Assembly: GCA_964430255.1 (NCBI GenBank)
Contig: CAYSEK010000001.1
Span: 1 to 38,974 of the forward strand
Direction of reading: 5' to 3'
Length of the DNA stretch: 38,974 nt
Origin: an uncultured Candidatus Saccharibacteria bacterium
GTDB lineage: Bacteria; Patescibacteriota; Minisyncoccia; Phycocordibacterales; UBA1539
A program made the position numbers and the translations under genes. This document shows, piece by piece, positions 1 through 38,974 of this stretch (position 1 is the stretch's first letter; the number at the start of each line of letters is the position of its first letter). Under the pieces are notes generated by a model. It searched no databases, was not told the origin of the DNA, and saw nothing but the letters and a program-made list of their open reading frames with translations.

Positions 1-25
1 TTGACTAATTTACAGTCAAGCACAA

Positions 26-58
26 GCGGTGATGGATTTATCCATCACCGCTTTTTTT
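26..58 (+). terminator. Intrinsic-terminator-like hairpin + T7
   Basis: 11-bp stem gcggtgatgga/tccatcaccgc, loop ttta, followed by ttttttt. In the partner repeat (3371-3390) the left arm is deleted. Confidence 0.55.
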
Positions 59-96
59 CTTACTCCGGATTTAACTCCGGAGTTAAATATGGAGTT

Positions 97-130
97 AAAA
101 ACAAGAGCCGGCGTAGCCGGCTCTTGTTTT
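97..130. terminator. Bidirectional hairpin terminator downstream of the rpoD fragment
   Basis: Stem aaaaacaagagccggc / gccggctcttgtttt, loop gta, with an A-run before and a T-run after. Near-identical to the terminator at 3423-3455. Confidence 0.6.
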
Positions 131-150
131 GTTTGTAGTTGTTCATCCAC

Positions 151-330
151 CTAGTAATTTTTTAACCTATCGGCCTTATCGTGTACGCGTATCTTCTCAA
201 GCGCTTTAGCTTCTATCTGCCTGATACGCTCTCTTGTAACACCAAACTCACTGCCCACCTCTTCCAGTGTATGCATCACGCCATCAACAAGCCCGTGTCG
301 CATCTCTAATATTTTTCGCTCTTTAAGAGA
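151..330 (-). pseudogene. Orphan 3' fragment of a sigma-70 (rpoD) gene, region 4 only, 59 codons + stop
   Basis: Hand translation: [59 protein letters not shown]. The intact RpoD C-terminus at 3511-3690 differs at 2 residues only (I->V, R->K). An in-frame stop lies 4 codons upstream of the homology boundary and there is no N-terminal part. Confidence 0.85.
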
Positions 331-390
331 ATGAGTGAATCATTCACAAGTGATGTTGTTGTTGCCTATTTTACCCACCACTTTTACGAG

Positions 391-418
391 ATGACAATAA
401 TCAAAATAATAGTATAGT
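391..418 (+). promoter_or_regulatory. Sigma-70-type promoter candidate for the ABC-F gene
   Basis: ATGACA (391-396), 16-nt spacer, TATAGT (413-418). ATG 421 lies 2 nt and ATG 427 lies 8 nt after the -10. No Shine-Dalgarno (SD) is visible. Confidence 0.4.
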
Positions 419-420
419 AT

Positions 421-1980
421 ATGTCTATGCTATCAGTACAGAAAATTACAAAAAAATATGACCACGGAATGATTTTGAATAATATAACCTTCTCACTTTT
501 AAAGGGCGAGAAGGTTGGTCTGGTTGCGCCAAACGGCACAGGTAAATCAACTTTACTTAAGCTTATTGCCGGAGAAGATAAATCAGACAGTGGTTCAATT
601 ATTTTTCAAAAAGGAATTAAAACTGTATACTTCCCGCAAGAAATGTGTACTGATATTTCAGTTTTACAATATCTTGAAAATACAGAAGAAAAAAATGACA
701 ATATCGCAAAATTGTTTAAAAAGGTTAGACTTGAGGATGTCCCATTTAATACCGCCATGAGTAAGCTATCTGGTGGTCAAAGGTCAAAAGTTTCTCTTGT
801 GAAAATATGTCTAACAAAGGCAGATATTTATTTACTTGATGAACCTACAAATAATCTTGATTTTACAACCCTGAGGTTAATGGAGGATTTTGTCGTATCA
901 AGTGGTAGTGCATTTATAATAATTTCCCACGACAGGGAGTTTTTAGACAGAACAGTTAAAAAAACATTTGAAATTGATGAATTTGATCATTCTCTTCGAA
1001 TATACAATGGAGGATACAGTGAGTACTTGAAACAACATGAAGCGCGAATAGTAAGAGAGTGGTCTGAATATGAAGACACCCGAAAGAAAAGTAAAAAGAT
1101 GAAAAAAGCTACTGATAAAAAAGTGGAAGATATCCGAAAGATTAACAAAGAAGTACGGAATAGGAGAAAACTCGCACCAAGTATTACAGACAAAAAAAGT
1201 AGAGCTGCTATCTTGGATCGTGCCGGTAAGATTGCAAGACAAGGTAAGGTAATAAAAAATAGATTGGAGTCGTACAACCTTGATGAAATTGAAAAACCCA
1301 AAAGCAGATTGCCACTTAAACTACACTTTAAAAACATAGAACCAAGTGGGATAAAAGTATTTTCTGTTGCAGGTATAGAGAAAATTACTGGCGATAAACA
1401 TTTGGGTCCAATTGACCTAAATATTCAATATGGAAATAGAGTACTTATACTCGGAGATAATGGAGTGGGGAAAACTACATTTCTTAAGATACTACTCGAG
1501 GAGATAACACCTGACAGTGGAAAAATAGAAAGGGGCACAAAGTTGAGGATAGGATATTTACCGCAAATGACGGGGAATGATCAAGATAATACAGCGTTGT
1601 CATTTTTTGTAAAACACGCACCGAATAAAGAGCAGAGTGATGCCCGTAAAATATTAAATCGATTTAATATTACTGACGAAGATGTAAAGAAAACATTAAG
1701 AGAATTAAGCCCCGGATTGAGGTCACGTCTTGTTCTGGCAACGATGATAGTAAGCGAACCTAACTGTCTTATTCTAGACGAACCTTCAAATCATCTAGAT
1801 CTTGAGGTTCTTGAAAAACTTGAAAACGCACTAATGCAATATACGGGCACTATTATTCTTGTATCGCACGACCGAAGACTTATCAAAAAAATAGACTTTA
1901 CAAAAATATACATTTTGTCAAACAAAGGGGCTTTTGAAGAAATTACGGGCATTGAGGAATGTATTAACGGAACTATGTAG
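421..1980 (+). CDS. ABC-F family ATPase (soluble, two NBDs; translation factor / ribosome-protection type)
   Basis: 519-aa ORF. Walker A GLVAPNGTGKST and ILGDNGVGKTT. Signatures LSGGQRSK and LSPGLRSR. Walker B IYLLDEPTNNLD and CLILDEPSNHLD. H-loops ISHDREF and VSHDRRL. No TM segments, and a ~90-aa K/R-rich linker between the NBDs. The real start may be ATG 427. Confidence 0.9.
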   Translation: MSMLSVQKITKKYDHGMILNNITFSLLKGEKVGLVAPNGTGKSTLLKLIAGEDKSDSGSIIFQKGIKTVYFPQEMCTDISVLQYLENTEEKNDNIAKLFKKVRLEDVPFNTAMSKLSGGQRSKVSLVKICLTKADIYLLDEPTNNLDFTTLRLMEDFVVSSGSAFIIISHDREFLDRTVKKTFEIDEFDHSLRIYNGGYSEYLKQHEARIVREWSEYEDTRKKSKKMKKATDKKVEDIRKINKEVRNRRKLAPSITDKKSRAAILDRAGKIARQGKVIKNRLESYNLDEIEKPKSRLPLKLHFKNIEPSGIKVFSVAGIEKITGDKHLGPIDLNIQYGNRVLILGDNGVGKTTFLKILLEEITPDSGKIERGTKLRIGYLPQMTGNDQDNTALSFFVKHAPNKEQSDARKILNRFNITDEDVKKTLRELSPGLRSRLVLATMIVSEPNCLILDEPSNHLDLEVLEKLENALMQYTGTIILVSHDRRLIKKIDFTKIYILSNKGAFEEITGIEECINGTM

Positions 1981-1987
1981 AATTATT

Positions 1988-2446
1988 TTATTTAAGAATT
2001 ATCTGACTTCCTTTGCTTTTCTTGTATGCTTTTTCTATTTGGCGTTTATTTAGATATAAGTATGATAAATTTGGATCGCAATAATGTCGCCCTGTTCGTA
2101 TTTTTCCACGATGCATCTCAAGAACAATAACAAGAGGAGTTCTGTATATTTCTTTTGTATCTGGGTCAGGATAACTTTCTACCATTTCAATCATCACAAC
2201 ATTTTTACCTTCGGCAATATTCTTAATATCATATTGGCGTCCTTTAATTTCATATATCTCTTCTGTACTTTGTTCATTGTGCATTGTGTCGGTAGGAAAA
2301 AGTTCTTTCCTTTTTGGTGTTTGGTGCACCCATGTCATCGTATAGTCTTTCGTGACTTTCTTAAGAGCGCTTGTGATATCACCGGCAATCTCATCCTTAA
2401 GAATTTTTAGCACCATTTGGACTTGTTTACTGTATTTTTTTTGCAT
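1988..2446 (-). CDS. NTF2-like / SnoaL-like fold small protein (tentative)
   Basis: 152-aa ORF. N-terminal helices (ILKDEIAGDITSALKKVTKDYTMTW) then beta-rich part ending VLEMHRGKIRTGRHYCDP, the pattern typical of SnoaL/NTF2-like cones. Convergent with the ABC-F gene, 7 nt apart. Confidence 0.55.
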   Translation of the reverse strand: MQKKYSKQVQMVLKILKDEIAGDITSALKKVTKDYTMTWVHQTPKRKELFPTDTMHNEQSTEEIYEIKGRQYDIKNIAEGKNVVMIEMVESYPDPDTKEIYRTPLVIVLEMHRGKIRTGRHYCDPNLSYLYLNKRQIEKAYKKSKGSQIILK

Positions 2447-2477
2447 GTTTTAATAATACATTAATATTTGTAAATAA

Positions 2478-2509
2478 AAAACCCTCTTACAAAATAGTAA
2501 GAGGGTTTT
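2478..2509 (-). terminator. Intrinsic terminator after the 223-aa gene
   Basis: 13-bp stem aaaaccctcttac / gtaagagggtttt. On the minus strand it is followed by a T-run (A-run 2474-2480 on plus). Confidence 0.7.
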
Positions 2510-2521
2510 GTGGGTTGATGC

Positions 2522-3193
2522 TTAGCCCACTGCACTTTTCTGCACATCGGAAGCCAAAGTTCCATACCCATTAAAGGCATAATAAACTTCAGTTGATATT
2601 AATGCAGAAGCAAGGAACTTCATCTGAAAGTTATTCCATGCAGTGTAGAGCTTTGCAAACTCAACCTTGAAGTTGTTAACTTGATTCATTTCTACAACTT
2701 CCAGTACGACACCTGCTTGCGCCGCTTTTTGAAGATCAGTAATTTTTTGCTTCAACATCGCGGTTAAATTACTAAGTTCGTGCACGTCATCCTGAAAATC
2801 ACTCAGCACTCCATAAAAAGTACAAGATTTCATTTTTTGTAAAATCTTGTTCCAAGTATCTTCGCTTAGCGCACCTTTTTCGGCAAGAGAAGCACCTATT
2901 GCAGGCAGGTTGATACGATTAAGCGTTGGCAAATCTTGGTATTTTTGAATATCCATTTCTGCACGAAGGTCTTGCATGGTTGCTTGCAGTGTTTGCAAGT
3001 GCTCTGATGACAGATTGAGATGTTTAAGTATATCATCAATATTGCCAATTTCATCATTGAGTTCAATGAGAAGCAAATCTTCAAGTGCAACATTTGCAAG
3101 TTGGAATTCTATAAACGCAAGACTTGCTGCACGAGACATAAGCGTCGAGATTGCCAGATATTTCCGACAAGGTTGATGATTTTGACCACCCAT
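2522..3193 (-). CDS. Hypothetical all-helical cytoplasmic protein, no recognisable family
   Basis: 223-aa ORF. AGGAG (3201-3205) lies 7 nt upstream of the ATG. It has its own terminator. No signal peptide or TM, no catalytic motif recognised. Visibly less AT-rich than its neighbours. Confidence 0.75.
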   Translation of the reverse strand: MGGQNHQPCRKYLAISTLMSRAASLAFIEFQLANVALEDLLLIELNDEIGNIDDILKHLNLSSEHLQTLQATMQDLRAEMDIQKYQDLPTLNRINLPAIGASLAEKGALSEDTWNKILQKMKSCTFYGVLSDFQDDVHELSNLTAMLKQKITDLQKAAQAGVVLEVVEMNQVNNFKVEFAKLYTAWNNFQMKFLASALISTEVYYAFNGYGTLASDVQKSAVG

Positions 3194-3350
3194 AATATTT
3201 CTCCTTTGCTTAAAAGGTAAAGTTGAACAAATTTGTCAATTGAGAATGAACAATCACTCCTAATAACACTATTACATAAAACATAGCAAAAAAACAACCT
3301 AAATTGGTAATGTATGACTACACCTTAAAAAAGAAGTGGATATGGCATTA

Positions 3351-3690
3351 TTGACTAATTTCTTATCCATCACCGCTTTTTTCTTGCTCCATATTAAATT
3401 CGGAGTTTACTCCGAAGCAAACAAAACAAGAGCCGGCTACGCCGGCTCTTGTTTTGTTTAAGTTTAACTACTGCCCCAGTAAAACATTCTACCTTCGGTT
3501 GTTATTTTACCTAGTAATTCCTCAACCTATCAGCCTTATCATGTACGCGTATCTTTTCAAGTGCTTTCGCTTCTATCTGTCTAATCCTCTCCCTTGTAAC
3601 ACCAAACTCACTACCTACCTCCTCAAGTGTATGCATTATACCGTCAACAAGTCCATGTCGCATCTCTAATATCTTTCGCTCTTTTAACGA
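3351..3690. repeat. Right copy of the ~340-bp diverged direct repeat (continuous with intact rpoD)
   Basis: See 1..338. In the 180 coding nt I count 28 differences by hand, affecting 23 codons, of which 21 are synonymous. Confidence 0.85.
3423..3455 (-). terminator. rpoD intrinsic terminator
   Basis: Stem aaaacaagagccggc / gccggctcttgtttt, loop tac, 55 nt downstream of the rpoD stop, T-rich after the stem on the minus strand. Confidence 0.7.
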
Positions 3691-4755
3691 AAGATCATCC
3701 AGTATTTCTTTTATCTGGTCTGAAAGAATCCTTCTTGAAGAATCCTGATCAGGAGAAAGTATTTTATCGTCGGCGATGAACTCTCCAAGAGTTGATTTGT
3801 CATCGTCATCACCGATAGGTTTTTCAAGTGATATGGTATCTTGATCGATCTTTTTAATTATATGGATTTTACTTACATCAAGACCCATCTCAGTAGCTGT
3901 CTCCTCGGGCAATGGCTCTCTACCAAGATCTTGCGCCAATCGCCTCGTTACTTGTTTGTATTTTGAAATAGTCTCAACCATGTGAACAGGAATACGTATT
4001 GTGCGTGATTGATCAGCAAGAGCTCTTGTTATCGCTTGTCTTATCCACCATGTAGCATAAGTTGAGAACTTATACCCTCTTTCCCATTCAAACTTATCTA
4101 CCGCTTTAAACAATCCTAAATTCCCTTCCTGTATAAGGTCAAGAAGTGTTAGGTCAGGACTTCTGCCTGCGTATTTTTTTGCAATTGAAACCACAAGCCT
4201 CAGGTTGGCTCTTGCAAGTAGATTCCTTGCCTCTTCTTCCCCTCTTTCAATTCTCTGAGCTAATTCTTTCTCTTCTTGTGCTACCAGCAGTGGATACTGA
4301 CCTATTTCTTTAAGATACATCTGGATTGAATCATGCCGAGTAGACCCCCTTGAATATGAATATTTTTTAGTTAACACTTCTTCCTCTCCAGCATCCAAAA
4401 GCCCCCCACTATCAAGTACGTCTATTTTATGATCACCAAATTTCGTATACAACACATCTAAAGAGACAATATCATCTTCTATATTTGGAAATTCTTTTAA
4501 AAGCTCATCATATGTTATAAAGCCTCGATCTCGCCCTTTTTTTACAAGAATATTCGCTTTTTCCTCAAAAGATTTTCCTTTTTTACGAGATTTTACAGTT
4601 TTTTTAGATTTAGCAACCTTCTTGACGGCTTTCTTAACAACTTTCTTTACTGTCTTTTTTGTCTTTTTCACAGGTGTTTTTTTAGCCACCTTTTTAACAA
4701 CTTTTTTTGTTTTAACAACTTTCTTTTTTGTTGTTTTTTTTGTACTTTTGGGCAT
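3511..4755 (-). CDS. rpoD: Primary-type RNA polymerase sigma-70 factor with lysine-rich N-terminal tail
   Basis: 414 aa. Region 1.2 [11 protein letters not shown]. Region 2 [37 protein letters not shown]. Region 3 IRIPVHMVE. Region 4.2 [20 protein letters not shown]. The first ~60 residues are K/V/T repeats. Confidence 0.95.
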
Positions 4756-4793
4756 AGTATTAATTTTATTTATTCTTATAAAAAATTTAATGG

Positions 4794-6515
4794 TTATTTC
4801 AATTCATTTATTTTTTTTGAAATTTCCTGACATTTTTTCAACGTATCATTTATCAATTCAGTCTCGCCTTTATTCTCAGATATGCGAAGTTTTTCCATTG
4901 CTTCGGCAAGTTCTTCTTTCAGTGTCTCCTCTTCCATGTATTTCATAAGCTCATTGAACTCTTCGTCAATATTTTTCATGTCGCCGTAATAAACTTCTAC
5001 TTCAAAAATAAATTCTTTCTTATCATCTTCGTTCAAATCCTGCATTGTTTTAAAAGCATCTTCGCCAACAATATTTTTGTATTTTTCTTTACATTCTTTA
5101 ATATTTAAAATAGGCTCTTTGACCTCTTCTTGTAAAAAAATTAATCCAAGTATTTTTCTTTCCACCATTTCTTTCCTTGTGCCTTTTGCGCTATTGCTCT
5201 GCGTCACCGGCGGATTCGAGACAGTATCACTTTCGATATTTTTTGAAATGCTACGCAACTCCTCCCATATAGGTTCATCAGATATTCCAAGCTTCCGTGC
5301 AACCTCCGATACAAAATGTGCCTGATTTATTTTGTTCTTCAACCTGGCAATATAAGGCAAGACCATCTCGCCAACCTTAACACGAAAAGCTCTTTGGTCC
5401 ATATCTTTTCTTGAAAGAACATCCAAATAAAAATCAATTATATGCTGCGCGTCTTCTAGAATGTTTCCCCACTTGTCCTTATCTTTTAGAATAAGATCCG
5501 CAGGATCAAGCCCTGATGGCAAAAGAGCAACTCTTACATCAAACCCTAGAGACAATGCGATGTCTACTCCTCTTTTTGAAGCAGACATGCCGGCATCGTC
5601 AGGATCAAACGCAATAATCAAATTATCAGAAAGTCGCTTTATTAAATTCAGATGCTCGCTCGTAATAGCAGTACCCGATACGGCAACAGTATTTTCAAAC
5701 CCTGCTTGATGAGACATCAATATGTCCATTTGCCCTTCTACTAACACGCAAGATCCAGATCTTCTAATGGCCACCTTTGCTTTATCAAATCCATATAATA
5801 TTTTTGATTTATTATACAGACTTGTCTCTGGACTATTTACATATTTTGCTTGCTGTATAGAGTCAGACTTTTCGCCACTTGAATCAAATATCCTACCCGA
5901 AAAACCTACGACTCTCCCTGAGCTATCAAATATTGGAAACATTATCCGAGAGCGAAATCTATCATAATACCCCTTATCTCCTTTTATTGTAAGACCTGCT
6001 TTTTCAATGACAGCCTCACTGTACCCTTTTGTTTTCAAAGAATCATACAATGCGTTCCATTGATCTAACGCATATCCGAGTCTAAATTTCTTCGCGGTTA
6101 TACCAGTCAACCCTCTGTCTTTCAAATATAAGGCTACATCTTTTTGGACTTTTAAATTTTGTTCAAAAAAACGTGTTGCCTCTTCGAGTACGGCGAACAA
6201 TTTTTCTTTCTCTGACGTCTGCGCGCGATCTGTTCTCTTTATTTCAACCCCAGCCTTATCAGCAAGGACCTTGAGTGATCCTGAAAAATCAAGACCTTCT
6301 ATCTCCTGGATAAAACTAAAGATATCGCCACCCTTACTGCACCCAAAACAATGATATGTTTGACGAGATGGTGACACGAAAAATGAGGGTGTTTTTTCAT
6401 TATGGAAAGGGCAGCAAGCTTTAAGATTGCTGCCAGCGTTACCAAGCTTCAGATATGTTCCAATCACCTCCGTGATATCAAGTCTCTCTTTGATTTGTTC
6501 GACAGTAGATGACAT
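4794..6515 (-). CDS. dnaG: DNA primase
   Basis: 573 aa. CHC2 zinc finger [32 protein letters not shown] motifs VLVEGQMD and AFDPDDAG. Confidence 0.95.
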
Positions 6516-6540
6516 ATAACAATGATATTTAATCTATTAT

Positions 6541-6572
6541 CCGAGTAAACCTCCTTTTTGTGGTTTACTCGG
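6541..6572 (-). other. 11-bp-stem hairpin between rpoC and dnaG (function unknown; no U-tract)
   Basis: ccgagtaaacc / ggtttactcgg with a 10-nt loop. Not followed by a T-run on either strand. Confidence 0.4.
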
Positions 6573-6625
6573 CATGTCTTATATATACTCTTTGAACAAG
6601 CATCGCATATTACATGCACAAAAGA

Positions 6626-9600
6626 TTACTCTTCTGTTTTTTCCTCATCTTCACCATCTTTAGATTCATCTTTTCCTCCCTTAAATCCTGTTCCTGCGGG
6701 GATGCGTCTTCCTATTATCACATTTTCCTTTAATCCTCGCAGAGTGTCTACCTTTCCTTTAACAGCTGCATCAATAAGTATACGAGTCGTATTCTCAAAC
6801 GATGCCGCAGACAACCAACTTTTTGTAGTAAGTGCAACATCTGAAATTCCTAAAACAACTGCATCAGCTTGCGCCTCTTCACCTCCCTCATCTTTAACTC
6901 TTTTGTTTTCTTTTACAAACTCTGCATACTCAACAACCTCACCTATAGCAAACTTTGCGTCTCCTATCTCTTTTATTTTTCTTCTGGAGAACATCTGCCT
7001 TATAATCACCTCGATGTGTTTCCTGGCGATAGATGCACCCTGAAGTTCATAAATCTTATTTATTTCATTGATGATGTAATTTTCAGCTCTATCTTTTCCT
7101 CCGTATTTAAACATCTCAGCTATATCTGCAGAACCATCGGTCAACAGGTCACCCTTTTTTATCTTGTCTCCAACTTTTACAAGTGACATTCTTTTTGGAA
7201 GAACATAATGTTCGATTTTTTCATTCTTTTTTGATTTTCCTTCTCCAACATCAGGGAGTACAACTATTTTCTTTCCCTCAGGAGAATCCTCTATCTCAAT
7301 CACTTCTCCGTCCACGCTACTAATAATAGCAGCACTCTTAGGAATACGCCTTTCAAACACTTCTTCAACACGTGGAAGACCTTGTGTAATATCTCCACCT
7401 ACTGAAGCAATACCACCTGCGTGGAACGTCCTCATAGTAAGCTGTGTTCCTGGCTCTCCAATCGCTTGAGCTGCAATAATACCTACAGCCTCTCCAAGCT
7501 TAATAAGCTTGTTTCTACCGGTATCAAGACCGTAACATGTCCTACATACACCATAAGACGATTTACACGTAAGAGGTGAACGAACATATGCTTCTTCAAC
7601 TCCAGCTTCTTCAATCTCTTGTGCGTCTTTTTTGTGCAACAGTGCACCCTTTTTAAAGATAACTTTACCTTTACTATCTACAGCATCTTTGCTCAATATC
7701 CTTCCACGAATATTTTTTGAAATAGGTATTTCAAACCCAACAAGATTTTCGGCAGTAACTCTTTTACCTTCTTTCTCCTTACAATCTTCTTCAGAAATAA
7801 TTGCATCCTGCGCAACATCTACAAGTCTACGTGTAAGATATCCCGCTTTTGCAGTATTAAGCGCTGTATCGGCAAGACCTTTTCGGGAACCATGAGTAGT
7901 AACAAAATATTCTATCGGAGAAAGACCTTCTTTTGAAGATGGGATAATCGGGAAATCGATAGTACGACCTGCTGTGTTCACAATAAGACCTTTCATCCCT
8001 GCCATCTGAACAATCTGCGAGATGGAACCCCTAGCACCAGAATTAAGCATGTCACTAACAGGACCATCTGGGTCTAACGTTGCTGGTATTACTTTTTCTA
8101 TTTCATCTTTTGCCCCCTGCCATACTTCTATTGTCTTTCTGTATCTTTCTTCTTCAGACAAAAGACCTTCTCCAAATTGAGCTGAAACCTCATCTGCTTT
8201 TTCTCTTGCAGCAGCAATAATACCTTTTTTCTCTTTTGGTACACTAACCTCATCAAGTGCCCAAGTAATACCCGACCTTGTAACATATTTATATCCAAAA
8301 TCTTTTATCTTGTCTAAAATTGCCGGAGTTGCATCAAATCCATAATATTCTATCATGTCATTTACTATGCCCGCCAATACTTTCTTATTTATCTCTCCGT
8401 TTATATATGCAAAATCTGAAGGCAAGACACTGTTAAAAAGAAGTCTCCCAACTGTCGTTTCAAAAGGCTTTCCTTCAAATTCTGCATACTTCGGACCATC
8501 CGTAGGAAGCACTTTGATCTTTGTTCTAAATCCAACTATATCAAAATCATAAGCAGTAATCGCATTATTGGGTGAAGGGAAAATTTTTCCCTCACCTTTA
8601 TCGCCATCTATAATCTTTGTCATCCAGTAACATCCAAGAACAATATCAAGTGATGGATTAACGATTGGCTCACCATTTCCAGGACCCAATAGGTTCTTGT
8701 TGGCAGCCATCAGCTCTCCAGCTTCTTTTTGCGCCTCCTTTGAAAGAGGAACATGTACCGCCATCTGGTCTCCGTCGAAGTCCGCGTTAAACGCTGAACA
8801 AACAAGTGGATGAACTTGAATAGCGTTACCCTCGATCAAAATAGGGTTAAACGCCTGAATTCCCAATCTGTGCAAAGTAGGAGCACGGTTAAGTAATACA
8901 TATTTATTTTCTATCACCTCTTCAAGAATAGCCCACACTTCTGGTTCTTTTTCATCAATAAGTTTTCCGGCACCTCTTATGTTGAAAGCTAGTTCTCTGT
9001 CAAGTATTTTTGATATAACAAATGGTCTGAAAAGTTCAAGTGCCATTTTCTTTGGTAGTCCACATTGATTCAATTTCAAAGTTGGACCCACAACAATCAC
9101 AGACCTTCCGGAATAATCAACGCGTTTACCAAGAAGATTCTGCCTGAAAAGACCTTGCTTCCCTTTCAAGGAATCAGCTAGGGACTTAAGAGCTCTTTTC
9201 TGCGCCTGACTCATTACAGTAGACTGTGTTCTTCTTATTGAGTTGTCTATAAGAGAGTCTACAGCTTCTTGCAGAATTCTTTTTTCATTTCGTAAAATAA
9301 CTTCGGGTGCTCCAATGTCTTTCAACTTTTTCAATCTGTTATTTCTGTTTATAACACGCCTATACAGATCATTAACATCTGAAGTCGCATGTCTTCCACC
9401 CTCAAGAGCAACCATCGGACGAAGTGCCGGTGGTGTTATCGGAATCACAGTAAGAAACATCCACTCCGGACGCACACCTGAATTAATAAGCGATTTCACA
9501 AGACTTATTCTTTTCTTGAGTTTAGGTTTTTCAACAGCACTTGCACCGTCAACTTTTGAAATAAGTTCTTCTAAAAGTTTTTCGAGGTTAAGTTTTTTAA

Positions 9601-10294
9601 AAATATCATATATTGCTTCTGCTCCAATTCCGGCTTCAAATATTGTTCCAAATTTTATAGAAAATCTATGATAAGAAGACTCATCCAATACAGCACCTTC
9701 TTTTAGGTCAGATATGTCTTTCTTTGTTGCGACTAAAAGTTCTTTTAATTTTTCTTTTGATCTTTCGTCGCTTACAGCTTTCACTTTTGCTTTATATTCT
9801 GAATCAAGGTCTTTAAGAACTCTTGCTTTCTCGTCCTCATTTACTTTTGTAACGATATAACCGGCAAAATATATCACCTTTTCAAGATGCATTGCAGGAA
9901 CGCCCAAAAGAAGTCCTATCCTTGAGGGAATACCTCTCAAGAACCAGATGTGAGTTACAGGAGAAGCAAGCTCAATGTGTCCCATCCTCTCTCTTCTAAC
10001 GATAGAGCGTGTTATTTCTACGCCACATTTTTCACACACAATACCTTTATATCTAATTCTTTTGTATTTACCACAATAACATTCATAGTCTTTTTCTGGA
10101 CCAAATATTCTCTCGTCAAAAAGACCTCCACGTTCACTACGTTGAGTACGATAGTTGATTGTTTCAGGTTTTGTTACTTCCCCGGAAGACCACTCTTTTA
10201 TTTTTTCAGGTGAAGCAAGTTTGATTGATATTGAATCAAAATCTTCCACTCTGGGTTTTGTTCCATCTGGATTATTAGAAATTTTACTGGTCAT
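6626..10294 (-). CDS. rpoC: DNA-directed RNA polymerase subunit beta'
   Basis: 1222 aa. Zn-binding CYCGKYKRIRYKGIVCEKCGVE. Catalytic NADFDGDQM. Bridge-helix and trigger-loop regions recognisable. Confidence 0.97.
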   Translation of the reverse strand: MTSKISNNPDGTKPRVEDFDSISIKLASPEKIKEWSSGEVTKPETINYRTQRSERGGLFDERIFGPEKDYECYCGKYKRIRYKGIVCEKCGVEITRSIVRRERMGHIELASPVTHIWFLRGIPSRIGLLLGVPAMHLEKVIYFAGYIVTKVNEDEKARVLKDLDSEYKAKVKAVSDERSKEKLKELLVATKKDISDLKEGAVLDESSYHRFSIKFGTIFEAGIGAEAIYDIFKKLNLEKLLEELISKVDGASAVEKPKLKKRISLVKSLINSGVRPEWMFLTVIPITPPALRPMVALEGGRHATSDVNDLYRRVINRNNRLKKLKDIGAPEVILRNEKRILQEAVDSLIDNSIRRTQSTVMSQAQKRALKSLADSLKGKQGLFRQNLLGKRVDYSGRSVIVVGPTLKLNQCGLPKKMALELFRPFVISKILDRELAFNIRGAGKLIDEKEPEVWAILEEVIENKYVLLNRAPTLHRLGIQAFNPILIEGNAIQVHPLVCSAFNADFDGDQMAVHVPLSKEAQKEAGELMAANKNLLGPGNGEPIVNPSLDIVLGCYWMTKIIDGDKGEGKIFPSPNNAITAYDFDIVGFRTKIKVLPTDGPKYAEFEGKPFETTVGRLLFNSVLPSDFAYINGEINKKVLAGIVNDMIEYYGFDATPAILDKIKDFGYKYVTRSGITWALDEVSVPKEKKGIIAAAREKADEVSAQFGEGLLSEEERYRKTIEVWQGAKDEIEKVIPATLDPDGPVSDMLNSGARGSISQIVQMAGMKGLIVNTAGRTIDFPIIPSSKEGLSPIEYFVTTHGSRKGLADTALNTAKAGYLTRRLVDVAQDAIISEEDCKEKEGKRVTAENLVGFEIPISKNIRGRILSKDAVDSKGKVIFKKGALLHKKDAQEIEEAGVEEAYVRSPLTCKSSYGVCRTCYGLDTGRNKLIKLGEAVGIIAAQAIGEPGTQLTMRTFHAGGIASVGGDITQGLPRVEEVFERRIPKSAAIISSVDGEVIEIEDSPEGKKIVVLPDVGEGKSKKNEKIEHYVLPKRMSLVKVGDKIKKGDLLTDGSADIAEMFKYGGKDRAENYIINEINKIYELQGASIARKHIEVIIRQMFSRRKIKEIGDAKFAIGEVVEYAEFVKENKRVKDEGGEEAQADAVVLGISDVALTTKSWLSAASFENTTRILIDAAVKGKVDTLRGLKENVIIGRRIPAGTGFKGGKDESKDGEDEEKTEE

Positions 10295-10325
10295 AATATT
10301 TGATTGATTTTAAGTTATGAGTAAT

Positions 10326-13300
10326 TTATTTCTTGTCTTGTTTTATTAATTCAACATCAAGAGATAGACCTTTAAGATTGTGCATCAACACATTAAATGA
10401 TTCCGGCATGTGCATCTCTTTTATATCTTCACCTTTTACAATGGAATCAAAAGCATTAGATCTTCCAATAATGTCATCTGATTTTATTGTGAGCACTTCC
10501 CTTAGGATATTTGATGCACCATATCCCTCAAGCGCCCATACTTCCATCTCTCCAAATCTCTGTCCTCCACCTTGAGCTTTACCTCCGAGAGGTTGCTGAG
10601 TAATAAGTGAGTACGGACCGATTGATCGCATGTGTATCTTATCTTCAACCATGTGGTGAAGTTTCAATATATACATATACCCTACAGATACATCTTGTTC
10701 AAATGACTCACCTGTTCTACCGTCGTAGAGTTTCATTTTTCCATCTTCTCTAAATCCGGCTTTCTTTAATTCTTCTCTAACCTCAGGAACCGTCGCACCC
10801 ATGAATGCGGGTGTGATTGCTTGATAGTTAAGTTCATTCGCTGCAAGCCCTAAATGAAGCTCTAGTATCTGTCCGAGGTTCATACGTGAAGGAACACCAA
10901 GAGGTGTAAGTATCACATCCACTGGTTTTCCGTCTTTCATGTATGGCATATCCTCTTCGGGAAGAATCATTGAGATAACACCTTTATTACCGTGACGTCC
11001 TGCAAGCTTGTCACCAACTGATATGTTACGAAGTTGAGCAACTTCAATATGTATTCTTTTTATTATTCCACTGTCTAGCGCATCACCATTCTCTCTTGAA
11101 AATACTTTAACTCCAATAACACGCCCTTGTTTTCCATGAGGCATTCGCATTGACGTATCTTTTACATCACGGGCCTTCTCTCCAAAAATAGATCTCAGTA
11201 ACCTCTCTTCCGGAGTTAATTCCGCTTCACCCTTAGGTGTAATCTTTCCTACAAGAATGTCGCCAGGTCTGATTTCCGCGCCAATACGTATAATCCCATC
11301 TTCATCAAGATCCTTTAATTTTATCTCACCAATATTTGGTATGTCGTGCGTTGTGATTTCCGGCCCGAGCTTTGTATCGCGCACATTAATAACAAACTCA
11401 TCCATGTGAATACTATTGAAACGACTATCTTTAACAACTCTTTCAGAAATAATGATTGCATCCTCATAGTTTGCTCCACCCCATGCCATAAATGCAACAA
11501 GCATATTTTGCCCAAGTGCCATCTGTCCTCCATCAGAAGATGATGTATCTACAAGACAATCTCCTTTTTTCACTTTTTGCCCAAGTGAGGCCACTGCTCT
11601 CTGGTGAAAAACAGTAAATCCATTATTTCTTGAATAATTTACAAGTTTATGTTTATACTCTTTACCGTTTTTACCTTTCAAAACAACCTTCTTAGCATCA
11701 ATTACTATCACCTCGCCATCTTCTTCCGCAAGAATGACCCTCCTTGTGTCCCCTGCTGCAGATTGTTCCATACCTGTAGCAACAAGAGGTGCTTCAGGAA
11801 CGACTGAAGGAGTTGCTTGTTTTTGCATATTTGAACCCATGAGCGCCCTGTTTGCATCATTATGCTCAAGAAACGGTATCATTGACGTTGCGATAGAGAA
11901 TGCCTGATTTGGTGCCACGTCTATAAAGTCTACATCTTCTCTGTTTACAAGTGCGGGTTTTGTTTTTTCTCTAACCTCTACTCTATCTTCAGTAATATTA
12001 CCGTTCTCATCATAAGGAACAGAAGCGTGGGCTATATTGAAATTTTCTTCTTCTAAAGCATCCAGGTAAATAATTTCTCCTGTTATCTTTCCATTTTTAA
12101 CCTTTGCGTATGGAGTTTCGAGCATTCCCATGTCATTTACCCGAGCGTGAGTTGCAAACCTCAAAATAAGTCCGATATTTGGACCTTCAGGTGTATGAAT
12201 TGGACACAAACGTCCATAGTGAGAAGAGTGAACATCACGAACTTCAAGACCTGCTCGCTCTCGAGTAAGCCCGCCAGGACCCAACGCTGACACTGTTCTT
12301 AAACTTTCTATCTCTGCAAGAATATTGTATTGCATCATAAACTGAGATAATTGATTTGTCGCAAAAAACTCTTTTATTCGCGCCTGCAATGGTCTTGGAC
12401 TTATGAACTGCACAGGTAATACAGTATCAGCATCTATTGTTGACATTCTATCCTGTATATTCCTTTTTATTTGTGACATTCCAACCCTTATTTTTTGCTG
12501 AAGCATCTCACCAACTGGACGTATCCTCCTTGAACCAAGATGATCAATATCATCAGGCATAGCTCCGGGTGTAGCGTTCAATGTACAAATATTTAAAATA
12601 ATAGTCACTAGGTCATCTGCAGATATTGTTCTTTGCTCCAAAGCTTCCTTGCTTTTATCTTTATTAAATCTTTTATTGAATTTAAATCTTCCAACCTCGG
12701 ACAGATCGTATTTCTCGGGACTGAATATGCTGTTTATAAATTCTTTTGCATTCTCGGGAGTTGCGAGCTCTCCATCCCTTAAACGTTTGTGTATTTCTAT
12801 GTAAGAATCTTGAGCTGTTTCCGCGGGATCCTTTTCTAGTGTAATATCTATACATTCCTTCGCAGAGTCATTGCCTTTAAAGGCATTTCTTATCTCATCT
12901 TCTGTGGAGATTCCAAATGCGCGTAAAAGTGAAGTAACTGGGAATTTTCTTTTTTTATCAATTCTTACATATAGAGCCCCGTCAGCCTCTGACTCCAATT
13001 CAACCCATGCGCCACGTCCAGGGATTATCTTTGCTCCAAAATATCTTTTACCTTTCAATTCCTGTACTGTAAATGAAACGCCAAAAGAACGTGCTAGTTG
13101 TGGAACAACTACACGCTCAACGCCATTGATAATGAAAGTACCATGGTCGGTCATCACTGGAAAATCCGCCATGAATATCTCTTGCTCTTTACTTGTACCT
13201 AGCGTTTTATTATGAAGTTTTACTTTTGCACGGAGAGGTGCATCATATGTAAGTTTATTTTCTTTTGCGTACTGTTCGTCGTATTTTGGCTTAGAAAGCT

Positions 13301-13484
13301 CTATGCTCGTAAACGCTATCTCAAACTTTTTGTCTGAATAATCGCTTATTGGAGAAAACTCTTTAAATGTCTCTTTTAACCTTTCTTCTACGAGTAATTT
13401 GTACGACTTTAACTGTGTATCTACGAAATTTGGGAAATCCACAAGTGGTTTCTTGTACCTTGAAAAATATTTTTTTTCTCTCAT
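10326..13484 (-). CDS. rpoB: DNA-directed RNA polymerase subunit beta (compact form)
   Basis: 1052 aa. Motifs SNMQKQATP, GRHGNKGV, RFGEMEVWALE. 31-nt gap to rpoC. Confidence 0.97.
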   Translation of the reverse strand: MREKKYFSRYKKPLVDFPNFVDTQLKSYKLLVEERLKETFKEFSPISDYSDKKFEIAFTSIELSKPKYDEQYAKENKLTYDAPLRAKVKLHNKTLGTSKEQEIFMADFPVMTDHGTFIINGVERVVVPQLARSFGVSFTVQELKGKRYFGAKIIPGRGAWVELESEADGALYVRIDKKRKFPVTSLLRAFGISTEDEIRNAFKGNDSAKECIDITLEKDPAETAQDSYIEIHKRLRDGELATPENAKEFINSIFSPEKYDLSEVGRFKFNKRFNKDKSKEALEQRTISADDLVTIILNICTLNATPGAMPDDIDHLGSRRIRPVGEMLQQKIRVGMSQIKRNIQDRMSTIDADTVLPVQFISPRPLQARIKEFFATNQLSQFMMQYNILAEIESLRTVSALGPGGLTRERAGLEVRDVHSSHYGRLCPIHTPEGPNIGLILRFATHARVNDMGMLETPYAKVKNGKITGEIIYLDALEEENFNIAHASVPYDENGNITEDRVEVREKTKPALVNREDVDFIDVAPNQAFSIATSMIPFLEHNDANRALMGSNMQKQATPSVVPEAPLVATGMEQSAAGDTRRVILAEEDGEVIVIDAKKVVLKGKNGKEYKHKLVNYSRNNGFTVFHQRAVASLGQKVKKGDCLVDTSSSDGGQMALGQNMLVAFMAWGGANYEDAIIISERVVKDSRFNSIHMDEFVINVRDTKLGPEITTHDIPNIGEIKLKDLDEDGIIRIGAEIRPGDILVGKITPKGEAELTPEERLLRSIFGEKARDVKDTSMRMPHGKQGRVIGVKVFSRENGDALDSGIIKRIHIEVAQLRNISVGDKLAGRHGNKGVISMILPEEDMPYMKDGKPVDVILTPLGVPSRMNLGQILELHLGLAANELNYQAITPAFMGATVPEVREELKKAGFREDGKMKLYDGRTGESFEQDVSVGYMYILKLHHMVEDKIHMRSIGPYSLITQQPLGGKAQGGGQRFGEMEVWALEGYGASNILREVLTIKSDDIIGRSNAFDSIVKGEDIKEMHMPESFNVLMHNLKGLSLDVELIKQDKK

Positions 13485-13642
13485 ATATAAAGCAAAAAAC
13501 AGGGTAAACGTACCCTTTATTAATTAGTATGTATAAAACTAGCTAGTAATAAATTTATTTAGCAAAATAGCTAGGACTGTTATTAAACTTCTTTAAAACG
13601 AGGAGAATCACCATTAACTCAATCTTTCAAGCATTGACAACG

Positions 13643-13670
13643 ATTATACTCATAATGAATCTTTTGTCAA
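13643..13670 (-). promoter_or_regulatory. Consensus sigma-70 promoter upstream of rpoB
   Basis: Minus strand reads TTGACA - 16 nt - TATAAT (ttgacaaaagattcattatgagtataat), about 150 nt upstream of the rpoB ATG. Confidence 0.65.
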
Positions 13671-13715
13671 TTATCCCAAATACAATATTGGGGATAACTT
13701 GTACTTATTAAATAT

Positions 13716-14510
13716 TCAGAAAAACAAAGACCCTATCATCAATAAACCAAATATCAAAACAAAATATGCAAAATTAACTTTCTTCGCAACCTTAAACAAA
13801 ACATGTATAGTCGCCACTCCAAAAATAAACGAGAAAAAGAAACCAAAAAGATTTTCAGACGTCAGATTAAAATCTTTAATATTTAAAAGAACATTCCCTG
13901 CCAACACTATTGGTATGCTCATAAGGAAACTGAGTTTCAAAGCATACTCTTCATCAAACTTCCTCAAAAGCAAAGATGCAACAGTAAGTCCTGACCGAGA
14001 AAGCCCAGGAAGTGCGGCGAAACCCTGGACTACGCCCAACACGAGACCGTCAGACATTTTAATATCTTTAGATGTTCTAATAGAAGTTACTTTGCTTTTT
14101 TTAAACTGTAAGTACGCTGTTATAAGAAGGAGTACTCCTATTGTAAAATTCACAACATCAGATGAACCCCCTAAAGCATTCTCTGCTCCAGAAAGTGTTT
14201 TGAGTAATATTAAACCAAACACTCCACTTATCAATGTTGCGATAAAAAGAAAATTAAATATCTTTTTATTTTCTTCTGTAGCGCTTTTATAATTAAAAAG
14301 AGTTTTGAATATTTCCACTACATCTTTTCTAAAATATACAACAGCTGCCAAAGCAGTACCGAGATGCAAAAAAAGGGCAAATTTTATGATATCTTCAAGC
14401 CCTCCCCCGCCAAAAAAATTTACCTTAATCAAAACAATAACACCCTCCGAGCTTACAGGAAGCCATTCCACAATACCTTGAATTATTCCAAATATTATTC
14501 CCTCCAACAT
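13716..14510 (-). CDS. uppP: Undecaprenyl-diphosphate phosphatase (BacA/UppP)
   Basis: 264 aa polytopic membrane protein. N-terminal IIQGIVEWLPVSSEG and central ALPGLSRSG motifs typical of UppP. Confidence 0.9.
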   Translation of the reverse strand: MLEGIIFGIIQGIVEWLPVSSEGVIVLIKVNFFGGGGLEDIIKFALFLHLGTALAAVVYFRKDVVEIFKTLFNYKSATEENKKIFNFLFIATLISGVFGLILLKTLSGAENALGGSSDVVNFTIGVLLLITAYLQFKKSKVTSIRTSKDIKMSDGLVLGVVQGFAALPGLSRSGLTVASLLLRKFDEEYALKLSFLMSIPIVLAGNVLLNIKDFNLTSENLFGFFFSFIFGVATIHVLFKVAKKVNFAYFVLIFGLLMIGSLFF

Positions 14511-14517
14511 GCCATCT

Positions 14518-14547
14518 ATTATACATCATGCCACCCCTGCAGTACAA
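14518..14547 (-). promoter_or_regulatory. Promoter candidate for uppP, -10 only 7 nt from ATG
   Basis: Minus strand TTGTAC - 18 nt - TATAAT - agatggc - ATG. The -35 is weak and overlaps the preceding terminator's T-run. Confidence 0.35.
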
Positions 14548-14581
14548 AAAAACACTAGACGTCGGACGTCTAGTGTTTTTA
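14545..14581 (-). terminator. Intrinsic terminator after the first MazF gene
   Basis: Stem acactagacg / cgtctagtgt (14552-14576), loop tcgga, flanked by an A-run and a T-run. Starts at the stop codon. Confidence 0.7.
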
Positions 14582-14911
14582 TAATTTCAACATATTTTTT
14601 AAAATTATATTGATTTTCTTTTGCATCTCTCTGTTTATCCTTCCAACAACCTTTGTAATTCTTGTTTTGTCTACTGCCTTGATATGAAAAATCAGAATTG
14701 CTGATTCTTGTGCAAGATTGTTGTACTTGTCTGGTAAAATTGCCAAAACATAAGGAAACCTTAGTGCTTCAAGATTTGTAGTAAGAGGAATCACTACCGC
14801 AATATCTGTTTTTGTATTTGAAATTAAAACTGCCGGTCTTTCGCCATATTGCTCACGACCGGCACCTTCAGATAAATTTACAATACAAACATCCCCTTTC
14901 TTCATTTTCAT
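14579..14911 (-). CDS. mazF: MazF/PemK-family type II toxin (endoribonuclease), module 1
   Basis: 110 aa. KGDVCIVNL...GREQYGERPAVLIS and IPLTTN core typical of PemK/MazF. ATGA overlap with the upstream antitoxin ORF. Confidence 0.85.
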   Translation of the reverse strand: MKMKKGDVCIVNLSEGAGREQYGERPAVLISNTKTDIAVVIPLTTNLEALRFPYVLAILPDKYNNLAQESAILIFHIKAVDKTRITKVVGRINREMQKKINIILKNMLKL

Positions 14912-15114
14912 ATTCTTTTCTCAAACTCTAAAAGGTCTTTGTTGGATATTTTTTCCCACGCGTTAAGTTCTTTATTTAATTCTCGTTTACCCTGCAAAGA
15001 ACTAGCGTAATATAAAGTCGCATTGATCAAAAAATCTTCCTTTGAAATACCTATTTCACGAGAAGCGATGGATAGCTCTTTTTCTATTTTTTTGGGAATA
15101 GTTATTGTTGCCAT
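14908..15114 (-). CDS. Ribbon-helix-helix-like antitoxin, module 1
   Basis: 68 aa. N-terminal beta strand TITIPKKIEKEL followed by two helices. 4-nt overlap with the toxin gene. Confidence 0.7.
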   Translation of the reverse strand: MATITIPKKIEKELSIASREIGISKEDFLINATLYYASSLQGKRELNKELNAWEKISNKDLLEFEKRI

Positions 15115-15123
15115 AATATATTA

Positions 15124-15151
15124 AGTATAGTCTTAAGCCAAAAATTTGCAA
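15124..15151 (-). promoter_or_regulatory. Promoter of TA module 1
   Basis: Minus strand TTGCAA - 16 nt - TATACT, then 9 nt to the ATG. The -35 overlaps the left arm of the 18-bp hairpin. Confidence 0.5.
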
Positions 15152-15154
15152 AGA

Positions 15155-15247
15155 TAGTGGTCAACGTGGCAGGTTGACCACTATCTTTGCCTTCTCTCCA
15201 CTCCTCTATCTTCTTATAATTTCCTGAGAGGAGCACTTTGGGGACTA
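15155..15247. repeat. Distal copy of a ~90-bp diverged direct repeat (hairpin + trmD 3' end); partner 16029..16118
   Basis: Shared string tagtggtcaacgtggcaggttgaccactatct...tccactcctcta...cctgagag...gggact. In this copy the hairpin stem is extended to 18 perfect bp (15148-15190: gcaaagatagtggtcaac / gttgaccactatctttgc). Confidence 0.85.
15181..15246 (-). pseudogene. Orphan 3' fragment of trmD (about 20 codons)
   Basis: Hand translation VPKVLLSGNYKKIEEWREGK versus the intact TrmD C-terminus VPKVLLSGDHKKIEEWRKGR*. A 2-nt indel puts the stop out of frame. No upstream part is present. Confidence 0.8.
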
Positions 15248-15249
15248 CG

Positions 15250-15346
15250 AGCAAAACCCACCCTAAAAATGCAAGAATCCGCTGGGGGGGGGTGAACGAG
15301 GTCGAACCTCGTTCATTTTCTTGTACATTTTTTGGGGTCAGACCCC
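15250..15346 (+). mobile_element. Possible relic of an IS3-family right end (transposase C-terminus + terminal inverted repeat)
   Basis: The plus-strand frame reads ...RIRWGGVNEVEPRS..., resembling the ...LGGLSPVEYR... transposase tail. It is followed by tgtacattttttggggtcag, resembling IS150-group terminal repeats (..TTTTTGGGGTCAG..). This rests on recollection only and needs an ISfinder search. Confidence 0.3.
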
Positions 15347-15374
15347 TTTGTTTCAGTTTGTACGTTTCCGAGCC

Positions 15375-15716
15375 CTACGTCGTTAGTAAAACATCCCTAA
15401 GTCCATCAAATACTGATTTTAATTGCGAGGTAGAAATATTGCCGATTTTCTTCGTAAGCCTGTCCTGAGAAATCGTTCTAATTTGGAATGTTAAAATTTC
15501 TGAATCTTTTTTTAAACCATTATGTTTTGATTTTAAAAGCACAACACAGGCGGGATACTCTTTTACCTGTCCACTTATTGGACAGACAATACAAATAGGC
15601 ATATTGTCATTCATTGCTCCCGCGGAAATCACTACCACAGGTCTTTTGCCCGCTTGCTCAGACCCCTTCGATGGATTTAAATTAGCCCAGAAAATATCCT
15701 TTTGTTTTATTTTCAT
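15375..15716 (-). CDS. mazF: MazF/PemK-family type II toxin, module 2
   Basis: Start at internal ATG 15716 (MKIKQKDIFWANLNPSKGSEQAGKRPVVVIS...), 1 nt after the antitoxin stop. The longer ORF-track start (15806) would overlap the antitoxin gene. Confidence 0.85.
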   Translation of the reverse strand: MKIKQKDIFWANLNPSKGSEQAGKRPVVVISAGAMNDNMPICIVCPISGQVKEYPACVVLLKSKHNGLKKDSEILTFQIRTISQDRLTKKIGNISTSQLKSVFDGLRDVLLTT

Positions 15717-15717
15717 A

Positions 15718-15957
15718 TTATTTAACAATATCAGAGTAGTCATCCATCCCCCATTCTGCAAATTCCAATGTACCGCTATCAAGCGCAGCCCTTTTAAATC
15801 CATCACGCATTTGTTTTTGCTTCACTTCTTTTTTATACCGCAAAAGCGCATCCTCCAAAACCTCTCGGCGAGTACATTTTACCTTTTTTGCGTATGCGTT
15901 CACCCAATCAATAACCTCAGGTGAGATTGTGCTGGTAAATACTTGGGTTGTTTTCAT
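15718..15957 (-). CDS. Ribbon-helix-helix (CopG/Arc-like) antitoxin, module 2
   Basis: 79 aa. ISPEVIDWVNAYAKKVKCTRREVLEDALLRY fits the RHH beta-alpha-alpha pattern. Acidic C-terminal tail. Immediately upstream of the toxin. Confidence 0.75.
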   Translation of the reverse strand: MKTTQVFTSTISPEVIDWVNAYAKKVKCTRREVLEDALLRYKKEVKQKQMRDGFKRAALDSGTLEFAEWGMDDYSDIVK

Positions 15958-15968
15958 GATAAGTATAT

Positions 15969-15993
15969 TTTATATGTATAATTTATATGTATA
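15969..15993. promoter_or_regulatory. Operator-like 12-bp direct repeat in the TA module 2 leader
   Basis: tttatatgtata at 15969-15980 and 15982-15993, directly downstream of the -10 element. This is the typical position for RHH autorepression. Confidence 0.45.
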
Positions 15994-16020
15994 TAATACC
16001 CAAACACAAAACCATGTCAA
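15993..16020 (-). promoter_or_regulatory. Promoter of TA module 2
   Basis: Minus strand TTGACA - 16 nt - TATTAT (ttgacatggttttgtgtttgggtattat). Confidence 0.6.
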
Positions 16021-16028
16021 CCTTGGTT

Positions 16029-16118
16029 TAGTGGTCAACGTGGCAGGTTGACCACTATCTCCCCTTTCTCCACTCCTCTATTTTCTTATGGTCTCCTGAG
16101 AGAAGAACTTTTGGGACT
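16029..16118. repeat. Proximal copy of the trmD-end direct repeat (continuous with intact trmD)
   Basis: See 15155..15247. The hairpin gtggtcaac-gtggcag-gttgaccac (11-bp stem here) contains the trmD stop codon. Confidence 0.85.
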
Positions 16119-16690
16119 TTATAGTTTTTATTTTTGTACTTAACGACCTCTGGTCGTGTGTACATTTCAGAACTTGATATTCTTTTTTCTTCCAGTGATT
16201 CGCTATGCCCAAGCACTCCGGGAATCTGTCGCGATATTGCGTCCACCACAACCATCGCTGGCACTTCCCCTCCGGTAAGTACGTATGGACCGATAGATAA
16301 CTCCTCCGCCTTTAACACTTTTTTTACTCGCGCGTCTACCCCCTCATAACGTCCAGCTATTAAAATAATATCTTTATATTTTTTTGAAAGTGTCTCTGCG
16401 TAAATATTCGTAAACTGCTTACAGGAAGGTGAGAACATAATTATTTTTACGTTCTTCTTTCTCCCACGCGCTTTCGCAACTGCACGCAATATTGGGTCTG
16501 CCTGCATCACCATTCCCGGACCACCGCCGTATGGACTGTCGTCAACTTTTTTATGTTTATCTTTTGTAAAATCGCGAGGGTTGTAAAATTTTATATTTAT
16601 CAACTTTTTTTTCTGTGCCCGCAGAAGAATAGACTCGTCTGTGTACGAGCGAAACATTTCTGGGAAAATTGTAATAATATGGAATATCAT
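16055..16690 (-). CDS. trmD: tRNA (guanine37-N1)-methyltransferase
   Basis: 211 aa. Motifs DDSPYGGGPGMVM and IAGRYEGVDARV. C-terminal LLSGDHKKIEEWR. Confidence 0.95.
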   Translation of the reverse strand: MIFHIITIFPEMFRSYTDESILLRAQKKKLINIKFYNPRDFTKDKHKKVDDSPYGGGPGMVMQADPILRAVAKARGRKKNVKIIMFSPSCKQFTNIYAETLSKKYKDIILIAGRYEGVDARVKKVLKAEELSIGPYVLTGGEVPAMVVVDAISRQIPGVLGHSESLEEKRISSSEMYTRPEVVKYKNKNYKVPKVLLSGDHKKIEEWRKGR

Positions 16691-16729
16691 GATGCTAATT
16701 TAAATCTCTAGTATTAAAACTTACTCCTC

Positions 16730-16778
16730 AAGGTTCGACCTTTCTCCGTCACTTCGCTCCTCCTTAAGGTCGAACCTT
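16730..16778. repeat. 13-bp perfect inverted repeat with GGTTCGACC core, 23-nt loop
   Basis: aaggttcgacctt (16730-16742) / aaggtcgaacctt (16766-16778). A related palindrome gaacgaggtcgaacctcgttc lies at 15296-15316. Confidence 0.7.
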
Positions 16779-16811
16779 TTCCCGCAAGTTTTGTAAAAAA
16801 TTATTGTTCAA

Positions 16812-16852
16812 AAAGACCGTGCTACTTATAGTAGCACGGTCTTTCTTTTTTT
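16812..16852 (-). terminator. Intrinsic terminator after the KH-protein gene (bidirectional shape)
   Basis: 15-bp stem aaagaccgtgctact / agtagcacggtcttt, loop tat, with T-runs on both strands. Confidence 0.7.
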
Positions 16853-16867
16853 ACATTTAGTTTGAGG

Positions 16868-17188
16868 TTAAGCTTTAAGCTCTTCCATAGCCTGATCAAC
16901 ACTAGCAGTTGCGGTTGCAGTTGCAGTGTTTGGACCTCTTCCGCCTTCCGGCTCGTTGATCTTTAGGTTAACACGAGCGTCATTTTTCATACCCACTACA
17001 CGAAGAAGTGTACGGATAGCTTTCGCTGTGTTTCCTGATCGTCCGATGATTTTGCCCATATCGTCTGGATGTACATCCAAAGTGATAAGAACACCCATCT
17101 CGTCAACAGTCCTCTCAACCTTTACGCTGTCAGGATTGTCAACTAATTCCTTTACAACGAATTCTAGAAATTGTGCGTCTTTTTCCAT
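16868..17188 (-). CDS. KH-domain RNA-binding protein (YlqC/UPF0109 type)
   Basis: 106 aa. GKIIGRSGNTAKAIRTLL carries the GXXG KH motif. This is the usual partner of rpsP and trmD. Confidence 0.85.
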   Translation of the reverse strand: MEKDAQFLEFVVKELVDNPDSVKVERTVDEMGVLITLDVHPDDMGKIIGRSGNTAKAIRTLLRVVGMKNDARVNLKINEPEGGRGPNTATATATASVDQAMEELKA

Positions 17189-17265
17189 CGTATTTCTTTC
17201 TATCTATATCTACTAAAAAAGTCTTTGCAGTTTGTCGTTCGACCAAAACGCCACTGCTAATGAAA

Positions 17266-17293
17266 ATTATATTAAATCAGGATGATTTGTCAA
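17266..17293 (-). promoter_or_regulatory. Consensus sigma-70 promoter upstream of the KH-protein gene
   Basis: Minus strand TTGACA - 16 nt - TATAAT (ttgacaaatcatcctgatttaatataat), about 75 nt upstream of the ATG. Confidence 0.65.
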
Positions 17294-17327
17294 CAAAAAA
17301 AATATCCTGATTTAAAAAGCAGGATAT
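17294..17327 (-). terminator. Intrinsic terminator after the 164-aa membrane-anchored protein gene
   Basis: Stem atatcctg / caggatat followed (minus strand) by T8. Confidence 0.55.
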
Positions 17328-17367
17328 AAACAAAAAAACTGATGCAATATAAATACATTTATTCAAA

Positions 17368-17859
17368 CTAATTCAACTCGTGTGATTCTAAAAGTTTTTC
17401 ATTATACATCTGTTCAATCTTGAACAAATCACCTTCAGCGACTACAGAAGCTGGAGGAGTGTTACTGAGTGGCAACAATTCAATTTTACTTGCATTGCGT
17501 TTAAGTGGTTTATCTTCAAGATAAACAGTATCGCCTTCTTCCTTGTCGGAATACTGAGCGATGCAAGTTTTCTTTTCTCCAACCTTAAAAAAACTCTCAC
17601 ATTCGAGTTCAACTTCTATATAATCAAAACTCCCGTTCAGCTCTACTAATTTTTCTACATTAGTTTGAATTGATTCTCTTATGGGTATCTGTGGAGCAAT
17701 ATGAACTTCGTGTATCATCGGTTCAAGTTTTTCTTTTGTATCAAAAGTATCTACACGAACAAGTTGTGAATCAATTTCAGCTTCTGTATCAATATTTGAA
17801 TAAATCACAACAATTGCGAAGAACAAAACGGCACAAATAATAATATATTTTAAATGCAT
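17368..17859 (-). CDS. Hypothetical N-terminally membrane-anchored protein
   Basis: Start chosen at ATG 17859 (MHLKYIIICAVLFFAIVVIY...) because AGGAG (17867-17871) lies 7 nt upstream. The ORF-track start 17931 is less likely. Confidence 0.65.
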   Translation of the reverse strand: MHLKYIIICAVLFFAIVVIYSNIDTEAEIDSQLVRVDTFDTKEKLEPMIHEVHIAPQIPIRESIQTNVEKLVELNGSFDYIEVELECESFFKVGEKKTCIAQYSDKEEGDTVYLEDKPLKRNASKIELLPLSNTPPASVVAEGDLFKIEQMYNEKLLESHELN

Positions 17860-18010
17860 TACACATCTCCTAAATGTTATAAAGATCAAAAATCCAACAC
17901 AAATAGTACACGATAATAACGATAAGAACAACAGATATTTTAAAAAAACAAACTCTCACAAGCAGACTACACTTTAGACAAATCCTTTCAAATCTAAAAA
18001 TCAGAATATA

Positions 18011-18039
18011 TTGCCTGCAAACATACTTATCTGTATAAT
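18011..18039 (+). promoter_or_regulatory. Promoter placed for a leaderless transcript of the 236-aa gene
   Basis: TTGCCT - 17 nt - TATAAT, then only 6 nt (gcacgt) before ATG 18046. No SD. Confidence 0.55.
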
Positions 18040-18045
18040 GCACGT

Positions 18046-18756
18046 ATGAAAAATAAAACAAAAATAATTATTTTACTGATAGTAATATCAATAATCTCAA
18101 TAGCAATAATCAGTAAAAATTTTGAAGAAAATAAAGAAGATACTGCAAGCATAATCCACATCCCCGTATCCGAATCTCCGAGAGTATATAATCCCATAAT
18201 AGGTAATAAGGAGATTGATAAAGACAAGACTAGTCTTTTGGATAAAGACGTCTCAAAAGAATTTGAGACAATAGATGTTTCAGAAGAAGCGATTGCGAAT
18301 TGGGATACTTGCAGAAATGAAGAATATGGGTATGAGTTTAAATATCCGAGTGGGTGGTATATGTACAAAGTGTTTATTGGAACTGAGTCTGGATATCATA
18401 AAAAAATATCTACATGTGGAGGTTCGTTTATAACTCTTTCGCAAAAAACAATAATCTCACCCGGACAAACTCCTCCAACAATAGGGGTTCGTTTTCTTAC
18501 TAACAGGTGGACAGGTTCCTTGCAAGAATATTTACAAACACAAACATTTAATAATAAATTAAATCCCATAATTAACTGGGAAGAATACAATATTGATGAA
18601 GCAAAAATCATACAGTATAATTCACAATATTCTCTAGAAAGAATCCTCTTTTCTTATAAAGGAAATATATTTAACTTAAGCGTAGATACACAAGATCGCG
18701 AAAATCAATCCGAATTTCTTAACGCCGTCATTTCAACCCTCAAATTTATTGATTAA
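18046..18756 (+). CDS. Hypothetical membrane-anchored extracytoplasmic protein, W-x-x-x-R-N-E-E-x-G-[YF]-E ... [KR]-F-I-D family (paralog of 34173..34814)
   Basis: 236 aa. N-terminal TM IIILLIVISIISIAII. Motif ANWDTCRNEEYGYEFKYPSGW. C-terminal LKFID. Confidence 0.75.
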   Translation: MKNKTKIIILLIVISIISIAIISKNFEENKEDTASIIHIPVSESPRVYNPIIGNKEIDKDKTSLLDKDVSKEFETIDVSEEAIANWDTCRNEEYGYEFKYPSGWYMYKVFIGTESGYHKKISTCGGSFITLSQKTIISPGQTPPTIGVRFLTNRWTGSLQEYLQTQTFNNKLNPIINWEEYNIDEAKIIQYNSQYSLERILFSYKGNIFNLSVDTQDRENQSEFLNAVISTLKFID

Positions 18757-18767
18757 ACATTTAAAGA

Positions 18768-18796
18768 AAACCCCTTGCTTTAATAACAAGGGGTTT
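18768..18796. terminator. Bidirectional terminator between convergent genes
   Basis: 10-bp stem aaaccccttg / caaggggttt, with a T-rich flank on the minus strand and tttgtgt on the plus strand. Confidence 0.6.
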
Positions 18797-18824
18797 GTGT
18801 CAACGTGTAGTAATTATATAAATA

Positions 18825-20054
18825 TTACCACCACTGACAATTTTCCCAGAGGCAGACATTGTCTGCTCCGTCGACTTGAAGAGGATCCGTTCCCCATTCA
18901 CCTTTCCATCCATATGGATCAACACGAGTTCCATCATACTTTTTAACAGTAAAGTGTAGATGCCCATCTCCTGTTTGCCCAATCCAAGAACCTTTTGATA
19001 CGGGTTGACTTGGTTGTCCATCGCCTATAAGTTGAGATGAAAGATGTAGATAGTATGTAGTGTAACCACTTGAATGCACAATCATCATACCGCTGTCATA
19101 TGCATATGCAACACCAGTTGCTGCTGCATAAACACCAACATTATCACCAACAGGATAATCATAGCCAGTGTGTCCATCATAGGACAAGAACAGATTGTTG
19201 CCATTCTTATCAGGCGCATTATACTGCCCATTTATACTAAATGGAACTAATCCATTTTGCGCAAAACCATACAATTTTTCTTTAGGACATGCTGAACTTG
19301 TAATAGTTGAATTCCAGTCAGATATCCCATATTGCAACTCACCTCTTTCTCCGGTATATGCCGTAACAACGTAGTCTGGGCAATTAAACCCCGTACTCAC
19401 GGAATGATCTACAATAGCATTAACCGGCACAGTATACGGCGTATAACCAGCAAGTGGGAACGCAAGGTTCGCACCATCATACGTCACGATGAGCTTTGGT
19501 CTTGCCCAGCGATACGCGAAAGGCAAATCCGAGCTATAAAACTGTGAAAACTGGTTATCCGTACCTGTTGGACGAAAACCAAAACCATAGTTGGGATATG
19601 TGCCAGATTTCCAATCATTGTAAATACTGGTTATATTAAGACCGTACCAGAAACCAAGTATTGGTGCTGAAGCTAGATACAACGACTGTCTACCTAATTG
19701 GTCATACCATCCAGTATTTTCATCCCAATCCTCAACAAGAAGATCCATATACATACTTACAAGTGTTGATGAATCTCCTCGATCATACGGAAGCATCCAC
19801 ATCTCAGCGGAAGTTGGGTTTTGTTGTAAACCAGTAACATCAAACTTGATAAGGAAATTATATTCATCTCCCCATCCACCAGCTTGAAGTTTCCAGTCGT
19901 CAACACCATAATCGTCGCCATAATCGTAATATGACGAAAGCCACACATCCACTCCATCTTCGGGTCCAGGCTCGTATATTACTTGATCCGCTAATGATAA
20001 AGATATAGCAGTAAAGTAAGTTGCAAGTACAAATAAAATATTTCTGATTTTCAT
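18825..20054 (-). CDS. Secreted M23-family (LAS) metallopeptidase with a large N-terminal non-catalytic domain
   Basis: 409 aa. Signal peptide MKIRNILFVLATYFTAISLSLA. HxxxD (DGHTGYDYP) and HxH (GDGHLHF) zinc motifs in the C-terminal third. GAGGTG lies 6 nt upstream of the ATG. The N-terminal ~200 aa is W/Y/D-rich and possibly a carbohydrate-binding beta-sandwich. Confidence 0.85.
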   Translation of the reverse strand: MKIRNILFVLATYFTAISLSLADQVIYEPGPEDGVDVWLSSYYDYGDDYGVDDWKLQAGGWGDEYNFLIKFDVTGLQQNPTSAEMWMLPYDRGDSSTLVSMYMDLLVEDWDENTGWYDQLGRQSLYLASAPILGFWYGLNITSIYNDWKSGTYPNYGFGFRPTGTDNQFSQFYSSDLPFAYRWARPKLIVTYDGANLAFPLAGYTPYTVPVNAIVDHSVSTGFNCPDYVVTAYTGERGELQYGISDWNSTITSSACPKEKLYGFAQNGLVPFSINGQYNAPDKNGNNLFLSYDGHTGYDYPVGDNVGVYAAATGVAYAYDSGMMIVHSSGYTTYYLHLSSQLIGDGQPSQPVSKGSWIGQTGDGHLHFTVKKYDGTRVDPYGWKGEWGTDPLQVDGADNVCLWENCQWW

Positions 20055-20088
20055 CAGTTACACCTCTTTTTTAAGTTTATGAAAGAAC
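20041..20088 (-). repeat. Start-codon + SD + upstream leader module, copy A (partner 34871..34916)
   Basis: tttctgattttcatcagttacacctcttttttaagtttatgaaagaac versus tttctaattttcatcagtcatacctctttttaatttttgaaagaac. Covers codons MKIRN, the SD and ~25 nt upstream. Confidence 0.75.
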
Positions 20089-20249
20089 AAAAGTTGATTG
20101 CTAACCAATCAACTTTGAAATAATAACATATTTTTATTTTTTACAAACTATGGATTACTCTGTAAATTTAAAAGAAAAATCTTTTTATGTTCAATGTCCA
20201 ATATCGAACATAAATATTTACATATTTCTCTAACGCTACATCAGTAAAC

Positions 20250-20278
20250 AAAAAAACCGCGCCGAGCGCGGGTTTTTA
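20250..20278 (-). terminator. rpsP intrinsic terminator
   Basis: GC stem ccgcgc / gcgcgg, loop cga, followed on the minus strand by T7. Confidence 0.7.
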
Positions 20279-20320
20279 TTATTCAGCTTTTTTCTTCCCG
20301 CTTATCGGCGGGACTTCGGC

Positions 20321-20908
20321 TTACGCCTCAGCTTTTACTTCTTCTTTTGTTTCCTCTTTGGGAGCTTCGGGTTTTTCCTTGGCTTCCTCTTTAGGTGTTT
20401 CTTCCTTTACTTCTTCTTTAGGAGTTTCGGGTTCTTCTTTAGTTTCCTCTTTGGGTGTTTCTTCTTCCTTAGCTTCTACTGGAGCTTCCTCTTTAGTCTC
20501 TTCTGTTTTCTCTTCGGGCTCTTCTGTTTTAGTTTCTGCTGGAGCTTCTTTCCCGCTCTCAGACGGGACTTCGGCATCCGCCTCAGCTTTTGCTTCCTGT
20601 GCTTTCTTCTCTTCCTCTGTAATTTCCTTTACTATAGGACTTTTCTTTGGAAGTACGTTTATTTTCTTACCTTCTATTATCTTTTCCCTTATGAGCAGGT
20701 TGTGCATCGTGTCAGAAACCTGCGCACCTACAGACATCCAGTGCTTAACTCTATCACCATCTATCTGAATCTCATTTGAATGAGGATTATATGAACCAAT
20801 AAGCTCAACATTGTCGCCACTTTTTGGCCCTCTCTTTGAGTCAGTAACAACAATCCGAAAAGCCGGGTTGTTCTTCCTTCCTACTCTTTGTAGTCTAATC
20901 TTTAACAT
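20321..20908 (-). CDS. rpsP: 30S ribosomal protein S16 with ~105-aa acidic E/K/P/T-rich C-terminal extension
   Basis: Start at ATG 20908 (MLKIRLQRVGRKNNPAFRIVV...), the canonical S16 N-terminus. The ORF-track extension to 21118 has no S16 similarity and would overrun the promoter. Confidence 0.9.
   Translation of the reverse strand: MLKIRLQRVGRKNNPAFRIVVTDSKRGPKSGDNVELIGSYNPHSNEIQIDGDRVKHWMSVGAQVSDTMHNLLIREKIIEGKKINVLPKKSPIVKEITEEEKKAQEAKAEADAEVPSESGKEAPAETKTEEPEEKTEETKEEAPVEAKEEETPKEETKEEPETPKEEVKEETPKEEAKEKPEAPKEETKEEVKAEA
20324..20641 (-). repeat. Coding low-complexity repeat (PKEE[TV]KEE-like units) forming the S16 tail
   Basis: Reiterated ttcctctttgggNNcttc / ttcttctttaggag units on the plus strand. 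Bracketed by a ~48-bp relic duplication (about 20295-20343 and 20548-20597). Confidence 0.7.
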
Positions 20909-20915
20909 GGCGCAT

Positions 20916-20944
20916 ATACTACCAAAAGACTGACAAAAGGTCAA
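20916..20944 (-). promoter_or_regulatory. rpsP promoter placed for a leaderless transcript
   Basis: Minus strand TTGACC - 17 nt - TAGTAT - 7 nt (atgcgcc) - ATG. No SD. Confidence 0.55.
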
Positions 20945-20952
20945 TATTTCTT

Positions 20953-20980
20953 TTGCTGACAGTAAATATTGATGTATACT
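20953..20980 (+). promoter_or_regulatory. Divergent promoter candidate for the small-membrane-protein/bPH_2 operon
   Basis: TTGCTG - 16 nt - TATACT, then 9 nt to ATG 20990. Confidence 0.4.
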
Positions 20981-20989
20981 AATTAGTAC

Positions 20990-21241
20990 ATGTTCCCTGG
21001 AATACAAAAAACTGCAGAGGTAGCGATAAGCATCGCAATAAGCCCAAAAATCCTTTGGATAACATTTGGGGTTGTGTTTTCCCTTGTTTCGATTATGAGT
21101 ATTATACTTTTTTACCACTGGAAATCTTACGGATTCAAGCCTGTAAAAACAGGGCTTATGGGCATTCTTTACTTTGCAGGACTGCTTATTCTATTTGGTG
21201 TTATGTTTTTTGCCATAATCTCTTACACAGTATCATTATGA
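20990..21241 (+). CDS. Small two-TM membrane protein
   Basis: 83 aa with two hydrophobic helices (ILWITFGVVFSLVSIMSIILFY and LMGILYFAGLLILFGVMFFAII). ATGA overlap with the next gene. The exact start is uncertain. Confidence 0.55.
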   Translation: MFPGIQKTAEVAISIAISPKILWITFGVVFSLVSIMSIILFYHWKSYGFKPVKTGLMGILYFAGLLILFGVMFFAIISYTVSL

Positions 21242-21771
21242 TAAAATTAGACAAAGATGAAAAAATTATTCTGCAAGTGAGAAAGCATTGGTTTATATTA
21301 TTTGCCGAAACGCTCTTTCTTGTATTCTTGCTTTTACTGCCAGTCATAGTAATAATTGGAATAAGTCTTTTAAAAACATCGGGCTTTATTGAAATAGCGG
21401 GCAATGAAACTTTTCTTTATATAATACTTACCTCGCTCTGGCTCATCTTTGTGTGGGTCACATTTTTTGTCATCTGGACCGACTACTATCTAGACATTCT
21501 TATTGTCACAGACAAACGTATTATAGACATAGAACAAAAAGGTTTATTTTCCAGAGAAGTATCTACTTTCAGATTAGATAGAATACAAGACATCACCACA
21601 GAAGTGCATGGGCTTATCGCCACACTCATTGATTTTGGTAACGTGCATATTCAAACTGCCGGTGAAAAGAGAGAATTCATCGCCAAGGGAATCCCCGAGC
21701 CGGCTAAAGTAAAAAAACAAATTCTGGATGTATATAATGAAGTGATGAAAAAAAACCAACATCATTTATAA
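21238..21771 (+). CDS. Membrane protein with bacterial PH domain (bPH_2 / YdbS-YdbT-like, DUF304)
   Basis: Start at ATG 21238 (MIKLDKDEKIILQVRKHWFILF...). Two TM helices, then DYYLDILIVTDKRIIDIEQKGLFSREVSTFRLDRIQDI...GNVHIQTAG, typical of bPH_2. Confidence 0.75.
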   Translation: MIKLDKDEKIILQVRKHWFILFAETLFLVFLLLLPVIVIIGISLLKTSGFIEIAGNETFLYIILTSLWLIFVWVTFFVIWTDYYLDILIVTDKRIIDIEQKGLFSREVSTFRLDRIQDITTEVHGLIATLIDFGNVHIQTAGEKREFIAKGIPEPAKVKKQILDVYNEVMKKNQHHL

Positions 21772-21804
21772 AAAAACAGCCGTTTTGCTTTCGCAAAACG
21801 GCTG
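21771..21804 (-). terminator. Terminator after the ClpP-like gene (between convergent genes)
   Basis: 12-bp stem cagccgttttgc / gcaaaacggctg, loop tttc. T-run on the minus strand only. Confidence 0.65.
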
Positions 21805-21812
21805 TACGCTAT

Positions 21813-22400
21813 TTACATAGCCTTGTTTATAACCTTATCTATTAGACCATAAGACTTCGCGTCCTTCGCTGAGATAATCTCCCCAGAATTGGACATCTTA
21901 ATAATATCAAAGATACTCAGGTTAGATCTTTCTGAAATAATCCTGCAGATACTCTGCATGCTCTTAGTATCCCTTGAGAGACTTTCCCGAACCTTATCAA
22001 CATCGAGTTCTCCAGCTGAAGACGTTGTCTCGTCTAAATAAAGAGGCACCTCTACTGGTGTATTAATATTGTGTATACATATATTCGAGTTCGGTGTTGC
22101 GACTCTTTTTGTACACCCTTGGAGGACAACCGCTGCCATAGAGTGAGCAGGACCTATCACAATACCTGTGACAGGCGCGGAAGATGAAACAACCGCATCA
22201 TAGACAACAAGACCATATCCGGTATTTCCACCATTACTATTAATGAGGAGTTTTATTTCTGTATTAGTATCTTTGGCATTTAGATACATCAACGAGTGAT
22301 TTACCATTTCAAAACACTCGCGGTTTATTTCTCCCTGAAGAGGTATCTGCCTCTTTTCCAACAGTGTTTTAAGTAATTCTTCGTAAAATTGCTTATTCAC
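21813..22400 (-). CDS. ClpP-family (ClpP/crotonase fold) serine-protease-like protein, divergent and orphan
   Basis: 195 aa with a GTG start and AGGAGGG 7 nt upstream. Aligns by eye to ClpP: INSNGGNTGYGLVVYDA, GPAHSMAAV (Ser), PNSNICIHNI (His), SAKDAKSYGLIDKV. The position of the catalytic Asp appears to be Gly. Confidence 0.75.
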   Translation of the reverse strand: MNKQFYEELLKTLLEKRQIPLQGEINRECFEMVNHSLMYLNAKDTNTEIKLLINSNGGNTGYGLVVYDAVVSSSAPVTGIVIGPAHSMAAVVLQGCTKRVATPNSNICIHNINTPVEVPLYLDETTSSAGELDVDKVRESLSRDTKSMQSICRIISERSNLSIFDIIKMSNSGEIISAKDAKSYGLIDKVINKAM

Positions 22401-22431
22401 ATTTCTACCCTCCTGTTAATTCAAAGTTTTT

Positions 22432-22459
22432 GGTATAATGTTTTAAAGAGCACTGTCAA
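22432..22459 (-). promoter_or_regulatory. Promoter of the ClpP-like gene
   Basis: Minus strand TTGACA - 16 nt - TATACC. Its -10 is the reverse complement of a plus-strand extended -10 (TGGTATAAT, 22431-22439). Confidence 0.5.
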
Positions 22460-22538
22460 TGATAATAACATACTAAATGATTTTAGTCAATGACAGGAAA
22501 GGTCGCGCTTAAAAAATATTAAATATTTACTTAAAATT

Positions 22539-22688
22539 ATGAAAAATCCATTTGAAAATATTTTTAAAAAACCTGAGGAGAAACCTGAATATACAGGTGA
22601 GAAAAAATTCACGACTGACGCAGCGGGATCTATTGTTCCCGAAGAAACAGTCCAGGCAGATAAAAAGTTTGACGAAGGAGAAGAATAA
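22539..22688 (+). CDS. Possible 49-aa acidic small protein
   Basis: Hand-translated MKNPFENIFKKPEEKPEYTGEKKFTTDAAGSIVPEETVQADKKFDEGEE*. Followed 12 nt later by a very strong terminator. Not in the ORF track (<60 aa). No SD. Confidence 0.35.
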   Translation: MKNPFENIFKKPEEKPEYTGEKKFTTDAAGSIVPEETVQADKKFDEGEE

Positions 22689-22700
22689 ATTCTACTTTGT

Positions 22701-22751
22701 AAACAAAAACAAACAAACTTGGCTACATGCCAAGTTTTTTTGTTTTTGTTT
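22701..22751 (+). terminator. Very long (23-bp, one mismatch) hairpin terminator
   Basis: aaacaaaaacaaacaaacttggc - tacat - gccaagtttttttgtttttgttt. Confidence 0.7.
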
Positions 22752-22776
22752 ACTTTAAATTATATTAAGCTATACT
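22749..22776 (+). promoter_or_regulatory. rnr promoter candidate placed for a leaderless transcript
   Basis: TTTACT - 16 nt - TATACT - 7 nt (ctcacta) - ATG 22784. No SD. Confidence 0.45.
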
Positions 22777-22783
22777 CTCACTA

Positions 22784-24748
22784 ATGACAAAAGATACAAA
22801 AAACAAACAAACAGAAGAAAGAGAACTTGAGGGAACGCTCAAGATGACGGCAAAGGGGATAGGATTTGTGCTAGTTGAAGACAGAGATGAAGATATTGAA
22901 ATAGCTCCCTCCTTTTTAAACATGGCCCTTAACGGCGACAAAGTACGTGTACTTCTACATTCAAAAATCCCCGGGAGACAGACGTCAGGTGAAATAATAG
23001 AAATAATATGGCGCGCAAAAATGGAATTTGTTGGTACTCTTGAAAAAGGCAATGGATTCTTTTTTCTGAATCCACAAGACCCCAAAATGTATGTGGATAT
23101 TTTCGTCCCCGGCGGAAAAGCAAAAAATGCAAAAGATGGACAAAAAGCTCTTGTAAAAATAACTAGCTGGGAAGACGGTAAGAAAAACCCAAAAGGAGAA
23201 GTGCTTGAAATCCTAGGAACCCCCGGAGATAACGATGTTGAAATGCAGGCCATCGTGCTTGATAAAGGATTACGCATTGGTTTTCCAGAGCAAGTTGAGA
23301 TAATCGCAAAAGAGATAGAAAGAACAGCAAAAGATGAAATTACAAAGGAAATACAGAATAGACGTGACATGCGAGATGTCACGACATTCACCATCGACCC
23401 GGAAACAGCAAAAGATTTTGACGACGCTCTTTCTTTTGAAGAGCTAGAAAATGGTAACGTTGAGATAGGAATTCATATTGCAGACGTGACACATTATGTC
23501 ACTCCTGGAGGAGATATCGACAACGCAGCAACACGCCGTGCTACCTCCATCTACCTCGTTGACCGCACGATACCGATGCTCCCAGAAGCTCTCTCAAACA
23601 ACATCTGTAGTTTGATGCCTGACGTAGAGCGCCTTGCCTTTTCGGCAGTTTTCACATTTCACAAAGACAGCTTTAAGAGCGACGGGGAGCCAACAATCAT
23701 TGACCAGTGGTTTGGAGAGACAGTCATCAAGTCAGACAAACGGTTCAGCTATGAAGACGCACAAAAGATACTAGATGACAAAAAAGGACTTTTCTATGAT
23801 GAACTTAAAAAACTCAATGACCTCGCGTACAAAATCCGCAAACAAAAGTTTGCAGCTGGCGCAATCTCACTTGAGACAGATGAAGTAAAGTTTGTTTTAG
23901 ATGATAGAGGTGTGCCAATTGATGTAATACGTAAAGTACGTGGAGATACACATAAGATGATTGAGGACTTCATGCTCTTGGCAAACAAGAAAGTAGCAGA
24001 GTATGCATCAAAAAAAATAGGCGAGAAAAAGGGACAATTCGTATATCGCGTACACCCAAAACCAGATCCAGAAAGATTGGTTGCCCTTGTTGCACTTTTA
24101 AACAACCTTGGATATGAACTAAAAATAAAAGAAGGAGAAGTCTCATCAAAAGACATCAATGAAATACTCCTCAAAGCAGAAGGCACAGCAGAGCAAACAC
24201 TCATTCAAACATCAACAATTCGTTCAATGGCAAAGGCAGTGTATTCAACAAAAAATGTCGGGCATTACGGGCTTGCGTTCAAACATTACGCGCACTTTAC
24301 CTCCCCTATTCGCAGATACCCAGATATGATGGTGCATCGCTTAATGAAACTCTATATCGCAGGAAAAACACCTTCACAAAAAATGCTTGAAGAGTACAAT
24401 ACTCTTTCATTGCACTCTTCAGAGATGGAAAAAACTGCATCAGAAGCAGAACGTGGATCTATAAAATATAAACAGGTAGAATACATGACAGAGCGAATTG
24501 GAAAAACATTCCCTGGTATTATTTCTGGTGTGACGCAGTGGGGTATCTATGTAGAAGAAGAACACTCAAAATCTGAAGGAATGGTAAGTCTGCGAAACAT
24601 GGACGATGACTATTACACTTTTGATGAAAAATCTCGAACAATCACAGGCAAACGCCACGGAAAAAAATACCGCCTAGGTGACAAAGTAAAAATAAAAGTA
24701 AAAAAAGCAGACTTGGAAAGAAAAATTATTGATTACGTTTTTGTGTAA
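22784..24748 (+). CDS. rnr: Ribonuclease R (RNB-family 3'-5' exoribonuclease)
   Basis: 654 aa. N-terminal cold-shock-like domains. RNB motifs TIDPETAKDFDDALS and HYGLAFKHYAHFTSPIRRYPD. C-terminal S1 domain (GIISGVTQWGIYVEEE...). Confidence 0.93.
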   Translation: MTKDTKNKQTEERELEGTLKMTAKGIGFVLVEDRDEDIEIAPSFLNMALNGDKVRVLLHSKIPGRQTSGEIIEIIWRAKMEFVGTLEKGNGFFFLNPQDPKMYVDIFVPGGKAKNAKDGQKALVKITSWEDGKKNPKGEVLEILGTPGDNDVEMQAIVLDKGLRIGFPEQVEIIAKEIERTAKDEITKEIQNRRDMRDVTTFTIDPETAKDFDDALSFEELENGNVEIGIHIADVTHYVTPGGDIDNAATRRATSIYLVDRTIPMLPEALSNNICSLMPDVERLAFSAVFTFHKDSFKSDGEPTIIDQWFGETVIKSDKRFSYEDAQKILDDKKGLFYDELKKLNDLAYKIRKQKFAAGAISLETDEVKFVLDDRGVPIDVIRKVRGDTHKMIEDFMLLANKKVAEYASKKIGEKKGQFVYRVHPKPDPERLVALVALLNNLGYELKIKEGEVSSKDINEILLKAEGTAEQTLIQTSTIRSMAKAVYSTKNVGHYGLAFKHYAHFTSPIRRYPDMMVHRLMKLYIAGKTPSQKMLEEYNTLSLHSSEMEKTASEAERGSIKYKQVEYMTERIGKTFPGIISGVTQWGIYVEEEHSKSEGMVSLRNMDDDYYTFDEKSRTITGKRHGKKYRLGDKVKIKVKKADLERKIIDYVFV

Positions 24749-24750
24749 AA

Positions 24751-24783
24751 AGAGAGGCTCATTTAAAATAAATGAGCCTCTCT
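24751..24783. terminator. Bidirectional terminator between rnr and the M15 peptidase gene
   Basis: 13-bp stem agagaggctcatt / aatgagcctctct, loop taaaata. Confidence 0.65.
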
Positions 24784-24794
24784 GAGACTACAAT

Positions 24795-25376
24795 CTAAAA
24801 AATATAATTTTTAAAATTGTAATGAAAGTATTCTCTTTTCGTCCCAAACTCAAAACCAGCTTGGAACATCGCTACCTTCAGTAATGTTTGGAGTTCGTGG
24901 TACATCCTAGCTTTTTCATCTTTCATGTCTTCGTAAAAGCCATAGAAAAATGCGGGTACTCCATCATTGCAGTCACGCATTTGGACTTCTTCTCCTTTTT
25001 TGAAGTCCCACAAAACTACATCGACAGACTTCCCGCTTGCGTGGAACATGTCCTTCATATTAAAGATACTGTCTGCTTCTTTTTGCCCGTTGCGCTCCAC
25101 GCGCCTCTTGTAAATCAATTTGTATAAAGCTTCGGGTCTCCACCCTTCCTTAATACAAATTCCATATCCGTCAAACATAAGTCTTTTCTGAGCACAGACA
25201 AGAGCTGGTATTATTTCTCTATGGATTAAAACGTTCCCATCAGTGACACCTGTTTCCATAACCTCCTCTTTTGTTATTTTAACAGATTCATGTCGATACC
25301 AATAGAAGTTAAATCCTATTAATCCGAAACGACCAATCCACACCAAATCTTTTGTTTCACCTGGGAAAACTAACAT
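24795..25376 (-). CDS. M15-family zinc peptidase, D-Ala-D-Ala dipeptidase-like (VanX/DdpX-like)
   Basis: 193 aa. FHASGKSVDV (H-x-x-G-x-x-x-D) and EYFHY (E-x-x-H) match the VanX-type zinc ligands and catalytic Glu spacing. AGGAG lies 7 nt upstream of the ATG. Confidence 0.6.
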   Translation of the reverse strand: MLVFPGETKDLVWIGRFGLIGFNFYWYRHESVKITKEEVMETGVTDGNVLIHREIIPALVCAQKRLMFDGYGICIKEGWRPEALYKLIYKRRVERNGQKEADSIFNMKDMFHASGKSVDVVLWDFKKGEEVQMRDCNDGVPAFFYGFYEDMKDEKARMYHELQTLLKVAMFQAGFEFGTKREYFHYNFKNYIF

Positions 25377-25415
25377 GGCAAATCTCCTATAAAATTAAAA
25401 GGCGAAATCAATCTC

Positions 25416-25444
25416 TTTACAGAATATCACGGATAAGGTACTAT
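25416..25444 (+). promoter_or_regulatory. murD promoter candidate placed for a leaderless transcript
   Basis: TTTACA - 17 nt - TACTAT - 8 nt - ATG 25453. Confidence 0.45.
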
Positions 25445-25452
25445 GTCAACTA

Positions 25453-26688
25453 ATGAAACTTAGAGACATTAAAGAAAAACAAAAAATCGCCATAGTCGGT
25501 TTCGGTGTTGAAGGAAAGGCTGTCTATGAATATTTTAAAAAACAAAATACTGATTTAGAGATTCATATCTTTGACGAAAACCCTAATGCTAAATTCCCAG
25601 ATGCTATTATTTTACATCCAAACTTAAGAATTCCGGCTAATTTTGAAATTATCTACAAAACCCCAGGAATCCCAACGAGTAAACTAAAATTAGAAAATCC
25701 AGATACAGAAATTTCCAGTCTCACAAATATATTCTTCGAAGAAGCCAATGGAACAATAATCGGGGTGACGGGAACAAAAGGTAAAGGGACAATTACTACT
25801 CTAATTGATCATATTTTAAATGAAAATGGATTTAACTCAGTAATGCTAGGGAACATAGGGATAGCAGGACTACAACTTTTAGAAAAAGATTCGAAAGACA
25901 AATTTTATATTTATGAAATAAGCAGTTTCCAGTGTGAACACTTGAACAAGTCTCCTCACATTGCTGTTTTAAATAATCTTTTTCCTGATCACTTAAATCA
26001 CCATAAAGATATTGGAGAATACAAAAAAGCTAAATTGAATATAACAAAATTCCAAACACCTAAAGATTATTTTATAAATGCCAGCGACATTGAAATTGAA
26101 ACTTTAGCTAAGCAAATTAAAATTAACACACTGCCAAAACCAAAATTTAAAACCAAGTTACTAGGTGACTATAATCAGATGAATTGCCTAGTTGCACATG
26201 AAGTGGCAAAAATTTTAAATGTTCCAGAAAATAAGATCCGGGAAGCAATCAGAACTTACAAGCCTCTACCTTTGAGATTGGAAAAAGTCACAGAAAAGAA
26301 TGGGGTCACTTTTTATGATGATTCTTTGGCAACAATACCTGAAGCAACTCTGGCTTCAGTTCAAGCCCTAGGAGATGTAAACACAATAATATTAGGGGGC
26401 TCAGACAAAGGTTCACCTCTGGAAGAATTTGCCAAAGGACTAACAAAAACCTCGATAAAAAATTTTATAATTTTCCCAACCAACGGAAAAGAAATGGTGA
26501 AATACGTAAAAGACGATGCAAACAGAAACATCTTTGAAGTAAACAATATGCGAGATGCGGTAAGAATTGCTTACAAAAACTGCAAAGGAATCTGCTTGCT
26601 CTCAAATGCCGCCGCAAGCCTAAATATATTTAAAAACTACAAAGACAAAAGCAATCAATACCAACACTGGATTAAGGAATTAAAATAA
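25453..26688 (+). CDS. murD: UDP-N-acetylmuramoyl-L-alanine--D-glutamate ligase
   Basis: 411 aa. N-terminal Rossmann KIAIVGFGVEGKA. Mur-ligase P-loop GVTGTKGKGT. Length and domain order fit MurD. Confidence 0.8.
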   Translation: MKLRDIKEKQKIAIVGFGVEGKAVYEYFKKQNTDLEIHIFDENPNAKFPDAIILHPNLRIPANFEIIYKTPGIPTSKLKLENPDTEISSLTNIFFEEANGTIIGVTGTKGKGTITTLIDHILNENGFNSVMLGNIGIAGLQLLEKDSKDKFYIYEISSFQCEHLNKSPHIAVLNNLFPDHLNHHKDIGEYKKAKLNITKFQTPKDYFINASDIEIETLAKQIKINTLPKPKFKTKLLGDYNQMNCLVAHEVAKILNVPENKIREAIRTYKPLPLRLEKVTEKNGVTFYDDSLATIPEATLASVQALGDVNTIILGGSDKGSPLEEFAKGLTKTSIKNFIIFPTNGKEMVKYVKDDANRNIFEVNNMRDAVRIAYKNCKGICLLSNAAASLNIFKNYKDKSNQYQHWIKELK

Positions 26689-26764
26689 ATGCAAATCTGA
26701 AAAGGAGGACCATTGACTACTTGTTTGTGTAAGTGCCATAAAATAGCTTAAAACAAGGTCTCCA

Positions 26765-26870
26765 AACGCCCCAATTGAACTGTGCTCACAAAGCAAACAC
26801 GGGAATTAACCTGTTAAGTACTTAAAAGATGATTTCTGTATTGAGCAGGAGTAATCTTTTTTAAGTTGCA
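26765..26870 (-). mobile_element. Possible relic of an IS3-family (IS150-group) right end
   Basis: The minus-strand frame reads CNLKKITPAQYRNHLLST*, resembling the ...LKGLSPVQYR... transposase C-terminus. Downstream acagttcaattggggcg resembles the terminal repeat. It is truncated upstream by the A2M gene end. Recollection-based and needs ISfinder. Confidence 0.3.
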
Positions 26871-26901
26871 CTAGGTTGTTTTTTTAAACCCTAACAGTAA
26901 A

Positions 26902-29900
26902 TTACTTATTAATAATAAAAGTTCTTCCACTTGTTCTCCCAAAGAATTCCGGGTTGTATAGTTCACTTGCGGATGCGGGTAAGTGCTGGAAAACTCCCGG
27001 CACAAGCGCGCGTGCATAATATTCATACACATATAATCCTGGACTAAGCTTTTCGCTAAATAGGAAGATACGATCATCGTGAAATTCTTTAAAATTCGGG
27101 CGGTATGTTTTATTGTATACGTTTGTTGTTACCCCTTTTTTATTACGGCTGTCTTTGTAAACTTCTACCTCTTCCATGTCTTTGAACTGCTGTGTTTTCA
27201 TAAACAGAGATACGTTGACCGGTTCTTCAGGTTCGTACTGTGTGCTATCTATAGCGCTATCGAGTGCAATTTTGTCTTCTGTAGCAAGTGTAAAATTAAT
27301 TGGCTCCAAACCTGCCGGCAACACATCTTCCAATCCAAACAAATGCATTGTTTTTGTAGAATTGAATACAATCCGACCAACCACAACATCTCCAACTTTT
27401 GCTTCTCTGAGAGGCTCTGTGCGGGCGGTGTCATTGATTGAATAAAATTGCCTATCTATACGCACCCCCTCATCACGCGCTGGAACAATATCACGGTCTA
27501 AATAATATTTCATTGATATATCATAGTAGAACGTATCTGCTCGGTCACCGCGCGCTACTCGCTGGAAGAAAATATCTTTCTTTTCTCCAAGCCCTAAATC
27601 TTCAAAACTTATATTTGTTTCAAATCCATAAATTCTACTATCTTTTTGCGTATCATATTTCCCTACTGGTTCTTCATTCAGTGAAATATTGAGTTCATAA
27701 TCTGCATTCTGTTCATCTTTCCAAGTAATGTACTGGGAAAGAGTTTGTACCATTACTTGAGTGGTGTTTGTATTGATCCACGCGCCATTTTGGTAGCGTT
27801 GAGCAAGTAACCACTTAAGAATATTTTTGTATTCTTTATGTGGTTTTTTTTGCTTCATAATTGCCTGCAAAACCAATGCGGTATTTTTCACGCCTGTTTC
27901 ATAATAATCTTTTTGTATATTTTCACGATTGCTTTTTACAAACACACCATCAACATCCAAGCCAAGACGTCTGTCAATCTCTTTCCACACATTACGCCTA
28001 TCCCAAAATCGAAGCCTATCAGAAAGAAGTGCTGCGTAACCAAGTCCTGTACTACTGATATTTTTTAAATTCTTTTTTGTGATACCAGCTCTTATCGCGC
28101 TTATTTGTCTGTTCACAGATTTTGGCGTTGGGTCAATATTTGTAAGTGGATATGTTGCAGCAAGAAGATTGTCCAATGCATATATGTTCTTTTTGTATTG
28201 GCTTTTGTCTACTTTGATTTTCTTGCTCTCTTTTAAAACATACGCCAGTACGGCATCGTAACTTGATTGATTAATACCTACTCCCGCAGTACGCAACTCT
28301 TCAAACACAGAGAGAATATGCAATGAAAGGCTGAAATTTGGCTCAAGTCCATTGTAGTATGCAAAACCTCCACTACTTGTCTGCGTTTCGTAAATGCGCG
28401 CTAATCCTGTTTCAATAGCCTCATCTACGGTGTACAAGACGCCTCGAAATTCTATAGTGTCGATTGCGAACTCTTTGCCAATGTTCTCTATATTGGCGGC
28501 AGCTACCACTGTCGCAAGCGTACTGATCTTACTTGCAAGCTGTTCACTGCACCCATAAGGAAAAGCTATCATATAATTAAGCGAGTCTTCCAAGAACGCT
28601 GCGACTGTGGAGTTAGCACGAATTTTTAACCCACCAGCGTTTGCATGAATATTTTCCGGTGTATAAATTTGCGCTGTGGCAGTATCTCCGTCGGCAAAAG
28701 AAGCGAGACTTACTGTTTCATAGGTGGTATTTTCCGTGATAGGAATTATTTTTTCAACAGTATCTTCAAAACCAAAACCCTTTGCGGAAAGAAGCACAGT
28801 GTGTGTACCAGCCTCTTTACCCAAAGGCGCGCGTACTTTAGCATACACAGTTTTTGAGCTTCCACTCGGTATATAATGCACCGAGCGTGCCTTCCCAATC
28901 ATTTCCAACGTATCACTTTCAAATGATACGGAAATATTTTGCGCTTGCCGTGTCTGATTCATCACCAAAGCCCCAATTTCAAATTCATCACCGGGAATAA
29001 TAAATCGTGGCAAAAGAGGAAGTGTCATAATTTTTTTCTTCTCTTCAAACTCCAAATAATCTACTCCGACTTTAGTATCTTTTGTAATACCTATTGTTTC
29101 TATGCGCCATTTGGTTAGATTATCTGGAAGTGTAAATGTTATCGTGCCATATCCATTTGCGCCGGTAAGAACTTTAGCACTCCAAAAAGCAGTGTCTTTA
29201 AAAATACCTCTTTTTTTCTTTTCCAAATCACTTACTGACCCACCACCACCTTTGGTGCCGGTTGGTATTTCAATCTCCTCATGAACATGCTTCAGGTTTG
29301 AACTAGTAATCACTCCGTGAGGCAAGCCTGAATAGAAAAACTCAAGGGGTTTACGCACAGGATTACCTTTTAGCGCCAACACGCTCATATCAACCACAGC
29401 AACAGACACTTCAGCCGGCATCGGCGCGCCGGCGCGCGAGGTCGTATAAATATCCAAAGTAACCCGCTCGCCCGGAATGTATGATTGCTTATTACTCAAA
29501 ACATTAATATTAAGCTCTTTATTTTTACGATTTATATTGAGACGCACTTCTCCGTATTTTATCTCCGGTTCCGGAGAAAGCAACACTACACTTACCACCA
29601 CATTTGGAATATGCTCATCTCGTATTCTAAAATCATAATCAAAAAAACTTCGCTCTACATCAATCACTTCATAGTCCATCACAGTACCACGTTCTACAGT
29701 AACCAGCGCTTTTGCTTTTTGATATGGTGATTGAATGATAATCTTCGGCGCATCTCCCACATCGTAATCTTTTTGCTCTACGGCAATGTCAAGAGTTCTG
29801 TCATTTGAAGGTTTTACCGAAACAACATCGTCTCCATACACATACAATGTACGTTGTGACCACAATGCATTACCCCGCGCATCTTTCCCACTCAGTGTAA

Positions 29901-32900
29901 TTTCATATTGCCCGGCAGAAGGAAACGCAATACTGCCGACATAATCTCCCTGCGTGTTTGTGTTTATTAGTATGTCATGTGTTGGAGTTCGCACTTCTTC
30001 CCATTTGTAATAAAATTCTCCATCCACTTCTTGACGACGATATTTTTGCCATTCAACCCGCTCAGCACGCAATGTGATTCCGCTTTTTGCAACACCATAG
30101 CCTTTGGTATTTACCGTCTTTACCTCAAAAGGCACTGTTTTGTTTTCTTCTACAAAAGGTTTCGTAAAGCGAACAGAAGTGTAATATTGCGCGCTGTGTA
30201 CAATAAACGATGTTTGCCCGCTAACACTTCTTCCTTGCGAGTCTTTTACCACAGCACGTATAACAAAAATCTTGCTCTTCCGACGCGCTTTTTCATCTTT
30301 TTCAAAAAGTGTTTCAAAGTTAGTTTCTTGACTTATTGTCACTTGTCCGTTTTTCAACTCCGCCTTGCCACGAGCTATAAACTTATCGCCATAACTACAA
30401 CTACGACAACCGTACCAATTTGAATCAAATCTGAAGCGTTTATCTTTTGAACGATCAAAAAAATAATCTTGCGACATAATACTATAGCTTACTTCTCCTT
30501 TTTGAATTGGCACACCAAAGAAATGTTTCGCGTCAATCCGTATCTCCGCTATGTCTCCAGAGGTATATTCATCTTCCTCGCTTGCTATCTCAACCTTAAA
30601 TGGCGACCTCACAAACTCCTCAACATCAAAACGTGTCATGCCTCTTGCGCCTCGCACACTGTATGTGCCAAGAGGCGCGTCTTTCTTTAGTTTGAAAGAG
30701 ATATCAAATGTTCCATAATCATTTAATTGCACATCTGTTTTTTTAATAATATCGCCACGACTATTTCGTACTTCCACTTTTATTTTCCTGCCAGCAAGTA
30801 CTTCAAAATCACCATCGTAACCAATGCGATGCAATCCTTTTATAAATACTTCATGTCCGGGTCTATAGATCGGACGATCTGTGTACAAATATGTTTTTTC
30901 AAATTCATATGCTTGTGATGAACGATTTAATGTATCAGCCCAATTGCTTACAATCGCAGTTTCATCACCAGACACCACATACGCCCCGGCAACATCAATA
31001 ATAATTGGGGAGCGAGCAATTCCTTCAAAGTTTGTCTTCGTACTTGTGGCAAATACTACATTATTCGGTTTTTGTTGTGAACTTTTATTCTGATACACAA
31101 ACACTGTCGCATTTTTTATCGGGTCAAGTGTTGAAATATCAGCAGCCCAATATAAGTTTGTCGGCATGTTGTTTTTCTCAAGTAAATTTGTTTGCAGTGA
31201 ATTTTTTTGCCTGTGAGAACGTGCCAAATCAACACGATTTGTCTTTTTTTCAACTAAAGAAATGTTCGTCACACTGGTAAATATGTGATCATAGCGCTGG
31301 GTTTCTATCTTTTTTCTGTCAATATATTTTTCATATACATAGTCAGGATGCGTAAATGAAATAGCATAATGCCCTCGAGTATCAGCAAAATAATCTTTCA
31401 GATCTACTGTAAAATAATGTCTCTTGAATTTTTCTTTTGGAAAATCTACTGACAGCGTCTTTTTTGAAAGACATTTAAAAGGCAACTCATCTCTCTGATT
31501 TGCATACCTGCCGGCAGAGATCATATCAGAGGGAGACAACTTGCAAATTGATACCTCAATTTCTTTAAAATTTTCTGTAAACAAAGTAAACTTGGTTTTT
31601 TGCGGAACAGTAACGCTGTACTTACGATTCATCGTACCAAAAAGCAAGACAGGTTTTGTTTTCCCACTGTCTTTTTTGAAGGACTGTGTAATAAATGATA
31701 CGCTACGCTGCGCCGAACCACCAAACTGGTCATCAACACGCAGAGATATATCATACGAAGTTTCCGCCATAAGACTGTAGTAAATATTCGTCATATACTC
31801 ACCTTCCCCGCAAGACCCATTTCGCCCCCTATAACTTCCTGGCACTTTCTGCGAACGTTGCCATGAATTAAATTTAATTTTCTTATCACTCTTAAATACA
31901 CTCGCGTAATCCTCCTCATCATACCTCTTGAGTGGCACTGTTGAACAAAGCATAAGAGTACTTACACTTGCCTTCTTGTCACCATCCTCCGGTGTTATTT
32001 TTGTTATCTCAAGTTTTGGTATCGTAGTGAGCGTTACTATTTGTGGCTCAATAAGCAAATCAATTCCTCTTCTCGTAACCGCGCGTTCAAATATCACATC
32101 AAATACTTCTCCTTTGCTAAATACAGAATCATCAAAAGAAACAAGTATCGTATCGTACATTTTTTCTTTCTTGCAAACATCTTTTCCTAAATTACGCTCC
32201 TCCTTAACACAACGCATTTCATACTCAATATTTTTCACACCCTTACCGGATACAATCGACTTTTCAATATCTATTTCCTCATATAAATTAAAGCGCAACT
32301 CCCCTTGCGGGTCAAAAAGTTCATGACTTACAAAAGTACTGCGCTTTGATACAGCCCTCATAGAACGCACAAATTTATTGATACTAATAGATCCTTTGAT
32401 TGGTTCATCTATAAAAATATCACCTTCTAGTGGATATATTTCACTTAGCTCATATTCGTACTGCGTATCAAAATCCCAAAAACCAGCACGCCCCAAATCA
32501 TCACTTTTTGGACTTATCACAACAGAAGAACGGTCAAAGATGCGCTCCTTTTGTTTAAGTTTCGGATTATATGTCAGCCGTGAAGCATATTCAATATCCA
32601 CCTCTACTCGCTCGTCAGAACCTTTTTCTTTTTTCTGCAATACTTCAATTTGCATCCTCTCAATATCAACGGGCTGATTAAAACTAATGCGAATTGGAAC
32701 ATCGTAAGCAAGTGTTCTTATTGAAGAATAAGTTTTCACAAGAGGTAAAACAGTAAAAGTATATGTATCGGGCGCGACTTGCAGACCGTCTACCGACATG
32801 AATGATTCACCGACAGTAACTGAATATTTTGAGGAGCGCTGTAAGTGTTCTTCAGGAATAAATTGCAAATATCGCTCGCTCACCCATTTAAAATGTCCCT

Positions 32901-33780
32901 CTGTTTCCGGTTTAATAAATATGGGTAATTCTTTTTCATACATCCTGTCAAGACTTTGTAATGGGACCATTGGGCGATTAAAAAGAAAAGAAATCGCTGT
33001 GTACTCATCTGTAACGATAGAGTCCTGTTCAGGAAGAAATAAATCAATGCGAGGGCGTTCTACAGCGCGAAAATTTTGCTCAATGCGCTCGGAGCCATCT
33101 TCTGCGTCAAAGATAATCTTATAATTATTACCAATCTCCAACTCGTCTTTCAACTTAAATACGATATGATTCGATGAAAGCGTACGCGCAAAACGAGTCT
33201 TAATTGGTGGATCAAATGAAATATCACCCCGAGCGCCACTTTTTTCAATACCTTCCGGCAGGCGCACAATTATTGGACCATCAAAAGGAACGTTTTCGCG
33301 CGTGAGTGTGTATGTGTCGTTCAAGTCATTTGGTGAAAGATACACAGGTCTGGTAATATTCCATATATATGCAGTAAGTACAACGGTTAAAATACCACCC
33401 AAAACAATAAATGTATTTTTACGTGTGCGTGGATTAGTTTTAAAACTAATAAAATACTGACTAATTACACCGTAAATTTTTTGATACAGTACTACAAAGA
33501 ACCCGCTTATCTTTTTCAAATAAATACCGATAACAGTATTTATTTTTTCTAAATACGCCCCGCCCTTGCACGTTTTAACTTTACGTTCAATCCAGCCGTA
33601 AGCATTATATTTTCTAAATAAGTACGCAATTGATAAAATAAAGACAAGTAAAATAACATATTTTTGCGCATCCAACGAAGGAAAAGGTAATCTCTCCTTT
33701 TGATGCCACAGAGAAGCCCCTATCGCAACAAAACCAATCAGTAATGCTACTAAAATATTAATCTTATCTCTATTTTTCAT
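26902..33780 (-). CDS. Giant bacterial alpha-2-macroglobulin family protein with thioester motif and multi-TM N-terminal anchor
   Basis: 2292 aa. FPYGCSEQ thioester motif (CSEQ codons at 28540-28551). Long series of MG/Ig-like beta domains. About 3 TM helices in the first ~150 aa. Confidence 0.9.
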   Translation of the reverse strand: MKNRDKINILVALLIGFVAIGASLWHQKERLPFPSLDAQKYVILLVFILSIAYLFRKYNAYGWIERKVKTCKGGAYLEKINTVIGIYLKKISGFFVVLYQKIYGVISQYFISFKTNPRTRKNTFIVLGGILTVVLTAYIWNITRPVYLSPNDLNDTYTLTRENVPFDGPIIVRLPEGIEKSGARGDISFDPPIKTRFARTLSSNHIVFKLKDELEIGNNYKIIFDAEDGSERIEQNFRAVERPRIDLFLPEQDSIVTDEYTAISFLFNRPMVPLQSLDRMYEKELPIFIKPETEGHFKWVSERYLQFIPEEHLQRSSKYSVTVGESFMSVDGLQVAPDTYTFTVLPLVKTYSSIRTLAYDVPIRISFNQPVDIERMQIEVLQKKEKGSDERVEVDIEYASRLTYNPKLKQKERIFDRSSVVISPKSDDLGRAGFWDFDTQYEYELSEIYPLEGDIFIDEPIKGSISINKFVRSMRAVSKRSTFVSHELFDPQGELRFNLYEEIDIEKSIVSGKGVKNIEYEMRCVKEERNLGKDVCKKEKMYDTILVSFDDSVFSKGEVFDVIFERAVTRRGIDLLIEPQIVTLTTIPKLEITKITPEDGDKKASVSTLMLCSTVPLKRYDEEDYASVFKSDKKIKFNSWQRSQKVPGSYRGRNGSCGEGEYMTNIYYSLMAETSYDISLRVDDQFGGSAQRSVSFITQSFKKDSGKTKPVLLFGTMNRKYSVTVPQKTKFTLFTENFKEIEVSICKLSPSDMISAGRYANQRDELPFKCLSKKTLSVDFPKEKFKRHYFTVDLKDYFADTRGHYAISFTHPDYVYEKYIDRKKIETQRYDHIFTSVTNISLVEKKTNRVDLARSHRQKNSLQTNLLEKNNMPTNLYWAADISTLDPIKNATVFVYQNKSSQQKPNNVVFATSTKTNFEGIARSPIIIDVAGAYVVSGDETAIVSNWADTLNRSSQAYEFEKTYLYTDRPIYRPGHEVFIKGLHRIGYDGDFEVLAGRKIKVEVRNSRGDIIKKTDVQLNDYGTFDISFKLKKDAPLGTYSVRGARGMTRFDVEEFVRSPFKVEIASEEDEYTSGDIAEIRIDAKHFFGVPIQKGEVSYSIMSQDYFFDRSKDKRFRFDSNWYGCRSCSYGDKFIARGKAELKNGQVTISQETNFETLFEKDEKARRKSKIFVIRAVVKDSQGRSVSGQTSFIVHSAQYYTSVRFTKPFVEENKTVPFEVKTVNTKGYGVAKSGITLRAERVEWQKYRRQEVDGEFYYKWEEVRTPTHDILINTNTQGDYVGSIAFPSAGQYEITLSGKDARGNALWSQRTLYVYGDDVVSVKPSNDRTLDIAVEQKDYDVGDAPKIIIQSPYQKAKALVTVERGTVMDYEVIDVERSFFDYDFRIRDEHIPNVVVSVVLLSPEPEIKYGEVRLNINRKNKELNINVLSNKQSYIPGERVTLDIYTTSRAGAPMPAEVSVAVVDMSVLALKGNPVRKPLEFFYSGLPHGVITSSNLKHVHEEIEIPTGTKGGGGSVSDLEKKKRGIFKDTAFWSAKVLTGANGYGTITFTLPDNLTKWRIETIGITKDTKVGVDYLEFEEKKKIMTLPLLPRFIIPGDEFEIGALVMNQTRQAQNISVSFESDTLEMIGKARSVHYIPSGSSKTVYAKVRAPLGKEAGTHTVLLSAKGFGFEDTVEKIIPITENTTYETVSLASFADGDTATAQIYTPENIHANAGGLKIRANSTVAAFLEDSLNYMIAFPYGCSEQLASKISTLATVVAAANIENIGKEFAIDTIEFRGVLYTVDEAIETGLARIYETQTSSGGFAYYNGLEPNFSLSLHILSVFEELRTAGVGINQSSYDAVLAYVLKESKKIKVDKSQYKKNIYALDNLLAATYPLTNIDPTPKSVNRQISAIRAGITKKNLKNISSTGLGYAALLSDRLRFWDRRNVWKEIDRRLGLDVDGVFVKSNRENIQKDYYETGVKNTALVLQAIMKQKKPHKEYKNILKWLLAQRYQNGAWINTNTTQVMVQTLSQYITWKDEQNADYELNISLNEEPVGKYDTQKDSRIYGFETNISFEDLGLGEKKDIFFQRVARGDRADTFYYDISMKYYLDRDIVPARDEGVRIDRQFYSINDTARTEPLREAKVGDVVVGRIVFNSTKTMHLFGLEDVLPAGLEPINFTLATEDKIALDSAIDSTQYEPEEPVNVSLFMKTQQFKDMEEVEVYKDSRNKKGVTTNVYNKTYRPNFKEFHDDRIFLFSEKLSPGLYVYEYYARALVPGVFQHLPASASELYNPEFFGRTSGRTFIINK

Positions 33781-33902
33781 AATTTTGTAATTTATATATG
33801 ATTACCTTATTACACACAAGTATAACTTATAAGCTCCGCAAACCAAAACTTATAAATTGAATGGGTATTTTACAAAAGTTCCGTAATGTCAAAATTAACA
33901 AG

Positions 33903-33932
33903 AAAACGGTCGACAATATTGTCGACCGTTTT
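33903..33932. terminator. Bidirectional hairpin terminator
   Basis: 12-bp stem aaaacggtcgac / gtcgaccgtttt around aatatt. Confidence 0.6.
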
Positions 33933-34090
33933 ACGCATACACATTACTGAACGAATTCAAGTAATTCCTGCGTTCCTTCATTTGATTTCATTCCGTCTCT
34001 CGTTATTTCATAAGGAGAAGGTATATTGGCAGGAAATATTTCAGTAATGCCATTTTCATCGATGTATTCATACTGGTTAACCGCAATATC

Positions 34091-34119
34091 CCTCTTTTTT
34101 TAAAGAACTAATTTACAAG
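34091..34119 (-). repeat. Leader module, partial copy C (matches 34893..34927)
   Basis: cctctttttttaaagaactaatttacaag versus cctctttttaatttttgaaagaactaatttacaag. Confidence 0.65.
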
Positions 34120-34172
34120 ACAACCTTGCCCTGCTCGACACACATTATTGCGTGCCGAGTTGGAAAATGTTG

Positions 34173-34814
34173 CTAGTCTATGAAGCGGAAAGACTTGAGA
34201 AATATTTTCGGATAATCTTCACCGAGCTGTTTTAAAAGGACGAGTTTCTCTTTGTATGGCCATGACATTTCTTCTGGATTAATATTTGAAGCTGAGTAAT
34301 CTTCGGCTCTAATAGAGTAAACATATTGACCACGCGGAATAACGACTGATAAAGTTATAATATTTCTTTCAATGTGCCTCGAGATTATCTCAATCGCAGA
34401 ATATCCACCATAAAGAATCTCTCTCTTCTCAACATCATAACGTTCATCATCTGAAGTAGTTGCAAGGATTTTTACAAGTTGTTCTGAAGAAGTATCCGTC
34501 GCATTACTACGACTCACGCTCCATATTGACCCACCAGGATTACTCTCCCAAGGATCAAATCCAATACGCGGTGAGTTTTTGAGCTTAGGATTATTTTTTT
34601 GATAATCTCGTGTAAACCACCCCTCCGGATACTGTACCTCAAACCCGAGCTCTTCGTTCCGATACATCTGCCACCCCGCAATTTCTTCCGTCACCTCTGC
34701 AGGAACTTCAACAGGAGAAACTTCACTTGGTTTCTTGTTCGCAACAGACACAAAAATAATCACAACGATGGCGACAATGGCTATTAGTATAAATACGATA
34801 ATATTCTTTTTCAT
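34173..34814 (-). CDS. Hypothetical membrane-anchored extracytoplasmic protein, paralog of 18046..18756
   Basis: Start at ATG 34814 (MKKNIIVFILIAIVAIVVIIF...). Motif AGWQMYRNEELGFEVQYPEGW. C-terminal FRFID. Confidence 0.75.
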   Translation of the reverse strand: MKKNIIVFILIAIVAIVVIIFVSVANKKPSEVSPVEVPAEVTEEIAGWQMYRNEELGFEVQYPEGWFTRDYQKNNPKLKNSPRIGFDPWESNPGGSIWSVSRSNATDTSSEQLVKILATTSDDERYDVEKREILYGGYSAIEIISRHIERNIITLSVVIPRGQYVYSIRAEDYSASNINPEEMSWPYKEKLVLLKQLGEDYPKIFLKSFRFID

Positions 34815-34870
34815 AATTACAGATATGTTATCGCGAAACACTGTTTTTGCGAATTTTTTACATAACAAAA

Positions 34871-34927
34871 TTTCTAATTTTCATCAGTCATACCTCTTTT
34901 TAATTTTTGAAAGAACTAATTTACAAG
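34871..34927 (-). repeat. Leader module copy B (composite of A and C) carrying a decapitated MKIRN start
   Basis: Minus strand ...cttgtaaattagttctttcaaaaattaaaaagaggtatgactgATGaaaattagaaattttgttatgTAA. An 8-codon relic ORF whose first 5 codons equal those of the M23 peptidase gene. Confidence 0.75.
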
Positions 34928-35023
34928 TATAAATAGATAATAAATAGGGTCAGGACCCATTCTTCAAGATAATTAAATTACAGAAACCTATATTTTACAT
35001 GATATTTTTAGTAAGATGATGTA

Positions 35024-37135
35024 ATGAAATATATCTTGCGAAGCATGTTTAAAAAAACAACAAAAAAACACGTACTAGTGTTAAGTGTAATTTTAATACT
35101 CGGCATATGGCTATACACAGCACATTTGACACTCTTGCTGCAGGGAAAATATAGGGGGCAAGAATCTGCCACAATTATTGACCGCAACGGCATGGTAATT
35201 AAGGCACAACCAAACTCGCGCGGACATTATGCTATACACTCGAAAAATTACCCCACCGAGCTGAAAGAATTTGTAATACGAAAAGAAGACCGATTTTTCT
35301 TTTACCATCCGGGAATAAATCCAATAAGTATTGCACGTGCTCTACTTCACAAAGCAACAAAAAATACGGCTGGCGGATCAAGTACGATTACACAACAACT
35401 TGCCAAAATCTTACTTGAGAATGAAGCAAGCCGCACGATAAAAAATAAACTTATTGAATTAATGTACACATTTGCTCTAGAACTCCACCTTTCCAAGGAG
35501 GAAATTCTAAACATGTACATGAGTAGCGTTTATTTAGGCAACCAAGCGCAAGGATTTGCAGAGGCAAGTCTGGTGTATTTTGACAAACAAACAAGTGAGC
35601 TCACAGAAAGCGAAATTATTTCATTGCTTGCCACAATCAGCAGCCCTTCCGTGCAAAATCCATGGAAAGAAAAAAATGAACTTGAAGCTGCAAAGATAGC
35701 AAAACGATTTAAAGTTTACCCTGAAAATCCCGCTCGTTCATCAAAAATACATGCTTATAACAGTGCAACCTCTTTTGAATTAACATCTCTTCAGATACCA
35801 AACTGCAAAAACTCATGCCAGACCACACTTGATACTATCATTACTGAGCGTTTACGAACTATGCTCGGAGAAATTATCAATGACATCTCCGACCGCGGTG
35901 CCACACACGGAGCAATTGTGGTAATCAGCGTACCGGAAAATGAAATCATTGCACTTGTTGGATCACCTTTCCCTTACAAAGCATACGATGAGTATCAAAT
36001 AAATATGGCTCTCAAACCACGCCCCATTGGCTCCACGATAAAGCCATTTATATACGCAAAAGGATTTGAAATGGGACTGCGTCCGTACACAAAAGTGCTG
36101 GACCGAGAATATAAATATCCAGTTATCAGCGGGTTTCCTATTTACCCGAAAAATTTTGACGGACAATATCAAGGCGAAGTATCTCTACACAAAGCTCTTT
36201 CAAACAGCTTGAATGTTCCTACTGTAAAAGTGCTTGAATATGTCGGGCTTAATAATTTTTATGAATTTCTTTTAGACCGCTTGGACTTTGAACCAATTGT
36301 TGATATTGATACTTATGCGTTTGGCATCGCACTCGGTGGACTTGAGATGGACTTGCTCACTCTTTCTCATTATTTCACCATCTTTCCAAACGAAGGAGAA
36401 TTTAAACCAATTTCTATTATTAAAGACAACGAAAGTAATACAAACACAAAAATAACGCCACAATCCTCAATCAATAAAACACAAAAAGTGTTTGATAAAA
36501 CTCAAACACAACTCATTACAAAAATACTCTCCGACCGTAACAGTGGCGTGGAGCAATTCGGTATGAAAAGTAATTTAAATCTGCCATACACAAATTATGC
36601 GGTAAAAACAGGAACCTCGCGCGATTTTCACGACAGCTGGACTATCGGTTACACGCCTGATTTTGTTGTTGGGGTTTGGATTGGGAATGCAGTAAATAAA
36701 CCATTACAAAATATTTCAGGACTTGGGGGTGCCGGACGTGTTTGGAAACACGCAATGGATATCTTGCTTAATTCTTCATACAACAAAAATACAGATTTTT
36801 CTTTTGATGAAATTACTGAGTATAATGAAGAAGGAACGTTAGTCTATGGACTGAAAAACGACAATTACAAACGAGCAAAAAATCTCCTAAAAGACACTGC
36901 TCTTATTCTGTCCCCGCACGATGGTGACAGAATTCTTTTTACCCCCGACACAATCATTCCTTTTTCAAGCACAAAACAAGTAAAATGGGCTGTAAATGGA
37001 CATACGATAGGCATCAGTCAACAGTTGGCATGGAAACCGGACGCCCCCGGCACATACACCATCACCGCGCACGCAAACCAATCATCCGAACGCATTGTTG
37101 TAACTATCACAAAAGATGAAAATAAAAGGCATTAA
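35024..37135 (+). CDS. pbpC: Bifunctional penicillin-binding protein, PBP1C type (GT51 glycosyltransferase + transpeptidase + BiPBP_C-like C-terminal domain)
   Basis: 703 aa. TM anchor. GT51 motifs RKEDRFFFYHPGINP and GGSTITQQLAK. Transpeptidase motifs STIKPF (SxxK), SNS and KTGTS. The C-terminal ~90 aa (KWAVNGHTIG...WKPDAPGTYTITA) resembles the PbpC C-terminal domain. Confidence 0.85.
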   Translation: MKYILRSMFKKTTKKHVLVLSVILILGIWLYTAHLTLLLQGKYRGQESATIIDRNGMVIKAQPNSRGHYAIHSKNYPTELKEFVIRKEDRFFFYHPGINPISIARALLHKATKNTAGGSSTITQQLAKILLENEASRTIKNKLIELMYTFALELHLSKEEILNMYMSSVYLGNQAQGFAEASLVYFDKQTSELTESEIISLLATISSPSVQNPWKEKNELEAAKIAKRFKVYPENPARSSKIHAYNSATSFELTSLQIPNCKNSCQTTLDTIITERLRTMLGEIINDISDRGATHGAIVVISVPENEIIALVGSPFPYKAYDEYQINMALKPRPIGSTIKPFIYAKGFEMGLRPYTKVLDREYKYPVISGFPIYPKNFDGQYQGEVSLHKALSNSLNVPTVKVLEYVGLNNFYEFLLDRLDFEPIVDIDTYAFGIALGGLEMDLLTLSHYFTIFPNEGEFKPISIIKDNESNTNTKITPQSSINKTQKVFDKTQTQLITKILSDRNSGVEQFGMKSNLNLPYTNYAVKTGTSRDFHDSWTIGYTPDFVVGVWIGNAVNKPLQNISGLGGAGRVWKHAMDILLNSSYNKNTDFSFDEITEYNEEGTLVYGLKNDNYKRAKNLLKDTALILSPHDGDRILFTPDTIIPFSSTKQVKWAVNGHTIGISQQLAWKPDAPGTYTITAHANQSSERIVVTITKDENKRH

Positions 37136-37257
37136 ATTTTTTGTTGCATTTCAATTCCATTTAAAATCTATTATTATATTTTAAAATTCATTTAAATAAA
37201 CTTGTTACAATTTTACATTAATAAGTTCCAATCTAATAATCTCATCGGGTGTAGTGC

Positions 37258-37719
37258 TTATGACTCTCTTGCGAAATATTGATGCAGACCACAGTAAACT
37301 CCGTATCCAACAATAACACCGAGTACATTCAGTATTATATCATCAATATCAAACACCCCCACTCGCAGTAAGACTTGTGCACTTTCCAGTGCCACGCTAA
37401 TAACAAAAGCGACGGCTAAGATATGTTTCCATGTCAACAAGTGGTGATAGAAAAGCGATGCGAAGAAGCCAAGCGGAATAAACGGTGCAATGTTTCCTAT
37501 GAGATTGTTCTTTGCGACAATCCAAGTTGGGTTTCCACTAAGATAGTACACAATGGTCTTGAAAGGTATATAGTTTCCATTGGCAAGTTGCTGCCACACA
37601 TTTACCTCGTGTAGTCGCGAAAGAAGCGACATACCTATTGAATATTTAAAAACAATTACCTTCGTGAGCAAAATAAGATATACGACAAAAAGAGTGACCA
37701 TGAGATATTTCTTTTTCAT
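37258..37719 (-). CDS. VanZ-family membrane protein
   Basis: 153 aa with 4 TM helices. Motifs NYIPFKTI, NLIGNIAPFIPLGFF and FDIDDIILNVLGVIVGY, typical of VanZ. Confidence 0.8.
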   Translation of the reverse strand: MKKKYLMVTLFVVYLILLTKVIVFKYSIGMSLLSRLHEVNVWQQLANGNYIPFKTIVYYLSGNPTWIVAKNNLIGNIAPFIPLGFFASLFYHHLLTWKHILAVAFVISVALESAQVLLRVGVFDIDDIILNVLGVIVGYGVYCGLHQYFARES

Positions 37720-37729
37720 ATTCTCTTGA

Positions 37730-38632
37730 TTATTTTTTATCTAAATCATTAGGCAGTTGTATCAAAAATTCTTTTGCGGATTTGGAACACCCCTCAAAAT
37801 CAGTTTCTGGCTCATATGGCAATACAAAACCTCCAACCATAACTATTCCTTCTTCCGGCACACGCACTGAATCATCGACACCAAGAGGTATTTCAATAAA
37901 CGAACAAAGTGCTTTTAATGTGCTCTTATCGTAATAAAGTGGAATCGTGTTGTTGTAACTAAAAATATACCCACTTGAGGTAATACCTACTTGAATAAAC
38001 GGAGGCAGATCCATTTCCAATCCGTTCGGAACCGTAAATTGCTTATCATCCCATCGAAAAAAATAATTACCGCCTTTGTTTCCTGACTCAGACAAGAGGT
38101 TTGATAAAATCCTATGCCGAGTCCACGTAAAGTCCGGCATAACTTTCTCTACAAATTGTCTGGCGATTTTCTCAAGTTCATCGGCGGATTTTTTGTCGCC
38201 GACATATACGGGCTCACGATGCATAGCCACTACACTATTTGTAGTAATATCAACTTCTGAAGAATAACTTTCAGGGAAAAGTTCATTGGCTGCAATACTT
38301 TGAAATATTACCATCTGCTCTTCCATAATATCCTCAGACCTAATCCCATCGCTTTGTGAAATACCGAAGTTTGCAGACCTTCCATTTATTTCCACAATTT
38401 CGAATTTGGAAACACCGAGGGATTTGATACCGGACACACTATCAGCAACCGCCACAAGAGAATACAGAGCTTCAGTGGCTTTTGCTTTGACTGCTTCCTG
38501 TTTTTCTCCCATGGCGCGAATTTCATTATTTATTTTTCTTTCTGGATTCAGAAACCAAACTGAAAGAATAATAGTTATTACTAGAACAATCCCCACAATC
38601 CCAAAAATTAAAATTTTACCGAATTTTGTCAT
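37730..38632 (-). CDS. Hypothetical N-terminally membrane-anchored protein
   Basis: 300-aa ORF with TM ILIFGIVGIVLVITIILSVWF. 10-nt gap to vanZ and 9-nt gap to the upstream gene. Confidence 0.7.
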   Translation of the reverse strand: MTKFGKILIFGIVGIVLVITIILSVWFLNPERKINNEIRAMGEKQEAVKAKATEALYSLVAVADSVSGIKSLGVSKFEIVEINGRSANFGISQSDGIRSEDIMEEQMVIFQSIAANELFPESYSSEVDITTNSVVAMHREPVYVGDKKSADELEKIARQFVEKVMPDFTWTRHRILSNLLSESGNKGGNYFFRWDDKQFTVPNGLEMDLPPFIQVGITSSGYIFSYNNTIPLYYDKSTLKALCSFIEIPLGVDDSVRVPEEGIVMVGGFVLPYEPETDFEGCSKSAKEFLIQLPNDLDKK

Positions 38633-38641
38633 TTTATTTTC

Positions 38642-38923
38642 TTAATAATTTCCATAATAATATTTTGCGGTTGCCAGCGGAACACCGGCAACGGTCAGAA
38701 ACGGTATGATTGACAGAGCCCGCAACGTAAACCCACGCCGAGTACAATGTTCTGGATCTGTGTTGGTAAAAAAACCACCCATCCCCATATTTTTTGACGT
38801 ATCTGGATAAACACACTCAAAAACTTTAAGCTCTTGCACATAAAAATACACACCCATGATAAAGCCGAGTAAAAAATATATACCTACTATAATGATTGCA
38901 ATTTTCTTAATTATTTTATTCAT
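38642..38923 (-). CDS. Hypothetical small two-TM membrane protein
   Basis: 93-aa ORF. Its ATG overlaps the stop of the upstream partial ORF (TAATG). Confidence 0.6.
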   Translation of the reverse strand: MNKIIKKIAIIIVGIYFLLGFIMGVYFYVQELKVFECVYPDTSKNMGMGGFFTNTDPEHCTRRGFTLRALSIIPFLTVAGVPLATAKYYYGNY

Positions 38924-38974
38924 TATCTAAAAGGTGGTGGAGGTGGTGCAAAACGCGGTGATTCTTTTATACAC
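38923..38974 (-). CDS. 3' end of a gene continuing beyond the window (ends ...PRFAPPPPPFR*)
   Basis: Open frame to the window edge. Its stop TAA overlaps the ATG of the next gene by 1 nt. Too short to assign. Confidence 0.3.
   Translation of the reverse strand, partial: CIKESPRFAPPPPPFR

Follow-up and report, generated by a model that had tools for sequence, protein, structure and literature searches.

A displaced rpoD 3' end beside an inserted 3-kb block: a probable scar of homology-anchored insertion between sibling Paceibacterota lineages

We describe a block of about 3 kb that lies between two diverged copies of the 3' end of rpoD in the window (the whole stretch of DNA that was analysed, 38,974 nucleotides). 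The site is probably (we would put the probability at roughly 0.58) the scar of a homology-anchored insertion whose DNA came from a sibling lineage within the Paceibacterota (CPR) and which displaced the 3' end of the resident rpoD. The features of the region are the following.

1-8, plus strand: last 8 nt of the gene p85, TAA stop at 6-8 (ORF present in locus L001)
24-53, unstranded: hairpin HP1, left copy, intact; intrinsic terminator of the convergent gene p85 (terminator scan)
98-135, unstranded: hairpin HP2, left copy; bidirectional terminator of rpoD (terminator scan)
151-330, minus strand: displaced rpoD 3' fragment, 59 codons plus stop, reading frame intact; sigma-70 region 4
335-3347, unstranded: inserted block (cargo) between the repeat copies; boundaries from alignment
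391-418, plus strand: promoter-like site ATGACA-16-TATAGT
421-1980, plus strand: ABC-F ATPase, ribosomal-protection-like family (Pfam ABC_tran twice; NCBIfam NF000355)
1988-2446, minus strand: p152, uncharacterised, GRHYCDP motif; conserved partner of p223
2478-2509, minus strand: terminator-like hairpin between p223 and p152 (terminator scan)
2522-3193, minus strand: p223, uncharacterised all-helical protein family; N-terminus MGGQNHQP invariant
3194-3285, minus strand: conserved region upstream of p223 (predicted promoter), 78% nucleotide identity with L105
3348-3382, plus strand: outer end of the right copy, the last ~4 p85 codons and the 3' arm of HP1
3418-3455, unstranded: HP2, right copy, 38 nt, 100% complementary to 98-135; predicted functional terminator of the intact rpoD
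3511-4755, minus strand: intact rpoD, 414 aa, with its final 59 codons and stop (3511-3690) in the right repeat copy

The preliminary description placed a direct repeat at 1-338 and 3351-3690; formal alignment bears this out and refines the boundaries to 1-334 and 3348-3694. Each copy comprises the last codons of p85, two terminator hairpins and, on the minus strand (151-330 and 3511-3690), the end of rpoD, 59 codons and the stop. The blastn alignment joins 38-324 to 3363-3684, and the coding block (138-334 and 3498-3694, 197 nt) is gap-free and 84% identical. The outer end of the repeat lies at window position 1 and about 3348, the inner end at 334 and 3694, and local alignment with shuffles detected no homology past either end. 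Common to both outer ends is attgactaattt, with which p85 ends (4 codons and the stop). This small Cys-rich gene (85 aa), whose body lies to the left of the window and is seen in L001, which extends 363 nt further left, has only 5 homologs and no Pfam match. HP1 is kept 3' of p85 in L084 and L086 and 3' of Nfu_N in L090. In the right copy a 27-nt deletion took its 5' arm and the 3' arm alone remains (3363-3382). The two copies of HP2 are exact reverse complements, that is, the same stem with the loop inverted. HP2 also stands behind rpoD in L090 and L091, where it carries compensatory changes. The right copy has 35 additional nucleotides between HP2 and the rpoD stop.

The coding parts of the two copies differ at 27 nucleotides, 23 of them at third codon positions. 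An earlier hand count had given 28 differences; its other figures hold, with 21 of the 23 changed codons synonymous and two amino-acid changes (I->V, R->K). By the Nei-Gojobori method dN = 0.033 and dS = 1.18 (dN/dS = 0.028), and when the same 27 changes were placed randomly the mean was 17.6 amino-acid changes and the minimum 8 in 200,000 trials (P < 5e-6). Fragment and resident copy are 85% identical at the nucleotide level, and the rpoD genes of sister species are 82-87% identical among themselves. The fragment's variant residues, V and K, are both found in functional RpoD of relatives; an RpoD ending exactly like the fragment's C-terminus was not found among the 120 closest proteins. Because dN/dS is so low and both residues occur in functional proteins, the comparison supports the view, already advanced, that the two copies diverged as alleles, each within a functional rpoD gene of its own lineage. 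No recombination breakpoint is visible inside rpoD, where saturation has been reached at synonymous sites and all relatives stand at about the same distance. The left copy is a dead end, as had been noted, with its frame closed by a TGA 4 codons before the homology. Its 59 codons contain no disabling change, so the displacement would be recent, with very little divergence accrued during the pseudogene stage.

The low dN/dS could also reflect selection on the fragment itself, which holds a 50-aa ATG ORF (151-303, minus strand) that would act as a stand-alone sigma region 4.2 protein and might serve as a decoy that occupies -35 elements or binds anti-sigma or activator partners. This ORF passes the Pfam Sigma70_r4 threshold (45.2 bits vs 24.1), is annotated as a gene in L001 and has a minus-strand promoter-like site at 397-368 directed towards it. 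However, promoter matches are at the level of shuffled controls (17 found vs 12.2 +/- 3.8 expected), the homology reaches 9 codons beyond the ATG on its upstream side, which a passive fragment would be expected to show, and the 81 other loci lack such a piece near rpoD, hence there is no evolutionary persistence to explain; we regard a functional fragment as very unlikely.

Comparison with relatives supports the block as inserted into a site whose ancestral order was p85 -> hairpin <- rpoD, because L086 has that site empty (p85 -> hairpin <- rpoD <- dnaG). The preliminary description had proposed a search for empty sites, and fragment and cargo are absent at rpoD in relatives: the cargo does not occur in the rpoD neighbourhoods of 80 relatives, and each of the 81 other loci has one match to the rpoD C-terminus, with no second fragment near rpoD. 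The gap downstream of rpoD is a hotspot; the interval between rpoD and sufB is different in each close relative, with sufB 319 nt beyond rpoD in L006, a methyltransferase in L091, an Nfu_N gene in L090 and another gene in L088.

Both junctions are found, 100% identical, in three independent assemblies, namely the 38,974-bp contig, VAPK010680088.1 and a Logan contig of SRR14803398 (a conservative assembly, covering 291-3447); a mis-join is therefore unlikely. A chimera joining contigs of two co-occurring sibling species is the least probable of the explanations considered here. Sibling species do occur in the same samples (L095 and L105 are from the same metagenome as L001), the window, which is the whole contig, starts at the repeat boundary, and Logan contigs break within the 38-nt HP2 palindrome, but both junctions lie in unique sequence rather than in a shared k-mer and are identical in all three assemblies.

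The cargo genes are the three described earlier, the ABC-F ATPase, p152 and p223. The ABC-F protein scores 398.7 bits against NF000355 (cut-off 380), and its orthologs (69-77% identity) are found near dnaJ and an acyltransferase, or adjoining an aminoacyl-tRNA synthetase with a p152 remnant. The promoter-like site ends 2 nt before the start codon, which suggests a leaderless mRNA, and the -10 region is kept in the L097 ortholog. Profile searches gave no family match for p152; its weak PDB matches to the NTF2 superfamily (E about 0.4) and a low-confidence alpha+beta model indicate that it possibly has an NTF2-like fold. The p223 family comprises 206 clusters at E <= 1e-3, with no relatives in PDB, Pfam, PHROG or PADLOC. 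The two genes p223 and p152 form a conserved pair across many contexts, and in the close relative L105 the gene upstream of p223 is not rpoD. Viral, phage and plasmid collections contain no relatives of the cargo, which is ordinary chromosomal DNA of the clade that stands in other contexts elsewhere. A search of the cargo for an integrase, transposase or relaxase agrees with the earlier claim that there is none. The large ORFs in the rest of the 39-kb window likewise yielded no such gene, and in L001 the further 363 nt before position 1 hold p85 and no recombinase.

Four further genes show this layout: trmD in this window, rpoD of L064, rpoC of L076 and a primase-like gene of L103. For trmD, where it had already been reported, a 92-nt duplication and an associated cargo were found:

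15155-15246, minus strand: displaced trmD 3' fragment with terminator hairpin, about 21 codons, stop lost via a 2-nt indel
15247-16028, minus strand: trmD-site cargo, a MazF/PemK-type toxin (15375-15806) and an upstream small ORF (15718-15957)
16029-16118, minus strand: terminator hairpin and 3' end of the intact trmD (gene 16055-16690)

The duplication at rpoD in L064 is 45 nt long, with a diversity-generating retroelement as cargo, and that at rpoC in L076 is 135 nt long, with a PPDK_N/PEP-utilizer gene as cargo. At the primase-like gene in L103 there are three copies, one of the cargos being p152-p223 itself, and the hairpin stems of these copies differ at paired positions, mostly in a compensatory manner as judged by eye. 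Over the five cases the length of the duplication ranges from 45 to about 340 nt, and the duplicated piece is always the 3' end plus terminator of the intact gene that adjoins the cargo. The independent insertions at rpoD differ in their boundary, at codon -60 here and at codon -14 in L064. No integrase was found in the cargo of the four further examples, where scanned.

The preliminary description read the rpoD repeat as an att-like site of a CIME-like element. This reading is not supported, because no recombinase was found in the cargo or in the window's large ORFs, the boundaries of the two rpoD insertions are unlike, the duplication length is variable and the cargo genes are chromosomal elsewhere in relatives. 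In its fuller form it would make the site what is left of an e14/icd- or CIME-type element that integrated site-specifically at a core near codon -60, with an attP that carried a replacement rpoD 3' end and an integrase that has since been lost or is encoded elsewhere in the genome and acts in trans; we consider this improbable. The site of e14 at icd/icdC has exactly this layout (PMC13626634), the relatives are polymorphic for presence and absence, and an identical stretch of 16 nt plus 11 nt (GTCGCATCTCTAATAT.TTTCGCTCTTT) at the inner boundary could be a core, but identical stretches of similar length also occur elsewhere in the repeat. Moreover, the repeat takes in 160 intergenic nucleotides and the terminal part of the neighbouring gene, and in this it resembles a piece of a relative's chromosome rather than an attP.

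The homology-anchored insertion that we favour would have begun in a donor lineage where p223-p152-ABC-F was by then the immediate downstream neighbour of rpoD and HP2, the block having replaced nearly all of the convergent p85 and left its last ~4 codons and half of HP1. Homology-facilitated illegitimate recombination in laboratory systems usually yields insertion with deletion; the duplication at the rpoD site would arise only because the donor carries its own copy of the target. Donor DNA may have entered the recipient lineage by natural transformation, natural competence having been shown in Patescibacteria (PMC10633639); in the 39 kb covered, no competence or RecA genes of this organism were seen. 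The donor DNA would have found its homologous anchor in the recipient's rpoD, and its non-homologous far end, upstream of ABC-F, would have been joined illegitimately at codon -60 of the recipient rpoD. The recipient would thus have kept an intact rpoD, with a 3' end and terminator now derived from the donor, and gained the 3-kb block, while its own last 59 codons, HP2, HP1 and p85 were displaced 3.4 kb downstream, the rpoD piece as a dead-end fragment. No dedicated recombinase would be necessary. None of the sequences searched showed the proposed donor arrangement, rpoD-HP2-p85 tail-p223-p152-ABC-F with no left fragment.

The polarity could also be the reverse, with the left piece (p85-hairpins-rpoD') as the incoming DNA. 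The cargo genes would then already have stood beside rpoD, and DNA with suf genes, p85, hairpins and 60 codons' worth of a foreign rpoD 3' end, anchored on the suf/p85 side, would have been joined illegitimately upstream of ABC-F, the fragment being the donor's ragged end. The two-lineage evidence serves this explanation equally, the synteny p85-sufBD-sufS seen in L084 would offer a long conserved anchor, and the decayed p85 tail in the right copy implies that the cargo has been beside this rpoD for some time. Yet the donor fragment must end inside rpoD by chance, the left flank is covered over 363 nt only, and it is left unexplained why all five cases duplicate the 3' end plus terminator of the intact gene adjoining the cargo; we therefore hold the reverse polarity to be unlikely.

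Campbell-type single crossover of a circularised fragment, using the same ~345-bp homology, would give an identical product, and this alternative, raised in the preliminary description, is kept as a viable variant of homology-anchored insertion, ranked slightly below linear, one-sided insertion. Campbell-type insertion-duplication involves a circular donor, needs only RecA-type recombination and, as at the rpoD site, leaves the homology segment directly duplicated on both sides of the insert; its two junctions should be of one age. Here the non-functional parts of the right copy have decayed (of p85 the tail alone is left, and the 5' arm of HP1 is deleted) while its rpoD and HP2 are intact, whereas the left fragment is undecayed. 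The two junctions thus differ in apparent age, an argument drawn from one 27-nt deletion, which hints at a two-step linear route.

Several known systems share parts of this organisation. The CIMEs and ICESt1-ICESt3 at the 3' end of fda in Streptococcus thermophilus, like tRNA/tmRNA islands, have short, near-identical att repeats (tens of bp) and a known integrase family. As at the rpoD site, an integrase-less block can lie between direct repeats that include a gene 3' end, but here the repeat is about 345 bp long, 75-85% identical and without a known cognate integrase. Prophage e14 and phage 21 occupy the 3' end of icd in E. coli and leave the icdC pseudogene, according to PMC13626634, which cites Hill et al. 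1989. Both sites consist of an intact gene, inserted DNA and a displaced C-terminal fragment, with a replacement 3' end whose differences are mostly conservative. In contrast to the rpoD site, e14 encodes a site-specific recombinase of its own and is excised at a defined core, whereas here the repeat reaches through intergenic terminators into the next gene and boundaries vary between independent insertions. Successive C-terminal displacement arrays (Rhs tips, CDI orphans and the Vibrio cholerae T6SS effector-immunity arrays) have been attributed to homology-facilitated illegitimate recombination (PMC5361080 and references there). There too, incoming DNA brings a common upstream part, a new 3' end and extra genes, and the old 3' end is moved downstream and retained as an orphan; repeated rounds give arrays (compare L103), no integrase is involved and the copies come from different lineages. 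In those arrays a variable toxin tip is displaced and the gene product is diversified, whereas here the protein is unchanged, the targets (rpoD, trmD, rpoC) are essential, highly conserved housekeeping genes, the terminator lies within the duplicated unit and the cargo bears no relation to its target.

The accessory genes beside rpoD are bracketed by a diverged direct repeat of ~345 bp (1-334 versus 3348-3694, 75-85% identical). Each copy consists, in minus strand order, of the last 59 codons and stop of rpoD, a strong hairpin (HP2), a second hairpin (HP1) and the last few codons of the convergent gene p85. The repeat spans 160 nt of intergenic DNA and reaches into the neighbouring gene, the first 8 nt of the window being the end of p85 as judged from the contig VAPK010680088.1 (L001), which extends further left. 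Local alignment against shuffled controls detects no significant homology beyond either end of the repeat. The features of the region are the following:

L001 114-371, left of the window: p85 (also in L084, L086 and L087)
24-53: HP1, second hairpin
98-135 and 3418-3455: HP2, strong G+C-rich terminator hairpin
151-330, minus strand: displaced left rpoD fragment
421-1980: ABC-F ATPase (NCBIfam NF000355; Pfam ABC_tran, twice)
1988-2446: p152, with GRHYCDP motif
2522-3193: p223, member of a helical family
3511-4755, minus strand: intact rpoD, 414 aa

The right copy lacks the 5' arm of HP1 owing to a 27-nt deletion and has 35 extra nucleotides between HP2 and the rpoD stop codon. The two HP2 copies (98-135 and 3418-3455) are perfect reverse complements over 38 nt, that is, they share the stem and differ by inversion of the 3-nt loop (GTA versus TAC); the loop orientation of the right copy also occurs in the relatives L084 and L090. 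The N-terminus of the intact RpoD (residues 1-60, window 4575-4755) is a lysine-rich low-complexity extension of ~60 residues, the length of which differs among close relatives (proteins of 404-463 aa).

The 180 coding nucleotides shared by the two rpoD copies contain 27 differences, 23 of them at third codon positions. They fall in 23 codons, 21 of which still encode the same amino acid, leaving two amino acid changes (I->V and R->K). The resulting estimates are dN 0.033, dS 1.18 and dN/dS 0.028. When the same changes were scattered at random, the mean number of amino acid changes was 17.6 and it never fell below 8 in 200,000 trials. Both variant residues are present in functional RpoD proteins of close relatives. 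Identity of the left fragment is 85% with the resident copy and 82-87% with three sister species, distances that equal those among the three sister species themselves. The substitution pattern and the sister-species-like distance show that the copies diverged as parts of functional rpoD genes in different lineages; they also exclude an in situ duplication. The left fragment has had almost no time for decay. A functional mini-sigma ORF (151-303, a 50-aa sigma region-4 protein) is a very improbable reading of this fragment. Upstream of the point where homology ends, an in-frame TGA is reached after 4 codons. The preliminary description had recognized the repeat and had proposed that its copies diverged in different lineages before being joined; alignment bears out both points, refines the ends of the repeat and leaves the counts of synonymous codons and amino acid changes as they were, only the number of nucleotide differences being corrected from 28. 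As to the donor, the exact C-terminus of the fragment is absent from the 120 closest RpoD proteins. When identity is followed along rpoD in a sliding comparison with three relatives, no step shows up; this comparison has no power to detect a mosaic breakpoint because synonymous sites are saturated (the relatives are all 78-88% identical).

The window is one whole contig of 38,974 bp, and two further assemblies are 100% identical to it across the junctions, namely L001, which runs from 363 nt left of the window to 4104, and a Logan contig of SRR14803398 (L002), which covers 291-3447. Since both junctions are located in unique sequence, a chimeric join is unlikely, and we give an assembly chimera very little weight as an explanation of the structure.

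Related genomes provide a view of the site in other states. In the relative L086, p85 faces rpoD directly across one hairpin and dnaG adjoins rpoD on its other side, with neither cargo nor rpoD fragment, which is the empty site that had been sought. The relative L084 carries sufS-sufBD-p85 and then both hairpins. In L006 sufB is found 319 nt after rpoD, in L091 (RpoD 94% identical) a methyltransferase separates rpoD from sufBD, in L090 (RpoD 93%) HP2 and HP1 are followed by a convergent Nfu_N gene, and L088/L089 (RpoD 96%) have yet another downstream gene. These states indicate that HP2 is rpoD's own terminator, that HP1 is the terminator of whichever gene converges on rpoD, and that the rpoD-sufB gap is a hotspot of gene turnover. 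The cargo, p85 and a second rpoD fragment are all absent from 80 Paceibacterota rpoD loci in GTDB. In L084, where p85 is 74% identical, what comes after HP2 (3100-3152), up to the point where the contig runs out, is not the 3' end of rpoD; the hotspot may be occupied in yet another way here. The p85 gene itself is an 85-aa Cys-rich ORF with only 5 homologs and no family assignment. It lies between the suf operon and rpoD, a place that in L090 belongs to the Nfu_N-domain gene; this is a hint that its role may be connected with Fe-S or metals.

The first cargo gene encodes an ABC-F protein with two ABC domains and a linker but no membrane domain, scoring 398.7 bits against the 380 cut-off of NCBIfam NF000355 (ribosomal protection-like ABC-F). 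By this profile match it belongs to the ribosomal-protection-like ATPase family, and a resistance function is putative. A promoter-like site ends 2 nt upstream of its ATG. Upstream of that site, just inside the left end of the cargo, lies a perfect 6-1-6 palindrome, GTGAATCATTCAC (343-355), which could be an operator but has no conserved counterpart in the ABC-F orthologs that were compared. The orthologs are 69-77% identical, the same divergence as seen for DnaG; they are found near dnaJ and an acyltransferase in three relatives, and in a fourth the gene adjoins an aminoacyl-tRNA synthetase gene with a p152 remnant alongside. In L095/L096 an 861-aa gene with an Rph_4th domain, related to the PPDK_N/PEP-utilizer gene of L076 described below, is inserted upstream of the ABC-F gene together with MFS and MarR genes. 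The other two cargo proteins have no convincing match among Pfam, PHROG or PADLOC families. The p223 family is uncharacterised, helical and ~220 aa long with an invariant N-terminus MGGQNHQP, and comprises 206 clusters at 50% identity among 1.84 billion representatives; p152 has the GRHYCDP motif and only weak similarity to the NTF2 superfamily. The two form a conserved and usually adjacent pair in many contexts (loci L099-L112), tending to variable regions. In a close relative from the same metagenome (L105), p223 and a conserved ~90-nt upstream region are found behind a different gene. Judging from these relatives, the cargo genes are not foreign to the clade. A viral, plasmid or phage origin was rejected, as neither p223 nor p152 has relatives on viral contigs and p152 has none in plasmid or phage collections.

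The preliminary description had pointed to the same layout at trmD (region 15148-16118; trmD at 16055-16690), and a repeat is indeed present there: a 92-nt unit consisting of a 29-nt hairpin, identical in both copies, and the last ~21 trmD codons occurs at 15155-15246 and 16029-16118 with 88% identity. Between the two copies lie a MazF/PemK-type toxin gene and a small ORF upstream of it, and the displaced trmD fragment has lost its stop codon via a 2-nt indel. In relatives trmD is found directly beside rpoB or beside bacA. Right after the trmD fragment the window has a second PemK/MazF-like toxin (14579-14911) overlapping a small upstream ORF (14908-15114), then a 33-nt near-perfect palindrome (14548-14580) and bacA; the trmD-rpoB interval thus holds two tandem toxin cassettes here and none in the relatives L088 and L091. 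Elsewhere in the window there are a 60-nt direct repeat (83%; 20033-20091 versus 34862-34919) with copies 14.8 kb apart and two long palindromes, 22699-22753 (55 nt, 87%) and 33903-33932 (30 nt, 100%), which are probably terminators.

Self-comparison of 90 loci (1.44 Mb), with a second pass over loci added later, yielded three further cases. In L064 (CAZFSV010000001.1, 10175-13886) a complete diversity-generating retroelement follows rpoD, comprising a target gene with a variable C-terminus, a template repeat, a bAvd-like protein and a reverse transcriptase. The final ~45 nt of rpoD recur, almost unchanged, at the end of the insert, with the boundary at codon -14 counted back from the 3' end; the reverse-transcriptase ORF reads in frame into the copied last 14 rpoD codons. 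In L076 (5090-7371) the final 27 nt of rpoC and its terminator make up a 135-nt repeat that brackets a 696-aa PPDK_N/PEP-utilizer gene of a family resembling rifampicin-phosphotransferase/PEP synthase enzymes; a PemK toxin gene follows it. The third case, L103 (JGI Ga0187857_10004153), comes from a GC-rich contig that also encodes a T4SS pilin; its positions 6485-9592 read as a CHC2 primase-like gene and hairpin, p152-p223, a diverged primase 3' end and hairpin, a DUF3768 gene and a third copy. By eye, the hairpin stems differ between these copies at paired positions, mostly in a compensatory manner. All five cases have a sharp inner boundary, at which homology stops abruptly, and the cargo, where scanned, contains no integrase; the length of the duplication ranges from 45 to ~345 nt. 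Direct repeats in other p223-bearing or rpoD loci (L104, L107, L109, L006, L028, L038, L052 and L066) were considered and set aside: none is a displaced 3' end, and they represent repeats in promoters or intergenic DNA, duplicated 5' ends, paralogs, or the variable/template repeat pairs that belong to diversity-generating retroelements.

If a site-specific att site were involved, one would expect to find a recombinase, a crossover core at a constant position and repeats that do not exceed the attP homology. The structure at rpoD resembles attL/attR in that direct repeats including the target gene 3' end flank the cargo, but they are ~345 bp long and 75-85% identical. Profile searches (Pfam, PHROGs, NCBIfam, PADLOC) find no recombinase in the cargo, in line with the original remark that no integrase, transposase or relaxase lies between the repeats. 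The rest of the 39-kb window holds core genes, with no recombinase among its large ORFs, and the 363 nt available left of position 1, where a recombinase had been suggested as worth looking for, contain only p85. No tRNA, tmRNA or known RNA that could serve as integration target occurs in the window or the key loci. The crossover position is not fixed, the rpoD boundary lying at codon -60 here versus codon -14 in L064, and no end motifs shared by the rpoD and trmD cargos were seen by eye. A recombinase hidden in p152 or p223 was considered, with negative results from HMM libraries and negative or weak ones from PDB profile searches; single-sequence AlphaFold models of the two proteins were too poor for a fold search (pLDDT 54 and 45). 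An integron gene cassette was rejected, as no IntI integrase was found in the cargo or among the large ORFs of the window and the hairpins, in place of attC sites, are G+C-rich stems with T-runs, conserved as rpoD/p85 terminators in relatives. Since the repeat also takes in 160 nt of intergenic DNA and part of the next gene, it resembles a stretch of a relative's chromosome. Of the overall interpretation in the preliminary description, the joining of two lineages with insertion of the cargo has held, on the evidence of dN/dS and the empty site, and the att-like integrative element is not supported, given the missing recombinase, the differing rpoD boundaries, the variable duplication lengths (45 to ~345 nt) and the extension of the repeat beyond the gene. 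The same absence of a recombinase from the cargo, the large ORFs and the 363 nt to the left, and the same shift of the boundary, make a decayed or trans-mobilised site-specific element rather unlikely, even though the repeats flank the cargo and include the rpoD 3' end as such an element would leave them.

We favor homology-anchored displacement, by a linear or a Campbell-type route, with a probability of about 0.58 for the two together. In such an event the conserved gene would serve as the homologous anchor and the far end would be joined illegitimately; along with its version of the 3' end the donor would deliver the terminator and the genes beyond it, and the 3' end of the recipient would be displaced. 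The order of intact gene, foreign DNA and displaced 3' fragment at rpoD, together with the empty site in L086, fits C-terminal displacement of this kind. A Campbell-type single crossover of a circular fragment would give the same product, and one homology segment is directly duplicated on both sides of the insert, as insertion-duplication of that type requires. Under homology-anchored displacement a history of two steps is suggested, an older one in which the cargo would have replaced p85 in the donor lineage and a recent transfer from that lineage into this one, because the useless parts of the right copy (p85 tail and HP1) have decayed, rpoD and HP2 are intact and the left fragment is pristine. 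In a Campbell-type event both junctions would arise together; the evidence on their relative age, a right copy that has lost all but 4 p85 codons and the HP1 5' arm beside an undecayed left fragment, depends on a single deletion. The reverse polarity, with the left piece incoming, is improbable in our estimate; as regards the native copy, the fragment lies at the same distance from the resident copy as from three relatives, and comparing the hairpins gives a mixed picture. Sister species co-occur in the same samples, and natural competence has been shown for Saccharibacteria/Patescibacteria (PMC10633639).

Two unrelated structures with a displaced 3' end carry the p223-p152 pair as cargo, one at rpoD in this window and one at the primase-like gene beside the T4SS pilin gene in L103. 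It is a long shot that the pair is more than passive cargo and belongs to a novel mobility or capture system, working without an integrase, that would insert downstream of conserved genes and supply a replacement 3' end and terminator, or that such terminal displacement is a systematic accretion of cassettes on housekeeping genes of Patescibacteria. The trmD insertion in the window could then have been made in trans by this system.

Recombination between species-level lineages has thus reached an essential gene, that of the primary sigma factor, in an uncultivated CPR bacterium and left a datable scar. The same type of scar, a gene 3' end and terminator duplicated around accessory genes, is found at rpoD, rpoC, trmD and a primase-like gene, always free of an integrase, with cargoes that include an ABC-F ribosomal-protection-like ATPase, a MazF/PemK-type toxin cassette, a diversity-generating retroelement and a PEP-utilizer-like enzyme. 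If general, such scars would provide a simple sequence signature of homology-anchored gene gain in reduced, naturally competent genomes with few classical mobile elements, and would mark the sites of accessory-gene addition in Patescibacteria. The kind of event is already known and no new molecular machine is revealed; the main significance is the recurrence of the scar at essential genes in reduced genomes. The closest look-alike, e14 at icd-icdC in E. coli (PMC13626634), has an integrase, but none was found here. A homology anchor combined with an illegitimate joint is the mechanism proposed for the displacement arrays of Rhs, CDI and T6SS loci (PMC5361080), and that proposal fits the features observed at rpoD.

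Follow-up and report, generated by a model that had tools for sequence, protein, structure and literature searches.

A displaced trmD end and its hairpin

How did the last codons of an essential gene, trmD, come to lie a second time beyond a toxin–antitoxin (TA) module, and is the repeat the footprint of a dedicated insertion mechanism? In the window (the whole stretch of 38,974 nt analysed here), positions 15155–15247 repeat positions 16029–16118, and each copy comprises 20 trmD codons and a 29-nt hairpin (HP). The repeat was proposed in an initial annotation of this DNA and is confirmed by a repeat search and by alignment. The search of the window returns two blocks, 15190–15246 against 16062–16118 (57 nt, 84%) and 15155–15196 against 16029–16070 (42 nt, 90%), and the 2-nt offset between them is the 2-nt indel of the alignment. 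All genes, promoter-like sites and trmD-derived features described below lie on the reverse strand. Intact trmD (16055–16690; Pfam tRNA_m1G_MT, E 4.4e-44) encodes 211 aa, the length found in close relatives, and ends in VPKVLLSGDHKKIEEWRKGR*. Its last 20 codons and the proximal HP (16029–16057; 11-bp stem, 7-nt loop, −20.1 kcal/mol, without a T tail) make up the proximal repeat copy at 16029–16118, delimited by repeat search and alignment; the stop codon, TAG at 16055–16057, lies inside the HP stem. The displaced trmD 3′ fragment at 15186–15246, found by alignment and translation, carries 20 codons that read VPKVLLSGNYKKIEEWREGK, and its TAG is out of frame. On the hairpin with the stop codon in its stem, both translations, the 7 differences within a 38-nt ungapped stretch and the indel, the initial annotation proved accurate.

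HP has the form TAGTGGTCAAC-GTGGCAG-GTTGACCACTA. Its 29 nt are without difference between the two directly oriented copies, and it has no third copy within the window, where shuffled sequences give an expectation of 0 matches. The identical stretch around HP spans 31 nt, against 18% difference in the adjoining coding part (p ~0.005 under uniform divergence). Fragment and intact end differ at 11 of 60 nt, and 7 of these 11 differences fall at third codon positions, a weak bias (p = 0.039). Because the differences are mostly of this kind, the fragment is judged to be an ex-functional diverged allele, once the end of a working trmD in another lineage.

The distal HP (15148–15190) is a perfect 18-bp stem with a T-rich tail (−37.2 kcal/mol, z = −7.9), in which the last codons of the fragment, GGCAAAGATAG, pair perfectly with the downstream flank, CTATCTTTGC. 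This extension had been noted previously, as had its overlap with the −35 of the neighbouring TA promoter, and both hold, the promoter being a consensus match only. From its structure, we read the distal HP as an intact native terminator, and the pairing of the last codons with their own flank shows that the distal copy and this flank form one colinear native unit. A crossover within HP would have split the two halves of the 18-bp stem, which argues against such a crossover. HP is present at the trmD end of the relatives L082, L168 and L085 and is confined to trmD ends in the fetched sequences. The compensatory arm change of the L168 hairpin and the presence of HP at empty sites indicate that it is native to the trmD end and is not the end of an element.

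Two dissimilar TA modules and the DNA between them

The module enclosed by the two trmD ends, TA2, has a promoter-like site at 15993–16020 (TTGACA-16-TATTAT, 11/12; a consensus match only), a candidate antitoxin of 79 aa (antitoxin-2, 15718–15957) and the toxin MazF-2 (15375–15716), whose full-length match to Pfam PemK_toxin (PF02452, E 2.5e-28) spans 15375–15719. The MazF-2 start codon is corrected here to 15716–15714, and a gap of 1 nt separates the antitoxin stop codon from this ATG. The extent of the cassette shared between strains is 15327–16037, its left limit being the HP right arm and its right limit the point at which the window and L167 diverge. Beyond the fragment lies TA1, with a promoter-like site at 15124–15152 (TTTGCA-17-TATACT, likewise only a consensus match) whose −35 overlaps the foot of the distal stem, a 68-aa candidate antitoxin-1 (14908–15114) that overlaps the start of the toxin by 4 nt, and MazF-1 (14579–14911; full-length match to PF02452, E 9.8e-19). 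By their PemK/MazF domains, both toxins are predicted to belong to type II MazEF/PemIK modules. Both candidate antitoxin genes lie immediately upstream of their toxins in a translationally coupled arrangement. Neither antitoxin matches a family or fold in Pfam, NCBIfam, PADLOC or PDB, which lends no support to the RHH label of the initial annotation. MazF-1 and MazF-2 are 33% identical and the two antitoxins show no similarity; a weak 32-nt similarity connects the two antitoxin/toxin overlaps (repeat D15).

Downstream of MazF-2 are a small hairpin predicted by folding (GGGGTCAGACCCC, 15334–15346), a terminator-like hairpin on the forward strand (U, TGAACGAGGTCGAACCTCGTTCA, 15293–15315) with a G9 run ahead of it (15284–15292), and a 36-nt stretch (15248–15283) at whose low-coordinate edge we place a putative novel joint. 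U is also present in L082 and in the distant relative L090 (TrmD identity 65%), where 27 nt are identical directly before a trmD fragment; it has no match in viral contigs. Among the fetched loci, the 36-nt stretch matches only L171, which has the same haplotype, and its reading as the 3′ end of a convergent gene X of L082/L170 was rejected because the translations disagree. The right edge of the variable region is a terminator hairpin with A/T tracts (T, CACTAGACGTCGGACGTCTAGTG, 14548–14580) ahead of uppP (BacA; 13716–14510). T lies directly 3′ of HP in the empty-site relative L082 and flanks other cargo in L082 and L167/L170.

No recombinase was found in the cargo, as had been stated before, or elsewhere in the window, and the window offers no tRNA, tmRNA or Rfam element as an integration target. 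The earlier description of the cargo stands for the MazF toxin, which Pfam supports, and for the promoter-like hexamers. It fails for a proposed IS end relic (15248–15374), which nothing supports: terminal repeats are absent and the only match among fetched loci is the same haplotype.

Empty sites and alternative haplotypes in close relatives

A search for empty sites, suggested as a check on the original proposal, was successful in several close relatives. The order is trmD–HP–133 nt–uppP–rpoB in L168, trmD–105 nt–uppP in L173 and trmD–HP–18 nt–T in L082, and rpoB lies directly 3′ of trmD in L174 and L083/L084. Relative to these relatives, the cargo is an insertion. The arrangement of the window itself recurs in L171, an independent assembly with 6 SNPs that is collinear with window positions 15614–13532 (99.7%) across MazF-2, U, the trmD fragment, HP, TA1 and uppP, including the distal junction.

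In another strain (L167/L170), the TA2 cassette (98.3%) occurs without a trmD fragment; after it come a copy of the right arm of HP, a spacer and T. MazF-2 is 98.3% identical at the nucleotide level between the window and L167, which matches the window only down to 15326 and has a right TA2 junction different from the window's. The order trmD–HP–TA2 is natural in the contigs L001, L177 and L167. Comparison of L177 with L001 gives ~86% for trmD and then 96–100% from the HP right arm onward, and the TA2 cassette is 96–100% alike between lineages whose trmD differs by ~14%. In L082, 3.4 kb of cargo are bracketed by copies of the unit formed by HP right arm, spacer and T. Since the distal copy is native and trmD–HP–TA2 occurs naturally elsewhere, we infer one novel joint, at ~15246/15248, and not two.

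The region around uppP, rpoB and TA2 is a mosaic. Between the window and L170, uppP is 100% identical over ~800 nt (14381–13582), rpoB ~89% and TA2 98%, and the step from uppP to rpoB points to homologous exchange nearby. The V3 junctions share CAAT microhomology (TTGCAAT joined to GTTGACCAC and CCCAAT joined to CTTGACTAC), which fits the expectation for illegitimate joins. Exact UppP and MazF-1 look-ups for a parental haplotype, trmD(NY...REGK)–HP–TA1, returned the same haplotype or contigs broken at the hairpin, and a homologous crossover partnering the illegitimate joint was not located.

Displaced ends at rpoD and in other lineages

The window contains a second scar, at rpoD, and the initial annotation had raised the possibility of a junction core common to both loci. 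There is none: the two hairpins are unrelated, and the rpoD repeat is at least 345 nt long and extends well beyond its terminator. The rpoD copies differ at 28 of 183 nt, with 23 of the 28 differences at third positions (p = 1.5e-7), 3 of 61 aa changed and the stop codon retained.

A metagenome scan with TrmD, used for statistics, gave relatives of at most 74% identity among the matches listed. In the sampled Paceibacterota, trmD-to-rpoB synteny is found in 101 of 171 loci, with a spacer of 107–4490 nt. The 133 spacer ORFs match 62 Pfam families, many of them TA parts, and no integrase or recombinase is among the 25 families listed of these 62. A regular-expression scan for tyrosine/serine recombinase motifs was negative, a weak test run without a positive control.

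The initial annotation had suggested a search of relatives for orphan 3′ ends, and the layout of gene, cargo and displaced end was indeed found at trmD in other Paceibacterota, namely L021/L106, L022, L040 and probably L090. The fragment starts ~20 codons before the end of the gene in L021/L106, where the cargo is a Y1 transposase, and ~14 codons before it in L022, where the cargo is a RelB/YafQ-ParE-like pair with a collagen-like ORF. In L040 it starts at −73 codons, and the cargo comprises a PemK/Phd pair and, besides other ORFs, a truncated one that, by eye only, resembles the N-terminal HTH of an IS transposase. In L090 it starts at about −56 codons, and we read the cargo by eye as a DinJ/RelB-like antitoxin ORF followed by a YafQ-like frame with internal stops. 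The trmD copies of L040 differ at third positions in 20 of 27 cases (p = 1.8e-5). By this measure the rpoD and L040 fragments, like the trmD fragment of the window, are ex-functional alleles. In the distant L021 the fragment begins at the same codon as in the window, the V of VPKVLLSG.

Y1_Tnp genes follow trmD in L004, L009 and L021, with flanking inverted hairpins in the two loci inspected (L004, L021), and occupy the opposite strand of the trmD–rpoB spacer in L105 and L109. The element is ~78% alike in L021 and L004, as diverged as trmD itself, which indicates that it is old and vertically inherited and has not been recently mobile. A true diversity-generating retroelement (DGR) lies downstream of trmD in L031. 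Scars number two in the 39 kb of the window, compared with a handful in 1.46 Mb of related loci.

Origin of the arrangement

The trmD repeat is most likely a recombination scar rather than the footprint of a new dedicated insertion machine. We regard the trmD–(uppP–)rpoB stretch as a strain-variable accessory hot spot of a CPR (Paceibacterota/Nomurabacteria-like) lineage and the arrangement in the window as a scar of sequential (C-terminal) displacement, a reading that we hold to be probable, if only just. At the locus are an intact gene, cargo and a displaced fragment with the older module, and breakpoints and cargo vary among events. A first segment (trmD, HP and TA2) would have been joined to DNA of a second lineage, ~12–18% different in the joined stretch, by a single illegitimate joint at ~15246/15248; the second segment would begin 20 codons before its own trmD end and run colinearly through the 18-bp terminator, TA1, T and uppP. 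The simplest process would be homology-facilitated illegitimate recombination (HFIR) of incoming DNA. Homology to conserved core genes in the flank would anchor one end of this DNA; the other would form an illegitimate joint within the resident trmD end or immediately behind it, and the older gene end, together with the older TA module, would be shifted downstream and not replaced. The DNA may have been taken up by competence, and the resident partner is assigned provisionally. Retention of TA1 may have been favoured because loss of an addiction module would be counter-selected, and the resulting repeats could later act as substrates for homologous cassette swapping. Sequential displacement has been proposed for T6SS effector–immunity arrays and Rhs (PMC5361080), and Patescibacteria possess competence and homologous-recombination genes (PMC12455944). 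Since neither the parental haplotype nor the partner crossover was found, HFIR is deduced here and not demonstrated. The identical 31 nt at the hairpin require of displacement an extra assumption, whether gene conversion, selection or a role of the hairpin, and the start codon shared with L021, the left limit of TA2 at the hairpin and the identical, distant U hint at a preference for a site or structure. Against displacement stands also the high number of scars, two in 39 kb.

A rival view is dedicated, hairpin-targeted insertion. Recombinase-less cassettes such as TA2 would be put at terminator hairpins or 3′ ends by an enzyme acting in trans, either a Xer-type tyrosine recombinase on the 11-7-11 palindrome or an HUH Y1 transposase on single-stranded hairpins, and the duplicated hairpin would be the recombination site. 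HP is a perfect palindrome of this layout whose 7-nt centre is asymmetric, and its two copies are identical and in direct orientation; however, it stands at empty sites with a compensatory change in L168, as a native structure would, and both complementary 18-bp flanks are at the distal copy, so that a crossover in HP is not the origin. In two trmD lineages the left limit of the recently shared TA2 falls within HP, in its loop or right arm, a second right-arm copy follows the cassette in L167 and the L082 cargo sits between bracketing units, but the right boundary of TA2 varies between haplotypes and fragment lengths vary among lineages. Y1_Tnp genes occur after trmD or in the spacer, as described above, yet the L021/L004 element is old and no recombinase is present in the window or in the listed families of the spacer ORFs. 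The 100% identity of U beside a trmD fragment in a relative with 65% TrmD identity also speaks for such insertion, and the unrelated rpoD hairpin and long rpoD repeat speak against it. Overall, we consider this explanation unlikely. Of the recurrent, trans-mobilised insertion first proposed, the insertion relative to empty sites, the recurrence at trmD and the sharing of TA2 between lineages survive; mobilisation in trans with att-like junctions is not supported, given TA2 without a fragment, the single joint and the varied start points. The wider proposition that core-gene terminator hairpins in Paceibacterota are genuine recombination sites for promoter-bearing, recombinase-less cassettes moved in trans, at which the HP-delimited TA2 edge, the bracketing units, the L021 start codon and U hint, is in our judgement quite unlikely. 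Its candidate enzymes would be the hairpin-flanked Y1 HUH transposases found after trmD or a Xer-type recombinase, and if true it would amount to an integron-like cassette system without the integron platform.

It is likewise quite unlikely that one replacement of ~12 kb (~15246 to ~3345: uppP, rpoB, rpoC, dnaG, rpoD and downstream cargo) by DNA of a ~15% diverged relative, with illegitimate joins at both ends, made both scars at once. The trmD and rpoD pairs are similarly diverged (11/60 and 28/183), both bear a signature of purifying selection, their orientation fits a single block, and two scars in 39 kb contrast with the very few in 1.46 Mb of related loci. In transformation, illegitimate joining at both ends happens far less often than at one end, and this replacement would require it. 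The comparison with L170 (uppP 100%, rpoB 89%) moreover places extra homologous breakpoints inside the block, and so the block is not one clean unit.

A decayed site-specific integrative element that had supplied a substitute 3′ end and lost its integrase, a CIME-like remnant with the repeats as attL and attR, would account for the layout of gene, cargo and displaced diverged fragment, for the intact gene, for the synonymous type of the differences, as expected of a functional substitute end, and for recurrence of the pattern at trmD in several lineages. We regard it as improbable, since neither the 780-nt cargo nor the vicinity of trmD (~170 loci, with a weak motif test) contains an integrase or its remnant, the same cassette is found without a fragment and with a different right junction in L167/L170, and the fragment start points are inconstant. 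The identity core expected at the 5′ edge is absent (6 + 5 identical bases), the identical block being instead the hairpin on the 3′ side. The distal copy and TA1 form a colinear native unit.

An assembly chimera of two co-occurring strains might be suspected from the several close haplotypes in the sample (L001, L177, L167) and from three Logan contigs that end exactly at the hairpin; with L171, from another assembly with 6 SNPs, collinear across the locus, and with the joint 15246/15248 not at a shared k-mer, which makes a graph mis-join there implausible, it is most improbable. An in-situ tandem duplication of trmD end, hairpin and TA module followed by divergence is barely credible: it would explain two tandem MazF modules, each behind a trmD-end copy, and the weak 32-nt similarity, but MazF proteins at 33% identity and dissimilar antitoxins beside a non-coding fragment at 84–90%, with differences biased to third codon positions, do not fit, and a simple tandem duplication, which the initial annotation had named as a possible refutation, is ruled out by the toxins and antitoxins. 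Finally, a DGR with the fragment as TR for the trmD end (VR) is rejected as having next to no probability, for although a downstream 3′-end repeat at ~85% is a DGR hallmark and a true DGR of such form exists in L031, the window has no reverse transcriptase or Avd, only 3 of 11 differences fall at fragment adenines, and the targets would be essential housekeeping genes.

Discussion

C-terminal displacement has been described for Rhs loci and for orphan cdiA-CT/cdiI modules (Jackson et al. 2009, PMC2935791, as cited in PMC5361080). There, a conserved body carries a new 3′ tip and linked gene, followed, as in the window, by a displaced older 3′ fragment that keeps a homology stretch and its own linked downstream gene; arrays grow by repetition, and the retained homology permits later homologous switching. 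At those loci a polymorphic toxin tip is displaced together with its immunity gene, and tip variation is the point, whereas the window has essential TrmD, near-equivalent allele tips and self-contained, predicted type II TA operons with promoter-like sites of their own. Closer still in process are the effector–immunity modules of the Vibrio cholerae T6SS, for which sequential displacement by HFIR has been proposed (PMC5361080). In both cases an acquired module lies beside a conserved upstream anchor, the old 3′ end and linked gene are kept downstream, and one homologous and one illegitimate end, with no integrase, are proposed and not demonstrated; organism, anchor gene and cargo differ, and the reason for retention is immunity in T6SS and may be antitoxin dependence in the window.

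Integrative elements offer a second comparison, and ICE and IME elements integrate at the 3′ ends of housekeeping genes. When e14 and phage 21 integrate into icd, the gene acquires from the incoming DNA a replacement 3′ end that differs mostly at synonymous sites, and the original 3′ end is left as a downstream pseudo-fragment. An essential or central gene is thus kept intact with a displaced end downstream, as in the window, but these prophage elements encode an integrase and cross over at a fixed core, whereas the window has no integrase, a 780-nt cargo, variable breakpoints and cargo that also occurs without a fragment.

Acinetobacter pdif modules, integron cassettes and streptococcal CIMEs are recombinase-less modules moved in trans, and like the window's cassette they are small, often TA-encoding and bounded by short structured repeats. 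Modules of the pdif type are flanked by inverted pairs of 11-6-11 XerC/D sites, integron cassettes lack a promoter and come with attC sites and an intI platform, and CIMEs retain att sites from a known family of ICEs. The window gives no sign of these defining features: HP belongs natively to empty sites, the cassette has a strong promoter-like site of its own and a variable boundary, and no intI was found. HP has an 11-7-11 palindromic layout in the Xer comparison; its arms GGTCAAC and GTTGACC are each one base off the integron attC core (RYYYAAC ... GTTRRRY), and it is only 29 nt long. For the IS200/IS605 or REP/RAYT type, the window contains no Y1_Tnp, and the hairpins of the post-trmD Y1_Tnp elements of other lineages are unrelated to HP.

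On our analysis, displacement at trmD is best read as a variant of the process already proposed for Rhs, CDI and T6SS arrays, and generic recombination of this kind would explain all points that stand against dedicated insertion. It would widen the idea of C-terminal displacement beyond polymorphic toxin loci to include housekeeping genes. Annotators should treat such short orphan gene ends with caution, as recombination scars rather than DGR template repeats or att sites. In the Paceibacterota loci sampled, the trmD-to-rpoB junction is a variable site, and it can therefore usefully serve as a marker to track strains and to find new TA or defence cargo. The empty sites and alternative haplotypes show that CPR bacteria gain and stack accessory modules beside essential genes without mobile-element machinery, by a route in which the old gene end and its linked module would be displaced and not replaced; a suggested reason for the stacking is that addiction modules resist replacement.

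The repeated trmD end and its surroundings

On the minus strand, khpA (16868–17188) is followed by intact trmD (16055–16690), a toxin–antitoxin (TA) module termed TA2 (small ORF at 15718–15957, PemK/MazF toxin at 15375–15716), a hairpin-bearing fragment of 20 trmD codons (trmD′; 15148–15246), and a second module, TA1 (small ORF at 14908–15114, MazF toxin at 14579–14911). A terminator hairpin (T; 14548–14580) separates TA1 from uppP, after which come rpoB and rpoC. The repeat of the trmD end is present as the initial annotation described it, in two blocks of 57 nt (84% identity) and 42 nt (90%) with a 2-nt offset. The 29-nt hairpin that holds the trmD stop codon (HP) is identical in the two copies, unique to them within the window and absent from shuffled sequence. 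A family search identifies both toxins as clear MazF/PemK proteins; for the antitoxins, previously labeled RHH, family and structure–sequence searches gave no match with either small ORF. Nothing supports the IS relic proposed for the cargo. A G9 homopolymer (C9 on the gene strand) at 15284–15292 directly adjoins U, a terminator-like hairpin in the cargo, and recurs in L171, an independent assembly. Judged by its TrmD relatives, the organism belongs to the CPR group Paceibacterota/Nomurabacteria. Elsewhere in the window, rpsP (20321–21118) encodes an S16 protein of 265 aa, versus ∼80–170 aa in relatives, with a long C-terminal extension of 60-nt tandem repeats and a 64-nt repeat pair (20295–20613), and 26902–33780 (minus strand) encodes a 2292-aa bacterial alpha-2-macroglobulin-like protein with MG2, A2M_BRD, A2M, TED and bMG10 domains, a very large gene for such a genome.

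L171, which comes from another sample, is 99.7% collinear with window positions 15614–13532 (6 SNPs), a stretch that covers MazF-2, the trmD fragment, the hairpin, TA1 and uppP. Three Logan contigs begin precisely at the distal hairpin, where a 31-nt repeat would be expected to break the k-mer graph. Empty sites, a search for which had been suggested, were found in close relatives with TrmD 86–94% identical: trmD–HP–133 nt–uppP–rpoB in L168, trmD–105 nt–uppP in L173, rpoB directly after trmD in L174 and L083/L084, and trmD–HP–18 nt–T in L082. In L168, HP carries a compensatory change affecting both arms. HP is part of the trmD end in this clade, not the terminus of an element.

A probable single novel joint and allelic gene ends

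The order trmD–HP–TA2 is a natural arrangement, as in the related loci L001, L177 and L167. At the distal copy, the final codons of trmD′ (GGCAAAGATAG) are perfectly complementary to the post-hairpin sequence (CTATCTTTGC), giving an 18-bp intrinsic-terminator-like stem with a T-rich tail; the flanks of the proximal copy lack this complementarity, leaving an 11-bp stem without a T tail. This pairing indicates that trmD′, its hairpin, the flank and TA1 form one colinear piece of a genome whose real trmD end this was. It also argues against a crossover inside the hairpin, whether by site-specific insertion or Campbell-type integration, because this would split the complementary halves between the copies. 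The sole novel joint appears to lie at ∼15246/15248.

Third codon positions account for 7/11 differences between the copies of trmD in the window (p = 0.039), 23/28 for rpoD (p = 1.5e-7) and 20/27 for trmD in the related locus L040 (p = 1.8e-5). This bias indicates that the fragments were once functional gene ends: the copies are alleles of lineages ∼12–18% apart that were recently brought together, not in situ duplicates that have decayed. The displaced rpoD end differs from rpoD at 3 of 61 residues and keeps its stop codon. The frame problem in trmD′ may reflect a 1-nt loss in the A run of an ending of the type EGKR-stop, as in a relative's TrmD (P0016).

The rpoD repeat (1–345 versus 3335–3705, with cargo at 335–3344) extends over at least 345 nt at 83–84% identity and reaches window position 1. 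It contains the last 61 rpoD codons, the stop, terminator T1, whose loop is inverted between the copies (GTA versus TAC), and part of a second terminator; its cargo comprises two ORFs without known family (223 and 152 aa) and an opposite-strand ABC-F gene. The ABC-F protein (421–1980, plus strand) scores 398.7 bits against NCBIfam NF000355, ‘ribosomal protection-like ABC-F family protein’ (curated cut-off 380 bits), and is probably an antibiotic-resistance-type translation factor within horizontally exchanged CPR DNA. The trmD and rpoD repeat pairs are equally diverged (∼15%), and both scars might be the two ends of one ∼12 kb replacement.

Recurrence at trmD and exchange of the cassette

The proposed check for further orphan 3′ ends found displaced trmD ends in four more lineages, one of them probable, among ∼170 TrmD-centered loci. 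The fragment starts ∼20 codons before the stop in L021/L106, where the cargo is a hairpin-flanked Y1 transposase; ∼14 codons in L022, with a RelB/YafQ-ParE-like TA and a collagen-like ORF; and 73 codons in L040, with a PemK/Phd TA and further ORFs, plus a truncated one that looks by eye like an IS transposase HTH. In L090, the probable case, it starts ∼56 codons before the stop, matches the gene at 100% identity and is located at the end of a contig; the cargo consists of an ORF judged by eye to be a DinJ/RelB-like antitoxin, followed by a YafQ-like frame with internal stops and then by hairpin U. An orphan-end scan of 828 long ORFs (1.46 Mb) gave as other cases only the window rpoD, an inverted case in L003 and a true diversity-generating retroelement in L031. 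The L003 case is an inverted copy (241–390) of the C-terminal end of a 523-aa ORF (435–2006), just upstream of its start, with 72% aa identity over 50 residues. The L031 retroelement (5868–8395) adjoins trmD. The 122-nt variable region in its target gene (6406–6527) is 87% identical to the template repeat (6886–7007), with mismatches at template adenines; next come an Avd-like ORF and a YADD-containing reverse transcriptase.

The trmD-to-rpoB order is conserved in 101 of the 171 loci; the spacer measures 107–4490 nt (median 745). The 133 spacer ORFs give hits to 62 Pfam families. Many of the hits are TA parts, and there are five Y1 transposases and six PaaX_M proteins; the families listed for these ORFs include no integrase. 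The IS200-like Y1 (HUH) transposase genes lie in the spacers of L004 (6650–7385), L021 (6655–7390), L009, L105 and L109. In L004 and L021 the gene comes directly after trmD with the same short hairpin inverted on each side (CTAGGC-CTT-GCCTAG, CTAGGC-AAG-GCCTAG), a REP/RAYT-like layout. These two copies look resident, not recently mobile, because they are ∼78% identical and thus as diverged as trmD.

In metagenome GCA_006243105.1, the same TA2 sequence stands behind two trmD alleles, that of L001, identical to the window, and that of L177, 92% identical in protein and ∼86% in DNA. Between L177 and L001, identity rises from ∼86% to 96–100% at the hairpin loop or right arm. L167, which overlaps L170, continues this arrangement with a TA2 that is 98.3% identical and diverges from the window at 15326. 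Past this point, a copy of the HP right arm (CTTGACTAC), a spacer and T, as in the L082 empty site, replace U, the spacer and trmD′; two other genes and then uppP follow. A CAAT microhomology is common to the L177 and L167 junctions (TTGCAAT joined to GTTGACCAC, and CCCAAT joined to CTTGACTAC). Since TA2 is shared with L177 and L167 and trmD′ is missing from L167, TA2 is a recently exchanged cassette whose ends do not include the trmD fragment. In L082, two copies of a unit made of the HP right arm (TTGACCAC), a short spacer and T (685–760 and 4140–4196) bracket a 3.4-kb cargo that encodes a PD40/WD40-like protein and three ORFs without assignment. These units represent another type of displaced repeat at this hot spot.

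Possible site preference, and tandem duplication excluded

A structure- or site-directed process would suit the identity of 31 nt around the hairpin when the coding parts of the two copies differ by 18%, the shared start codon of the fragment in the window and the distant L021, and the position of the TA2 left edge at the hairpin. It would also suit hairpin U (TGAACGAGGTCGAACCTCGTTCA; 23–27 nt), which occurs in the window (15293–15315), in L082 (2112–2134) and in the marine-sediment relative L090 (7209–7233), where 27 nt are identical despite 65% TrmD identity and U ends 6 nt ahead of another trmD fragment. We nevertheless regard such a process as unlikely. Upstream of trmD (16731–16777), a large inverted repeat is built from a U-related core, GGTCGAACC. 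The dedicated, trans-mobilized terminator-targeting system advanced in the initial annotation is not supported by the anatomy, which has one joint, a native HP and, in L167, the cassette without the fragment. Simple tandem duplication including the TA module is excluded, as the MazF pair is 33% identical and the antitoxins are unrelated, yet the non-coding fragment is 84–90% identical to the gene end. The observation itself is confirmed and survives the objections that had been raised against it in advance.

Proposed sequential displacement in a mosaic region

The data fit sequential (C-terminal) displacement, and the locus is best read as a recombination scar of a known type that appears here in a new setting. 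The model has been proposed for Vibrio cholerae T6SS effector–immunity arrays, with Rhs and CDI orphans as further suggested cases (PMC5361080). In such homology-facilitated illegitimate recombination, incoming DNA would anchor by homology in conserved neighbor genes, and its other end would form an illegitimate joint within the resident trmD end or directly behind it. A complete gene end with linked cargo would thereby arrive, shifting the older end and its linked module downstream. The parental trmD would have ended in NYKKIEEWREGK(R) and a stop, followed by the 18-bp hairpin and TA1. Recombinants that keep TA1 may have been favored, because loss of an addiction module is harmful.

The window and L170 are 100% identical across ∼800 nt of uppP (13582–14381), whereas rpoB, starting ∼100 nt further on, is only ∼89% identical. 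The sharp uppP/rpoB breakpoints point to a very recent exchange between co-occurring lineages. Genes for competence and recombination are reported in Patescibacteria (PMC12455944). The variants in L082, L167 and the window suggest that the new repeats (trmD′–HP, and HP right arm with spacer and T) may later permit homologous cassette swapping. The contrast between uppP and rpoB shows that the region is a mosaic built by frequent exchange between lineages.
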